Source: Massalongia carnosa (lineage: Eukaryota). Taken from it: 64,000 nt of DNA. Position 1 is the stretch's first letter; each line of letters begins with the position of its first letter. The notes under the pieces were generated by a model. That model had not been told where the DNA came from. It searched no databases and saw only the letters and a program-made list of their open reading frames with translations. A program made the position numbers and the translations under genes. The stretch spans positions 186,001-250,000 of the forward strand of contig OZ287081.1 of assembly GCA_965645245.1 (NCBI GenBank), given 5' to 3'. Of the stretch, positions 1-64,000 are shown in pieces.

Positions 1-295
1 ATTGATTTGCTGAATTAAGGCCTCTTCCTGGGCCAAGGTAAGTCGTTGCTTGTATTTTGACGCGGCTGCCTTTTGGGACACCGTTTGGCCTTTCCAGCGC
101 CTCCGGAGGGTACTTTCGACTAGGCTAAACCTTTTAGCTGTCCCCCTGAGGTTAGGCTGATCTTGCTGATTCAGATCAGCAATTGCGAGCTCGATACGAG
201 CGTTGAGGGTGGATTTATTCATGTCTGAAAGTAATGGTTGGAAAGTGAGAAGATGCGGCATTTCGTCGGGTGCGGCATTTCCTCGGGAAATCTTC
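1..295 (-). mobile_element. pogo/Fot1-type DNA transposon, 5' end (runs off window)
   Basis: Open minus-strand frame from ATG at 222 (MNKSTLNARIELAIADL...AKRFSLVESTLRRRWKG...QRLTLAQEEALIQQIN) resembles the HTH/CENP-B N-terminus of Fot1-like transposases. The terminus has a repeated gaaatgccgca motif and a flanking TA at 296-297. Confidence 0.75.
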
Positions 296-461
296 TAGAG
301 TATACAATAACTCGATTATTGAGCTTGATTTATTGATCTAAGCTCTTGGTGATTGGAGAATGATTTACGTTTTAGATAGACACTTGAAATTGACACTTGG
401 AATTGAGGTGATGATTGCTCGCATTGAAAGGATTTTGCACCCATTCTCTCAGTTACTAGAA

Positions 462-935
462 TGTTGGGATTCGGTTAATAGATTACCGTATCCGAGCTAC
501 ATATCGCTTACTGCTTGACCACTAAACTGGCTGACATCGATTTTGTCAAGATCTCACCCTGTGGAAGGATGAACTGGGTGGTGTGCGTGGTCCACTACTG
601 CTAGGAGTGCAAGAGAACAAACAAACAAGAGAAGAACAGAACAATAGAATAAGAACAATAGCTAGACTGATCACTGTAAGCCTCGCGCCTCGTGCCTCAT
701 GCCTCGTGCCTGTGAACTGTATGTGTTGATGCTATGTGTTGTAGCTATTGCTACGAGCATGCTTGCTCCAAAAGGAAAAGAACTATCTATAACTAAGCTA
801 AAAGAAAGACTATCACCTGACTTCCCCGCTACCTTTACCGAGTATCAGCCGAAAAGAACCAACTCCCGAACCGCTAGCAATTTGAATTTAGAGTATCACC
901 GCTCCACCCCCCTACAACCCAAATACGAGATAACA
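462..935. mobile_element. Possible solo or degenerate LTR
   Basis: TGTT...AACA ends, about 470 bp, non-coding, loosely similar in composition to the LTR at 61337-61843. It truncates the pogo remnant that follows. No TSD found. Confidence 0.4.
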
Positions 936-2011
936 CATTCAAGAAATCCACTATTCAATCTGCCTTTGAAAAATCTGGAATGTGGCCAAATAATGATAAG
1001 AAATGCACTGAACAGCTAAAGAAGTTTGTACCTTCGCAAAGTGAGAATAATTCTTCTTCTTTTCCAACATTATCTCTCCCAACATTGCCACGAGTTCAAC
1101 CTAAAACGTTTGATTATATTGAAAGAGGATTACTTGAATGGCTACCCAAAATTCGCGATAATACACAATGGAGTGATCCAGTCCGGGAACAGGAGTTAGA
1201 GGAATTCGTGAGTAATACGAAGGAAGTTGTTGCCAAATCGACGCTTACGAAATTCGAACTGTCACTTCATCATGAGCAAAGAAGCAATGAATTACTACAG
1301 AGAGCAACTTCTCGCAAGCGATTAAGACCTAATTACTCGACAGACGGAGGATTAGGACTCACGAAGGAGGATGCGCAACGAGCAATTGTTGAAAGACAGC
1401 AAAAAGATGAGTAGATAGAAAAGAAACGAAGCACAACAACTTCATGAGAATATGGCGAATGAAAAGAGATAGTGTACACGCGGAAGGTGTTATCGCTCGA
1501 AAGAATGAAAAGATCAGAATAAAACATATTAAAGACCTCACAAAACAGGGAGTTAGCATATCCGATGAAATGTTGACTCCAATTGATGATCCTGAGGCCA
1601 TTTGGAAGGCGAGCGACATTACTTGGCAGAAGGAAGAGACCAAAAAAAAGACGAAGAAAGGAGTAAAAGATACTCATATATTCAATGATGAAGAGGGAGA
1701 GACAGAGACTACCTTTATCATGGATACTGTAGGTGATCAAAATCTACGATTTATAGGTGAAGGTGATTCTATTCGTCAACAAAAAGACTTCGTTGCCTTT
1801 GAAATGGAAGAGGAAGTAGGCGACGATGTCGACAACAGCGACGAGGATGATATTCAGGAGCAGTTGGGTTATTATTAGTATAACTACTATTATAACACTT
1901 TTCATGCTTGATCTTTGTAGAAAAAAAATCCCATCGTTATTTGATTGGTTTTTTGCGTGTAAAAGTTGAAAAGATGAACTTTGCTTTCCGCCGAACTTTG
2001 CTTTCCCCGAC
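936..2011 (+). mobile_element. pogo/Fot1-type transposon, 3' remnant (pseudogenised)
   Basis: FKKSTIQSAFEKSGMWP motif typical of the end of the pogo DDE_1 region, in-frame stop at about 1412, terminal repeated gaactttgctttcc motif followed by TA at 2012-2013. Confidence 0.65.
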
Positions 2012-2049
2012 TAGAGGCGAACGCCTCGAGTCGGCACGAGGTAAGCGAG

Positions 2050-5000
2050 AGACTAGCCGACGATTAAATCTGAGCGTCAAAGTTAATCTGAACGATTTGT
2101 CATATACCCTCTCTGAAAGAAGAACTCACCACTTCAATCGAGTATACGTGGTAACCAAGAACACGAGTTTCAGCGAAAGCGACTTTGTTTTTGGAAAAAA
2201 GAGCACCGAATCCCCAAGGCTCGGATTTGTCTTCACTGGTCAAGGAGCTCAATGGTCACAGATGGGCAAAGAACTTTGTGAGACATTTCCCGTTGCAACG
2301 CTGCTGTTCAAACATCTCGACGACGTACTTCAGAGCACACCGAATCCACCACCATGGTCGCTTTACAGTAAGTTATCCCTGCAACCACTGATTTAGTCCC
2401 GGCTAATCGTTGCAGATGAGCTTGTTGAGCCGCGAAACCCAGGGACACTTCGTGAACCCGAATTCTCCCAACCCTTAGTCACGGCGCTCCAACTTGCTAT
2501 TCTTGCCGTCCTTGAAGACTGGGATATCAAGCCGCAATCTGTTGTTGGCCATTCATCCGGTGAGATTGCTGCTGCTTGCGCTGCTGGCTATCTATCTCGG
2601 GAGGATGCTATCAAAGTTGCCTTTTACAGAGGCCAAGCTGCCAAGTACTGCCCTAATTCTGACAAGAGACCTGTGCGAATGCTTGCTGTTGGTCTTGGTT
2701 CGGCTGAAGTCTCAAAATACCTACAAGGTATGGAGGACATGGTTCAAATTGCTTGCTTCAACAGCCCGCAAAGTGTTACGCTTTCGGGGACCCTTGATGC
2801 GCTAGAACAAGTCAAGAAAAGCCTGGTAGAAGATCATCACCTTATCCGATTGCTGAAAGTAAATCTGGCATACCATTCGAAGTTCATGGCTGAAATCGGT
2901 GACTATTATGAGGAGTTGCTTCTGCAGGACTATGAGTCAAAGCCTTTCAAAAATGGACATCTCAAAATGTTCTCGTCAGTCACTGGTGAAGAACTGAACC
3001 AGCAGGCCGATGCCAGTTATTGGAAAGGTAATATGGTCTGTCCAGTTCGTTTTGATAATGCCGTTCAGAAGCTCGTCTCTGGGCGGGAAGTCGCAAAGTT
3101 TCTAATCGAGATCGGACCGAGCGGCGCCCTAGCGGGTCCCATTGGTCAAATCAAGAAAGCACTGTCCGGGAATGATGCCAAGATTCAGTATTTAAGCCTT
3201 TTCCAGAGGCCAAGACTCCGTCAATTCGCTTTTCAAAATGGCAGGTCAAATTTTCATCTCCGGGGGGACGGTCAACTTAAGAAAAGTGAATCTAGAGGGC
3301 GCAATTGCTGACGCTGCTTGTCCAAAAGTCATTATTGACCTCCCAAATTACACCTGGAATCATTCAACTCAGTACTGGTATGAGAATGAAGCTAGCAAGG
3401 ACTGGCGCAATAGACTTTTCCCTCATCATGACCTACTAGGGAGTAAGGTACTCGGCACCTCGTGGCATTCACCTTCATGGAGGAAAACACTACGTGTTGA
3501 AGACTTGCCTTGGCTCAAGGATCACAAGGTTTGTCTTTGTTCGTTTGCGGCCTCGAAAAAGAAATATTAATATGGCAGTAGATGGGTCCCGAAATCGTGT
3601 TTCCTGCCGCTGCATTCATGGCCATGGCAGTAGAAGCCATTACTCAACGAAACGAGGCTTTATGTCTTCTTGAAGAGAAGATAGGGCTCACACGGCCTTG
3701 CTATAAGCTCCGCGATCTTACTTTTCTAAAGGCTTTTGTGCTGGAGGAGGGTAAGGATCACCATATCATACTTACGCTGACCCCACACCCTGGCCCAAAA
3801 GATTTATGGTTTGATTACAATGTTCTTTCCTTCACTGAGGGCGTATGGAATGAACACAGTCGAGGTCTTGTTCGAATGGAGGAGGATAGTAATCTAAGTA
3901 AGTGTCTCGGCTTTTGAACAGTCCAAATGCACCGACTCTAACGTCATTAAAGTGGCACCAGAAGATGCTCTGAAACCTCTCAAATTTTCTACACCTGGTT
4001 CATTATGGTATAAAGCTATGCATGATGCTGGATACAATTTCGGGCCTATCTTTCAAAAGCAGCTTGAGGTTGAGTCTGTGGCTAGCCAACGACATAGTCG
4101 ATCAGTTGTATCACTTACTGAACCCAAATCAGCATATCCCAAGACACCGTACCCAGTTCACCCAGCATGTATCGACGGGTGCCTCCAGTCTTGCGCTCCA
4201 TCCCTTTGGAAAGGGGACAGAGCTGGTGTTAGTGACGTTTTAGTTCCAGCTATAATTGATGAGATTGTGATCACTACAAGAGGCCCGCGACCTGATACGG
4301 CTATCTCTATTACTAAATCAAAATTCAATGGCTTGGGCCGTCAAGAAGAAACCAAGAATTACGTTTCAGATGCATCTGTTTATAACCAAACGACGGGCGA
4401 CTTATTATTCCAATTATCAGGACTTCGTTATCACAAGCTCGATACTCTTGAGAATCCTCATGCCGCGCATGATTATAGTTGCGTTATCTGGAAGCCAGAT
4501 ATTACTTGGCTTTCCCAAGATGCGTTTTTGAATATTCTCTCTAAATACACGGGTAATGCCTTTGATAGTGAAGATCTTGCTTGGAGCACGGTGCACGAGA
4601 TCACTGATCTTATAGCGCACAAGAAACCTAAGGTAAAAGTCATGGAAGTTGTCAACATGGCTTCTGGGGACTCGACCAGCGTATGGCTAGATCGAAGTCA
4701 TTCGGATAAGTCATTTCGGGCAGCTAGCCGGGCGTTCCATTTCGTGTCAAATGACGCCAAAGCACTGATAAATGTCCAAAAGATTTATTCGGTACATGGC
4801 AACAGCGAGTTTGGTCTACTCGATATCACTAGGCCTGTAGATGAATTTCATCTCACTGAAACAGATTTTGATCTTATTGTTGTCAGAATTCCAAGCAAAT
4901 CTGTAACAGTCGTCTCAACCGTCCTTCAGAATGTCCGAAACCTTCTATGCGATGGTGGCCATGTCTTGCTTTTAGAGCTATCATCCCATCCGAAAATTCT

Positions 5001-7498
5001 TCAGGTGATGAGTTTGTTGTTGTGGATAAAAAACGTGATGACGATAGAGTTGACTTGACCAGTATCTTCCGTCCGAGCGGGTTCGATGATACACGCCATA
5101 TTTATTTCGAGCAATCAAGTACCCTGAGATCGGCATACCTATCTGTAGTGAATTTCAAAGACATGGATACTACGTTTTCTCTCCGTCATATAAGCCTGGT
5201 AAACTTGACAAAGTCTTCAGCTACTACAAAGATAAGAAAGGAGTTAGAGCAGCTTGGCTGGCAGGTATCTGAGCACTTCTCTCCATTCGAAAAAGTCGAA
5301 ACAAAGAGTACTGTCTTGGTTCTGGACGATCTATTTTCTCCAGTTCTCCCAAGCATAAGTGAGGATCAGTGGGAATCATTAAAAACACTAATCAGCATTG
5401 GCAGCAGGATCCTCTGGGTTACAGAGGGCTCTCAAATGGATGTCAGCGACCCGACCCAAGCAAGGCAATGATTCATAGGCTTGCAAGAACCATTCGTGCA
5501 GAAGATCCGAGTGTAAGCTTGAAAACTTTGGATGTCCAGAGCACTCAGGGCAATAAATTCCTTGCTTAAGTCACTTGGTCGCCCGGCTCTCAAAAGTCAT
5601 ATTGAGAATGAATTCGTTGAGAGAGACGGTGTTTTGCAAGTTAGCCGAGTTCAGCCTGATCGCCTCATCAATAACGCCGAAAGGGAGGACGTTCATGGTG
5701 CTGACATTTTAGTCAGGTCCTTGCATCAGGCAGAGAATTGTGTTCGACTAAGGTGCGATCGCCTAGGGACAATTGATTCGCTTTGCTATACAGAGGTTGC
5801 TGCTTCGGAACACCCAGTTGATGATAATAGTGTTGAGGTCGAGCTTGCTGCTGTAGGCTTGAATTTTAAGGATGTGGTAATTATAATGGGTATTGTACCC
5901 GAAAATCATTATCTTCTAGGACTTGAAGGTGCCGGATTGGTTCGTAGGGTTGGCAAATCGACAAAGAACTACAAAGCGGGCCAACGAATCCTTATCTTTA
6001 AGAAAGGGACTTTTGCAAACAGAGCCATAGCTACAACCCAACGTGTGCACCACATACCAGATACCATGTCATTCGAAGAAGCATCAACACTAGCCGGCGT
6101 TTATCTTACAGCAATATATAGTATCTTCGAACTCGCAAAAACGAAGAAGGAGATCGTGTGCTTATTCATTCTGCTTTTGGAGGGCTTGGCATAGCTTCCA
6201 TTCAATTATGTCAATACTTAGGGGCAGAGATATTCGCGACTGTTAGCAACGACGAGAAGCGCACATTCCTCATTGAAAACTTCGGGATTCCGTCATCTAA
6301 TATCTTTAACTCACGATCGACCGCCTTTGCTTCTGAACTGATGCAAGTCACTAATGGTTCTGGCGTTAATGTAATATTGAACTCCCTAACCGGGGATCTT
6401 CTAGATGCGTCTTGGCGTTGTATCGCTCCTGGTGGAACTATGGTTGAGCTTGGTAAGAAAGATATGCTCGATCGAAACACATTAGCTATGGAACCATTTG
6501 GACGTAACGCATCTTATCGATGTTTCGACATGTCCCATGAGCAAGTTACAGATACCGTGATCGGCAGGCTTATGACACAGATGTTTGATTTACTCCAAAA
6601 GAGACACATCAAGCCTATATATCCCATCAAGACCTTTACGTTTGACGATATTACTTCCGCTTTCCGCTATATGCGGAGTGCGAATCATATTGGCAAGATT
6701 GTGATATCTAACGGCAACGACAGTGATATCGAGGTTCCGGTAAGCTTATTATCCACTGATTATATAACAAAGATTGAACTGAAATACTTAGATTCGAGCT
6801 GCACCACGGACACTAAATCTGAAGAGCGACAAGTCCACTCTTGTCATTGGTGGGCTCAGGGGGTTGTGTGGAAATCTAACCATTTATCTTGCCCGACTTG
6901 GTATTAAACACCTCGTTGTCTTGCCGCGAAGTGGCTACGCCGACGAGAAGTCTCAAGGAGTACTGAAGAATATTTATGCAAAAGGTTGCCAGGTTGTGCT
7001 CATAAAGGGAGATGTCTCCGTTGCGAATGACGTGCGGCGATGTTTTAAACAAGCAACTTTTCCTATTGGAGGAATTATTCAAGGAGCTAAGGTTCTAAGG
7101 GTAAGTGGTCAGATTTGTATACATAAACTTACGGCTTGACTAATAGTTTCAGGATAAAATTTTTACTTCCATGACCATTACGGACTATCACGAAACAATC
7201 AAATCTAAGATACAGGGGACCTGGAATCTCCATAATATATCTCAGGAAGAGAAGCTTAACCTAGACTTCTTCACTATGCTCTCCAGTATCTCTGGTGTTG
7301 TGGGTCAAAAAGGCCAGGCAAATTATGCAGCAGCCAACGTTTTCCTTGACTCTTTTGCCGTCTACCGACGGAAGTTGGGTCTGAAAGCATGCTCTGTGGA
7401 TTTAGGCGCAGTTGAAGACGTGGGCTATATCAGCGAGCACAAAGATTTAATGGTCGCCTGGGATTCGGCGGCTTGGACCCCTATCAATGAAAACCTCT
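2050..7498 (+). pseudogene. Highly reducing type I polyketide synthase fragment (AT-DH-MT-like-ER-KR; KS and ACP absent)
   Basis: AT motifs [10 protein letters not shown] and GHSSGEIAAA; DH motifs HDLLG, WLKDH..FPAA and HPACIDGCLQ; ER motif LIHSAFGGLG; KR motif GQANYAAAN. Introns present, several frameshifts (about 3200, 4990, 5455, 5545, 6150). Cut by TEs at both ends. Confidence 0.92.
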
Positions 7499-10400
7499 CG
7501 AGAAGACTCGGGACAGTCCCCTCCCACCGTCCCCCTAGCGAAAATCACTCCAAATTAGGACTAGCTACAAGCCACCTCCCCATACTAAATAATTAGGTAC
7601 ATATACTTCGTTCACCGTCTCTATTAATAATATTATAGGTATAGGCAGCCAACCCTCTATGTAAATTTATCACTATGATAGGTAGACCGCACTTCTTCTC
7701 TCCCTTATCTTTTTCTTTGCTATGGCCCTCACATCAACGTCCCTGGATGCACGATTGCAAAGGGCTATAGCGAGTTTACCATCGTCTCATCGTCTTCCTC
7801 CGAGTGAGAGTGAAATATTTATCTCCTGGGAGGAGGGAAAAACCCGCCTTCAGAATTATGCCTTTACTCAAGGCTTTGCATTGGTCACAGAGACTAATGA
7901 TAAGAAGAATCATCTCGTTATACTAGATTGCACCCGTCATCACAAAAGAGAAAGAAACACTAGAAAGCTAGAGGAGAAGGACCGCGTACGAAAAAACACG
8001 AAGGTCTCGTTCAACGAGTGCAAATATCGACTAAGACTGAAGCAAGATAAAGACGAATCGTGGAGATTAATCATCACCAATCCTGATCACAATCACGAGA
8101 TGGCTACAGACCCCTTCGGTTTCAAAGAGCATCGTAGCCAAGACCTCGATCGAGCAACTGCTCTAGATAAAGCAAAAAGTCTCCGTGATGCATCAACTAG
8201 ATACGGTCAAGCATCTCGCGTTTTGGGAATGACTGGCCTGCGCCTTTCGAAGAAGGACTATTACAACCTGGCTCGATCCTAGGGCAAACATACACCTGAA
8301 GAAGAGTTGACCTATGCACTTGGATTTCTAGAAGAAGAAGGGTTTCATGTACGGACTTTGGAGAAATATCTCGTTGAAAAAAATACTCCCCGAAGACGTG
8401 TTGTTGAACATTTCTTTTTCCGTAACGCTGATCAGATCCGACTGACTAGACGATTCGTCAGTGGATTTTTAATAGAAACGGATGCTACGTTCAATACAAA
8501 TCAGTTGAACTTACCTCTATCGGTGTTGGTTGGCATCACCAACACAAATCAGACTTTCCCCGCGGCCTATTGTTATATAACTTCCGAATCGGCTGAGTGC
8601 TTTACGTTTCTATTTGATTGTATGAAAGATCTCTTTTTTCATGATACATGTCCTGGTCCTAGGGTCATCCTCGGAGACTTCGCCGCTGGATTGACTGCAG
8701 CGATGCATAAAAAACGGGCTAAGGAAATAAACCCGGATGCAGCAATGACCGTTGCATGGCAAGTCGCCCAATCAATACACGAAACCGACCCTGATTGTGT
8801 GTTGCAATTATGCACGTGGCACGCAGCGGAGGCAATCAAGAAACCCTGATCAGGGCGGGTTCATATCCTTTAGAATTACGGAAAGAGCTGCATGAATTGA
8901 TATAGGAGTGGATCAAAACTCCTACCGTTGAACAGCTGGATGAGAAGAAAAACGCGTTGATATTGAAGCTTCATGCTTCAGAAAAGGTATGAAGCCATCA
9001 AAAAACGTTAATTAGGGCTAACTCACTCCTATTTCCAGGAGTATTTTACTAGCTATTATCAACGTCAGGAGTGTCAGTTTTTTTCCGCATACACCAGAAA
9101 GTTCCCTAATTTCGGTGCACATAGCACACAAAGGGTGGAAGATTTGCATCCGTTGGTAAAGAATGTGACAAATAGGCATACACCTATTGAGGACTCAGTG
9201 CGGAAAATATGCGAAACAGTGCAAAGGGTTCAGGTTGACTACGAAATATCAACCAATTATCAACGAATCAACAACCCCCGGCTAATGGATAGAAGTGCGT
9301 TTAAAGACATTATAGGTTTAATAACTTATCATGCTATTGACCTCATATCTAGAGAGTTGGATGCAGCTAAACTTTTAGCCGAAGATTTCAATCAACAGGT
9401 TTCTTTGGAGTTGAAGGGACTGCATTAATCGAACCAACCGGTGAGGATTGTATGTATGATTGTGATTTGCCTCCACGATACGGTCTTCCGTCAGATGCTG
9501 GTTGTATCGTTGCGTCATTGATGTTATCCCCATACCTATCTCCCTCATTCATCCCCGCTGGTTTTTCGATGGCCCGCCTTTTGTGGTCTCGTGGAGAATG
9601 GTTTTCGACCCCACCATAAATTTCGCTGAGATGTGTCGGAGAGCAGCTCACAGGAAGAACACAGAAGAGCAGGATGAGGAGGCGGATGAGGGGGGGAATG
9701 CTCAACAAAGACAAGAATCTGAGCTGGAAGAGGAGATCGCGAAGGCAGTTGAAAATAATACTGGGGATAGATTTCGTCGCGGGGGTGTTGATTTGCTGCA
9801 TGCGGCCGCACATCAATCAATTGATTTTCATAAATCAATAGAAAATGTGCATAGAAGGGAGGGATACGCTCGTGAATTCGCCAAATTCACTGCTATTTTC
9901 AATAAAAAATGGCAGGATAAGGAGCTGGCGAGGCCACTTATCCCTACAACATTCCCCGACGAAATTCGACCGAAGGACAACCTCATGTATAAAAAGAGTG
10001 GGAGTCGCCGGCGGGCTTACACTGGCCGTGAGGCAGCTGAGGCAGATGAAGCTAAGCAGCGATGTGCTAAACGTAAGGACTCGATTGAAGAAGGGAGGAG
10101 AAGAAGGCATGAGGATGAATTGCGGGCAGGCAGTGAAGACAAGGGTATGATTATGATAAAAAACCCACGATATCAGCAAATCGATCGATGTAGCGCGGCT
10201 AATATTAGGTATAGATTCCGGAGATGCTATCATCGTATCTGACGACGATGACCTGCAATATATAGCAACTCAGCCTACCCCCGATCCTCCACTCTCTCTG
10301 AATGAGAACGATGATTTTATCCCTCCATCCCCGGCATCTTCTTCCGATTCATTTGAAGATATTGATGAAGTGCTGGCGAAACATAGCCAAAAGGCTCTTT

Positions 10401-10898
10401 CCCAAACGGTTCCCTCTCCAAAAGCTCCTTCCCTTTATAGCCTCAGTCAAAAAAATATCCGCGCTAGCCAGCTACCATCCACATCGTCTGCAACAACAAC
10501 ACGAGGGTCACAGGGTGGGGTAGCCAAAAAACCGAAGGCTCAGTTGGAGTTGGAGTCTCAGCAGAGGGCCGACCAAGCGGCCAAACAAGCAAGGGCTGAG
10601 GAGAGGAAAACGCAGCTGCAAGAAAGGTTGCTAAGACTATGAAGCCTAGAAAGGATAATGTTTCGCAATTGAGTGATGCATTTTCAGAATTGAGATCATC
10701 GCAATGAGTGGTAGGAGTAGTAGTAATAGTAGTAGTATGAATAGATGAGGATTTTTCAGAATGCGGGGCTAAGCTAAATCAGCTAGAGGAAGCTTGCGGA
10801 GAGACGGTGGACGTGCACATATGTATTTAGTATGGGGAGGTGGCTTGTAGCTAGTCCTAATTTGCGGGACGCTGGGGGACTGTCCCCGAGTCTTCTCG
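7499..10898 (+). mobile_element. MULE-like DNA transposon A, near full length, decayed transposase at 7722-10642
   Basis: TIRs cgagaagactcgggacagtcccc...aaattaggactagctacaagccacctccccatactaaata with an inverted copy at 10823-10898. FAR1-like C/H motif, MULE DDE motifs (IETDATFNTN, ILGDFAAGL, LQLCTWH) and a SWIM-like segment. Stop at 8280 and frameshifts. Confidence 0.88.
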
Positions 10899-11029
10899 CA
10901 CATGAACTAGCCAGAAATAATACCGCTTGTTGATAATCGAAAGTAGCGTACTCGTCAGAAGGAGAAGTGGATGATTATTTGATTATTTGTGCCTTCACTT
11001 TCTTCTTTCATAGTATTCTCTGGCTCACA

Positions 11030-12851
11030 ATGCCGGTGGAACTTATCATCGGAGGCATAGGTCTTGCGAGCCTGCTCTCTCTGTTCCAGACCTGCAATAG
11101 AGCGTATGATGTTTTTATCCGATCTGCAAATGACATCTGCAAAGACGCACATCTACTAGGTGTGCATCTTGAAGTTGAGAGACGGAGGCTGTAGCTCTGG
11201 GGCAGATATCTTGGGATTTCTCAGGCGCAGGGGTGCCAATTGCTATTGAGAGAATCGTACGAGACGCAGAAATTCGTTGTTGCGCGTTTCGACGCTATCA
11301 AATTGTTATTGGACGACATCGACCTAATCATGATTCGGTATGGGGTCAGAATTTGCGAGGCTGGTCAGGATTCAAGCCCAGATCCAATGATTGAGCTTCA
11401 GGATCTGAATCTGGACGATATACGCAGCTGTGCCGCGGTGAATATTGCGGAAGTCAAACGGACGACGATGGAACGTTCGATCGTAGTCTCAACATCGCGG
11501 CTAGGAAAGCTCCGTTGGGCACTGAGCGACAGCGTCAAGCTTAGGAGACTTGTTGATGACTTGCGACTGTTGAATGAGAGCCTGTGGATTGCGTTGCCCG
11601 CAAACATGTTGGATTGCGCTGGCAAAGGGTTTACCATCTGTGGTGCTTCCGGGGATTTTGGATCAGGCAACGCTGTCAGAAGTGAAGAACAACGCGAAAC
11701 GGAGCAAAACAACGGAGTTGCTCGCTTCATGCGCAGATCTGAGGCGAGCTGCCTTAACCGCAGTGATGAACGAGTCGAGTCCATCCTTTGCAAATGAACT
11801 CCTGCTATCGTCAACCAGTGTGACGGATTTGGTGAGTTTCAAGTCTGGAGATACCAAGAAAGCCGGCCAGAATAGATTCATTGCCTCAGTCGCAAGGGCG
11901 GATGGAAGCAATGAACCCGTGATTCTGGAATGGAGATATGTGGACCGATCATTAAATTTCAATGACATGGAAACTATACGATCGCGCATCAAGACGCTTG
12001 CTGTGGTACTTAGCTCGGAGAGATCAGCCGATTTCGGGCTTCTCAGATGCATTGGTCACTTCAAAGACACGAAGTATCTTGCAGAAAAGTCTATTGAGAG
12101 ATACGGTCTTCTGTTTAGGCCTCTAGCTATGTCAAGACTACCCCAACCATCAAACGCTGCATTGCTAACATCAATATCGTCTCGCCCTTACTCTCTCCAT
12201 GAGTACATAAATGGCACAACGACGCCTCCGTTCCTGGGTGATCGGTTCCAGATTGCTACGGCTCTCTGTAATATCATTCTTCAGCTTCATGCGTCTGATT
12301 GGCTTCACAAAGCAGTCAGTTCATCAAATGTTCTTTTCAGCCTGTCACCGACTTATTCATCATCCTCAGACCTCGATCCATCCCACCCATTCCTGCTAGG
12401 TTTCGACTTCTCGCGTCCTGACCGCCCTACCACACCCTCGCTGGAGAATCCTTTGGACCGAAGCAGCAACGATTACCGCCACCCGTCCTTGTGGCTGTCT
12501 GATACTTCTCCGACCTCGCCGCGATTCCGCAAACAGTACAACATCTATGCGCTCGGAGTTGTGCTTCTCGAGATTGGTAACTGGAGTTTGATTGGGGCCC
12601 AGCCAGATAAATACAGGGACTCAAGAAAGCCACAAGTCTGGCAAAACCGCTTACTCTTGTGTGCAGAAAGCCTTGGGTCCAGATGTGGCAAAATATATCA
12701 AGAAGTGGTCGAGACTTGTTTGATGGGTCGAGTCGTTGAACACGACTCGGTAGGGCAGAGTACTCGTATGAGTGAGTTTGAGGCAGAAGACTTCCCCCAA
12801 GCTTCTTTTCTTTTTGACGTTGTGTACAAGCTTGGTAGATGTTTTGCTTGA
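11030..12851 (+). pseudogene. HeLo-domain + pseudokinase protein (MLKL-like architecture), copy 1
   Basis: Hydrophobic N-terminal helix MPVELIIGGIGLASLLSLFQTC, LEVERRRL.LWG and KLRWALSD..KLRRLVDDL..LNESL fit HeLo. The kinase fold has LHKAVSSSNVL and LGFDFSR. TAG at 11192 and a +1 frameshift at about 11609 relative to copy 2. Confidence 0.88.
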
Positions 12852-15800
12852 GATTATCAGTGTTGATGTTATACTAAAACGTTAATTTAATAGACAAGGT
12901 TAGGTAAGTGATGACTGCTTGACTAGAATAGACTAAGGGTAGATTAGTTGATGGATGTTCATAAAACACCCACGATAGACAATAATCAAAATTATTCTCT
13001 TCAAAAACACTCGTGCATGCATCAAGTGATTAATTCACTTCAACAATCTGTTCGGTTTGGCTTGCAAGGCACTTTCACGGGGACAATGTTTGCATTTTTC
13101 GAACCCAGGGATAAGGTAAGTGCGTAGCCCAGGTATTCTTCACTGCCAGAGGAAGTGCATGCGTTGCACCTTTACTCCTCAACTGCATGCAAATATCGTT
13201 TCTTCCAGCTTCAAAACACTCCACAAAAAATATCTTTGAAGCCCGATTTCCCTAGAGGTATGGGGGATCCGAGACAAACAAAACATCCAAGGGGCTGGCT
13301 CCCGAGGAGTTGAGAAGATTCGGGTTTGCGCCGGCTTCCAGAAACGCAGTTGCCGTTTCTTTGCTTCCTAAAAAGGCTGCAAGATGAAGTGCAGTGTTGC
13401 CGTGATTATCTCTACTGTCGATATGGTGCTGTTTGGGAAGTTGGCGCACCAGCAGATTGATGGTCCTTCTCCTCCGAGAACAAGCAAATAGTTCCGTGTC
13501 GAGTATGCCTCCACCGGACTTTATACCGCAGGCCATCATAAGGGCGGAGTATTTGTTGATCTCGTCTACGATAAAAAGCAAATCCGGGGTCTCGGATTTC
13601 TGGCAAGCTGCAGAGGTACTCTATCGGCTTCTCGCCCACAGTCGTCGACCAAGCGATAAGGTGGCCGAACAACGATAGCTCTGCAAAGGCCATGCCTGCC
13701 GGACGGCTTGAGAGTAAAGTCTGGCGCTCGGTGTTAGGGGTTTTGCAAAGAAGACGATCTGCAACTGCGAAATTACAGTTAGCCACTGCCGTCATAAATG
13801 CAGTCATGCCATCCAACTCAGTCCTGTGGCCTAGGAGAGAATGAGCACCGTGGTCGAGAAGGATACCGGCTGACTCCGCGTTATTCGAGAAAACTGATAA
13901 TAGATGTAAGGTGCTCCGTTGAAACCCGTCCATACTGGTTGCGTCACCCCCGTAGTCGAGAACGATGTGTAAAATTTCAGGATCACCCCTGACTGCAGCT
14001 TCGTGAACTAGGCGATGTTCGACCCAAGCTAGATGTGAGAGCGGAAGTTTTGCGTGCTTAAGGCTGCTTGGATCTGCGTCTTTTATAGTCGCTATGCTCT
14101 TGCTGAGACCGTTGAGTACAATTTCTAGGATTTCTCCCCGACACTCAGACACAGCCTCTGAGACAAGGTATTGATAAAAAGTATCGACTTCAGCCCAATC
14201 ACGGAACGGAATGGGTGTCGACAACAGTAGCTTAAGAGCCCTCTCTTGTTCTTCGGGTTTGGCATAATTAATCAGTATTCGCAGATCACTCCATAAAGTC
14301 ATAACTGAAGACGCATCCTCTCTAGAAACCTTAAATTCGGGTTGTCTCGAAAACCTGTCAAAGGAACTGCGATCTTCCAGGGAAGCAAGCAAATCTCACA
14401 GGCGTTACTTTATCAAGAACAAGCATATTGATATCCGCCCCTTTTTTCAAGAGAGCGTCTACATATATCTCATTTCCCATAGCCATTGCCCAGTTGAGAG
14501 GAGGCCCTTTCACATAGAAACTTTTCAACCCGCCAAGAAAACTTGGTAGCGCCATTTCTTGAGTTACTTGCGCATTGATATCGGCACCGCGTAGGAGGAA
14601 TTCTTCCAATACCCGTGTAGGGTCCGGCAATGAGCCAAGCCAGTGCAGCGGAGTTTTACCGCCAGCATAAACCAAATCGACATCTACGTTAAGGTGCAGC
14701 AGTGCCAGAATCTTCTCCTCCCTCCCAGCACGACAAGCCATGAGCAACGGTGTCACTCCATCGGCGTTCCGCACGTTCTTGTCGATTTTCAGGACGGAAG
14801 TACAGTATTCCAGGACTGATATGTTAGAGTTTTCCGATCCAGCGGTTAAATTCAATAACGTGTTTTCAAAAAAACTCGTCCTGTCTTGCAGGTGATCCAT
14901 CAGCCATCGGGGAAAATTGCATTGACAGATCCGAGGTCGTCTCATACAAATCGCAAACGGCGTTGAATTTCGTGTTTACAAAGCTTGCCGTAGAGCCGTT
15001 GTAGACTTTACTTCTCGCCACAGCTACTGTTCTGGCTAAGATGGGATCTAATTCTGCTAAGGCGAGGTAAGCCTCGGATGGAATGCCATCTGCAAACAAC
15101 ACGATTATTGCCAGCCTTTTTCGAAAAGGTATTTGAGGGGAAATATCTCGATTTATAAACGAGTGTCGGCAGAGCCAAACATAGCAGTAATGACTTCCGG
15201 ACATGGCAGCATCTTCGAGGAACTTAAAAGCACGAGCAATATCTCTCTTGATGCCGAATCCTGAGATAGTGGTCAAAAAGAGTTGGTAGGCCGCCTCACC
15301 CTTTCGAAGAACAGCTTTGGATGAGTAAGATTATGTAAAGCTTGGGGAACTGCTGACTTGATAAGTGCTGAATTGGGTTGTGATGGCTGTGTTAAGCAAG
15401 TTTGTTTCAAACTTTCGCTACATTGCTGTAACTCCTTAATCAAAGCGTCAGGCGTCAATCGATGTGGATCCATGTCTATTTTACTCAAAGAATTGCACTC
15501 GAGGCACTGGTGAAGATGTTCAGTTCCGTTGTCATCTTCGTATATCGTTAGGAGTTCCTGAGTTAATCGAGAACGCGTGGCTGAGTTGAACATATGTTCA
15601 CGCCCCATGGTAAAGAGGGGTATCTATTTTAACCGTCAAAATCGCCAATCATAAGGAGACAATGAGACCACGTTTTTAGTTTTAAAAAAGGTTACCATAA
15701 CATACACTAAAGAATGAGGTCACTCACGAAGTTGGGAACTACACTTTTCGAAGTTGTAGATGAGAAGAAGGAAAAGATATTTAGAAGATCCGGCTCTTCC

Positions 15801-16312
15801 TCATCTTCCCCTGACGATTCCGAATTGCTGCTACGGTGGTGACTTGATAGTTGCTCGATAACGTTAATTATTCGTTCTGTGATTGCAGACGGACAGGATC
15901 TGATTCGAGATCCGCTTCGCGGTCTCGAACCATACGGGCATTTTGCGATAGTAACGGTACAGCCTCGAGTGTGGATTTTTCTATAGCCTCTAGCCTTTTT
16001 ATGGGGTCTTTCAGCAAAAGGCTCGCTAGTAAACGACTAAGGGGCAATGAGTTGTCTGGCGCAGTGCTGTCACCAAGGAGAGCGGAAAGACAATCGGTGT
16101 CTTTCAGAAACTATATCGCTAACAGTCTTTCTTCCTGAGACCATTCCGTCGGCATGATTTCTAATTCGTCCATTGGGTTTCTGCCATCTATCAAGAGGCG
16201 CCACAACAGCAGTCCAAGGAATACCAGTCGGTTGCGGCAATTGCATCGACATCTTCGAAATAGTCTGGGCACTGGCCGCCTCGAAAACGTCAGATTAATC
16301 TCAAACACCCTA

Positions 16313-18218
16313 ATCGTGCCACGCCTCACCCCCTAGCGGGGGTGCTGGCCACCCAAATGACATACACCACCCATATGACGTTTTTAATTAAAAAGTTCTA
16401 TTACCTCCTCAAAGGTAGCCCCATCCTCATATTCTATGTCTAATAACTCTATCCAGGTGTTGATCCACTGATCAGCTTTCTTACCTATCAATTTGAAGCC
16501 TTTGGCGCACTGTTTATTCCACTTATTTCGTGCATTTGCATCGATCCTCTCTTGCCGCTCCTTCGCTCTATTATGCTTAGCCACTTTCTCTAGCCTCCAG
16601 GCCTTAATTTTTCCTCTTACGTCGCCCACAGTTATAACACCGCCCTTTTGAGCAAGCGATCCATCTAGTGCTTCTCTTTTTGAGCGTTGTTTGTGATGAT
16701 TTTGAGTGGCTGCAATGTCTCGCTCCGCCAACGCTAGCGAATTCGCAGCTTCGAGCGACCCCTTTAAATATTGATCCATCTTTTTACGACGATCCTCGGG
16801 CAGATAAAAGTCTTCTAGACCTCTTTGTAACTCCCTTCCGCGTCTAAACAACTGCTTAGGACCATGTGGAGTGCCTTGAAAGGATGGTGACGAGCCGAAA
16901 GGGTCCGGAGTTGGCTCCTTTGAAGGGGGTTGCCAGCCACTTATTTTATCTAGCACCATCTTGGGTGAGTAAGGAATTAGACCAGTGTGTTCAAAGGCCG
17001 ATAGAATATTTGATCTAGTAAAGGCCTTTGCTCGCATGTCTGTGAAAGCGGCAAAAAAGTCTTGTTTGTTGAAATTATCGCTCCCGAGTCGAACAGCATC
17101 GTCAATTACATCGGAATGATAGTGCTTCATGGGCTGAAATATTCCCACATCCAATGGCTGAGTAACATATGTAGAATGCGGGGGAAGACCGAACCAGATG
17201 ATATTCTTGTGATTGCAGTACTCAATAAATTCGTATGTAAGATGAGATCCATAATTGTCCATGATGAGGAGTCTCCAGCCACCTACCTGAGTCTTCCGAC
17301 TATGTTTTTCAAAGTGCTGTATCCACTCATAAGCCTTAACATCATCGGAATACCCAGAGGAAGTAGTAGCAAGCAGTATATCGTCGTCGAGGTCGTTTTC
17401 TTGCACCCATTTATTTAGAATATAAAATCCGGGCACGATGAGCATCGGAGGGATCGTCGCTCCTCCACCACTAATACTTTCAACGTCACTGATCAGATCA
17501 CGTACACCCGGATCAGTAACACGAACAGGACCTTTGGCAAGCAATGTGATGACAGTATAACCCCTGCCAACGCCTATCCGAAAGCCTGACTCGTCCATGT
17601 TCCAAATATCTTCGGGTCCGATCCCCTTCTCGTGACAAATTTGACGAAATTCATGGAAGTAAGCCTTTGCAACATCGTTTGTAGGGAAGTCTTCCTTTCG
17701 ACTGCAAGAGGTGTCTGCTTCCTCCTATGAAATTGAGGGTGCTGAGCTAGAAATCGTGCTGGCCAGTGCTGTCCGACTCGGGGAGGATCGACAGAATTCG
17801 CTTGAGCAAGAAGGTAATTTGCTGCACCCCGCAGATGCCTGATGCGCGCAGAAATCGATAGTTTATCCAGTCTTGTCAAATATATGACTATTGCACCTCT
17901 TTGATCGTCAGTTAGAGCATGACCATGAGGCTCACGTTCAAAGAAGGAAGTATGGGTTCCAGCAATGCGTCTCTGAAGAGTTCTGACTTTGACGTTGAAT
18001 GCGACGGCAGCATCGGTTGCAAAGCGGTATTCGCCATCGCCAATAGCATCCAGGGCATCCTGAATATGATGCTCCAATTCTTCATAATTGGTAGGCATTG
18101 TGTTGTTGAATGGTGATCGTTGAATAGTTGAAGTCAAAAATCGAAAAAAACGTCATATGGGTGGTGTACGTCATTTGGGTGGCCAGCACCCCCGCTAGGG
18201 GGTGATGCGTGGCACGAT
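16313..18218 (-). mobile_element. pogo/Fot1 DNA transposon inserted in a kinase-gene intron
   Basis: About 70-bp TIRs atcgtgccacgc.tcaccccctagcggggg...; TA duplicated at 16311-12 and 18219-20, with a single TA at the empty site near 41902. Transposase 18098-16384 (WNMDESGF, LIMDNYGSH, QPLDVGIF) has one frameshift near 17680. Confidence 0.95.
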
Positions 18219-19312
18219 TACAGTAGAGTAGATGACTACCTCTGGGGCGCGCCACATGGATGTTCCACCAATCCAATATTTCTTCTTGCCATCACCATTC
18301 TCGATTATCGCCGAACAACCAAAGTCAGCGAGCTTTGGCTCCAACGCTCCTCCATCCCCAATCTTGAGTAAAACGTTTTCGGTTCAAGCCGCTTCCTATC
18401 TTTGATCCGATGATGCTTTTGACCGTGGCATCGATTGGAGGGTTGTTTGTCTGATGATCGGCCAAAGTCGTCTCGCAATATTCTAGCACAAGCGTCGGCC
18501 ACATTGGCATTCCGCTCTCATACCCTGCGCCAAACCTGTTCTCCCAAACGATCGCTTGCAGCTTCACGATACTCTCATGCTCACGGAGCGCGGGATGGAT
18601 GAGTGCCTGAATCTCCCGGCAGATGGCGTACAACTGTCCTTGATCGTCAATCTCCTGCGAGGCTTGGCTGCGAACAACCATCCGCTTAAAGGCGACATAG
18701 GAGTCGATTTAGGGGAAGATCTCCAATAAAGATGGTCAAATGCAACGCTCGGTAATTGAGGGGGCGCACTTGCTGCCGATAGACGGAGAAATACGTTCCT
18801 TTACCAATCGGCTCGCTATCACTCCACGATCGAATGGAGCGCGGCTTGAGCCCCAGACGCTGCAACCAGGCGATAAATCCGCCGTATGTCAGCCCGAGTA
18901 GATTCGGGACAGACCCCATCTGGCAGACCCCTCGTAAAGTTCTACTGCTTGTTAGGACTAGCTTAAGCCTCACCCTCACACTAAATTAATAGTCCATCTA
19001 CTAATGCAACATCCCCCCGCAAGCTTCATATACCCAGTCACTTGCAACATTACTTATTGCTGTAAACATCACACGTAGCTAGCCTCGGATTATTTGATGA
19101 GGGTAATCGTCCCATATACGCTGCGGGAGAGGGAGGGGTGGAGCCGGAAGAGGATAAGGAAGAGGATAAATAGAGGATAAGGAGGAGGTATGGAGGATGT
19201 TTCGCAATGAGTTTTCAGAGTTGAGGTCATCGCAATGAGTGTATATAATAGTAATGAAATAGTAGAGTGTAATATGTGTGACTTTTTCATACAGTCAATC
19301 TGGATATAACGA

Positions 19313-22300
19313 CTTATCCGAGGCCGATTTTTTTTTTGGGGCTGCGGGGTTGAGATTTAGCGTAAAAAATGCTGGCTTGGCGGTCCTTCGAAAAGTGGCC
19401 TTATCGCCTGTGACTTTGGGGTATAAACCCACTTATGGGCGTGACCCTGCAAAATCGTCACGCTGTATATGGACAACATCGCCCGTGACCAAGCTCCATA
19501 CCACGATTTTCTCTCCTCGACCCATTCAGTCGAACTGCAAAAAGCCTGCCTGTCCCCGTTTTGCGCCGCGAGCAATTTGCTGATCAACGAGCGTTCTACA
19601 TACCACGGATACCCTCTTTGGCGGCCGCACGATGGACCCGGGCCCCTCCGCTGCAGGCCCCGCTGTCGCAGATCCGGAGACGGCGGCGGTTATTTCTTGG
19701 CCTCCTCCTGAGGCTTACGTTGATGTCGACGCCGTCAAGCGTGAGTCTCAGGCCTATGCCACCCACGGCAACAACGAGGCCGCTATGGCCGCCACCATGA
19801 GGCGCGTCCGCGGGATGCGGGAGGAGGATCGGAGGGCCAACACCCTTAAGACGTACCGCAAGTGCTGGCATCTGTGGGAGGTGACTACGATAGGTATGCC
19901 CTGCAAATTTGGGCCTACGCTAACATCCTACAGAAGTGGTGCCGACGTCGCAATTTTCCTGACGGCGTCCTTGTGTGGGAGCGGAAGATGCTCCTCTTCC
20001 TCGAAGAGGTCGTCCTCCGCCTGCGCTTCGTCCCACGTCCAAAGCTCACAGGCGCAGCAGCGCAGGCCAGGCGGCGGGATCAGAATTGCCATCGGCAGGC
20101 TAAGCGCCGCGCGTTGAAGAGGGGGAATGGGAAGGCGATGGAGGCGGTGGAAGCCTCGCCAGCGGTAGAGGGAGAGGAGGTGGAGGAGGTGGAAAAATTC
20201 GAGGAATTCTCCGACGGCGAGGAGCTCGTTGAGACGGTGAGTCGGCCCCTGAACTCGAATTCAGGGATAGAATCATCTTTTTGTAGCTTACTGACTCGTC
20301 TTGCAGGAAGCCGACGACCCTTTATCCCGGCCCCTGGCGCCCGATAGCGTGGAATCGGGCTACGTCTCTGCCCTCTGCGCCCTCTTCGATGACCAGCATC
20401 TCGAAGAGAATTTGGTGGTGCCCATCCCAGAGGGAAGGCCACCAAAGCCCTGATGACGCGCTTACGCATCGATTGGAGCGCTTTCAAGCGGGCCTCGTTC
20501 GAGGATCGCGCGATCCACGGCCTCACCGACGGCTACACGACTGAGCAGGCCGCTCAATTGTCGGCAATGCTGCTCGCCGGGGGCAAGGTTTTGGGGAGGA
20601 GGGCGTGGCGGGCGGCGAGTGGCACCTCCTGCGGACTCGCCTCGACTTCCTCCTAATGCATTCGATGATGCTGCGGGGGGAGTCAACGCGGAGGGCTGAG
20701 CTACCTGACCTCTGCGCCTACGACCTCCCTAACGAGGGGTCCGATTGCCTTGCGTTGATCCTTCGAATTGGCCAGGGCAAGAGCATTCCTCTGGCGGACG
20801 GGGGCAACTCGCGCCGCCAGCATTACCATGGTGCTTTGCGGAGCAGAGATGTCGTCCTCTGTCCTCTCGGCGCCCTCGCCCACTGGCTCGTCTTGCGCTG
20901 GGATCTCCTCCTGGAGAAGCGGCCGGACTTCCGGGATCGATCTTCGTGGTATTTCACGAAGGTCATCTCCGGGAGCTTGGCGCGATCTAAGGAGGAGATC
21001 TCCGACAAAACACAGGCCCGATGGATCAAGCCGGCTTTGGATGCTGTCGGCGTCGACAGCTCCAAGACGGTCCACACCATGCGGCAGTCCTCGTCACGGC
21101 TGGCCGACATGTGGGAGGTCCCCGCGGACCAGGTAAGTACTCTACGATTCATGGCCCCTTATACTTACTAGCATTACCCTTATATCAACTACTACAGATC
21201 ATGAGAGCAGGCGGATGGGAACGTGGCGTCTGGGCCACTAACTACCTCACTCGCCTGCCGCGTGTCTACATGCGTCGCGCCGCCGGCTTTGGCAACTCCC
21301 CCGGGAGTTGCTTTTTGAGAAGAGGAGGACACTCACCGGATCTGGCCCTGCAGCGGCAGGTGTGGCCTTGGGTGGATGACGCTCTGGCGGCGTACAAAGG
21401 CGGTCTTTTTCCTGATGCGGATAAGGCAGGGAAGAAGGTTCTGGAGATGTTGCTGCGGCTGCGTTGTGTCTTCCTGCAAGACGCGGCGCTTCTACAGCCT
21501 CAGTATCCTGAGCTTTCGCTCTGGAGACACCAAGTCTTCAGAGATCCCCTTTGGCCTGCGTTCGCGGCGAAGATACGGGAGTTGGAGGCTGTAGAAAAGG
21601 AACCTTTGCACGTGGCCATCCACGGCGTGCTGCCTCTTGTTGCTGACTCCGTTGATGGCATCAGTAACAAGGTCAGCGGTGTTGCAATCAAGCAAGATCG
21701 CACGCTCAACGCTGTGGAGAGGTTGCTCTCCGGGCAGAGCCAGCTGACGACCACCTTGAGTGCGCTGCCGGCGGCAAATGCCCAGGAGATAGCTCGAGTC
21801 CTGGGTTCGCAGCTCTCACAATTGCAGGCCACGGTCTCGACGCTGCCTCGATCCTTTCTGACGGTTCCTGTGGAGGCTGTTCGGAGGGACTGGCTGCTGG
21901 ACGAGGCTTCTTGGCGAGGGCAGGCGACTGCTCTTGCGACGGCGGCGCACTCCGTTGGTGAAGAGCCTGCTGCGTCGGCGTCCTCGTACGTCGACGCAGT
22001 CGCTTCTCTCCTTCCTGCACCTTCTGTCGTCCTCACTTCCGTCCCCGGAGAGACGTCTACGGTCTCTGCGCCCTGTGGCTCCCTCCCCCAAGAGGGGCCG
22101 CTTCAACGTCCTCCTGGCTGCCCGGCGGAGCCCATTCTCGGCGGCGTGACCTCGGCGGAGGCGGTGTTGGAGGAATTCGCGGTTGGGACGTTGGTGGAGG
22201 GGGTCCAGCGTGCATCTCTCGACGAGTTGGACCGCCTCTTTGGGGCTAAGTGGAGGTACACTCCTGCCCTGAGGCAGCGGTTCTACGTCAAGAGACGGAT

Positions 22301-23000
22301 CCGTCGGTACCTTCAGGGGAAGGCGAATGAGCAGGGGAGGGATCCGTGGGATATTGCGCGGGAAGTTGACAGTTTGGGGCTCTCTAGACATCAGATCTCT
22401 AAGCGTATTGACGCTGGAGAGGATCTGCTTCGTAGATAGGCCAATGGTACCTCTCTTTCTCTCTACGAGTACTAGTCATGGAGGCCTGTAACACCGTTTC
22501 TACTAAGAAGCGATCACTCGTAATGTGCCCGTAGTACCTCCTCGTTCCTGTGACTGGGTGGGACATCTTGTGACGAGGCGTGCAACAGCACCACGTATCG
22601 CGCCATCAGCGCTACGTTAATTCTATTCGGGGTAAGATGTTTCTTCTATCCAGAAGAAGCTCTTTTCAGCAACCCAGTTTCAAAATTCTAGCAAAACCCC
22701 TTTATGGTTCGATTGCGAAGCGCAAATGTCGACCTTCGCAACGACCAGGGCCAAGCAGGGCGTCGGTTTTGCACGGCGATCATACACTTCACAGCACATT
22801 AAATCGGAAAATTCAGGCCCGGGTCTACTCGTTGAAGGATGCTCTATTTGACGGTTTAAATTGCTTCAAAATAAAAATTTTTCTCGCTGCGCGAGACTAC
22901 AACTTCGGGTCACTAAGGCTATTTGGCGTGACAAGAAAAAATCGCGGGATTTAGGATTTTAAACGCCGCTAAGTGTCACGGGCGATAATTATGGCTTATC
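19313..23000 (+). mobile_element. Crypton (tyrosine recombinase DNA transposon, CryptonF-like)
   Basis: GC-rich island bounded by a 6-bp direct repeat CTTATC (19313-18, 22995-23000). Subterminal inverted motif ttatcgcc(t/c)gtgac. Encodes a tyrosine recombinase gene. Boundaries are inferred. Confidence 0.8.
19632..22439 (+). pseudogene. Crypton tyrosine recombinase with GCR1_C-like C-terminal domain
   Basis: Motifs MMLRGESTR, GQGK, CPLGALA, HTMR, RAGGW and NYL; C-terminal LDELDRLFGAKWR. Introns at about 19881-19933, 20237-20306 and 21133-21197. Apparent frameshifts near 20400 and 20600. Confidence 0.85.
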
Positions 23001-24252
23001 AGCTAGGTATATGTTGCATTAGTAGATGGACTCTTAATTTAGTGTGAGGGTGAGGCTTAAGCTAGTCCTAATAAGCAGTAGAACTTTACGAGGGGTCTGC
23101 CAGATGGGCGGATCTACTCGATATCCTCATGATGTCAGTAGAAACGTCGGGCTCTATCGACGAATTTCGAGGATTCGAGAGGCTCGCTTCCCACGCTGCT
23201 CTAAATGCATTCTTTTTGCTTTTCTCTTACAGTAAAACAAGGATTGTGTCAAAAATCACCTAACCTAAAAGATATCGAAAGTTAACACCGAGTTATGTGT
23301 AATGTGTTAAAACGGGCAACCGATGCCAAATACCGAAACCAGCTGACAAAGCAATTTGCATCTGCCTCGGCAAGAAATGACCTGTGGCGGTGGCAAATTG
23401 GCATGGAGTCAGAAATCGCATCGGAAGAGACAGCCGATGAGATGGGAATGGAGGCTTCTGAAATCGCTGGTGGACCGGCATCAATAAGAGCAGTTTTACC
23501 CTAGTCATATCAAATGCCTAGTGCTACCATTTCACAGTTCTAACAAAGCATAATAGATTTTAAAAGCAGAATGCATTCTTTTGATATTGAGCTGTCGCGC
23601 ACAGAACGTGAAAGTTGTGATTCAGAGTGAGCGAATGCTTAGTGCTCATAGAAGAGTGATGCTGTGAACATCGTTATTCGACAAGTCGACTTCCACGTCA
23701 AGCAGCGTTAGAATCACGTTATGCATAATCGGAGAAGTTGAATCATTAGTACTAGTTTATTCTATGGACTTGATGGACTTGATGGAGTGCTGATAACATA
23801 AAATGTCTTCGTTCCCGTTTAACTCGATTATGATCTTGTGGAAGAATCCTCAGGGTTAGAGAGTAGTGCTTGAAGTAGTAGCCGACTTCTCGAATAACGA
23901 TGCTCACAGCAGTGTTAGAACACGCCATGCATACTCGGAGAAGTTGAATCATTAGTTCTATTCTATGGATTTGATGAACTTCCTACCCGTTTAACTCGTG
24001 GAAGAACACAACAACATGTAGCCTTATTTATCTACCTCGAAGATCATTGGCGATGACGTGTCTGAACTATGTACGCCGCCTAGATGCATTCGGTGAAACG
24101 AGTTGGACCAATCAGTGCTAAGAAAGCAAAAGGCTGCGCCCACCTGTCTCGGAGAAATTTTACTCTCTCTTGACCACCAGTACACCTCAGCATTGTTTTG
24201 AGAAGTCTACTGTTGCTAGCGCAATACCTTAGTCTACGACTATCATTATTTG

Positions 24253-27200
24253 ATGCAGGATTCGATGGAAAGCTCTTCGAAACGGGAGCGATTGAGGTCC
24301 TTGTTTAGTCACAAGGCTAGTAAGGCAAAACAGGACTCGTGCGGAATTTCAGTGCAAGGATCTTCCACATCACAATCAACGAAACCTGATTCTGCCTCTA
24401 TTCCGACATCAGCTGTCAAGGTGAACACGGGCTCCGGATCGGTTCCGAATTCAACTGAAGAGGCGAGATCGATCAAAACATCTTCTTCAGCGGGTGCGCA
24501 AGCTCTGAATGTTCAGAGTAGTCTCTGGGACATTACGCTACAGAAACTATCATTAGAGGAGAGAGCGGCTATTCAACAAACAACCTTGAATTCAAAACTA
24601 GAAATCGTGGAAAAATTACACGGTGTTGTTCAGCAGAAACGAGATGAATGCCGCGAGAAACAATGGAAATTTCGTTTCCAAGGCCAAGAGATCATCCTTC
24701 GCGATTTAGCGGAGAAAATTATCTTTGGACTCAACAAATTCAAGGAAATTGGAGACGTGGCGGTAAATTTTGATCCCGTTCATGCTGCGTTGCCATGGGC
24801 GGGAGTCAGGTTTTTGCTTCAGGTGAGATTGGATCTTCCTTTCACATGATCTTGAAAAGACCTAACCCTGGAAAAGATGGCGGTGGGAGAAAGAGAGTTG
24901 ATGGCAGCTTTACTTATTGGCGGAGAGAAGGTGACGCAACTTATCAATCGGTGCACAATATATGAACTCCTTTACCTTCCTTCGAATGTATCCGGACCGT
25001 TCACACTTGCAATAGAGAACTTGACAACGGCGTTGACAGCCTTGTATCTCGCTGTGTTAAGATTCCTTGCCCGTGCAAAGAAGGAATATGATAAAGGATC
25101 TGTATCTCGAACTCTGGGGAGTGTGTTGGGTTCGAAAGTTCTCGAATTTGTTGAGAGTTGTAAGGACTTAGAAACCCAAGTAGATACGGAGGCAAGAAAT
25201 TTGGATCGCATACAAGATCGGGAGGAAAGAAATTTGGATCGCATACAAGATCGGGAGGCAAGAATGAAGCTAAAGAGCTTATTTGAAGACTTGCGAAGCC
25301 CAATCTTGCGCGTCGATGCTCGAGTGAGTGCTTTGAGCGATGAATATGAAGTGGACAAGCGAAATAAAATACTCTCTTGGATATCCGACATTCCATACAA
25401 GGACATCCACTATGTTGCTCGCGAAGGATGGACGAAGGGGACAGGAAATTGGCTGCTGGAGCATGACCGATATGTAAAATGGCGTGCGTCTACCGCATCT
25501 ACAATATTATGGCTGCACGGAATGCGTAAGTGTATATACAATATCTAGCATTTCTTACTGACTGTGTCCATCAGCTGGCGCTGGCAAAACTAAACTTGTG
25601 TCAACAGTCGTCGATGATCTGACTAAAAGTTTTGCTCAGCAATCGAATGACGAGGCGCTGGCCTACTTTTATTGCGATCGCAATCAGCCTAATCGTCAAG
25701 ACCCAGCAGTGATCATGAGCAGCTTCGTGCGACAGTTGTCGAGAGTCAAAAGCAGCAACACGATTCAACGTCCGATAATTCAAAAGTATGAAATAGAGCA
25801 AGCAAATGGCTTTGCCTCAAGAGGGCTCAAGATTGAGGAAAGTTTTAATCTTCTACTTCAGCTGATTGAAAGTTATCCTCAAATCACGCTAGTTGTGGAC
25901 GCTTTGGATGAGTGCAACAAGGAAACAAGGGCCTCTTTCATGGAAAAGTTAAACACCTTGGTCAGCGGCAAGTCTTCTAACTTGGTAAAAATTTTCATCT
26001 CGAGCAGGCCAGACCTAGATATCAAACACCGATTTAGTGATGGATCAAACATGGAAATCAGGGCAACGGATAATGAGAAGGACATAGCAATGTTCATTGA
26101 CGATAAGATCAAAGATAAAAAGGAATGGTATTGCAAGATAAGTCTCGAACTTAGAGAGCTCATCTCCGAGACGTTGGTGAGCAAAAGTGACGGAATGTAA
26201 GTTTCTATAACTGTCGGCCACTAGCATTGATTTCTAACAGTAGAATAGGTTTCAGTGGGCGTCTCTGCAGATTATTCAACTACATAAACTTCCGCCCCGT
26301 AGACGCGATATTGAAGAGCGACTAGGCAAACTTCCTAAGGACCTTGATGCGGCATATGACGAAATATATCGCAGAATCAAGGCTCAAGAAGGAAGTGCGC
26401 CCGAAATTGCCAATCGTGCATTTCAATGGATCATGTACTCCGTTGTCCCCTTATCGCCAGAAGCATTAGTCGCTGGGGTTTGTCAAGATCCTAACACGGA
26501 CGTTGTCGACGCTGTTGATGTCGATATCGATACTGTTCTCGACGCTTGTCAAAACTTAATCGTTGTTGATTCTCAGCTTCATATCTGCCGATTTTCCCAC
26601 TTATCAGTTCAAGAATATCTGGAAAGACACTGGGAATACTATGGTGCAAATGTTCTAATAGCGAAAGTATGTTTGTCTTTGTTGAATGATCCAGTTCAAC
26701 AAAAACGGGATACCGAATTGCAAGACGAAAACAAAAAACTCGACGACATTATTCGCTACGCAAGATTCTGTTGGGCAGATCACGTACAAAACCACGATAA
26801 AGAAATGATTGATTCTCGTTTATCGGCTATTTTAAAGCAATTTCTTGGATCCTTCAATGAAAGCAGCCCAGCGTACAAGAGTTGGCATGAAATAATAGAC
26901 AAGGATAAAAATAGGAGAGATCGTGATAAGCAGATGTTTAATACCAGTCTGGTAAATAAAGTTTTTCGTAGTATTAGTCCTTCTTCTTTAACTTTACAGG
27001 CAATATCAGCGTTTGGATTCAATAAAATCATATTGGATTGGTGGGAAACAGCTGTTTTCGATGTCGAGACACGTAATAAGAATAATGAATCATTACTGGA
27101 TATTGCAAGTCAATACGGTCATCTTTTCATTGTCAAGATTTTGTTGAAGGAAGGGGCGGACGTGAACGCGCAAGGCGGACTCTATGGCAACGCGCTGCAG

Positions 27201-29353
27201 ACGGCATCGGACCGAGGTCACGAGAAAATCGTGCAGTTGCTGTTGAACAACGAAGCGGACGTGAACGCGCAAGGCGGATACTTTGGCAACGCGCTGCAGG
27301 CGGCATCGTTCGGAGGTCACGAGAAAATCGTGCAGTTGCTGTTGAACAACGAAGCGGATGTGAACGCGCAAGGCGGAGGCTGTGGCAACGCGCTGCAGGC
27401 GGCATCGTTCGGAGGTCACGAGAAAATCGTGCAGTTGCTGTTGAACAACGAAGCGGACGTGAACGCGCAAGACGGACTCAATGGCAACGCGCTGCAGGCG
27501 GCATCGTTCGGAGGTCACGAGAAAATCGTGCAGTTGCTGTTGAACAACGAAGCGGACGTGAACGCGCAAGGCGGAGGCTTTGGCAACGCGCTGCAGGCGG
27601 CATCGTCCGAAGGTCACGAGAAAATCGTGCAGTTGCTGTTGAACAACGAAGCGGACGTGAACGCGCAAGACGGATGGTATGGCAACGCGCTGCAGGCGGC
27701 ATCGTTCGGAGGTCACGAGAAAATCGTGCAGTTGCTGTTGAACAACGAAGCGGACGTGAACGCGCAAGGCGAACCCTATGGCAACCCGCTGCAGGCGGCA
27801 TCGTTCGGAGGTCACGAGAAAATCGTGCAGTTGCTGTTGAACAACGAAGCGGACGTGAACGCGCAAAGCGGACTCTATGGCAACGCGCTGCAGACGGCAT
27901 CGGACCGAGGTCACGAGAAAATCGTGCAGTTGCTGTTGAACAACGAAGCGGACGTGAACGCGCAAGGCGGACACTTTGGCAACGCGCTGCAGGCGGCATC
28001 GTTCGGAGGTCACGAGAAAATCGTGCAGTTGCTGTTGAACAACGAAGCGGACGTGAACGCGCAAGGCGGATGGAATTGGAACGCGCTGCAGGCAGGATCG
28101 TCCAAAGGTCACGAGAAAATCGTGCAGTTGCTGTTGAACAACGAAGCGGACGTGAACGCGCAAGGCGGAGAGTATGGCAACGCGCTGCAGGCGGCATCGT
28201 TCGGAGGTCACGAGAAAATCGTGCAGTTGCTGTTGAACAACGAAGCGGACGTGAACGCGCAAGACGGACTCAATGGCAACGCGCTGCAGGCGGCATCGTT
28301 CGGAGGTCACGAGAAAATCGTGCAGTTGCTGTTGAACAACGAAGCGGACGTGAACGCGCAAGGCGGAGGCTTTGGCAACGCGCTGCAGGCGGCATCGTCC
28401 GAAGGTCACGAGAAAATCGTGCAGTTGCTGTTGAACAACGAAGCGGACGTGAACGCGCAAGGCGGACGGTATGGCAACGCGCTGCAGGCGGCATCGTTCG
28501 GAGGTCACGAGAAAATCGTGCAGTTGCTGTTGAACAACGAAGCGGACGTGAACGCGCAAGGCGGACGGTATGGCAACGCGCTGCAGGCGGCATCGTCCAA
28601 AGGTCACGAGAAAATCGTGCAGTTGCTGTTGAACAACGAAGCGGACGTGAACGCGCAAGGCGGAGGGTATGGCAACGCGCTGCAGGCGGCATCGTTGGGA
28701 GGTCACGAGAAAATCGTGCAGTTGCTGTTGAACAACGAAGCGGACGTGAACGCGCAAGGCGAACACTATGGCAACCCGCTGCAGGCGGCATCGTCCGGAG
28801 GTCACGAGAAAATCGTGCAGTTGCTGTTGAACAACGAAGCGGACGTGAACGCGCAAGGCGGACCCTATGGAACGCGCTGCAGGCGGCATCGTTCAAAGGT
28901 CACGAGAAAATCGTGCAGTTGCTGTTGAACAACGAAGCGTAAGTAAATGACAGCGCGCTGCATAATGCATGCATATATGGTCAAGAGAAGGTGATGCAGT
29001 TATTGTTGAAAAATGGAGTGCAAGTTAACGACAAGTTGCTGGTAATGACATTGCCGGAAGGTCACATAAGGATAATACAGAGCAGATTGGGGGAAAAATG
29101 GAAAATTAACGATATCGTATTACTGACTACATCATCGAGATATCACGAGAAGGCAGTGCAATTTTTGTTGAATAACGGGGTGAACGTCAATGACAGCTCG
29201 CTGCATGCATCAAGGGAACGTTACGAGAAGACGATGCAGTGGTTGTTGGATGAAGGAGAGAACATGTACGTGATAGATAGCTCGCTGCAGGCATTGAGGA
29301 AATCTCACGAGAGGGTTTTGCAGTTGCTGGAGGCAGCCATGAAACCTTGCTGA
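24253..29353 (+). CDS. Fungal NLR, copy 1: N-terminal helical domain (Goodbye-like/NACHT_N)-NACHT-WHD-ankyrin repeats; C-terminus frameshifted
   Basis: [16 protein letters not shown]; Walker A GMPGAGKT spanning intron 25526-25574; Walker [18 protein letters not shown] spanning intron 26197-26248; first intron 24823-24876. Open until a 1-nt deletion near 28870 (stop 28928), with a further TAA at 28940. Confidence 0.93.
27155..28939 (+). repeat. 18 x 99-bp ankyrin repeat array with high internal conservation
   Basis: Unit [33 protein letters not shown], near-identical at the DNA level except at the x codons. Confidence 0.97.
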
Positions 29354-30036
29354 TATCAAGTCCTTCATCAATCACCAATACAATAGAGATGCTTCATTTT
29401 CAGTTGCTTTCAAATAGTCTTCTATTTTCTTCTTGAAAGAATTATGCGGGATGAGAGACACAATTTGAAAACGTGAGAGCTTGTAATTGAGAAATCCTAG
29501 CGTAACAGATTAGCATTGCTTTCCTATCGTTCGATCTGCTTAATTTCTGGCTATTTTCCCCTAAAGGTTGTTTTATCTTTTTCGCGTTGAAATTTTCATA
29601 AGGACTTGAAGTAAAAGAAAGAGGCAGTTTTTAATGTTTTTATCTAACGTAGTTCAGAAATAGAATATAATAATTCGGCTAGGGCGAAAGGTAATGCCGG
29701 GACTGAGTGGAGGCAGGCCGTGGATAGCCGACGAAGGCCGAAGGTCGAAGGAGGATGATGCCCAAAATAGTTGGACAAGCAAGGGAGAGAAAAGGGCATA
29801 AATAGGCCTTTTGGCACTCTTCTCCTCATCATCACCATTGATTCGGAGTTCAGCACCAAAAGGTCTTTTGCCTTCCCACCCACTCCCTGTATCAGCCGCA
29901 TAGGTAGATGGAGTTTTTCAGAGTTGCCCAAAAATAGATAGAAATTATGTATATGTTCAGCTGACACGATGGAGCCCGCGAATTACATGTCTCTGGCCAA
30001 AATCGTGAGAGTTCGAGAAATCAATCTTGGATTTAA

Positions 30037-31700
30037 CGAGATGCTTAGAGACAGTCCCCCCCCGACCGTCCCCCCCCCCTGTGTAAATCTTTACTAGTAA
30101 ACAGCCATTTTACTACTCATCCAGGGTGCGTACAAGCTAGCAGTTACACTACGTATTAATAATGTTGCTGTTACTGACTAAGTGTATTCAACACCTACAA
30201 ATCTACCTATTGCGATACATCATCTTTTCTAGGCTTCATGGTTTTAGCCACCTTTCTCATCGCCGTTTTCTTTCTCGCTTGAGCCCTAGCCTGTTTGACT
30301 GATTTCTCGACTCTTTGCTGAGATTCCAACTCCAACTGAGCCTTTGATTTCTTCGCCACACCCCGAGACCTTCGCGTTGTTGCCGAGGAAGTAGGGAGAA
30401 TTTGACTGGCGCGTACGTTTTGGCCAAGACTATAAAGAGATGGAACCAGCGCTGCCTGAGGTAGGGCTTTTTGACTATGCTTGGCAAGCACATCGTCAAT
30501 ATCTTCGAGCGAATCCGACGAGGCTTCTGATGTAAGAATAATATCATTTTCGTCATCCGAAGGAAGCATAGGATCCATAGAACGACCGAGAATGGGCTGA
30601 GTGCTTATATACTGCACCTCGTCATCGTCGTCGGAGACGATAGACGCGTTTTCGATTCTCTCCATAACTAAGTTTTCTCCTAAACTATTGTACCCAATAT
30701 TAGCCGACCCAAGCGCAATAACTTTGCACCATCGTGAATTTTACCTTCTGTTTCACCTTCAACCTCATCGTCGCCCCCAGCACGCAATCTATTATATCTA
30801 AGCCTCCTCCCTTGTTCAATAGAGTCCCTTCGCCTAGTACGTCGCTGTTCAGTTTCTCTAGCCTCAGCTGCCTCGCGACCAGTGTAGGCACGTCGACGAC
30901 TCCCTCCTTTCTTATACATGAGGTTTTCTTTGGGCCGAATTTCGTCGGGGAATGTGGTAGGGATGAGAGGTCTTACCAGCTCCTTCTTTTGCCATTTCTT
31001 ATTGAACTTTTCAACGATGTGAGCATGCTCGCGAGCGTACTCCTCCCTTCGATGAGAATCTTCTATTGGTTGATGCAGGTCAATAGATTGATATGCCACA
31101 GAATGTAGCAAATCAAGGCCCCCGTGGCGAAATTTATCCTCACTCAACACGCCTTCTTCGAGCTCGACCTCATCCTTATCCACCTCAATCTCTCCCGTCC
31201 CTTCGACCTCATCGACGATTTTTTCGACCTCGGGCTCCGAGCCGCGAGCGAAATAGAAGGTCATTTGCCAAGAGACCGCATAAGGTGGGCCATCAAAAAA
31301 CCACCGGGGGTGGATGAGGGAAACGGGAATAGGGATCGAGTCGTTGATGCATTTATACAATCAGCATTTGCATGGGAGACGGTACCTTAAAGGCAATTCA
31401 CAATCATAAACACAGCTTTCATCATCAGGGACAATTAAAAGGATTCGTTCAGCTAACGATTTGGCGGCATCGAGTTCTCTTGAAACGAGGCCAATGGCAT
31501 GATGCGTAATTTTCCCAATGAGTAGCGTAAAAGCATTTCTATCGATCAATCTAGGATTGCGTATTCGCTGTTGATTGCACAAAATCTCCTGATCTAATTG
31601 TTTTTTCCGCACCTCATCACATATTTTCTGCACCGATTGTCTTATAGGCAAGGGCAAATGGTAAGTGAAAGTGAGGGTGAGGGTGAGGGTGAGGGTAATG

Positions 31701-31756
<56 letters not shown>

Positions 31757-31959
31757 ATGCTTTATCAGACCGAGTAGGGTAATTATTAGTAGCAATAACA
31801 CGTCATACGATTTGAACCGAAAAGAGTTTAATGTGCTGTTGGCAGTTGCGTTACTAGCTTGTACGCACCCTGGATAAGCAGTGAAATGGCTGCTTACTAG
31901 CAAAGATTAACACAGGGGGGTGGGGGACGGTCGGGGGGGGACTGTCCCTAAGCACCTCG
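30037..31959 (-). mobile_element. MULE-like element B, 5' part of transposase deleted, at the centre of the inverted duplication
   Basis: About 105-bp TIRs cgagatgcttagagacagtcccc / ggggactgtccctaagcacctcg. Minus-strand ORFs are homologous to the MULE-A C-terminus (LIPTTFPDEIRPK.NLMYKK.GSRRRAYTGREAAEA). Confidence 0.9.
31671..31756 (+). repeat. (GTGAGG)n hexamer tract, a telomere-variant-like TGAGGG repeat
   Basis: 13 perfect units plus one degenerate unit (gtaatg). Confidence 0.95.
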
Positions 31960-32862
31960 GTCGGTTTATTATGATTTGTATCGTTTGTGATCGGTTGCTG
32001 ACTTGTTCTGATTTCGTCTTTCCTTCTGAAGCATTGCCTGAAATGCAAATGTATCATCTCTCTCTCTTACTGAAGACAATATATTAATAACGATGAAGTT
32101 CGCATTACTCTCCGCTACTTCATGATTCTACCTATGATTTTCATCTAAATACCTCCCGACTAATTTTATTCTTAATGCTTTAACTCCAAGATTGATTTCT
32201 CGAACTCTCACGATTTTGGCCAGAGATATGTAATTCGCGGGCTCCATCGTGTCAGCTGAACATATACATAATTTCTATCTATTTTTGGGTAACTCTGAAA
32301 AACTCCATCTACCTATGCGGCTGATTCAGGGAGTGGGTGGGTGGGCAAAAGACCTTTTGGTGCTGAACTCCGAATCAATGGTGATGATGAGGAGAAGAGT
32401 GCCAAAAGGCCTATTTATGCCCTTTTCTCTCCCTTGCTTGTCCAACTATTTTGGGCATCATACTCCTTCGACGTTCGGCCTTCGTCGGCTATCCACGGCC
32501 TGCCTCCACTCGGTCCCGGCATTACCTTTCGCCCTAGCCGAATTATTATATTCGATTTCTGAACTACGTTAGATAAAAACATTAAAAACTGCCTCTTTCT
32601 TTTACTTCAAGTCCTTATGAAAATTTCAACGCGAAAAAGATAAAACAACCTTTAGGGGAAAATAGCCAGAAATTAAGCAGATCGAACGATAGGAAAGCAA
32701 TGCTAATCTGTTACGCTAGGATTTCTCAATTACAAGCTCTCACGTTTTCAAATTGTGTCTCGCATCCCGCATAATTCTTTCAAGAAGAAAATAGAAGACT
32801 ATTTGAAAGCAACTGAAAATGAAGCATCTCTATTGTATTGATGATTGATGAAGGACTTGATA

Positions 32863-35800
32863 TCAGCAAGGTTTCATTGCTGCCTCCAGCAACTGCAAAA
32901 CCCTCTCGTGAGATTTCCTCAATGCCTGCAGCGAGCTGTCTTTCACGTTCATGTTCTCTCCTTCATCCAACAACCACTGCATCGTCTTCTCGTAACCTTC
33001 CCTCGATGCCTGCAGCGAGCTGTCATTGACGTTCACCCCGTTATTCAACAAAAATTGCCCTGCCTTCTCGTGATATCTCGATGATGTAGTCAGTAATACA
33101 ATATCGTTAATTTCCCATTTTTCCACCAATCTGCTCTGTATTATCCTTATATGACCTTCCGACAATGTCATTACCAGCAACTTGTCGTTAACTTGCACTC
33201 CATTTTTCAACAATAACTGCATCACCTTCTCTTGACCATATATGCATGCATTCTGCAGCGCGTTGTCATTTACTTCCGCTTCGTTTTTCAACAGCAACTG
33301 CACGATTTTCTCGTGACCTCCGAACGATGCCGCCTGCAGCGCGTTGCCACAGTCTCCGCCTTGCGCGTTCACGTCCGCTTCGTTCTTCAACAGCAACTAC
33401 ACGATTTTCTTGTGACCTCCGAACGATGCCGCCTGCAGCGCGTTGCCAAAGTGTCCGCCTTGCGCGTTCACGTCCGCTTCGTTTTTCAACAGCAACTGCA
33501 CGATTTTCTCGTGACCTTCGGACGATGCCGTCTGCAGCGCGTTGCCATACCCTCCGCCTTGCGCGTTCACGTCCGCTTCGTTGTTCAACAGCAACTGCAC
33601 AATTTTCTCGTGACCCTCGAACGATGCCGCCTGCAGCGGGTTGCCATAGGGTTCGCCTTGCGCGTTCACGTCCGCTTCGTTGTTCAACAGCAACTGCACG
33701 ATTTTCTCGTGACCTCCGAACGATGCCGCCTGCAGCGCGTTGCCAAAGTGTCCGCCTTGCGCGTTCACGTCCGCTTCGTTGTTCAACAGCAACTGCACGA
33801 TTTTCTCGTGACCTCCGATCGATGCCGCCTGCAGCGCGTTGCCATAGGGTTCGCCTTGCGCGTTCACGTCCGCTTCGTTGTTCAACAGCAACTGCACGAT
33901 TTTCTCGTGACCTTTGGACGATCCTGCCTGCAGCGCGTTCCAATTCCATCCGCCTTGCGCGTTCACGTCCGCTTCGTTGTTCAACAGCAACTGCACGATT
34001 TTCTCGTGACCTCGGGACGATGCCGCCTGTAGCGCGTTGCCATACCCTCCGCCTTGCGCGTTCACGTCCGCTTCGTTGTTCAATAGCAACTGCACGATTT
34101 TCTCGTGACCTTCGGACGATGCCGCCTGCAGCACGTTGCCATTCCATCCGCCTTGCGCGTTCACGTCCGCTTCGTTGTTCAACAGCAACTGCACGATTTT
34201 CTCGTGACCTCGGGACGATGCCGCCTGCAGCGCGTTGCCATACCGTCCGCCTTGCGCGTTCACGTCCGCTTCGTTGTTCAACAGTAACTGCACGATTTTC
34301 TCGTGACCCTCGAACGATGCCGCCTGCAGCGCGTTGCCATACTCTCCGCCTTGCGCGTTCACGTCCGCTTCGTTGTTCAACAGCAACTGCACGATTTTCT
34401 CGTGACCTTTGGACGATGCCGCCTGCAGCGCGTTGCCATAGTATCCGCCTTGCGCGTTCACGTCCGCTTCGTTGTTCAAGAGCAACTGCACGATTTTCTC
34501 GTGACCTTTGGACGATGCCGTCTGCAGCGCGTTGCCATAGGGTCCGCCTTGCGCGTTCACGTCCGCTTCGTTGTTCAACAGCAACTGCACGATTTTCTCG
34601 TGACCTCCGAACGATGCCGCCTGCAGCGCGTTGCCATACCCTCCGCCTTGCGCGTGCACGTCCGCCCCTTCCTTCAATAAATTCATGACAATGAAAAGAT
34701 AACCGTATCGACTAGCAATATGCAGTAATGATTCATCATTCTTATTACGTGTCTCGACATCGAAAACAGCTGTTTCCCACCAATCCAATATGATTTTATT
34801 GAATCCAAAAGCTGATACTGCCAGTAAAGTTAAAGAAGATGGACTAATACTATCAAAAACTTTACATACCAGACTGGTATTAAATACCTGCTCATAATTA
34901 TCTCTCCTCTTTTTATCATTGTCTATTATTTCATGCCAACTCTTGTACGCTGGGCTGCTTTCATTGAAGGATCCAAGAAATTGCTTTAAAATGGCCGATA
35001 AACGAGAATCAATCATTTCTTTATCGTGGTTTTGTACGTGATCTGCCCAACAGAATCTTGCGTAGCGGATAATGTCGTCGAGTTTTTTGTTTTCGTCTTG
35101 CAATTCGGTATCCCGTTTTTGTTGAACTGGATCATTCAACAAAGACAAACATACTTTCGCTATTAGATCATTCGCACCATAGTATTCCCAGTGTCTTTCC
35201 AGATATTCTTGAACTGATAAGTGGGAAAATCGGCAGATATAAAGCTGAGAATCAACGACTATTAAGTTTTGACAAGCGTCGAGAACAGAATCGATATCGA
35301 AATAGACAGCGTCGACAACGTCCGTGTTGGGATCTTGACAAACCCCAGCGACTAATGCTTCTGGCGATAAGGGGACTACGGAGTACATGATCCATTGAAA
35401 TGCACGATTGGCAATTTCGGGCGCACTTCCGTCTTGAGCCTTAATTCTGCGATATATTTCGTCATATGCCGCATCAAGGTCCTTAGGAAGTTTGCCTAGT
35501 CGCTCTTCAATATCGCGTCTACGGGGCAGAAGTTTATGTAGTTGAATAATCTGCAGAGACGCCCACTGAAACCTATTCTACGGTTAGAAATCAATGCTAG
35601 TGGCCGACAGTCATAGAAACTTACATTCCGTCACTTTTGCTCACCAACCTCTCGGAGATGATCTCTCTAAGTTCGAGACTTATCTTGCAATACCAATCCT
35701 TTTTATCTTTGATCTTATCGTCAACAAACATTGCTATTTCCTTCTCATTATCCGTTGCCCTGATTTACATGTTTGATTCATCACTAAATCGGTGTTTGAT

Positions 35801-37532
35801 ATCTAGGTCTGGCCTGCTCGAGATGAAAATTTTTACCAAGTTAGAAGACTTGCCGCTGACCAAGGTGTTTAACTTTTCCATGAAAGAGGCCCTTGTTTCC
35901 TTGTTGCACTCATCCAAAGCGTCCACAACTAGCGTGGTTTGAGGATAACTTTCAATCAGCTGAAGTAGAAGATTAAAACTTTCCTCAATCTTGAGCCCTC
36001 TTAAGGCAAAGCCATTTTCTTGCTCTTTTTCATACTTTTGAAAGATCGGATGTTGAATCGTGTTGCTGCTTTTGACTCTCGACAATTGTCGCACGAAGCT
36101 GCTCATGATTAATGCTGGGTCTTGACGATTAGGCTGATTGCGATCGCAATAAAAGTAGGCCAGCACCTCGTCATTCGATTGCTGAGCAAAACTTTTAGTC
36201 AGATCATCGACGACTGTTGACACAAGTTTAGTTTTGCCAGCGCCAGCTGATAGATACAGTCAGTAAGAAATGCTAGATATTGTATATACATTTACGCATT
36301 CCGTGCAGCCATAGTATTGTAGATGCGGTAGACGCACGCCATTTTACATATCGGTCATGCTCCAGCAGCCAATTTCCTGTCCCCTTCGTCCATCCTTCGC
36401 GAGCAACATAGTGGATGTCCTTGTATAGAATGTCGGATATCCAAGAGAGTATTTTACATTGTTTATCTTCTTCATATTTATCGCTCAAGGCACCCACTTG
36501 ATCTTTGATGCGCAGGATAGGATTTTTCAAATCTTCTAACAAGCTCTCAAGCTTCATGTTTGCCCCTCGGACTCGTATGCGGTCCAAAATTCCTGCCTCC
36601 GTATCTACTTGGGTTTCTAAGTCCTTACAACTCTCAACAAATTTGTGAACTTTCGAACTCAACACACTCCCCAGAGTTCGAGATACAGATCCTTTATCAT
36701 ATTCCTTCTTTGCACGGGCAAGGAATCTTAACACAGCGAGATACAAGGCTGTCAACGCCGTTGTCAAGTTCTCTATTGCAAGTGTGAACGGTCCGGATAC
36801 ATCCGAAGGAAGGTAAAGGAGTTCATATATTGTGCACCGATTGATAAGTTGCGTCACCTTCTCTCCGCCAATAAGTAAAGCTGCCATCAACTCTCTTTCT
36901 CCCACCGCTATCTTTTGCAGGGTTAGGTCTTTTCAAGTTCATTTGAAAGGAAGATCCAATCTCACCTGAAGCAAAAACCTGACTCCCGCCCATGGCAAAG
37001 CAGCATGAACAGGATCAAAATTTACCGCCACGTCTCCAATTTTCTTGAATTTGTTGAGTCCAAAGATAATTTTCTCCGCTAAATCGCGAAGGATAATCTC
37101 TCGGCCTTGGAAACAGACTTTCCATTATTTTTCGCGGCATTTATCTCGTTTCTGCTGAAAAACACCGTGTAATTTTTCCACGATTTCTAGTTTTGAATTC
37201 AAGTATGTCTGTTGAATAGCCGCTCTCTCCTCTAATGATAGTTTCTGTAGCGTAATGTCCCAGAGACTACTCTGAACATTCAGAGCTTGCCCACCCGCTG
37301 AAGAAGATGTTTTGATCGATCTCGCCTCTTCAGTTGAATTCGGAACCGATCCGGAGCCCGTGTTCACCTTGACAGCTGATGTTAGATTAGAGGCAGAATC
37401 AGGTTTCGTTGATTGTGATGTGCAAGTTCCTTGCACTGAAATTCCACACGAGTCCTGTTTTGTCTTACTAGCCTTGTGACTAAAAAATTACCTCAATCGC
37501 TCCCGTTTCCTTTCACGCGGAGAGCTTTCCAT
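32863..37532 (-). pseudogene. Fungal NLR NACHT-ankyrin, copy 2
   Basis: Paralog of 24253-29353 with the same introns. Premature stops at 37125, 35765 and 33397. Confidence 0.93.
33275..34668 (-). repeat. 14 x 99-bp ankyrin repeat array
   Basis: Same unit as 27155-28939, with a different number and order of variable codons. Confidence 0.96.
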
Positions 37533-38578
37533 CGAATCCTGCACCAAATAATGATAGTTGTAGACTAAGGTATTGCGCTGGCAACAGTAGACTCCTCAAA
37601 ACAATGCTGAGGTGTACTGGTGGTCAAGAGAGAGTAAAATTTCTCCAAGACAGGTGGGCGCAGCCTTTTGCTTCCTTAGCACTGATTGGTCCAACTCGTT
37701 TCACCGAATGCATCTAGGCGGCGTACATAGTTCATACACGTCATCGCCAATGATCTTCGAGGTAGATAAGATAAGGCTACATCTTGTGTTGTTCTTCCAC
37801 GAGTTAAACGGGTACGAAGTTCATAGAATAGAACTAATAATTCAACTTCTCCGAGTATGCATGGCGTGTTCTAACGCTGCTGTGAGCATCGTTATTCGAG
37901 AAGTCGGCTACTACGTCAAGCACTACTCTCTAACCCTGAGGATTCTTCCACAAGATCATAATCGAGTTAAACGGGAACGAAGACATTTTATGTTATCAGC
38001 ACTCCATCCAGTCCATCAAATCCATAGAATAACTAGTACTAATGATTCAACTTCTCCGATTATGCATAACGTGATTCTAACGCTGCTTGACGTGGAAGTC
38101 GACTTGTCGAATAACGATGTTCACAGCATCACTCTTCTATGAGCACTAAGCATTCGCTCACTCTGTAGCACAACTTTCACGTTCTGTGCGCGACAGCTCA
38201 ATATCAAAAGAATGCATTCTGCTTTGTTAGAACTGTGAAATGATAGCACTGGGCAATTGATATGACTAGGGTAAGACTGCTCCTATTGATATTGATGCCC
38301 GTCAACCCAGCGATTCCAGAAGTTTCCATTCCCATCTTATCGGCTGTCTCTTCCGATGCGATTTCTGACTCCATGCCAATTTGCCACCGCCACAGGCCAT
38401 TTCTTGCCGAGAGTAGATGCAAATTGCTTTGTCAGCTGGTTTCGGTATTTGGCATCGGTTGCCCGTTTTAACACATTATACATAACTCGTTAACTTTCGA
38501 TATCTTTTAGGTTAGGTGATTTTTGACGCAATCCTTGTTTTATTGAAGGAGAAAAGCAAAACAACATGAATGCATTTA

Positions 38579-39863
38579 CACCTTTTCCGGGGGGTTATTT
38601 GTTAGTGGTGTACATGCAGGGGTAAAAATCCGCTAACCTTTTGAGGTTTACTTCTTAGGCATCTCATCCCAAAAAGAAAATTCATTTCGATCATTCAGAA
38701 TGGAAGCAACAGTGCCCCCCCCCTCAACGCCCAAAAAGCAGTCTGATTTAACGCGAGACCAGCGTATTCAGGTCACCACATTAAGAGAAATTGGATGGTC
38801 ATACGAGCAAATTGCTAAACATTTGGGCATTACCATTCGTCAAGTCCAATACTCCTGCACCGCCGGTCGCCCTACTCCGCAGAAAAAAAATTGCGGCCCA
38901 CGCAGCATTATTAGTGACGATGCTCGTCAAATGTTAATCAATTTCGTATGCGCTTCTGCAGAAAACAGGCGACTTTCTTACGCTCAACTAGCTTGGAAGC
39001 TTGGTTGGAATGTCTCTGAAGATGTTATACGAAAAGCATTGAAAAAAGAAGGATTTTCGAGACGCATTGCTCGTAGCAAACCTCCGATTTCCGAAGTAAA
39101 TCGCCTGCGACGATTGGAATGGTCATTGGAGCATTTAAACTGGACGAAAGAGCAATGGAATTTTATACTGTGGAGCGACGAGACTTGGGTCAACGGCACG
39201 CGTCATCAACGCGTATGGGTAACCAGACGAGCTCATGAAGAGTTGGACCCTACCTGTATTGTTCCTCGTTTGAGACGACAAGGCGGATGGATGTTTTGGG
39301 GCTGCTTTGCGGGCATACAAAAAGGGCCATGTCTCTTTTGGGAGAAGGATTGGGGGACTATCAATAAGGAATCATACTGCGAGCGTATAGTGCCTCTTGT
39401 ACATGGTTGGATACGTATGCATCCGGAGCTACAATTCATGCAAGACAACGCGCCTGGCCATGCAGCAAATTTTACTATTCAGGAACTTCAAGAACGCGAT
39501 ATTTCGACTATTCTATGGCCCCCATTCTCGCCTGACTTGAACCCTATAGAAACTGTATGGGAAATCATGAAAAATTGGATTCAGATGCACTATGGAAATG
39601 AAGACAAACTGTCCTACGATCAACTACGTCAGGCAGTGAGGGAGGCATGGGATGCGGTCGGTGCTGATCAGTTAAATGAGCTGATCGAGTCCATGATGGA
39701 GCGATGTCAGGCAGTTATTGATGCCGAAGGAAAGCATACCAAATTTTAAAGAAGTTTGATTGGTCAACTTTATTGTGCCCGATCTAAAATAATCCCTGTC
39801 TTCCCCCCTGTCTCCCCCCCCCTGCTTTGTACCTCCCTAACAAATAACCCCCCGGCGTAGGTG
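38579..39863 (+). mobile_element. Tc1/mariner (DD34E, impala-like) transposon, copy 1
   Basis: TIRs cacct...ccggggggttatttgttag, flanked by TA; the empty site is in the left arm near 23202. Confidence 0.95.
38700..39749 (+). CDS. Tc1 transposase, intact, 349 aa
   Basis: HTH N-terminus; WSDE, FMQDNA and SPDLNPIE motifs, with 34 residues between the second D and the E. Confidence 0.96.
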   Translation: MEATVPPPSTPKKQSDLTRDQRIQVTTLREIGWSYEQIAKHLGITIRQVQYSCTAGRPTPQKKNCGPRSIISDDARQMLINFVCASAENRRLSYAQLAWKLGWNVSEDVIRKALKKEGFSRRIARSKPPISEVNRLRRLEWSLEHLNWTKEQWNFILWSDETWVNGTRHQRVWVTRRAHEELDPTCIVPRLRRQGGWMFWGCFAGIQKGPCLFWEKDWGTINKESYCERIVPLVHGWIRMHPELQFMQDNAPGHAANFTIQELQERDISTILWPPFSPDLNPIETVWEIMKNWIQMHYGNEDKLSYDQLRQAVREAWDAVGADQLNELIESMMERCQAVIDAEGKHTKF

Positions 39864-39865
39864 TA

Positions 39866-41150
39866 TTTGTTAGGGAGGTACAAAGCAGGGGGGGGGAGAC
39901 AGGGGGGAAGACAGGGATTATTTTAGATCGGGCGCAATAAAGTTGACCAATCAAACTTCTTTAAAATTTGGTATGCTTTCCTTCGGCATCAATAACTGCC
40001 TGACATCGCTCCATCATGGACTCGATCAGCTCATTTAACTGATCAGCACCGACCGCATCCCATGCCTCCCTCACTGCCTGACGTAGTTGATCGTAGGACA
40101 GTTTGTCTTCATTTCCATAGTGCATCTGAATCCAATTTTTCATGATTTCCCATACAGTTTCTATAGGGTTCAAGTCAGGCGAGAATGGGGGCCATAGAAT
40201 AGTCGAAATATCGCGTTCTTGAAGTTCCTGAATAGTAAAATTTGCTGCATGGCCAGGCGCGTTGTCTTGCATGAATTGTAGCTCCGGATGCATACGTATC
40301 CAACCATGTACAAGAGGCACTATACGCTCGCAGTATGATTCCTTATTGATAGTCCCCCAATCCTTCTCCCAAAAGAGACATGGCCCTTTTTGTATGCCCG
40401 CAAAGCAGCCCCAAAACATCCATCCGCCTTGTCGTCTCAAACGAGGAACAATACAGGTAGGGTCCAACTCTTCATGAGCTCGTCTGGTTACCCATACGCG
40501 TTGATGACGCGTGCCGTTGACCCAAGTCTCGTCGCTCCACAGTATAAAATTCCATTGCTCTTTCGTCCAGTTTAAATGCTCCAATGACCATTCCAATCGT
40601 CGCAGGCGATTTACTTCGGAAATCGGAGGTTTGCTACGAGCAATGCGTCTCGAAAATCCTTCTTTTTTCAATGCTTTTCGTATAACATCTTCAGAGACAT
40701 TCCAACCAAGCTTCCAAGCTAGTTGAGCGTAAGAAAGTCGCCTGTTTTCTGCAGAAGCGCATACGAAATTGATTAACATTTGACGAGCATCGTCACTAAT
40801 AATGCTGCGTGGGCCGCAATTTTTTTTCTGCGGAGTAGGGCGACCGGCGGTGCAGGAGTATTGGACTTGACGAATGGTAATGCCCAAATGTTTAGCAATT
40901 TGCTCGTATGACCATCCAATTTCTCTTAATGTGGTGACCTGAATACGCTGGTCTCGCGTTAAATCAGACTGCTTTTTGGGCGTTGAGGGGGGGGGCACTG
41001 TTGCTTCCATTCTGAATGATCGAAATGAATTTTCTTTTTGGGATGAGATGCCTAAGAAGTAAACCTCAAAAGGTTAGCGGATTTTTACCCCTGCATGTAC
41101 ACCACTAACAAATAACCCCCCGGAAAAGGTGTAACCCCCCGGCGTAGGTG
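39866..41150 (-). mobile_element. Tc1 transposon, copy 2, inverted, plus a displaced 17-bp TIR tip at 41134-41150
   Basis: Reverse complement of copy 1 (one substitution seen). The 3' TIR is split at an internal TA. Confidence 0.93.
39961..41010 (-). CDS. Tc1 transposase, intact, 349 aa, identical to copy 1
   Basis: Translation identical to 38700-39749. Confidence 0.96.
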   Translation of the reverse strand: MEATVPPPSTPKKQSDLTRDQRIQVTTLREIGWSYEQIAKHLGITIRQVQYSCTAGRPTPQKKNCGPRSIISDDARQMLINFVCASAENRRLSYAQLAWKLGWNVSEDVIRKALKKEGFSRRIARSKPPISEVNRLRRLEWSLEHLNWTKEQWNFILWSDETWVNGTRHQRVWVTRRAHEELDPTCIVPRLRRQGGWMFWGCFAGIQKGPCLFWEKDWGTINKESYCERIVPLVHGWIRMHPELQFMQDNAPGHAANFTIQELQERDISTILWPPFSPDLNPIETVWEIMKNWIQMHYGNEDKLSYDQLRQAVREAWDAVGADQLNELIESMMERCQAVIDAEGKHTKF

Positions 41151-44100
41151 TAGAGCAGCGTGGGAAGCGAGCCTCTCGGATCCTCGAAATTCGTCGACAG
41201 AGCCCGTCCTTTCTGCCGGTCGGCTGACATACGGCGGATTTATCGCCTGGCTGCAGAGTGATAGCGAGCCGATTGGTAAAGAAACGTATTTCTCCGTCTA
41301 TCGGCAGCAAGTGCGCCCCGTCAATTACCGAGCGTTGCATTTGACCATCTTTATTGGAGATCTTCCCCGAAAATCGACTCCTATGTCGCCTTTAAGCGGA
41401 TGTTTGTTCGCAACCAAGCCTCGCAGGAGATTGACGATCAAGGACAGTTGTACGCCATCTGCCGGGAGATTCAGGCACTCATCCACCCCGCGCTCCGTGA
41501 GCATGAGAGTATCGTGAAGCTGCAAGCGATCGTTTGGGAGAACAGGTTTGGCGCAGGGTATAAGAGCGGAATGCCAATGTGGCCGACGCTTGTGCTAGAA
41601 TATTGCGAGACGACTTTGGCCGATCATCAGACAAACAACCCTCCAATCGATGCCACGGTCAAAAGTATCATCGGATCAAAGATAGGAAGCGGCTTGGATG
41701 CTCTGCATTCCGCGAGCATCTTTCACGGTGATCTGAAAACCGAAAAAGTTTTACTCAAGATTGGGGATGGAGGATCGTTTGAGCCAAAGCTCGCTGACTT
41801 TGGTTGTTCGGCGATAATCGAGAATGGTGATGGCAAGAAGAAATACTGGATTGGTGGAACATCCATGTGGCGCGCCCCAGAGGTAGTCATCTACTCTACT
41901 GTAGGGGTTTTGAGATTAATCTGACGTTTTCGAGGCGGCCAGTGCCCAGACTATTTCGAAGATGTCGATGCAATTGCCGCAACCGACTGGTATTCCTTGG
42001 ACTGCTGTTGTAGCGCCTCTCGATAGATGGCAGAAACCCAATGGATGAATTAGAAATCATACCGACGGAATGGTCTCAGGAAGAAAGACTGTTAGCGATG
42101 CAGTTTCTGAAAGAGACCGATTGTCTTTCCGCTCTCCTTGGTGACAGCACTGCGCCAGACAACTCATTGCCCCTTAGTCGTTTACTAGCGAGCCTTTTGC
42201 TGAAAGACCCCATAAAAAGGCTAGAGGCTATAGAAAAATCCGCACTCGAGGTTGTACCGTTCCTATCGCAAAATGCCCGTATGATTCGAGACCGCGAATC
42301 GGATCTCGAATCAGATCCTATCAAGCTGGATCTCGCTTAGATATGCGTAAGCTTTCTAGCTTATTTGTTAGGTAGGTTTACGTTCTAAAAGAGACTGGTT
42401 TTGGATTTGATAAATTGATCTGGTTTATTTAGGATGGTTGTTGATGATAGAAATCATCTCTAGCTAAATATCTATTTTATCTTATCCCATCACCTTTTGT
42501 GCGTACTCAGTAGCCAGCCATTCACTAAGTGCAACACTTGCTAACCGAGTGACACTTCTATTAGTGGTGATATTGGTAGGCCACCTACCAATTAGTGTGG
42601 TCTAATCGGTTAACAGATCCTGTCCGTCTGCAATCACAGAACGAATATTTAAACGTTATCGAGCAACTATCAAGTCACCATCGTAGCAACAATTCGGAAT
42701 CGTCAAGGGAAGATGAGGAAGAGCCGGATCTTCTAAATATCTTTTCCTTCTTCTCAACTACAACTTCGAAAAGTGTAGTTCCCAACTTCTTGAGTGACCT
42801 CATTCTTTAATGTATGTTATGGTAACCTTTTTAAAAACTAGAAACGTGGTCTCATTGTCTCCTTATGATTGGCAATTTTGACTCTTAAAATAGATACCTC
42901 TTTACCATGGGGCGTGAACATGCGCTCAACTCAGCCATGCGTTCTCGATTAACTCAGGAACTCCTAACGATATACGAAGATGACAACGGAACTAAACATC
43001 TTCACCAGTGCCTCGAGTGCAATTCTTTGAGTAAAATAGACATGGATCCGCATCGATTGACGCCTGACGCTTTGATTAAGGAGTTATAGTAATGTAGCGA
43101 AAGTTTGAAACACACTTGCTTAACACAGCCATCACAACTCAATTCAGCACTTATCAAGTCAGCAGTTCCACGAGCTCTACATAATCTTACTTCATCCAAA
43201 GCCGTTCTTCGAAAGGGTGAGGCGGCCTACCAACTCTTTTTGACCACTATCTCAGGATTCGGCATCAAGAGAGATATTGCTCGTGCTTTTAAGTTCCTCG
43301 AAGATGCTGCCATGTCCGGAAGTCATTACTGCTGTGTTTGGCTCTGCCGACACTCATTTATAAATCGAGATCTTTCCCCTCAAATATCTTTTCGAAAATG
43401 GCTGGCAATAACTGTGTTGTTTGCAGCTGGCATTCCATCCGAGGCTTACCTCGCCTTAGCAGAATTAGATCCCAGCTTAGCCAGAACATTAGCTGTGGCG
43501 AGAAGTAAAGCCTACAACGGCTCTACGGCAAGCTTTGTAAACACGAAATTCAACGCCGTTTGCGATTTGTATGAGACGACCTCGGATCTGTCAATGCAAT
43601 TTTCCCCGATGGCTGATGGATCACCTGCAAGACAGGACGAGTTTTTTTAAAACACGTTATTGCATTTAACCGCTGAATCGGAAAACTCCAACACATCAGT
43701 CCTGGAATACTGCACTTCCGTCCTGAAAATCGACAAGAACGTGCGGAACGCCGATGGAGTGACACCGTTGCTCATGGCTTGTCGTGCTGGGAGGGAGGAG
43801 AAGATTCTGGCACTGCTGCACCTTAACGTAGATGTCGATTTGGTTTATGCTGGCGGTAAAACTCCGCTGCACTAGCTTGGCTTATTGCCGGACCCTACAC
43901 GAGTATTGGAAGAATTCCTCCTACGCGGTGCCGATATCAATGCCCAAGTAACTCAAGAAAGGGCGCTACCAAGTTTTCTTGGCGGGTTGAGAAGTTTCTA
44001 TGTGAAAGGGCCTCCTCTCAACTGGGCAATGGTTATGGGAAATCAGTTATGACTCTATGGAGTGATCTACGAATATTGAATAATTATGCCAAACCCGAAG

Positions 44101-45503
44101 AACAAGAGAGGGCTCTTAAGCTACTGTTGTCGACACCCATTCCGTTCCGTGATTGGGCTGAAGTCAATGCTTTTTATCAATACATTGTCTCAGAGGCTGT
44201 GTCTGAGTGTCGGGGAGAAATCCTAGAAATTGTACTCAACGGTCTCAGCAAGAGCATGGCGACTATAAAAGACGCAGATCCAAGCAGCCTTAAGCACGCA
44301 AAACTTCCGCTCTCACATCTAGCTTGGGTCGAACATCGCCTAGTTCACGAAGCTGCAGTCAGGGGTGATCCTGAAATTTTACACATCGTTCTCGACTACG
44401 GGGGTGACGCAACCAGTATGGACGTGTTTCAACGGAGCACCTTACATCTATTATCAGTTTTCTCGAATAACGCGGAGTCAGCCGGTATCCTTCTCGACCA
44501 CGGTGCTCATTCTCTCCTGGACCACAGGACTGAGTTGGATGGCATGACTGCATTTATGACGGCAGTGGCTAACTGTAATTTCACAGTTGCAGATCGTCTT
44601 CTTCGCAAAACCCCTAACACCGAGCGCCAGACTTTACTCTCAAGCCGTCCGGCAGGCATGGCCTTTGCAGAGCTATCGTTGTTCGGCCACCTTATCGCTT
44701 GGTCGACGACTGTGGGCGAGAAGCCGGTAGAGTACCTCTGCAGCTTGCCAGAACTCCGAGAGACCCCGGATTTGCTCTTTATCGTAGACGAGACCAACAA
44801 ATACTCCGCCCTTATGATGGCCTGCGGTATAAAGTCCGGTGGAGGCATACTCGACACGGAACTATTTGCTTGTTCTCGGAGGAGAAGGACCATCAATCTG
44901 CTGCTGCGCCAACTTCCCAAACAGCACCATATCGACAGTAGAGATAATCACGGCAACACTGCACTTCATCTTGCAGCCTTTTTAGGAAGCAAAGACATGG
45001 CAACTGCGCTTCTGGAAGCCGGCGCAAACCCGAATCTTCTCAACTCCTCAGGAGCCAGCCCCTTGGATGTTTTGTTTGTCTCTGATCCCTCATACCTCTG
45101 GGGAAATCGGGCTTCAAAGAAATTTTTGGTGGAGTGTTTTGAAGCTGGAAGAAACGATATTTGCATGCAGTTGAGGAGTAAAAGTGCAACGCATGCACTT
45201 CCTCTGGCAGTGAAGAATGCCTGGGCTACGCACTTACCTTATCCCTGGGTTCGAAAAATGCAAACATTGTCCTCGTGAAAGTGCCTTAGCAAGCCAAACC
45301 GAACAGATTGTTGAAATGAATTAATCACTTGATGCATGTACAAGTATTTTTGAAGAGAATAATTTCGATTATTGTCTATCGTGGGTGTTTTATGAACATC
45401 TATCAACTAAACTACCCTTAGTCTATTCTGGTCAAGCAGTCAATCAATTATCTAACCTTGTCTATTAGATTAACGTTTTAGTATAACATCAACACTGATA
45501 ATC

Positions 45504-48500
45504 TCACGCAAAACATCTACCAAGCTTGTACACAACGTCAAAAAGAAAAGAAGCTTGGGGGAAGTCTTCTGCCTCAAACTCACTCATACGAGTACTCTGC
45601 CCTACCGAGTCGTGTTCAACGACTCGACCCGTCAAACAAGTTTCGACCACTTCTTGATATATTTTGCCACATCTGGACCCAAGGCTTTCTGCACACAAGA
45701 GTAAGCGGTTTTGCCAGACTTGTGGTTTTCTTGAGTCCCTGTATTTATCTGGCTGGGCCCTGTTGAGAATTGAGCCGAGATGTCTGCTTATTAATAAGAG
45801 CACTAACCGAATGCGGATCAAGCACTAAGGGTTATTTCGGCCGTGGCAACACATCACTAATCATTCGAGATGTCATCCATCTGCCAGCTAAGGGAGGCAA
45901 AACGGAATATATTGTTAGATGGTGAAGCTACCATTGGTTAGATGGTCAGGCTACCATCAATATAGGCATCCATCGTGAGTCACACGGGTGTCTACCAGGC
46001 ACCTATGGAGGTGCCTAACAGGCAGCTATGGAGGTGCCTAACAGGCAGCTATGGGAAGCCTACAGCATTACTGCTGTGTGACTGCTATAAAAGCAGGTAG
46101 ATAGCCCACATAGATAATAACCCTCAATGACATGTATGCTTCTTATTTGCCCTACTTCCGTTTCATGATCAATAGCCTGGTGTTTCAACAGGTTATGAGC
46201 CCGGTCAGCTATTAGAGAAATAAGAAGCCATTGATATTCGACTCCACCCTAATTCGTTTCGTCCCAATGTCTTCATCAGCTGCGTCAACGTCGACCACCC
46301 CGCTGGGGTCCGGAAAAGGGCCGGAAGAAGAGTCGACGAGTGAGAATGTTGATGGCCAGTATAAGGCTGGTGTGGGATTAAAAGGTGAGATTAAGGTGAC
46401 AAAACTGACACAGGATAACTTTCGTACATGGATGAAGATCATGCGACTTAATCTAATCGGTAAGAAGTTGTGGGGTATCGTCGACGGTAAGACAGCACGC
46501 CCCAGCGATTCTAGACCGAATGATCAGACGTCTTGGGAGTTTGATAATGCAACGGTTATGACCTACATCATGACGTCTGTAGACGACGAGCAGTTGCAGC
46601 ACATCGTACTCTTAGACACCGCCAAGGAGCAGTGGGACACGTTGTATCGAATTCATCAGGACATAGGAAAACACGGCTGGTTCCCCTACTGCGAAGACTG
46701 TCAGCGTATCGAGCTGGACCTTCACAGACGGTGGAACAGATCGCGTCGGAGCTTAGAAAGATAGCTTCAATCATAGGAGAAATCAGACTTGAGGAAAAGC
46801 CTTCGGATTTCTTTCTAGCTCGTACCCTTTTAGACTCGGTGGACGGCAGCGCGTATGCAATGGCCCGAGCCCTGTTGGAAGAGAAAGACGATTTGACCAT
46901 GTTGATGGTCATCGAAAAGTTCAAAGAAGTTGAACAGAAGAACAAGGACAATGAGGTAAACATTCACGAAGTTGCTAATAGGGCGTCATCCGATCGAAAG
47001 TTCAGTGGAAAATGCTACCATTGCGACAAAGTGGGGCATATAAAGACCAGCTGTTTCTTATGGTTGAAAACGGATGAGGGCCAGAAGCATCAAAAGGGGA
47101 GTGAGAATACTGATCATATGTCGAATAAAACCCGAGGTAAATCATCGAACGGGGGACGGGGCCGAAAGCCGAAGAAGTCGGAAGAGGCACGACTGACCCG
47201 AGAGGATGAAGATGACGCTCGATCCGAAGCCAGCGATGCTTCAGAGTACGCCAGGATGGCTGTTGAAGACGCTGAAGAATATATTCAGGCCGCCCAATTC
47301 GAAGCCCAGGAGGAATATGCCCTGGCCGCGACTGCACGAATGGGGGCTGGATCTGAAGCCCAGGCCGCTCGATTTGGCGCGATTGCGCAAACGGGGGCTG
47401 GCACTCCATCGAAGGGACTGACTATTGGGGCCCGTACAAGGTAGCGAATCTTCAGGATCGCAATATTTCCTGTCATTTGTCGATGATTTTTCTCGTCGAT
47501 CTGAGGTGTATTTTGGATCGAGGTTGACCCTGAAAGAAAACTTTCAACGATATAAAGCGAAGTTCGAAGTCGAGACTGGAGAGAAGCTAGGTCTAATTCG
47601 TACGGACAACGCAAAGGAATATCACGCTTTGGAAAAAGACCTTCTGAAAGAAGGCATTCAAATGGAGTTTACAGACCCGTACACCCCTGAGCAAAACGGG
47701 GTCGCTGAGCGTCTGAATCGAACCCTAATGCAGATGGTTAGGGCTATGCAACTATGGGCTGGATTGCCCAGGGAATTTTGGGGGGAGGCCTTGATGGTCG
47801 CGAATTATCTTCGGAATCGGCTCCCAACCAATACACACGGAGGGAAAATGACTCCATACGAGGCCTGGTACGGCCGAAGACCGGATCTGGGCCACTTACG
47901 AACCTATGGATGTTTGGTTCATGCCCGTATCCCCAGCGAAAGAAGAGACAAAATGGATGTCGTCTCATTTCAGGGAGTATTCGTCGGGTACCACTCATCA
48001 AAACAATATCGAATTTATAACCCCAAAACGAAGAAAATCGGATGGCATTCGAGCCTTGATTTTTTCGAGGACTGGCCTGGGGGACCATTGTTAAACGTTC
48101 CTACCGAGTCAGGGACATGGGAAATTGACACAATTGACAGCGATTACGAGCCCGACAAGTATCTCGACAATCAACTCATCACCAACGAGGGGGGAGATGA
48201 GGTCATTGGTGATAACGGCCAAAACAAGAATTTATCAGTAGGGGCTGACCCCACATCTCAAATTGAAAATCCTGAAGAGATTACATCGCCAGTGGGAGCT
48301 GATCCCGCCTCTTCAAATGAAGGAATACCCACGATTGAACTGAATGCTCAGTCAAACACAGGTATCCCTGCAACTATCGAAGGCAAATCGCCCAGAAAAA
48401 GGACTCCTACAACGACTGCATTCACCCGATCAAAGAGAGAGAGAAAGCCGTACGACAAATACGCATTCGACAATAATCAAGCTCTTCAAACAAATGACGA

Positions 48501-51500
48501 TCATGATCCCACTTCGTACAGTGAGGCCGTCAACGGAAAAGACTGGCGAAAATGGAAAATAGCCATCAAAGAAGAACTTGATGCCCTACTGTCAAACGGA
48601 ACATTTTTGGTGGTAAATCAGCCCTCGAATCGAGACCTGATCACGTCCAAATGGGTATTCAAGGTAAAACGTCATGCGAATGGAATGATTGATCGCTACA
48701 AAGCACGTCTGGTAGCCAGAGGATTTAGTCAGAAATACGGAATTGACTATAATGAAACGTTTGCCCCAACCCTGAGATGTGAGACACTCAGAATTCTCTT
48801 TGGGATAGCCGCCGAACTGGATCTGGAAATTCAACAGGCCGATGTATCAAACGCGTACCTTATAGGTGAATTAACAGAGGAAATATACATGGAGATACCT
48901 GAAGGACTTGAGGTCAAAGGACATGAGAAAGCAATTCTTCTAAAAAAGGGATTGTACGGCTTGAAGCAATCAGGGCGAATTTGGAATCAACGTTTCAAAA
49001 AATTCGTCATAAGCATCGGATTCAACGTTATTCCGGCCGACAATTGTGTCTTTTATCATCCTGTCAGCAAAGTTATTATAGCCATCTATGTGGACGACAT
49101 TTTGTATTTCGGACAACAAAACTCGGATATCAAAGCTGTAAAGATACTTATCAGCGAAGAGTTTAAGGTACGAAACATGGGGAACCACGCTCAATTCTTG
49201 GTATACGCATCACCAGAGATAGAGCAAAAAGAACCATCCCCATGGATCAAACAGCCTACATTGAGAGGTTCCTTCGCGATTATCAGATGGACCAGTGTCG
49301 GCCCGTTTCCACCCCTATTGAGGGACACTTGTCGTCTGCAAACGAAAAAGACGTTCGTACCAATCAGCTGGAATATCAACGACGAATAGGAAGCTTGATG
49401 TATGCCATGACTGCAACCCGTCCTGATTTAGCCTACTGCGTGGGAAAATTAAGTCAGCACAGTCATGATCCAACCGAATCACATCGCAGCGCTCTGGATC
49501 GAGTCTTTCGCTACCTGAAAGCCACGTCAAAACTGGGATTGATCTTTGACGGTAGCTCCGAAGTAATTGCATTTGCCGACTCCGATTATGCTAATGAAAA
49601 AGCTGACCGAAAGTCAACTCACGGAATGGTAATGAAAATTTTCGGGGGAGCGTGCATCTGGCGAAGTGCCAAACAGCGATCGACGTCATCATCGAGTACC
49701 GAAGCCGAATACGTCTCCATGTGCGAAGCCGGAAAACAGCTCGTTTGGGCCAGCAGATTAATGAGTCAATTGCATCTGCGTCCCAACAAGGCCATTGACT
49801 TGAAGGGTGACAATCAGGGATGTTTAGCACTTATTAAAAATCCTAAACATCACTCTCGTACAAAACACATTGACGTTCAATATCACTACATTCGGGAAAT
49901 CGTCGACGATGGGTTAATTCGAATTTCCTACGTCCCCACGGCCGAAATGTTAGCTGACATATTCACCAAGCCTTTGCCACAGGCATCATTCGAACGGCTC
50001 CGGGCAAGCCTAGGGGTGAGGATAGTTAGCTAAGGGGTTTGGACGTACATCGGCCGTTTGGCCCATGGCCCAGGGGACAGGCCCCGAGGGCGACACGCGA
50101 TGGTTGGTACTGCGAGGGCATGAGGCCATCCAGACATTCTCGGAGTGGGAGTGTTGAGAATTGAGCCGAGATGTCTGCTTATTAATAAGAGCACTAACCG
50201 AATGCGGATCAAGCACTAAGGGTTATTTCGGCCGTGGCAACACATCACTAATCATTCGAGATGTCATCCATCTGCCAGCTAAGGGAGGCAAAACGGAATA
50301 TATTGTTAGATGGTGAGGCTACCATTGGTTAGATGGTCAGGCTACCATCAATATAGGCATCCATCGTGAGTCACACGGGTGTCTACCAGGCACCTATGGA
50401 GGTGCCTAACAGGCAGCTATGGAGGTGCCTAACAGGCAGCTATGGGAAGCCTACAGCATTACTGCTGTGTGACTGCTATAAAAGCAGGTAGATAGCCCAC
50501 ATAGATAATAACCCTCAATGACATGTATGCTTCTTATTTGCCCTACTTCCGTTTCATGATCAATAGCCTGGTGTTTCAACAGGCCCCAACTAAACTCCAG
50601 TTACCACTCTCGAGAAGCACAACTCCGAGCGCATAGATGTCGTACTGTTTGCGGAATCGCGGTGAGGTCGGAGAAGCATCAGACGGCCACAAGGACGGGT
50701 GGCGGTAATCGTTGCTGCTTCGGTCCAAAGGATTCTCCAGCGAGGGTGTGGTAGGGCGGTCAGGACGCGAGAAGTCGAAACCTAGCAGGAATGGGTGGGA
50801 TGGATCGAGGTCTGAGGATGATGAAGAATAAGTCGGTGACAGGCTGAAAAGAACATTTGATGAACTGACAGCTTTGTGAAGCCAATCAGACGCATGAAGC
50901 TGAAGAATGATATTACAGAGAGCCGTAGCAATCTGGAACCGATCACCCAGGAACGGAGGCGTCGTTGTGCCATTTATGTACTCATGGAGAGAGTAAGGGC
51001 GAGCCGATATTGATGTTGGCAATGCAGCGTTTGATGGTTGGGGTAGTCTTGACATAGCTAGAGGCCTAAACAGAAGACCGTATCTCTCAATAGACTTTTC
51101 TGCAAGATAGTTCGTGTCTTTGAAGTGACCAATGCATCTGAGAAGCACGAAATCGGCTGATCTCTCCGAGCTAAGTACCACAGCAAGCGTCTTGATGCGA
51201 GATCGTATAGTTTCCATGTCATTGAAATTTAATGATCGGTCCACATATCTCCATTCCAGAATCGCGGGTTCATTGCTTCCATCCGCCCTTGCGACTGAGG
51301 CAATGAATCTATTCTGGCCGGCTTTCTTGGTATCTCTAGACTTGAAACTCACCAAATCCGTCACACTGGTTGACGGTAGCAGGAGTTCATTTGCAAAGGA
51401 TGGACTCGACTCGTTCACCACTGCGGTTAAGGCAGCTCGCCTCAGATCTGCGCATGAAGCGAGCAACTCCGTTGTTTTGTTCCGTTTCGCGTTGTTCTTC

Positions 51501-52164
51501 ACTTCTGACAGCGTTGCCTGATCCAAAATTCCCGGAAGCACCACAGATGGTAAACCCTTTGCCAGCGCAATCCACATGTTTGCGGGCAACGCAATCCACA
51601 GGCTCTCATCCAGCAGTCGCAAGTCATCAACAAGTCTCCTAAGCTTGACGCTGTCGCTCAGTGCCCAACGGAGCTTTCCTAGCCGCGATGTTGAGACGAC
51701 GATCGAACGTTCCATCGTCGGCCGTTTGACTTCCGCAATATTCACCGCGGCACAGCTGCGTATATCCTCCAGACTCAGATCCTGAAGCCCAATCATAGGA
51801 TCTGGGGTTGAATCCTGACCAGCCTCGCAAATTCTGACCCCGTACCAAAAAATATTACGTCGATGTCGTCCAATAACAATTTGATAGCGTCGAGACGCGC
51901 AACAACGAATTTCTGCGTCTCGTACGATTCTCTCAATAGCAATTGGCACCCCTGCGCCTGAGAAATCCCAAGATGTCTGCCCCAGAGTTGCAGCCTCCGT
52001 CTCTCAACTTCAAGATCAACTTCAAGATGCACACCTAGTAGATGTGCGTCTTTGCCGATGTCATTTGCAGATCGGATGAAAAAATCATACGCTCTATTGC
52101 AGGTCTGGAACAGAGAGAGCAGGCTCGCAAGACCTATGCCTCCGATGATGAGTTCCACCGGCAT
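45504..52164 (-). pseudogene. HeLo + pseudokinase protein, copy 2 (Copia insertion)
   Basis: Paralog of 11030-12851. Frameshift near 51850, a 12-nt duplication (EVDLEV), and a retrotransposon at 45761-50581. Confidence 0.9.
45761..50581 (+). mobile_element. Ty1/Copia LTR retrotransposon, internally deleted
   Basis: 430-bp LTRs at 45761-46190 and 50152-50581 (TG...CA), TSD GGCCC, PBS ggttatgagccc, PPT ggagtgggag. Gag CCHC, integrase (PEQNGVAER), RT (YVDD) and RNase H (ADSDYA). No recognisable protease; frameshifts near 46680 and 49190. Confidence 0.96.
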
Positions 52165-52551
52165 TGTGAGCCAGAGAATACTATGAAAGAAGAAATGAAG
52201 TCACAAATAATCAAATAATCATCCACTTCTCCTTCTGACGAGTACGCTACTTTCGATTATCAACAAGCGGTATTATTTCTGGCTAGTTCATGTGACCTCG
52301 TATTGCTTCTATTTCTAAGGTTGGCGGAAACACAGCGATCTGCACCTCGCTGGCGCCGTCACTCTCGCCGGCGCCTCTACCTAGCGCCCCCTTTCGGGCC
52401 TTGGTGCAGATCGCGGTGGATGCTCCCTCTACCTCTGCGGCTGAGACCTGGAGTGGGTGGGCGGGTCAAAAACTACTATGCAGTGCTACCTCCGAATCCG
52501 AGATGATGAGGAGATATAGGACTGCTGTTGCCATCTATATAGCCTCCATCT

Positions 52552-55500
52552 CAGTGTTCGCAATGGAGTGATTCTTAATGGATATCCACTCCATTTAATC
52601 CACTCCAATCCACTCCAAAGGTTTTTTTTTTAAATGGAGTCCATCCAATAAGGTTTTAGGCTTAATGGAGTCACTCCAATAAGGATTTATCTAATGGAGT
52701 GGACTCCATGGAGTCCAATGGATTAGGGCCTAAAAATAGGTGGTGTTTTAGGTATAGCTCCAGGGGCCTTAAAGCTATGGTAATTCCCACATTTTAAGTG
52801 ATATTTCACTTGTTTTACTGCTTTTATTCGTGTCAACCTACAAATATCACTTGCTATGGACTGAATTTGCTTCTATTTAAACTAGAAACCACCAAAATCC
52901 GTCCCGAACCGTACTTGCAGTGATGTCTGATATTAGTGACGATACAACTACAACCCGCCCCGACCCTGGCGAGACAGAGTCAGTATTTGAGCTTCCTGGA
53001 GCATGTGATATCGACGTTCCTGAACGTATTACGCGTGGCAGAAAGCGTACGGTTGGTTCAGCAGAGCTTGGGAATGAAGCTTCAAGAGTATTGATCCATA
53101 TCCTTTATTTAATCAAGCTTATATATTAATATATGGCAGAGGTCTCCATCCCAGTCAGCCCTGAGCTTTTCTCGACGTTCCCCTGCACCCTCCACGACTT
53201 CCCAAGCTACGGAGCGTCCCCATATCATCCTGAGCGGCACTATATACTCTGAGAACGACAGGAACGCTCCTGGTAACCATTCCAGCAGCCCTTCTAGGCC
53301 GTCACCTATAACCTCTATTGAAGGCAGGGTTATTGGTGGCCGGTTTTCGTCTCCTACAAGTGGAATAGCTTCAAAGAGAGCTAGAGCGAGCCGTAGTTGG
53401 ATATGGGATTGGGGCACCAAGGCAGAGAGGGAGGGCAAGGCCTATTGGGTGTGTAACAAATGTAAAGTACCAGATTTATACTTATTTGCCATGTTTGCTA
53501 TGAAAATTTGTATAGAACTCAGTGTAATTCCGCCCATTTTATATGTACCGAACCATCGACTTGTCATTTTGACATGTACTATACATTTGTCCAATATCTA
53601 TTTAATTTATATTAACGATTATTAAAGCTAATTAACTACAGGTGTTGCAGACGGTTCTAATACTGAGTATATGATCACAAACGGCACTGCTTCATGTGGA
53701 GAGCACTTACGAAAGGACCATAATCTTGTTCCACCTAAGGAAGCAGCTGCTAGGGCATCTATCTCTGTTGTTGAACATCTTCAACAAGGGGTAGTAGTTG
53801 CTCCTTTTAGTCCAGAAGTCTTTCGACAAAAGCTCTTACGATTTCTTTGTATTTGTCATATTCCTTTTGCCATTGTAGAGCAGCGTGCTTTTCGAGACCT
53901 GCTTTTATATTCAAGTCCGTATTTACGAGGCAATGATACACTCCCCAAGTCGGGCAATTCCATTAAAGCTGCACTATTAGAGATATTTCTAGCTTGTCAA
54001 CTTGTATTGATTCAGTTATTAGTGGAAAGCAACTGCCAAGTCCATATATCCTTTGACTTATGGTCGTCTCCTAATAATTTCTCTATGCTAGGTCTTTGCT
54101 GTCACTTTATTGATCGTTCCTGGCAAGCACGTACAGTGATTCTTGGCATGAAGCGTCTTATTGGACCCCATAGTGGAGAGAATATGTCAAAATTAATAGT
54201 CAAGGCCCTTGAAGTTTATAAACTAGGGGGTAGGCTCGGCTACTGTGTTTTGGATAATGCCGGTGATAATGACACTTGCTTGAGAGCAGTCGAGGAACAT
54301 CTCCTTTTGCAGGGAGTTAGGTGGGACGCTGATACTCACCGACTACGTTGTTTCGGCCATATCGTTAATCTCGTGGCAACTGCATTCTTAGAGAACAAAC
54401 CTACGAAGCAAGCGCGTCAACGACTCCCAGGGGAGCCCAAGGCAGTCTGGAAACGTCCAATAGATGCTATTACGAAGCTTCATGTGATTATTGTCTTTAT
54501 AATGGCCACCGCTCAAAGGATCGAGCAGTTTGAAGGGATTAATAAGACGATTCAAGACCCTCTCTTGCATCCAATTAAAGAGCAAATCACTAGATGGTTT
54601 TCAACTCTTAATATGCTTCGACGGGCCATTCAAATCAAAGACTCTCTTGATCTATTCGTCCATCGTAACTCTGAGCAATCATTTACTGAGAAGACTCTTT
54701 TTGATTCGCAAATGACGGTTGACGATTGGAACTACGCCAAGGAAGTGATTGCTTTTATGGAACCACTCGAAGAGCTTATGATGAGTTTACAAGGAAGAGA
54801 GATGTCTGGTATATTATATAAGCTTTAAATAACTCGATAATCACTAAGCTTTTAATAGGAAATAATGGTTACGCTCACCAAGTGCTCCCTTCATATGATT
54901 TAATTAAAAGGGGATGGAAGAGCAGCTATTTGGCTTTGAGCTTGATGAAGTCGATCAGTCAAACCCACAGGAACTAGCTAGTAAACGACTGGAACTGAAC
55001 ATTATTAACGCCATGCAAAAGCTAGAGAAATACCGTCAACTACTCACTTCCCCTATTTATTTAGTGGCCGTCGTCCTGATGCCCTGGTATAAGTGGACTT
55101 ATTTTGAGGATAGTATGAGTGCTAGTGACCTTGCTCAAGCTCGTACGAAGGTCCAAAAACTTTGGCAAGACTTATATGCAAATATAGAGGTTGCTGAAGA
55201 TGATACACCGTCACCTGGAAGTCAAAATAATAAGGTATATTAACACTTATTAATATAAAAACACGGCTAACTATATTTGTAGCACGCTAAGCCCTCCCTT
55301 TTGAAGGAACACCTTAAAAGGAGTACAAACAAAGCTAAATCCACTGTCAGAGATGAATATAGACGGTACTGTAATACAGAACCAGTTGATGAAGATGGTT
55401 GCGGGTTCTCTGGCCACTTAGAATGGTGGAAAGCTCACGAGCCTCACTATCCTAGACTAGCTCAAATGGCCAGGGATATATTCTCTGTGCCTGGCATGAG

Positions 55501-56359
55501 TGCAGAGGTCGAACGCTTGTTCTCTTCGTCCAAATTGATGATTCCAGATCATAGGAATCGTCTAAAACCCGACTTTATTGAGGCAGGAGAGTGTATTAGA
55601 AGCTGGGCCATGGGTGGGCTAGTTCTAGGAGACTATTTCGAGTACTTACCAGCGTACCAGAAGGCAGGAGAGAAGTTCGGGGATCAAGGGAACCCATAGG
55701 AGGTGGGATGAGTGCATAGTTGCCAAGGGGACTAGAAGTTGATATTTGCTATGTTTGATGGCAAATTTGGCATTGCTGGAAAGGTTCTTTTAGGTATCTT
55801 TTGAATTTTTCCTAGTTAATTTTAGTTGAAAGGTTCAAAAACTACTTTGAATTCGTGGAGAACAAATGCAAAAACACTCCTTCCTCATCACTTCAACATC
55901 GCAACCTCAATCTACCACCTATATTTCAGACTCTACCCCCTAGCCGAGGTTTACCGGGCCATGGAAGGTGCGAAAATCCAGCCAAAATCATCAAAACACA
56001 AAGGTCGTCGTCCTCGCTTAGCTGGGTCGTCGTCTCGATTAGGCAATTTATATCTACTACAAAGTGGTTTTACGCTCGAGGGAGGTTCCGGAAAGGTTTG
56101 TACGCACTGCACTTCAGTGGAGTCCATGGAGTCCATGGATTAAATGGATTAAATGGATTTAATCCAGTGGAGTCCACTGGATTTACTCCACTGGAGATCC
56201 ATGGACTCCGATCCACTCCATCCATTAAATATATTCCTTAATGGAGTCCAATCCATTAAGGTTTAATCTTAATGGACTCCAATCCATATAAGTCTAGACT
56301 TAATGGATTGGATTGGAGCGCCACTCCAATCCAATCCAGTCACTCCATTGCGAACACTG
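52552..56359 (+). mobile_element. hAT DNA transposon
   Basis: 20-bp TIR cagtgttcgcaatggagtga and dense subterminal atggagt/actccat repeats at 52560-52720 and 56115-56350. Flanks do not form a TSD. Confidence 0.93.
52923..55699 (+). CDS. hAT transposase, multi-exon, possibly intact
   Basis: BED-finger residues (WIW..WVCNKC..HLRKDH), SFDLWSS, LDNA, RCFGHIVNL, TRWFST and the dimerisation motif YPRLAQMARDIFSVPGMSAEVERLFS. Exact splicing not verified. Confidence 0.85.
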
Positions 56360-59235
56360 CTCGTCAATGTGAAAGATGTGCAAAGCTTTCTGGGTTTTGC
56401 TAACTTTTATATACAATTCATGTATGGGTTTAGCGACATAGCTGGCCCCCTAACCAACCTGACCAAGAAGGAGACGGAATTCCTGTGGACTGACAAATGC
56501 CAATTGGCATTCGAAATGCTGAAAAAAGCTTTCACCTCCGATGTCATTCTCAGGCATTTCGACCCCGATCGTCCCATCATCGTCGAAACCGATGCCTCCG
56601 ACTATGTTTCGGGGGGCATTCTTTCTCAATACGACGATGATGGGATACTTCACCCCGTCGCCTACTTCTCAAAGAAGCACAATCCCGCCGAGTGCAACTA
56701 CGAGATCTATGACAAAGAACTGATGGCAATCGTTCGATGTTTTGAAGAATGGCGACCCGAACTAGAAGGATCTGCCTTCCCCATCAGCGTCATATCCGAC
56801 CACAAAAACCTGGAGTATTTTGCCTCCACCAAGCAGCTCAGCCGTCGCCAAGCTAGATGGAGCGAATTTCTCTCTCGATTTGACTTCAAGATAGTCTATC
56901 GACCAGGAAAAGCCGGAGGAAAACCGGACGCTCTAACTCGTCGATCGGGAGATCTTCCTAAAGAAGGGGATGATACGGACGAGCGAAGGAAATTTCAACA
57001 CCAAACCATTTTGAAAACCGAAAACCTGGATGAGGAAGTCGCAAAAAGTTATTTGCGATCCATTCTTCTGGCACCAGCTTTCCTAGATGATGCAGATATC
57101 GAAGAAGCAGAACCTCAGCTAGATGAGGACCTCATCGATCCCGATGAGGATATCTCCACGGAGCTCCTCTGGGAACAAGCCCTGACACGAGACCAATTCG
57201 CCCCCGAAGTCCTGGAAGCCCTTCGTAATAACGAGAGGCATCACAATCGAATCCAATTAGCCGAATGCGAAGATAGGGACGGTATCTTGTATTTTCGAAA
57301 CAAGAAATACGTACCTCGATCCGATCGTCTGAGGCTTCGTATCATTCAACTCGCTCACGATAGCGTCGCCGGCGGACATCCGGGCCGTTCCAAATGCCAT
57401 GAGTTGGTAAATCGATCCTACTGGTGGCCCAGCATGCATCAGTCCATCAAGCGATTTATCCGAAACTGCCACACTTGCAGAAGATCAAAACCATCCCGCC
57501 AGCGCTATCAGGGCTGGCTACGCCCACTCCCCCCCCCCGAGCGCAGATGGCGGGATATTTCCATGGATTATGTAGGCCCCCTGACCCCCAGCACCTTCAT
57601 GGGAATCACTTATCGCTACATCTTGGTGGTTATAGATCGCCTGTCCAAGATGCGACATTTCATTCCTATCACGTCCATGGAAGTTGAAGACGCCGCCGAT
57701 GCGTTCTATCAGAATGTCTGGAAACTACATGGGCTTCCCGAAGCCATGGTTTCTGATCGTGGCCCCCAATTCGTCTCCGATTTCTGGCAGCTCATGTGCA
57801 AGAGGCTGAAAATCGACGCCAAGCTATCCACCGGATACCACCCGGAGACCGACGGGCAGACCGAGCGAGCCAACGCCACCATGGAGCACTACCTAAGGGC
57901 TTATGTCAACTACATGCAGGATGACTGGGCACAATGGCTTCCTGGCGCCGAATTCGCCAGCAATAACACCGATTCATCTAGTATCCTGGCCTCCCCCTTC
58001 CTAGCCAACTTCGGGCAACATCCCCGCATGGGATTTGAACCGGAGGAACCCCTGCCGCAAGACCTAACCGCTCAGGGCAGAGCAAACCTAGTTGCAGCCA
58101 ATCAGTTCGTGAATAAGATGCAGGATATCGACACTCATCTTCGAGACGAAATGCTGATGGCCCAAGCTTCGTACGAAGCAACTGCAAATGCTAACCGACG
58201 TCCCTGCCCCCGCTATTTCGTTGGCGATATGGTGTGGCTAAGCACCAGAAATATCCAAACCGCTCGCCCCACAGTCAAGCTGGATGACCGAAATATCGGC
58301 CCCTACCGCGTCAGCAAGGTGTTTTCCAACCCCTTGATCGTACAGCTGGAGCTTCCCGATACCGTCAAAATCCATCCCGTCTTTCACGTCAATCTGTTGC
58401 AGCATGATGCCAATGACCCCCTCCCCGGGCAGAGACCGGAGCCTAGAGACCCCGTCATCGCCGAAGATGGCCAACGAGAATGGTATGTCAATAGGGTATT
58501 GAATTCCAAGCTCGACCGACGTTTTCAACCCCCGCTTCTGAAATACCTAGTGGATTGGGAAGGGCATCCTTCCACCTGGGAGCCTTTCAACTATCTCATC
58601 AATTGTCAGCAAGTCATAGACGAATACCACCAAGCCTATCCCAATGCGGCCGGCCCTCATCTAAACCCCTGTCAAATTCCCCGTTGCCAATGCCACGAGG
58701 CATAGATAAGATGGCATCGCAGGAGCTCTGCCTTGAAGGGGGAGCTACTGTCATGAAATGCCTCCGACCTCACCACGTGCCTCTATCACGTGCCTTGATC
58801 TGATAACTACTCACGGACGTCGTGCCATGCCTTCGGGACCCTCATATCATTCTTCGAATTCGCCGATTACTGATCATTAATCAGCCTCGCATTGATGATT
58901 TATTCCCGTCTTTCGACTATTATCATGTCTAATAGCTTCGCATTGATGTTTGACATCTCCCGTCTCCTCGCTGACCCCATCGTGCTTATTGCCGCTATAA
59001 TGCCCCTCATTCATCATCGCACTGACTAGACATCATTCGCCGCCACCCTAGAAAGATGAATATGGGAGGACAAAGATATAAGAAAGAAGTCGAATCATGG
59101 AAGTTCTGATTCTTTGTCGAACGTCTTGAATAGCCAACCTAGCCTAGCCTAGATTCATAGCTATAGACTCAATCAATAAGCTTGACCATCAACCCACCTT
59201 GCCTTTGCCCTTGCCCTCGACCTGATTTCGTGACA
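56360..59235 (+). mobile_element. Ty3/Gypsy chromovirus, 5'-truncated (RNase H, integrase, chromodomain, 3' LTR 58749-59235)
   Basis: Motifs ETDASD, YDKEL, GHPG, HPETDGQTER and chromodomain YLVDWEG..TWEP. PPT gaagggggagctac; LTR tgtcatgaaat...atttcgtgaca. Confidence 0.95.
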
Positions 59236-59878
59236 ACCATACTCTAATACGTCAGGAGTATAAAAGTCCCTGTTTAAATTAGTTCATGAAGAAACTCTAC
59301 CACAGAAAAGATAAGAGTTATTCAGTTTGACGTACCAGTCTGCGTCTATATTCATCAAAATCTTATCAACCTGGAACCAGAAACTTCCTTCTTTCTTTTC
59401 TATCTGCTTAAGAACAACATATCTCTATCATTCATTGATATTAGCTTTTGCAATAAACAATATGCAAGATAATAATATGAAGGGAAGCCTACCCAACGAG
59501 CTGCTGCTTCCCACAAAGACATGTCATTGTCCACATGTTTAGTCTCCGAGTCCACTTCTGACCTTAGGCATTCGGCAAAATCCGCAAGAGGTTTATCGAC
59601 AATATCTTGACACTTGAGGAGTCGTTCCTTTAGTTTAGCCTTTTCCTCTATGCGGACTATCCCCACTAAAGCGACAGCATTGTCTGGAAGTATTAGATCA
59701 GAAGGAAAATAACCTCGTAATAAGGTCTTAACTATAGTATTAGCTATGGAATACTAAACGAGCCTAATGATAACATACTAATACTTACTTGGGATCGCTC
59801 CATGTGCTTTATTTGTATCGTTCGAAAGTTAAGCGTGGGCGTATTATGGGTCTGATTATCTGCAACATGAGCCACAAG

Positions 59879-60422
59879 TGTCAAGGGACTGGATTGGATG
59901 GTCAAGCTTTCTAATTGACTGAGTCTATAGCTACAACTAGGCTAGATTGGCTATTCAAGACGTCGGACAAGGAGCCAGAACTTTCGAGACTCGACCCCTT
60001 CTTTTATATCTGTTCCTCACCTCCTTACCCCTTTGTTTCCTTGATCTTCGATGTCTCCTATTCATCTCCTTTTCCTAAGTTAATACGAAGACACCTAATG
60101 GGGACCGGGTAATTATGGTTTCGAAGATCGGAGGCGGAGCCGTACTCGATCTAACCGCATCGAGAAAGGTTGGAACAGCGCGCACTGACCAATGAAGCTG
60201 TGGTAGGTCCAATGAACCCGCGGTAGGTCCAATGAATCCGCGGTAGTTCCAATGAACCTGCGTTAGGTCCAATAAACCTACGTTAGGTCCAATGAACCTG
60301 CGTTAGGTCCAATAAACCCGCGGTAGCTCCAATGAACCTGCGGTACGGTAGGTAGGGACAGGAAAGAGGGGGCAACTAGGGATAAGGCCGAGATCCTTTT
60401 GGTTCGAAGCCGTTTCATGACA
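59879..60422. mobile_element. Solo LTR, 544 bp
   Basis: TGTCA...TGACA ends flanked by a 5-bp TSD ACAAG. Confidence 0.85.
60204..60345 (+). repeat. 7 x 20-bp tandem repeat inside the solo LTR
   Basis: Consensus taggtccaatgaacc(c/t)gcg(g/t). Confidence 0.9.
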
Positions 60423-61013
60423 ACAAGTATTATGCTGAAAGATTACACAAACCGCCCGTAGCTCTGTGGCATATTTTATAGATTTGGCTTCCTTTTAATC
60501 CGTGTGATCTCCTTCCTATTTTGCAACTGAAGCTTGTATATAGATGATAGTTGGTACCCCGTGGAACACTAATATGTATCATTAAAAAGCATGTTCTAAA
60601 TAAAACATGAAACATTGAACGTGGTGCGATTACATATTAAGAGAGGGAACAAGTTCATGCCGTACCTTGATAAAAGTTTCTGTAGCACGTCGACCTAGAT
60701 AGAAATCTAATAGGGACTATGTACGAAAACTAGTAAGATGAAGAAAGAAAGCTATGTACAGATCGCCGGTTAATAAATACTCATACCCATGTTAAGCCTA
60801 ATGCGGGTTTTCATTACCGTCGTTGAACTGCTTATATCACGAGTATTGATAATGTCACTACAGGCAGTGCTAGATCCGTTTTCGGTTAGATAAGGTGAAT
60901 AGCACTACGTCATGTGTTGCCTGAGGTTAGAACGGTGTAATCCGTGACATAATCAGAATTTTCTTTTAATTTAAAGATAAGAATTCAAGTTTCATTCAAA
61001 CAATATGCAAGTA

Positions 61014-61161
61014 CGTCGCGTAATGGGTTGGGTTTTCGTCACAAAATTGCTTTTTCGTCTTCGAATTTGTCTTTCAAAACTCAATCCAAACATCAAAAAT
61101 AATTATTTTCGCCACAAACGTATTAGATTTTCAGTTAAGAAACCGGACCCATTGCGCGACG
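61014..61161. mobile_element. MITE (Tc1/mariner-pogo type)
   Basis: Imperfect 22-bp TIR cgtcgcg(t/c)aatgggt..ggttt, TA on both sides, AT-rich interior. Confidence 0.7.
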
Positions 61162-61336
61162 TATATTGTCGTTTATCATCGAATCGTATGTTCTCAACAC
61201 GTTTTCTGTTCGCAGATAGCGATATCAAAATAATCGTATCTGCGATAATATGTTAGATTAACAGCTGACGCTAGATCTAATTAAGCTATTGTTACGATAT
61301 GTCGAACGCGAATCGTAATAAGAATCTGATCACTTA

Positions 61337-64000
61337 TGTCACGATTCTACTCGGCACGACCTCGGTGTTCCCGCACCTTCAATTTTGTTCCTGCAGTGAC
61401 TAGAAGATTCAACCGCGACTATACTACATGAGTACTAGCGCAGTAGAGGATATATAGAGGCAGATTCGGGTTGTCAATTGTCTTCTTTCTTGTCAGGTCA
61501 CGCACGTCCTGACATAAGCGATTCGGTAGTTATAACCGATCTCCGATCTCTGACTAGTGTAACGGGTGGGCAATAGAAGGCCTACTCAAGTGGTGGTGAT
61601 GATGGTCTTGATGGCTAGCTAATAGCTATGCTAAATAAACAAGACGAACACAAAGAAGAAAGCAGCAATTGCTGCAGAGATTTTCTTATAACTCCTTGAT
61701 CCCTTTACTAACCTTGATGAGGTTAGCTTCCCGCTAAACCCAATGTGCTACCTCCCGCGACGCTAAATGTCGGTATCGCTTAGCAATCTTAGCAACCTTC
61801 TTGTGACTACCTTTCCTAGATTATCCTTATTCGCACCATGACAGTAGCTCCCTCCTTCAGGCCTGATTCCCCGCAGGCATAATTGCTTCATGGTTGGTGT
61901 GAGTTATCGGGGCTTTTCTGGATATCGTCGGTGAAAGTCTGCTACTCTTTCGTTGGCATTGATGACGTACTCTGCGTACTCCCAGGTGGGGTCGTTCCAA
62001 CCGATCCACTGCACCAGATACTTCAAGCGATTCCGGAACTTCTTAGAATCGAGGATATCCTCCACTTCATACTCCTCTTCGCCGTCAACTTCGACTGGTG
62101 GAGGAGGAGGTGGAACGTGATCAGGGTGAGGATCTTGAGGCACGGGCGAGAGAAGAGATACATGAAACACGGGATGAATCTTCATGCCGATGGGGAGATC
62201 GAGTCGATACGCATACTTGCTTACCACATTAGATATCTTGAATGGGCCTAGATTCTTCCAATCGAGCTTTCGAGCGGGTCGTTGTGTACGTATGTTTTTT
62301 GTGCTTAGCCATACTGCGTCTCCTACTTGATAAACCGGTGCTGGCACGCGATTTTCGTTGGCCCCTGCTTCGTATCGTGCTTGCGCGAATCTCATTTCCT
62401 CTTGCAGCACGATCGTGATATCTTGCATTTTCTTGGCGAATTCCCCTGCGTTCAAACTGGCCGGGGACCTAGAGGGTTCCATTGATTCAAATCCCATACG
62501 CGGGTGGTATCCCATCTCCGCAAGAAAAGGGCTGCACCCAGTCGTTTCGGACACGACATTGTTTCCTGTAAATTCCGCCATGGGCAACCAATTTGCCCAG
62601 TCATCCTGAAGATAATCCGTGTAACTGCGAAGGTATTGTTCCATGGAGGCATTTACTCGCTCCGTCTGCCCATCTGTTTCTGGATGGAAGGCTGTCGACA
62701 GAAGACTCTTGATTCCCAACCCTTGACACAGCTTTTTCCAAAACTCCGCCACGAAAAGCACTCCTCGATCTGATACAATGGTGCTTGGTAGTCCATAGAG
62801 TTTCCAGATATCCCGAAGAAAGAGCTCAGCCAATTCTTGAGCGTTGATTGTAGTGAGACATGAAGAGAAGTGACGTCTTTTCGACAGACGATCGATCACG
62901 ACCAGTATAGCGTCGAATCCATTGCTTTCCGGCAGTCCAGTGACAAAGTCCATTGAGATATCTTGCCAGCGACGCTCGGGAATGGGCAGTGGTCTGAGAA
63001 CTCCCATTTTCCCTTGACGAGATGATTTGCTTCGTGCGCATACTTGACAGTGCTGTACGTACTTCGCTACGAACTGATAAAATCGAGGCCAGTAATAGTG
63101 GCGCTGTAAAAGATCAAAGGTCTTGGCTCGGCCGGGGTGACCTGCCACTGGACTATCATGAACAGACTCGCAGAGCCTCATTTTCAAAGCATGAGAGTCG
63201 GGAACGAACATTTTCTCTCGATAGTGTAATCGACCGTCGATTTCGGTGCATTCCGCTAACGAGATATCCTTGGAGTGCCTTGCTCCTGACCGCAACAGGT
63301 TCAGTATCTTGACAGGGAAAGGATCATTTTTCAGAGCCTCCTGCCATAGTTCTTCCAGGGTCTTGACTTCCTCTTGATCTGAACCTGATTCAATATCGTT
63401 CTCTTCCGAAGATTCCTTTGCTAACCCGTTCGCTAGAAGTTCAAGATTTCGAGGTTTCAAGACCGTTTGATGTTGGATCTTCACTCGTGGATCATCCCCC
63501 CCCTCAGGTAGGTCTTGAGACCTTCTGGTAAGGGCATCGGGCTTTCCGCCACTCTTCCCTGGGCGGTACACAATCTGAAAATCAAAACGAGAAAGATATT
63601 CGGACCAGCGTGCTTGCCTTCTACTCAATTGCTTCGTTGTCATGAAATATTCCAGATTCTTATGATCGGAAATTACTTGTATTGGAAATGCGGCTCCTTC
63701 GAGTTCAGCTCTCCATTCCTCAAAGGCACGAACGATAGCCATAAGCTCTTTATCATAAATCTCATAAGTTACTTCCGCTGGTGAGTGTTTCTTTGAGAAG
63801 AATGCCACAGGTCTTAGAATTCCTTCGTCGTCATGTTGCGAGAGCACTCCCCCCACTACCCAATCCGAGGCGTCAACTTCTACAACGATCTTTTTCTCAG
63901 GATCAAAATGCATCAGAAAAAGGTCGCTCATGAACGCGTCCTTTAATCTTTGAAATGCGGTCTCGCATTCCTGATTCCAAGAAAAGATCACACTCTTTCG
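61337..64000 (-). mobile_element. Ty3/Gypsy chromovirus, 3' part (pol 61904 to beyond 63991; 3' LTR 61337-61843)
   Basis: Open pol frame with RNase H, integrase and chromodomain (YLVQWIGW..PTWE). PPT gaaggagggagctac adjacent to LTR tgtcatg...cgtgaca. Confidence 0.95.

Follow-up and report, generated by a model that had tools for sequence, protein, structure and literature searches.

Organization of the Locus

The 64,000-nucleotide window (the whole stretch of DNA that was analyzed) carries two copies each of three genes, together with several transposable elements (Table 1). The first gene encodes a HeLo domain followed by DUF7580, the second a kinase with Sel1-like and ANK repeats, and the third a NACHT-ANK NLR. 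The placement of these genes in the initial annotation was correct: the HeLo gene opens with its ATG at position 11030, and the NLR closes with its stop at 29353. The arrangement described there also held. The HeLo and kinase-ANK genes lie tail-to-tail with a gap of 223 bp between them (stops at 12849-51 and 13075-7), and the kinase-ANK gene and the NLR are head-to-head, separated by ~1.1 kb once the GC-rich insertion of arm A is removed. The trio was duplicated as a unit, as had been proposed, and its two arms lie in inverted orientation and are 93-97% identical across self-BLAST blocks. RIP was ruled out as the source of arm divergence, given a transition to transversion ratio of ~1.6 without CpA context bias.

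Table 1. Positions of genes, duplication arms, repeats, and mobile elements in the window.
Feature	Positions	Strand	Basis
Arm A of inverted segmental duplication	10899-30036		self-BLAST versus 52294-32180
Gene 1, arm A: HeLo + DUF7580 (kinase-like)	11030-12851	+	Pfam
Gene 2, arm A: kinase / Sel1-like / ANK	13075-18892	-	tblastn with P0038, arm comparison
pogo/Tc5-like DDE transposon in kinase domain of gene 2, arm A	16311-18218	-	DDE_1, HTH_Tnp_Tc5 (Pfam)
GC-rich insertion between gene 2 and NLR, arm A	18895-23213		NDC10_II, GCR1_C ORFs (Pfam)
Gene 3, arm A: NLR with weak DUF7708 N-terminus, NACHT, ANK array	24253-29353	+	Pfam, homolog P0160
Tandem ANK repeat array, 18 units x 99 bp	27156-28939	+
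Arm B of inverted duplication	32180-52294		self-BLAST
Gene 3, arm B: NLR copy (5' limit approximate)	32863-37487	-
Two Tc1/mariner copies between NLR and gene 2, arm B	38576-41134		HTH_Tnp_Tc3_2, DDE_3 (Pfam, both ORFs)
Gene 2, arm B: kinase / Sel1-like / ANK	41224-45278	+
Gene 1, arm B, 3' end: last ~85 codons + stop	45504-45760	-
copia-type LTR retrotransposon inside gene 1, arm B	45761-50583	+
Gene 1, arm B, 5' part: HeLo + most of DUF7580	50583-52164	-

In arm A, Pfam matched HeLo and DUF7580 on ORFs 11195-11794 and 11574-12848 (window ORFs, HeLo E = 6.3e-10 and 6.7e-11, DUF7580 E = 2.5e-7). This copy of gene 1 is colinear, across two frames, with intact homologs of 594-632 aa (P0013 and P0005), and the genome's own annotated model (P0001) spans only its last 361 aa.

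Gene 2 was identified from a Pkinase match (Pfam; E = 1.5e-19) on ORF 41280-41921 of arm B and from ANK ORFs at 13255-14975 of arm A, where it could be followed by tblastn of homolog P0038 through frames -3, -2, -3, -1, and -2. P0038 and P0039 (856 and 874 aa), which were found with the ANK ORF of gene 2 alone as query, do not include a kinase. That the kinase and ANK parts are separate genes is nonetheless ruled out by two related loci, one in which single ORFs hold both parts (L041) and one in which a canonical 50-nt intron joins them into one gene (L003). Pfam returned no Sel1 match at E ≤ 0.001 on window ORFs or on P0038 and P0039; three related loci (L003, L022, and L027) have sub-threshold Sel1 matches of 23-28 bits (cut-off 30.7 bits) at the corresponding position. 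The only catalytic loop readable in the window, that of arm B, is HGDLKTEK, in which the catalytic-loop Asn is replaced by Lys, and DFG and APE motifs are also readable in this copy. The product of gene 2 is a TKL-like kinase with a non-RD 'HGD' loop and C-terminal Sel1-like/ANK repeats.

The arm A NLR matched NPHP3_N (E = 8.6e-26), NACHT (E = 2.4e-7), and ANK profiles in Pfam across 24856-28925. Three GT..AG introns are present (24823-24876, 25526-25574, and 26197-26248), the splicing of which restores the Walker A motif LHGMPGAGKT, and a homolog (P0160) matches the gene exon by exon. The protein is 45% identical to a NACHT protein of Trichoglossum hirsutum. Its N-terminus forms a domain of its own with a weak match to DUF7708, and its homologs have NACHT_N (PF17100) there. 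The ANK array is hypervariable, as had been noted; its copies show 93% matches and vary mostly at residues 7-10 and 19-20, and the arm B copy has 14 units. Judged by domain content only, the amyloid-motif architecture of the NWD2/HET-S type is absent: DUF7580 occupies the C-terminal end of the HeLo protein, and a domain of the DUF7708/NACHT_N type forms the N-terminus of the NLR.

Disruption of the Gene Copies

All six gene copies are disrupted in this assembly by stops, frameshifts, and transposable element insertions, and the lesions differ between arms. In gene 1 of arm A, an in-frame TAG lies at 11192-11194 and one base has been inserted at 11609, and its arm B copy has a 12-base duplication, a 1-base deletion that shifts the frame, and the copia-type insertion, whose LTRs (45761-46192 and 50152-50583) are 99.8% identical. 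Gene 2 of arm A is interrupted by the pogo/Tc5-like transposon, has lost 41 bases at 18384/5, changes frame four times, and contains an in-frame TAG at 13252-13254; in arm B, frameshifts occur together with five or more in-frame stops, and the copy has a gap of 165 bases relative to arm A. The least damaged of the six copies is the arm A NLR, which is truncated at the C-terminus only, its last ~136 aa being cut off by a shift of frame within the 18th ANK repeat together with a TAA at 28940-28942. Its arm B counterpart has three extra in-frame stops, two of them near 37125 and 35765 and the third at 33397-33399. The GC-rich insertion in arm A (GC 0.53-0.62), which we take to be Crypton-like, is absent from arm B. 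The Tc1/mariner pair of arm B forms a perfect palindrome, with 1271-nt arms that are 100% complementary and 17 nt between them.

Contigs of four other public sequencing runs (X1-X4) were compared with arm A, which they cover in part (e.g., X4 has no contigs at 13610-14964). In all four runs, C is present at 11192 and at 13253 and the extra base at 11609 is absent. The pogo/Tc5-like transposon is absent in X1-X3, where position 16310 (X1 and X3) or 16305 (X2) is joined to 18219, and the contigs diverge from the window at 18894/5, where the GC-rich insertion starts. No run, within this partial coverage, showed a corrected form of another arm A lesion, the frameshifting extra C at 14867, and gene 2 of the relatives may therefore be damaged as well. 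Because the runs show ~2% divergence from the window, mostly through transitions, they derive from other strains or species. These relatives appear to keep versions that are free of several of the arm A lesions, and they probably retain functional copies.

The agreement of all four runs against both TAG stops and the extra base at 11609 could also be read to mean that the lesions are assembly errors and that the window genes are actually intact, and the perfect palindrome of arm B could likewise be an artefact. We consider this very unlikely, since more than 20 lesions are spread over the six copies, are arm-specific, and include stop-codon substitutions and two transposable element insertions. 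Moreover, long open frames of 370-810 aa persist in the young transposable elements of this window, and the runs, at ~2% divergence, represent a different genome. With every gene copy broken, a working module at this place is not supported, and the unit is non-functional in this genome.

Features of the HeLo-DUF7580 Family

A profile of the HeLo-DUF7580 family (A1) matched the HeLo domain of HET-s (2wvn) over positions 1-220 (E = 1.5e-12). Positions ~371-504 of the same profile matched IRAK4 (1.5e-5) and the MLKL pseudokinase (6vbz; 5e-5), with IRAK4 outscoring MLKL, and hmmsearch of the family profile also matched the kinases CLK1 and BRAF. An AlphaFold model of the intact homolog P0013 (pLDDT 74.6, pTM 0.79) matched kinase domains when compared with the PDB in Foldseek (E ~4e-6). 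The catalytic Asp follows the WLHK motif in 4 of the 22 family members, both window copies of gene 1 have Ala there, and DFG is changed to (D/E)FS in the DUF7580 domain. The profile, model, and alignment results agree with the identification of gene 1 as encoding a HeLo-pseudokinase, that is, a pore-forming, four-helix-bundle domain and a kinase fold from which catalytic residues have been lost. Collectively, these results indicate that DUF7580 is a predicted kinase-fold domain without the catalytic Asp. Atlas clusters with 50-98 members from the Ascomycota carry the combination of HeLo and DUF7580.

Linkage of Kinase and HeLo-DUF7580 Genes in Other Fungi

We fetched 80 metagenome loci with the HeLo-DUF7580 family and scanned 311 neighboring ORFs. 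The loci form 61 clusters at 90% nucleotide identity, which are not equivalent to 61 independent lineages, since many of the loci may be paralogs drawn from a small number of genomes. Loci were considered fully informative if they extended at least 3.5 kb upstream and at least 4.5 kb downstream. A Pkinase gene on the opposite strand adjoins the DUF7580 gene in 16 of the 18 fully informative, non-redundant loci. The two exceptions are L045, which has a patatin neighbor, and L001, the closest relative (60% identity), which has remnants only. Across all 61 clusters, an opposite-strand Pkinase neighbor was identified in 29, usually with ANK or TPR repeats, and four more have ANK only, the contig ending before any kinase. 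No kinase was found in the other 28, mostly those with short flanks, although L069 has none despite adequate flanks. Intact pairs of kinase and DUF7580 genes are present among the fetched loci (e.g., L003, L015, L022, and L028).

Residues E145, H229, D231, K233, N236, D259, and F260 are invariant in all 20 aligned neighbor kinases. The HGD loop, as in the window, is present in most neighbor kinases. Invariance was counted from the alignment, as introns interrupt the domain in 8 of the 29 kinase ORFs. A Mantel test on the distance matrices for kinase and DUF7580 from 20 pairs yielded a positive correlation (r = 0.81; 0 of 9999 permutations as high), although co-variation of this kind can arise from shared descent alone. 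The DUF7580 domain also occurs with other N-terminal parts, namely a second kinase (L010, L021, L027, and L047) or PNP_UDP-HeLo (L038).

The two genes might lie side by side simply because a kinase gene was duplicated in tandem long ago, or because they share regulation, with no direct interaction between their products. Such an origin would fit with DUF7580 itself being kinase-derived and with the occurrence of related-gene clusters in fungal accessory regions. It is nevertheless very improbable when weighed against the arrangement of the loci. The partners lie on opposite strands, in layouts that are divergent in some loci and convergent in others (L003, L012, and L015 are convergent like the window), and the kinases share 19-52% identity. 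Kinase-like segments are also enriched locally by about ten-fold, with 1.76 per 10 kb within 3 kb of the DUF7580 gene as compared to 0.19 at 3-6 kb and 0.17 at 6-10 kb. Finally, the HGD-kinase neighbor is retained in L027 even though HeLo has been replaced there by another N-terminal domain.

Linkage in other genomes had been set in the initial annotation as a test of the three-gene module, and it was borne out for the kinase and the HeLo-pseudokinase but not for the NLR. None of the 311 neighboring ORFs gave a Pfam match to NACHT or NB-ARC, and tblastn with seven queries that comprised the NLR N-terminus and NACHT matched in only 1 of the 61 clusters, ~9.3 kb away. The kinase adjacency, the local kinase enrichment, the co-variation, and the rarity of NACHT together lead us to conclude that the kinase and HeLo-pseudokinase genes form a conserved module of two and that a link to the NLR is unsupported. 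The NLR in the window is probably only a bystander. No description of the kinase/HeLo-pseudokinase gene pair or of DUF7580 was found in the literature searched.

These results bear directly on the cascade originally envisaged for the locus, in which the NACHT-ANK NLR senses a cue and acts through the kinase on the HeLo-pseudokinase, which is thereby phosphorylated. The three genes lie side by side and share the duplication, and a 2025 review describes fungal systems in which NLR genes and HeLo effector genes are clustered (PMC12881547). Nonetheless, we regard this cascade as highly improbable, given the near absence of NACHT and NB-ARC genes around the family in the metagenome loci, the NACHT_N/DUF7708-type N-terminal domain that the NLR has of its own, and the repeat region, the usual sensor part, that the kinase already bears.

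A Proposed Two-Gene Switch and Its Decay in the Window

Our preferred reading, to which we assign a probability of roughly 60%, is that the window holds two inverted and independently decayed copies of one block, which comprises a conserved kinase/HeLo-DUF7580 unit and an unrelated NLR. A switch mechanism for the unit is proposed by analogy to RIPK3-MLKL and to fungal pairs of proteases and gasdermins. By these analogies, the repeat region of the kinase would sense a cue, after which the kinase would bind and phosphorylate the DUF7580 domain of its neighbor. The phosphorylated DUF7580 domain would then release HeLo, which would result in membrane damage and cell death.

The same pair of proteins could cooperate in other ways. 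The kinase might restrain the HeLo-pseudokinase as a guard or antidote, or the pseudokinase might be an allosteric regulator or decoy of the kinase, with death ensuing when their interaction is lost. Adjacency and co-divergence fit any stable partnership, and pseudokinases are commonly scaffolds. The RIPK3-MLKL analogy and the repeats borne by the kinase weakly favor activation instead, and we judge restraint or decoy function to be unlikely, albeit less so than the other alternatives considered above. Extending the preferred switch unit beyond this locus, we tentatively suggest, at less than even odds, that it may represent a two-gene death switch widespread in the Pezizomycotina, a counterpart of RIPK3-MLKL that would operate without NLR or amyloid. 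In this switch, DUF7580 would serve as a portable receiver domain able to drive other N-terminal effectors as well, such as the second kinase and PNP_UDP-HeLo mentioned above.

A conserved gene pair in which an active kinase adjoins a HeLo-pseudokinase would offer a testable candidate, in fungi, for switching by phosphorylation as in RIPK3-MLKL, and the pairing would supply a function for Pfam DUF7580. The window itself provides a case of a duplicated, putative death module that is decaying in both copies within a region rich in transposable elements.

Comparison with Known Systems

In the known fungal HeLo systems, the switch is operated by an NLR through amyloid templating. In HET-S/NWD2 and HELLP/PNT1, the activator is an NLR and templating proceeds via a C-terminal prion-forming motif, whereas the HeLo protein of the pair described here ends in a kinase-like domain and its conserved neighbor is a kinase rather than an NLR. 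The systems are alike in that a HeLo-type executioner adjoins a repeat-bearing activator gene, as outlined for the former in the review excerpts (PMC12881547). According to the same excerpts, gasdermin-protease pairs of the HET-Q1/HET-Q2 type also comprise a pore-former that adjoins an enzyme fused to ANK, TPR, or WD40 repeats (PMC12881547). The enzyme of the pair considered here differs in being a kinase, and its presumed switch would be phosphorylation as opposed to cleavage.

The HeLo-DUF7580 protein shares its fused architecture with plant MLKLs and with fungal proteins that combine HELL and kinase or pseudokinase domains, the latter being noted for some HELL domains in the review excerpts (PMC12881547). 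An upstream partner kinase gene for plant MLKLs or for HELL-kinase proteins was not described in the literature searched, which included this review.

A likeness in architecture also exists to RIPK3-MLKL, which pairs an active TKL-group kinase with a protein that has a membrane-damaging helical bundle at its N-terminus (4HB/HeLo) and a C-terminal dead kinase domain. The likeness is one of architecture, and the similarity of DUF7580 to the MLKL pseudokinase is weak at the level of sequence (E = 5e-5, with IRAK4 scoring better). A dedicated partner kinase of predicted active type, a feature reminiscent of RIPK3, is found in loci of the family and is broken in the window. As compared to RIPK3 and MLKL, the fungal partners are encoded by neighboring genes, and the fungal kinase carries ANK or TPR repeats.

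Structure and decay of the duplicated block

The window comprises transposon-rich fungal DNA, and self-comparison revealed an inverted segmental duplication whose arms (A and B) are separated by a spacer of ~2.1 kb and share blocks that are 93–97% identical. Differences between the arms exhibit a transition/transversion ratio of ~1.6 and no CpA context bias, indicating ordinary divergence and ruling out RIP as its source. Pfam searches of 108 six-frame ORFs (≥110 aa) identified three genes per arm. The limits proposed in the initial annotation, 11030 to 29353, are exact, spanning the gene 1 ATG to the NLR stop, and its layout is likewise borne out by self-comparison, Pfam, gene limits, spacings, and the ankyrin (ANK) array. 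Genes 1 and 2 converge tail-to-tail, their stops separated by 223 bp, genes 2 and 3 are head-to-head at ~1.1 kb once the arm-A insertion is removed, and the trio was duplicated together, with all three genes in both arms at the above identity. The description was therefore sound, except that its Sel1 label is unverified and that the breakage of the genes went unmentioned.

Features of the window (window-relative positions; gene 1 lesions relative to homologs, arm-A gene 2 lesions relative to homologs P0038/P0039)
Feature	Position	Description
Polyketide synthase, reducing	1–7600	Strongly fragmented: AT, DH, ER, and KR pieces, many short frames; apparently another pseudogene
MULE transposase	7686–8846	Follows the polyketide synthase pieces
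Arm A	10899–30036	
Gene 1, arm A	11030 (ATG)	HeLo + DUF7580 (Pfam)
Gene 1 lesions, arm A	11192–11194; 11609	In-frame TAG; 1-base insertion
Gene 1 lesions, arm B		12-base duplication; 1-base deletion; copia retrotransposon
Gene 2, both arms		Protein kinase, then ankyrin repeats (Pfam)
Gene 2 lesions, arm A	13252–13254	In-frame TAG; also four frame changes
Gene 2, arm A only	14308–14472	165 bases encoding part of the ANK region; absent from arm B
Pogo-like transposon	16311–18218	Splits arm-A gene 2 kinase domain
Missing bases	18384/5	41 bases, arm-A gene 2 kinase domain
Gene 2 lesions, arm B		Four stops in a single tblastn segment, one or more further stops in kinase part, frameshifts
Insertion	18895–23213	Arm A only; GC up to 0.62; ORFs matching NDC10_II and GCR1_C, a domain pair of Crypton-type elements
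Gene 3 (NLR), arm A	29353 (stop)	Weak DUF7708, NPHP3_N/NACHT, long ANK array (Pfam)
ANK array		99-bp units; 18 in arm A, 14 in arm B
NLR lesions, arm A	28940–28942	TAA, with frameshift in ANK unit 18; ~136 C-terminal residues lost
Arm B	52294–32180	
Tc1/mariner palindrome	38576–41134	Two copies, perfect palindrome; arms of 1271 nt are 100% complementary and 17 nt apart; foldback of very recent origin, or else an artefact of assembly
Copia retrotransposon	45761–50583	LTRs 99.8% identical; in codon ~540 of arm-B gene 1
hAT dimerisation domain	55283–55696	Within mobile elements of 53000–64000
Ty3/gypsy-type pol frames	56273–58702; 61907–64000	With chromodomains

Gene 1 homologs each consist of one uninterrupted frame (584–635 aa), and the genome's own model (P0001) covers only the last 361 aa of the arm-A copy. 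Gene 2 was compared with P0038 and P0039 (856 and 874 aa; 50% identical). The arm-A NLR is open across three canonical introns, splicing of which restores the Walker A motif, and three additional stops interrupt the arm-B NLR. Each arm has its own set of lesions, indicating that duplication of the block preceded decay. An assembly generally full of errors could produce broken frames, but young transposons of the same window retain open frames of 370–810 aa, which argues against this explanation. The locus is dead in both copies.

Seven public sequencing runs, none recorded as RNA, contain part of 11000–16300; the best, labeled lichen metagenome, matches 0.57 of sampled words. Contigs from four runs (X1–X4) were aligned to 10900–19000 at 97% likeness. 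All four have C at 11192 (CAG, not TAG) and at 13253 (TGG instead of TAG, minus strand), lack the extra base at 11609, and contain the 41 letters at 18384/5. TC is added at 13589 in X1 and X3, one base fewer is present at 14360 in X1, part of X2, and X3, and the pogo element is bridged in contigs of X1, X2, and X3; correction of the arm-A frameshift (extra C at 14867) was not seen in any of X1–X4. Among 40 variants listed over 10992–13303 (123 more across 10900–19000 fall outside this tally), 31 carry the arm-B letter and nine are at sites where the arms agree. Since private gene 1 indels of arm B were also not seen in the four runs, their gene 1 is free of the lesions of either arm. The runs differ from the window by ~2%, mostly transitions, and therefore represent strains or species other than that of the window. 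The stretch 14308–14472 is skipped in one X2 contig and in one minor contig of X1 (depth 24 versus ~115); forms with and without this stretch may coexist in relatives.

Gene 1 encodes a HeLo-pseudokinase

In a profile (A1) built from 22 gene 1 homologs, the first 220 positions matched the HeLo structure of HET-s, 2wvn (E = 1.5e-12), and positions ~371–504 matched IRAK4 (1.5e-5) and the MLKL pseudokinase (5e-5). The AlphaFold model of the homolog P0013 (pLDDT 74.6, pTM 0.79) resembles the solved kinase domains of TYK2, MerTK, and IRAK4 (E ~4e-6). Four of 22 members retain the catalytic Asp in the motif WLHK-x; the window has Ala at this position, and the DFG motif reads (D/E)FS. Collectively, the HeLo match, the kinase-fold match, and the loss of catalytic residues establish that the HeLo-pseudokinase identity first assigned to gene 1 is correct. 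The family is already known in databases, where Atlas clusters have 50–98 Ascomycota members and named homologs are from Oidiodendron, Zopfia, Fusarium, Hyaloscypha, and Triangularia.

Other architectures were observed among metagenome loci. L038:1112–3865 encodes PNP_UDP, HeLo, and DUF7580 in a single open frame, with convergent ANK repeats downstream. DUF7580 follows an N-terminal kinase in L010:3–2936 (which also has TPR), L021:8720–11143, L027:8477–10915, and L047:8393–10762; these kinases have an HHD loop and an intact DFG (tandem kinase-pseudokinase), and L027 and L047 retain a kinase-TPR neighbor.

A kinase gene adjoins the HeLo-pseudokinase gene

One metagenome scan with A1 (10 kb flanks) yielded 80 loci (747 kb) forming 61 clusters at 90% nucleotide identity. 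Each cluster was represented by a single locus, and Pfam was run on the 311 non-nested ORFs of these loci (≥130 aa, ≤6 kb from the match). In 29 of the 61 clusters, an opposite-strand Pkinase ORF directly adjoins the DUF7580 gene, and four more (L012, L020, L038, and L060) have ANK repeats alone before the contig end; several loci are from the same record series and a small number of genomes may account for many of them as old paralogs, and these counts reflect long-lasting linkage, not 61 independent events. Where flanks were adequate (≥3.5 kb upstream and ≥4.5 kb downstream), a kinase was present in 16 of 18 representatives. The density of kinase-like segments found by tblastn served as an internal control; per 10 kb, it was 1.76 at <3 kb from the DUF7580 match, 0.19 at 3–6 kb, and 0.17 at 6–10 kb.

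The two exceptions are L001 and L045. L001 (9959–11827 and 11900–13083), to which gene 1 of the window is most closely related (60% identity), has an in-frame stop in its HeLo gene at 10874–10876. Its ANK partner and kinase (9108–9359) survive only as remnants, indicating that module decay also occurs outside the genome of the window. L045 belongs to a HeLo subgroup (with L051, L065, and L077) in which the DUF7580 Pfam match and kinase neighbor are absent and a patatin-like phospholipase gene is divergent and upstream; an FAD-binding oxidoreductase is downstream in all but L065. This subgroup is possibly another two-gene module. A kinase was not found in L069, the flanks of which are adequate.

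In most cases, the kinase gene extends into a repeat region, ANK in 17 loci and TPR in L027 and L047. Kinase and ANK parts are within single ORFs in L041 and are connected by a canonical 50-nt intron in L003. Both divergent and convergent layouts were found, with L003, L012, and L015 sharing the convergent layout of the window.

Among 20 aligned neighbor kinases, the helix C Glu, His-x-Asp, Lys, Asn, and DFG Asp-Phe are invariant; HGD replaces HRD in most of them and in the window copy. The best solved relative of one is MAP3K12 (E = 8e-19). In L027, an HGD kinase with Sel1-like and TPR repeats adjoins a DUF7580 protein with an N-terminal HHD-type kinase in place of HeLo. Pairwise distances of kinases and DUF7580 partners are correlated (20 pairs, r = 0.81, reached in 0 of 9,999 permutations), although such a correlation can also follow from shared descent; nearest neighbors agree for 8 of 20 pairs. 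The two neighbors, a repeat-bearing kinase predicted to be active and a HeLo protein whose kinase domain is dead, have thus stayed adjacent and diverged in concert.

The NLR is probably not part of the pair

Apart from residues 7–10 and 19–20, ANK units of the window NLR are near-identical. Its N-terminus has only a weak DUF7708 match; homologs encode both NACHT_N (PF17100) and DUF7708, and among named relatives a NACHT protein of Trichoglossum hirsutum ranks first (45% identity). The gene thus encodes a fungal NLR of the ordinary all-in-one type. None of the 311 neighboring ORFs matched NACHT or NB-ARC Pfam families. Seven NLR N-terminal plus NACHT tblastn queries, which recovered both window NLR copies, matched only one cluster (L006/L007/L008) among the 80 loci, ~9.3 kb from the DUF7580 gene. 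These results speak against the NLR as a module member. Its adjacency most likely reflects the gathering of such genes in variable, TE-rich regions. The initial interpretation, in which an NLR signals through a kinase to a HeLo-pseudokinase, is thus half right: comparative data support the kinase/HeLo-pseudokinase link and lend no support to the NLR link.

Proposed mechanism and comparison with known systems

By analogy with RIPK3-MLKL and protease-gasdermin pairs, repeats of the kinase protein may sense a cue, upon which the kinase would engage and phosphorylate the DUF7580 domain, releasing the HeLo domain to damage membranes. Linkage and joint divergence of the two genes bear on the partnership itself, and control between them could also run in the opposite direction, as in a guard/antidote arrangement or a pseudokinase that regulates the kinase.

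The openly available full-text literature searched, including PMC12881547, PMC10197012, and PMC9815663, yielded no description of a pairing between kinase and HeLo-pseudokinase genes in fungi and no mention of DUF7580, and the pair appears undescribed. Gene 1 has the layout of MLKL. According to PMC12881547, enzymes of fungal protease-gasdermin pairs are fused to ANK, TPR, or WD40, and a comparable enzyme-repeat fusion is seen in the partner kinase (ANK, TPR).
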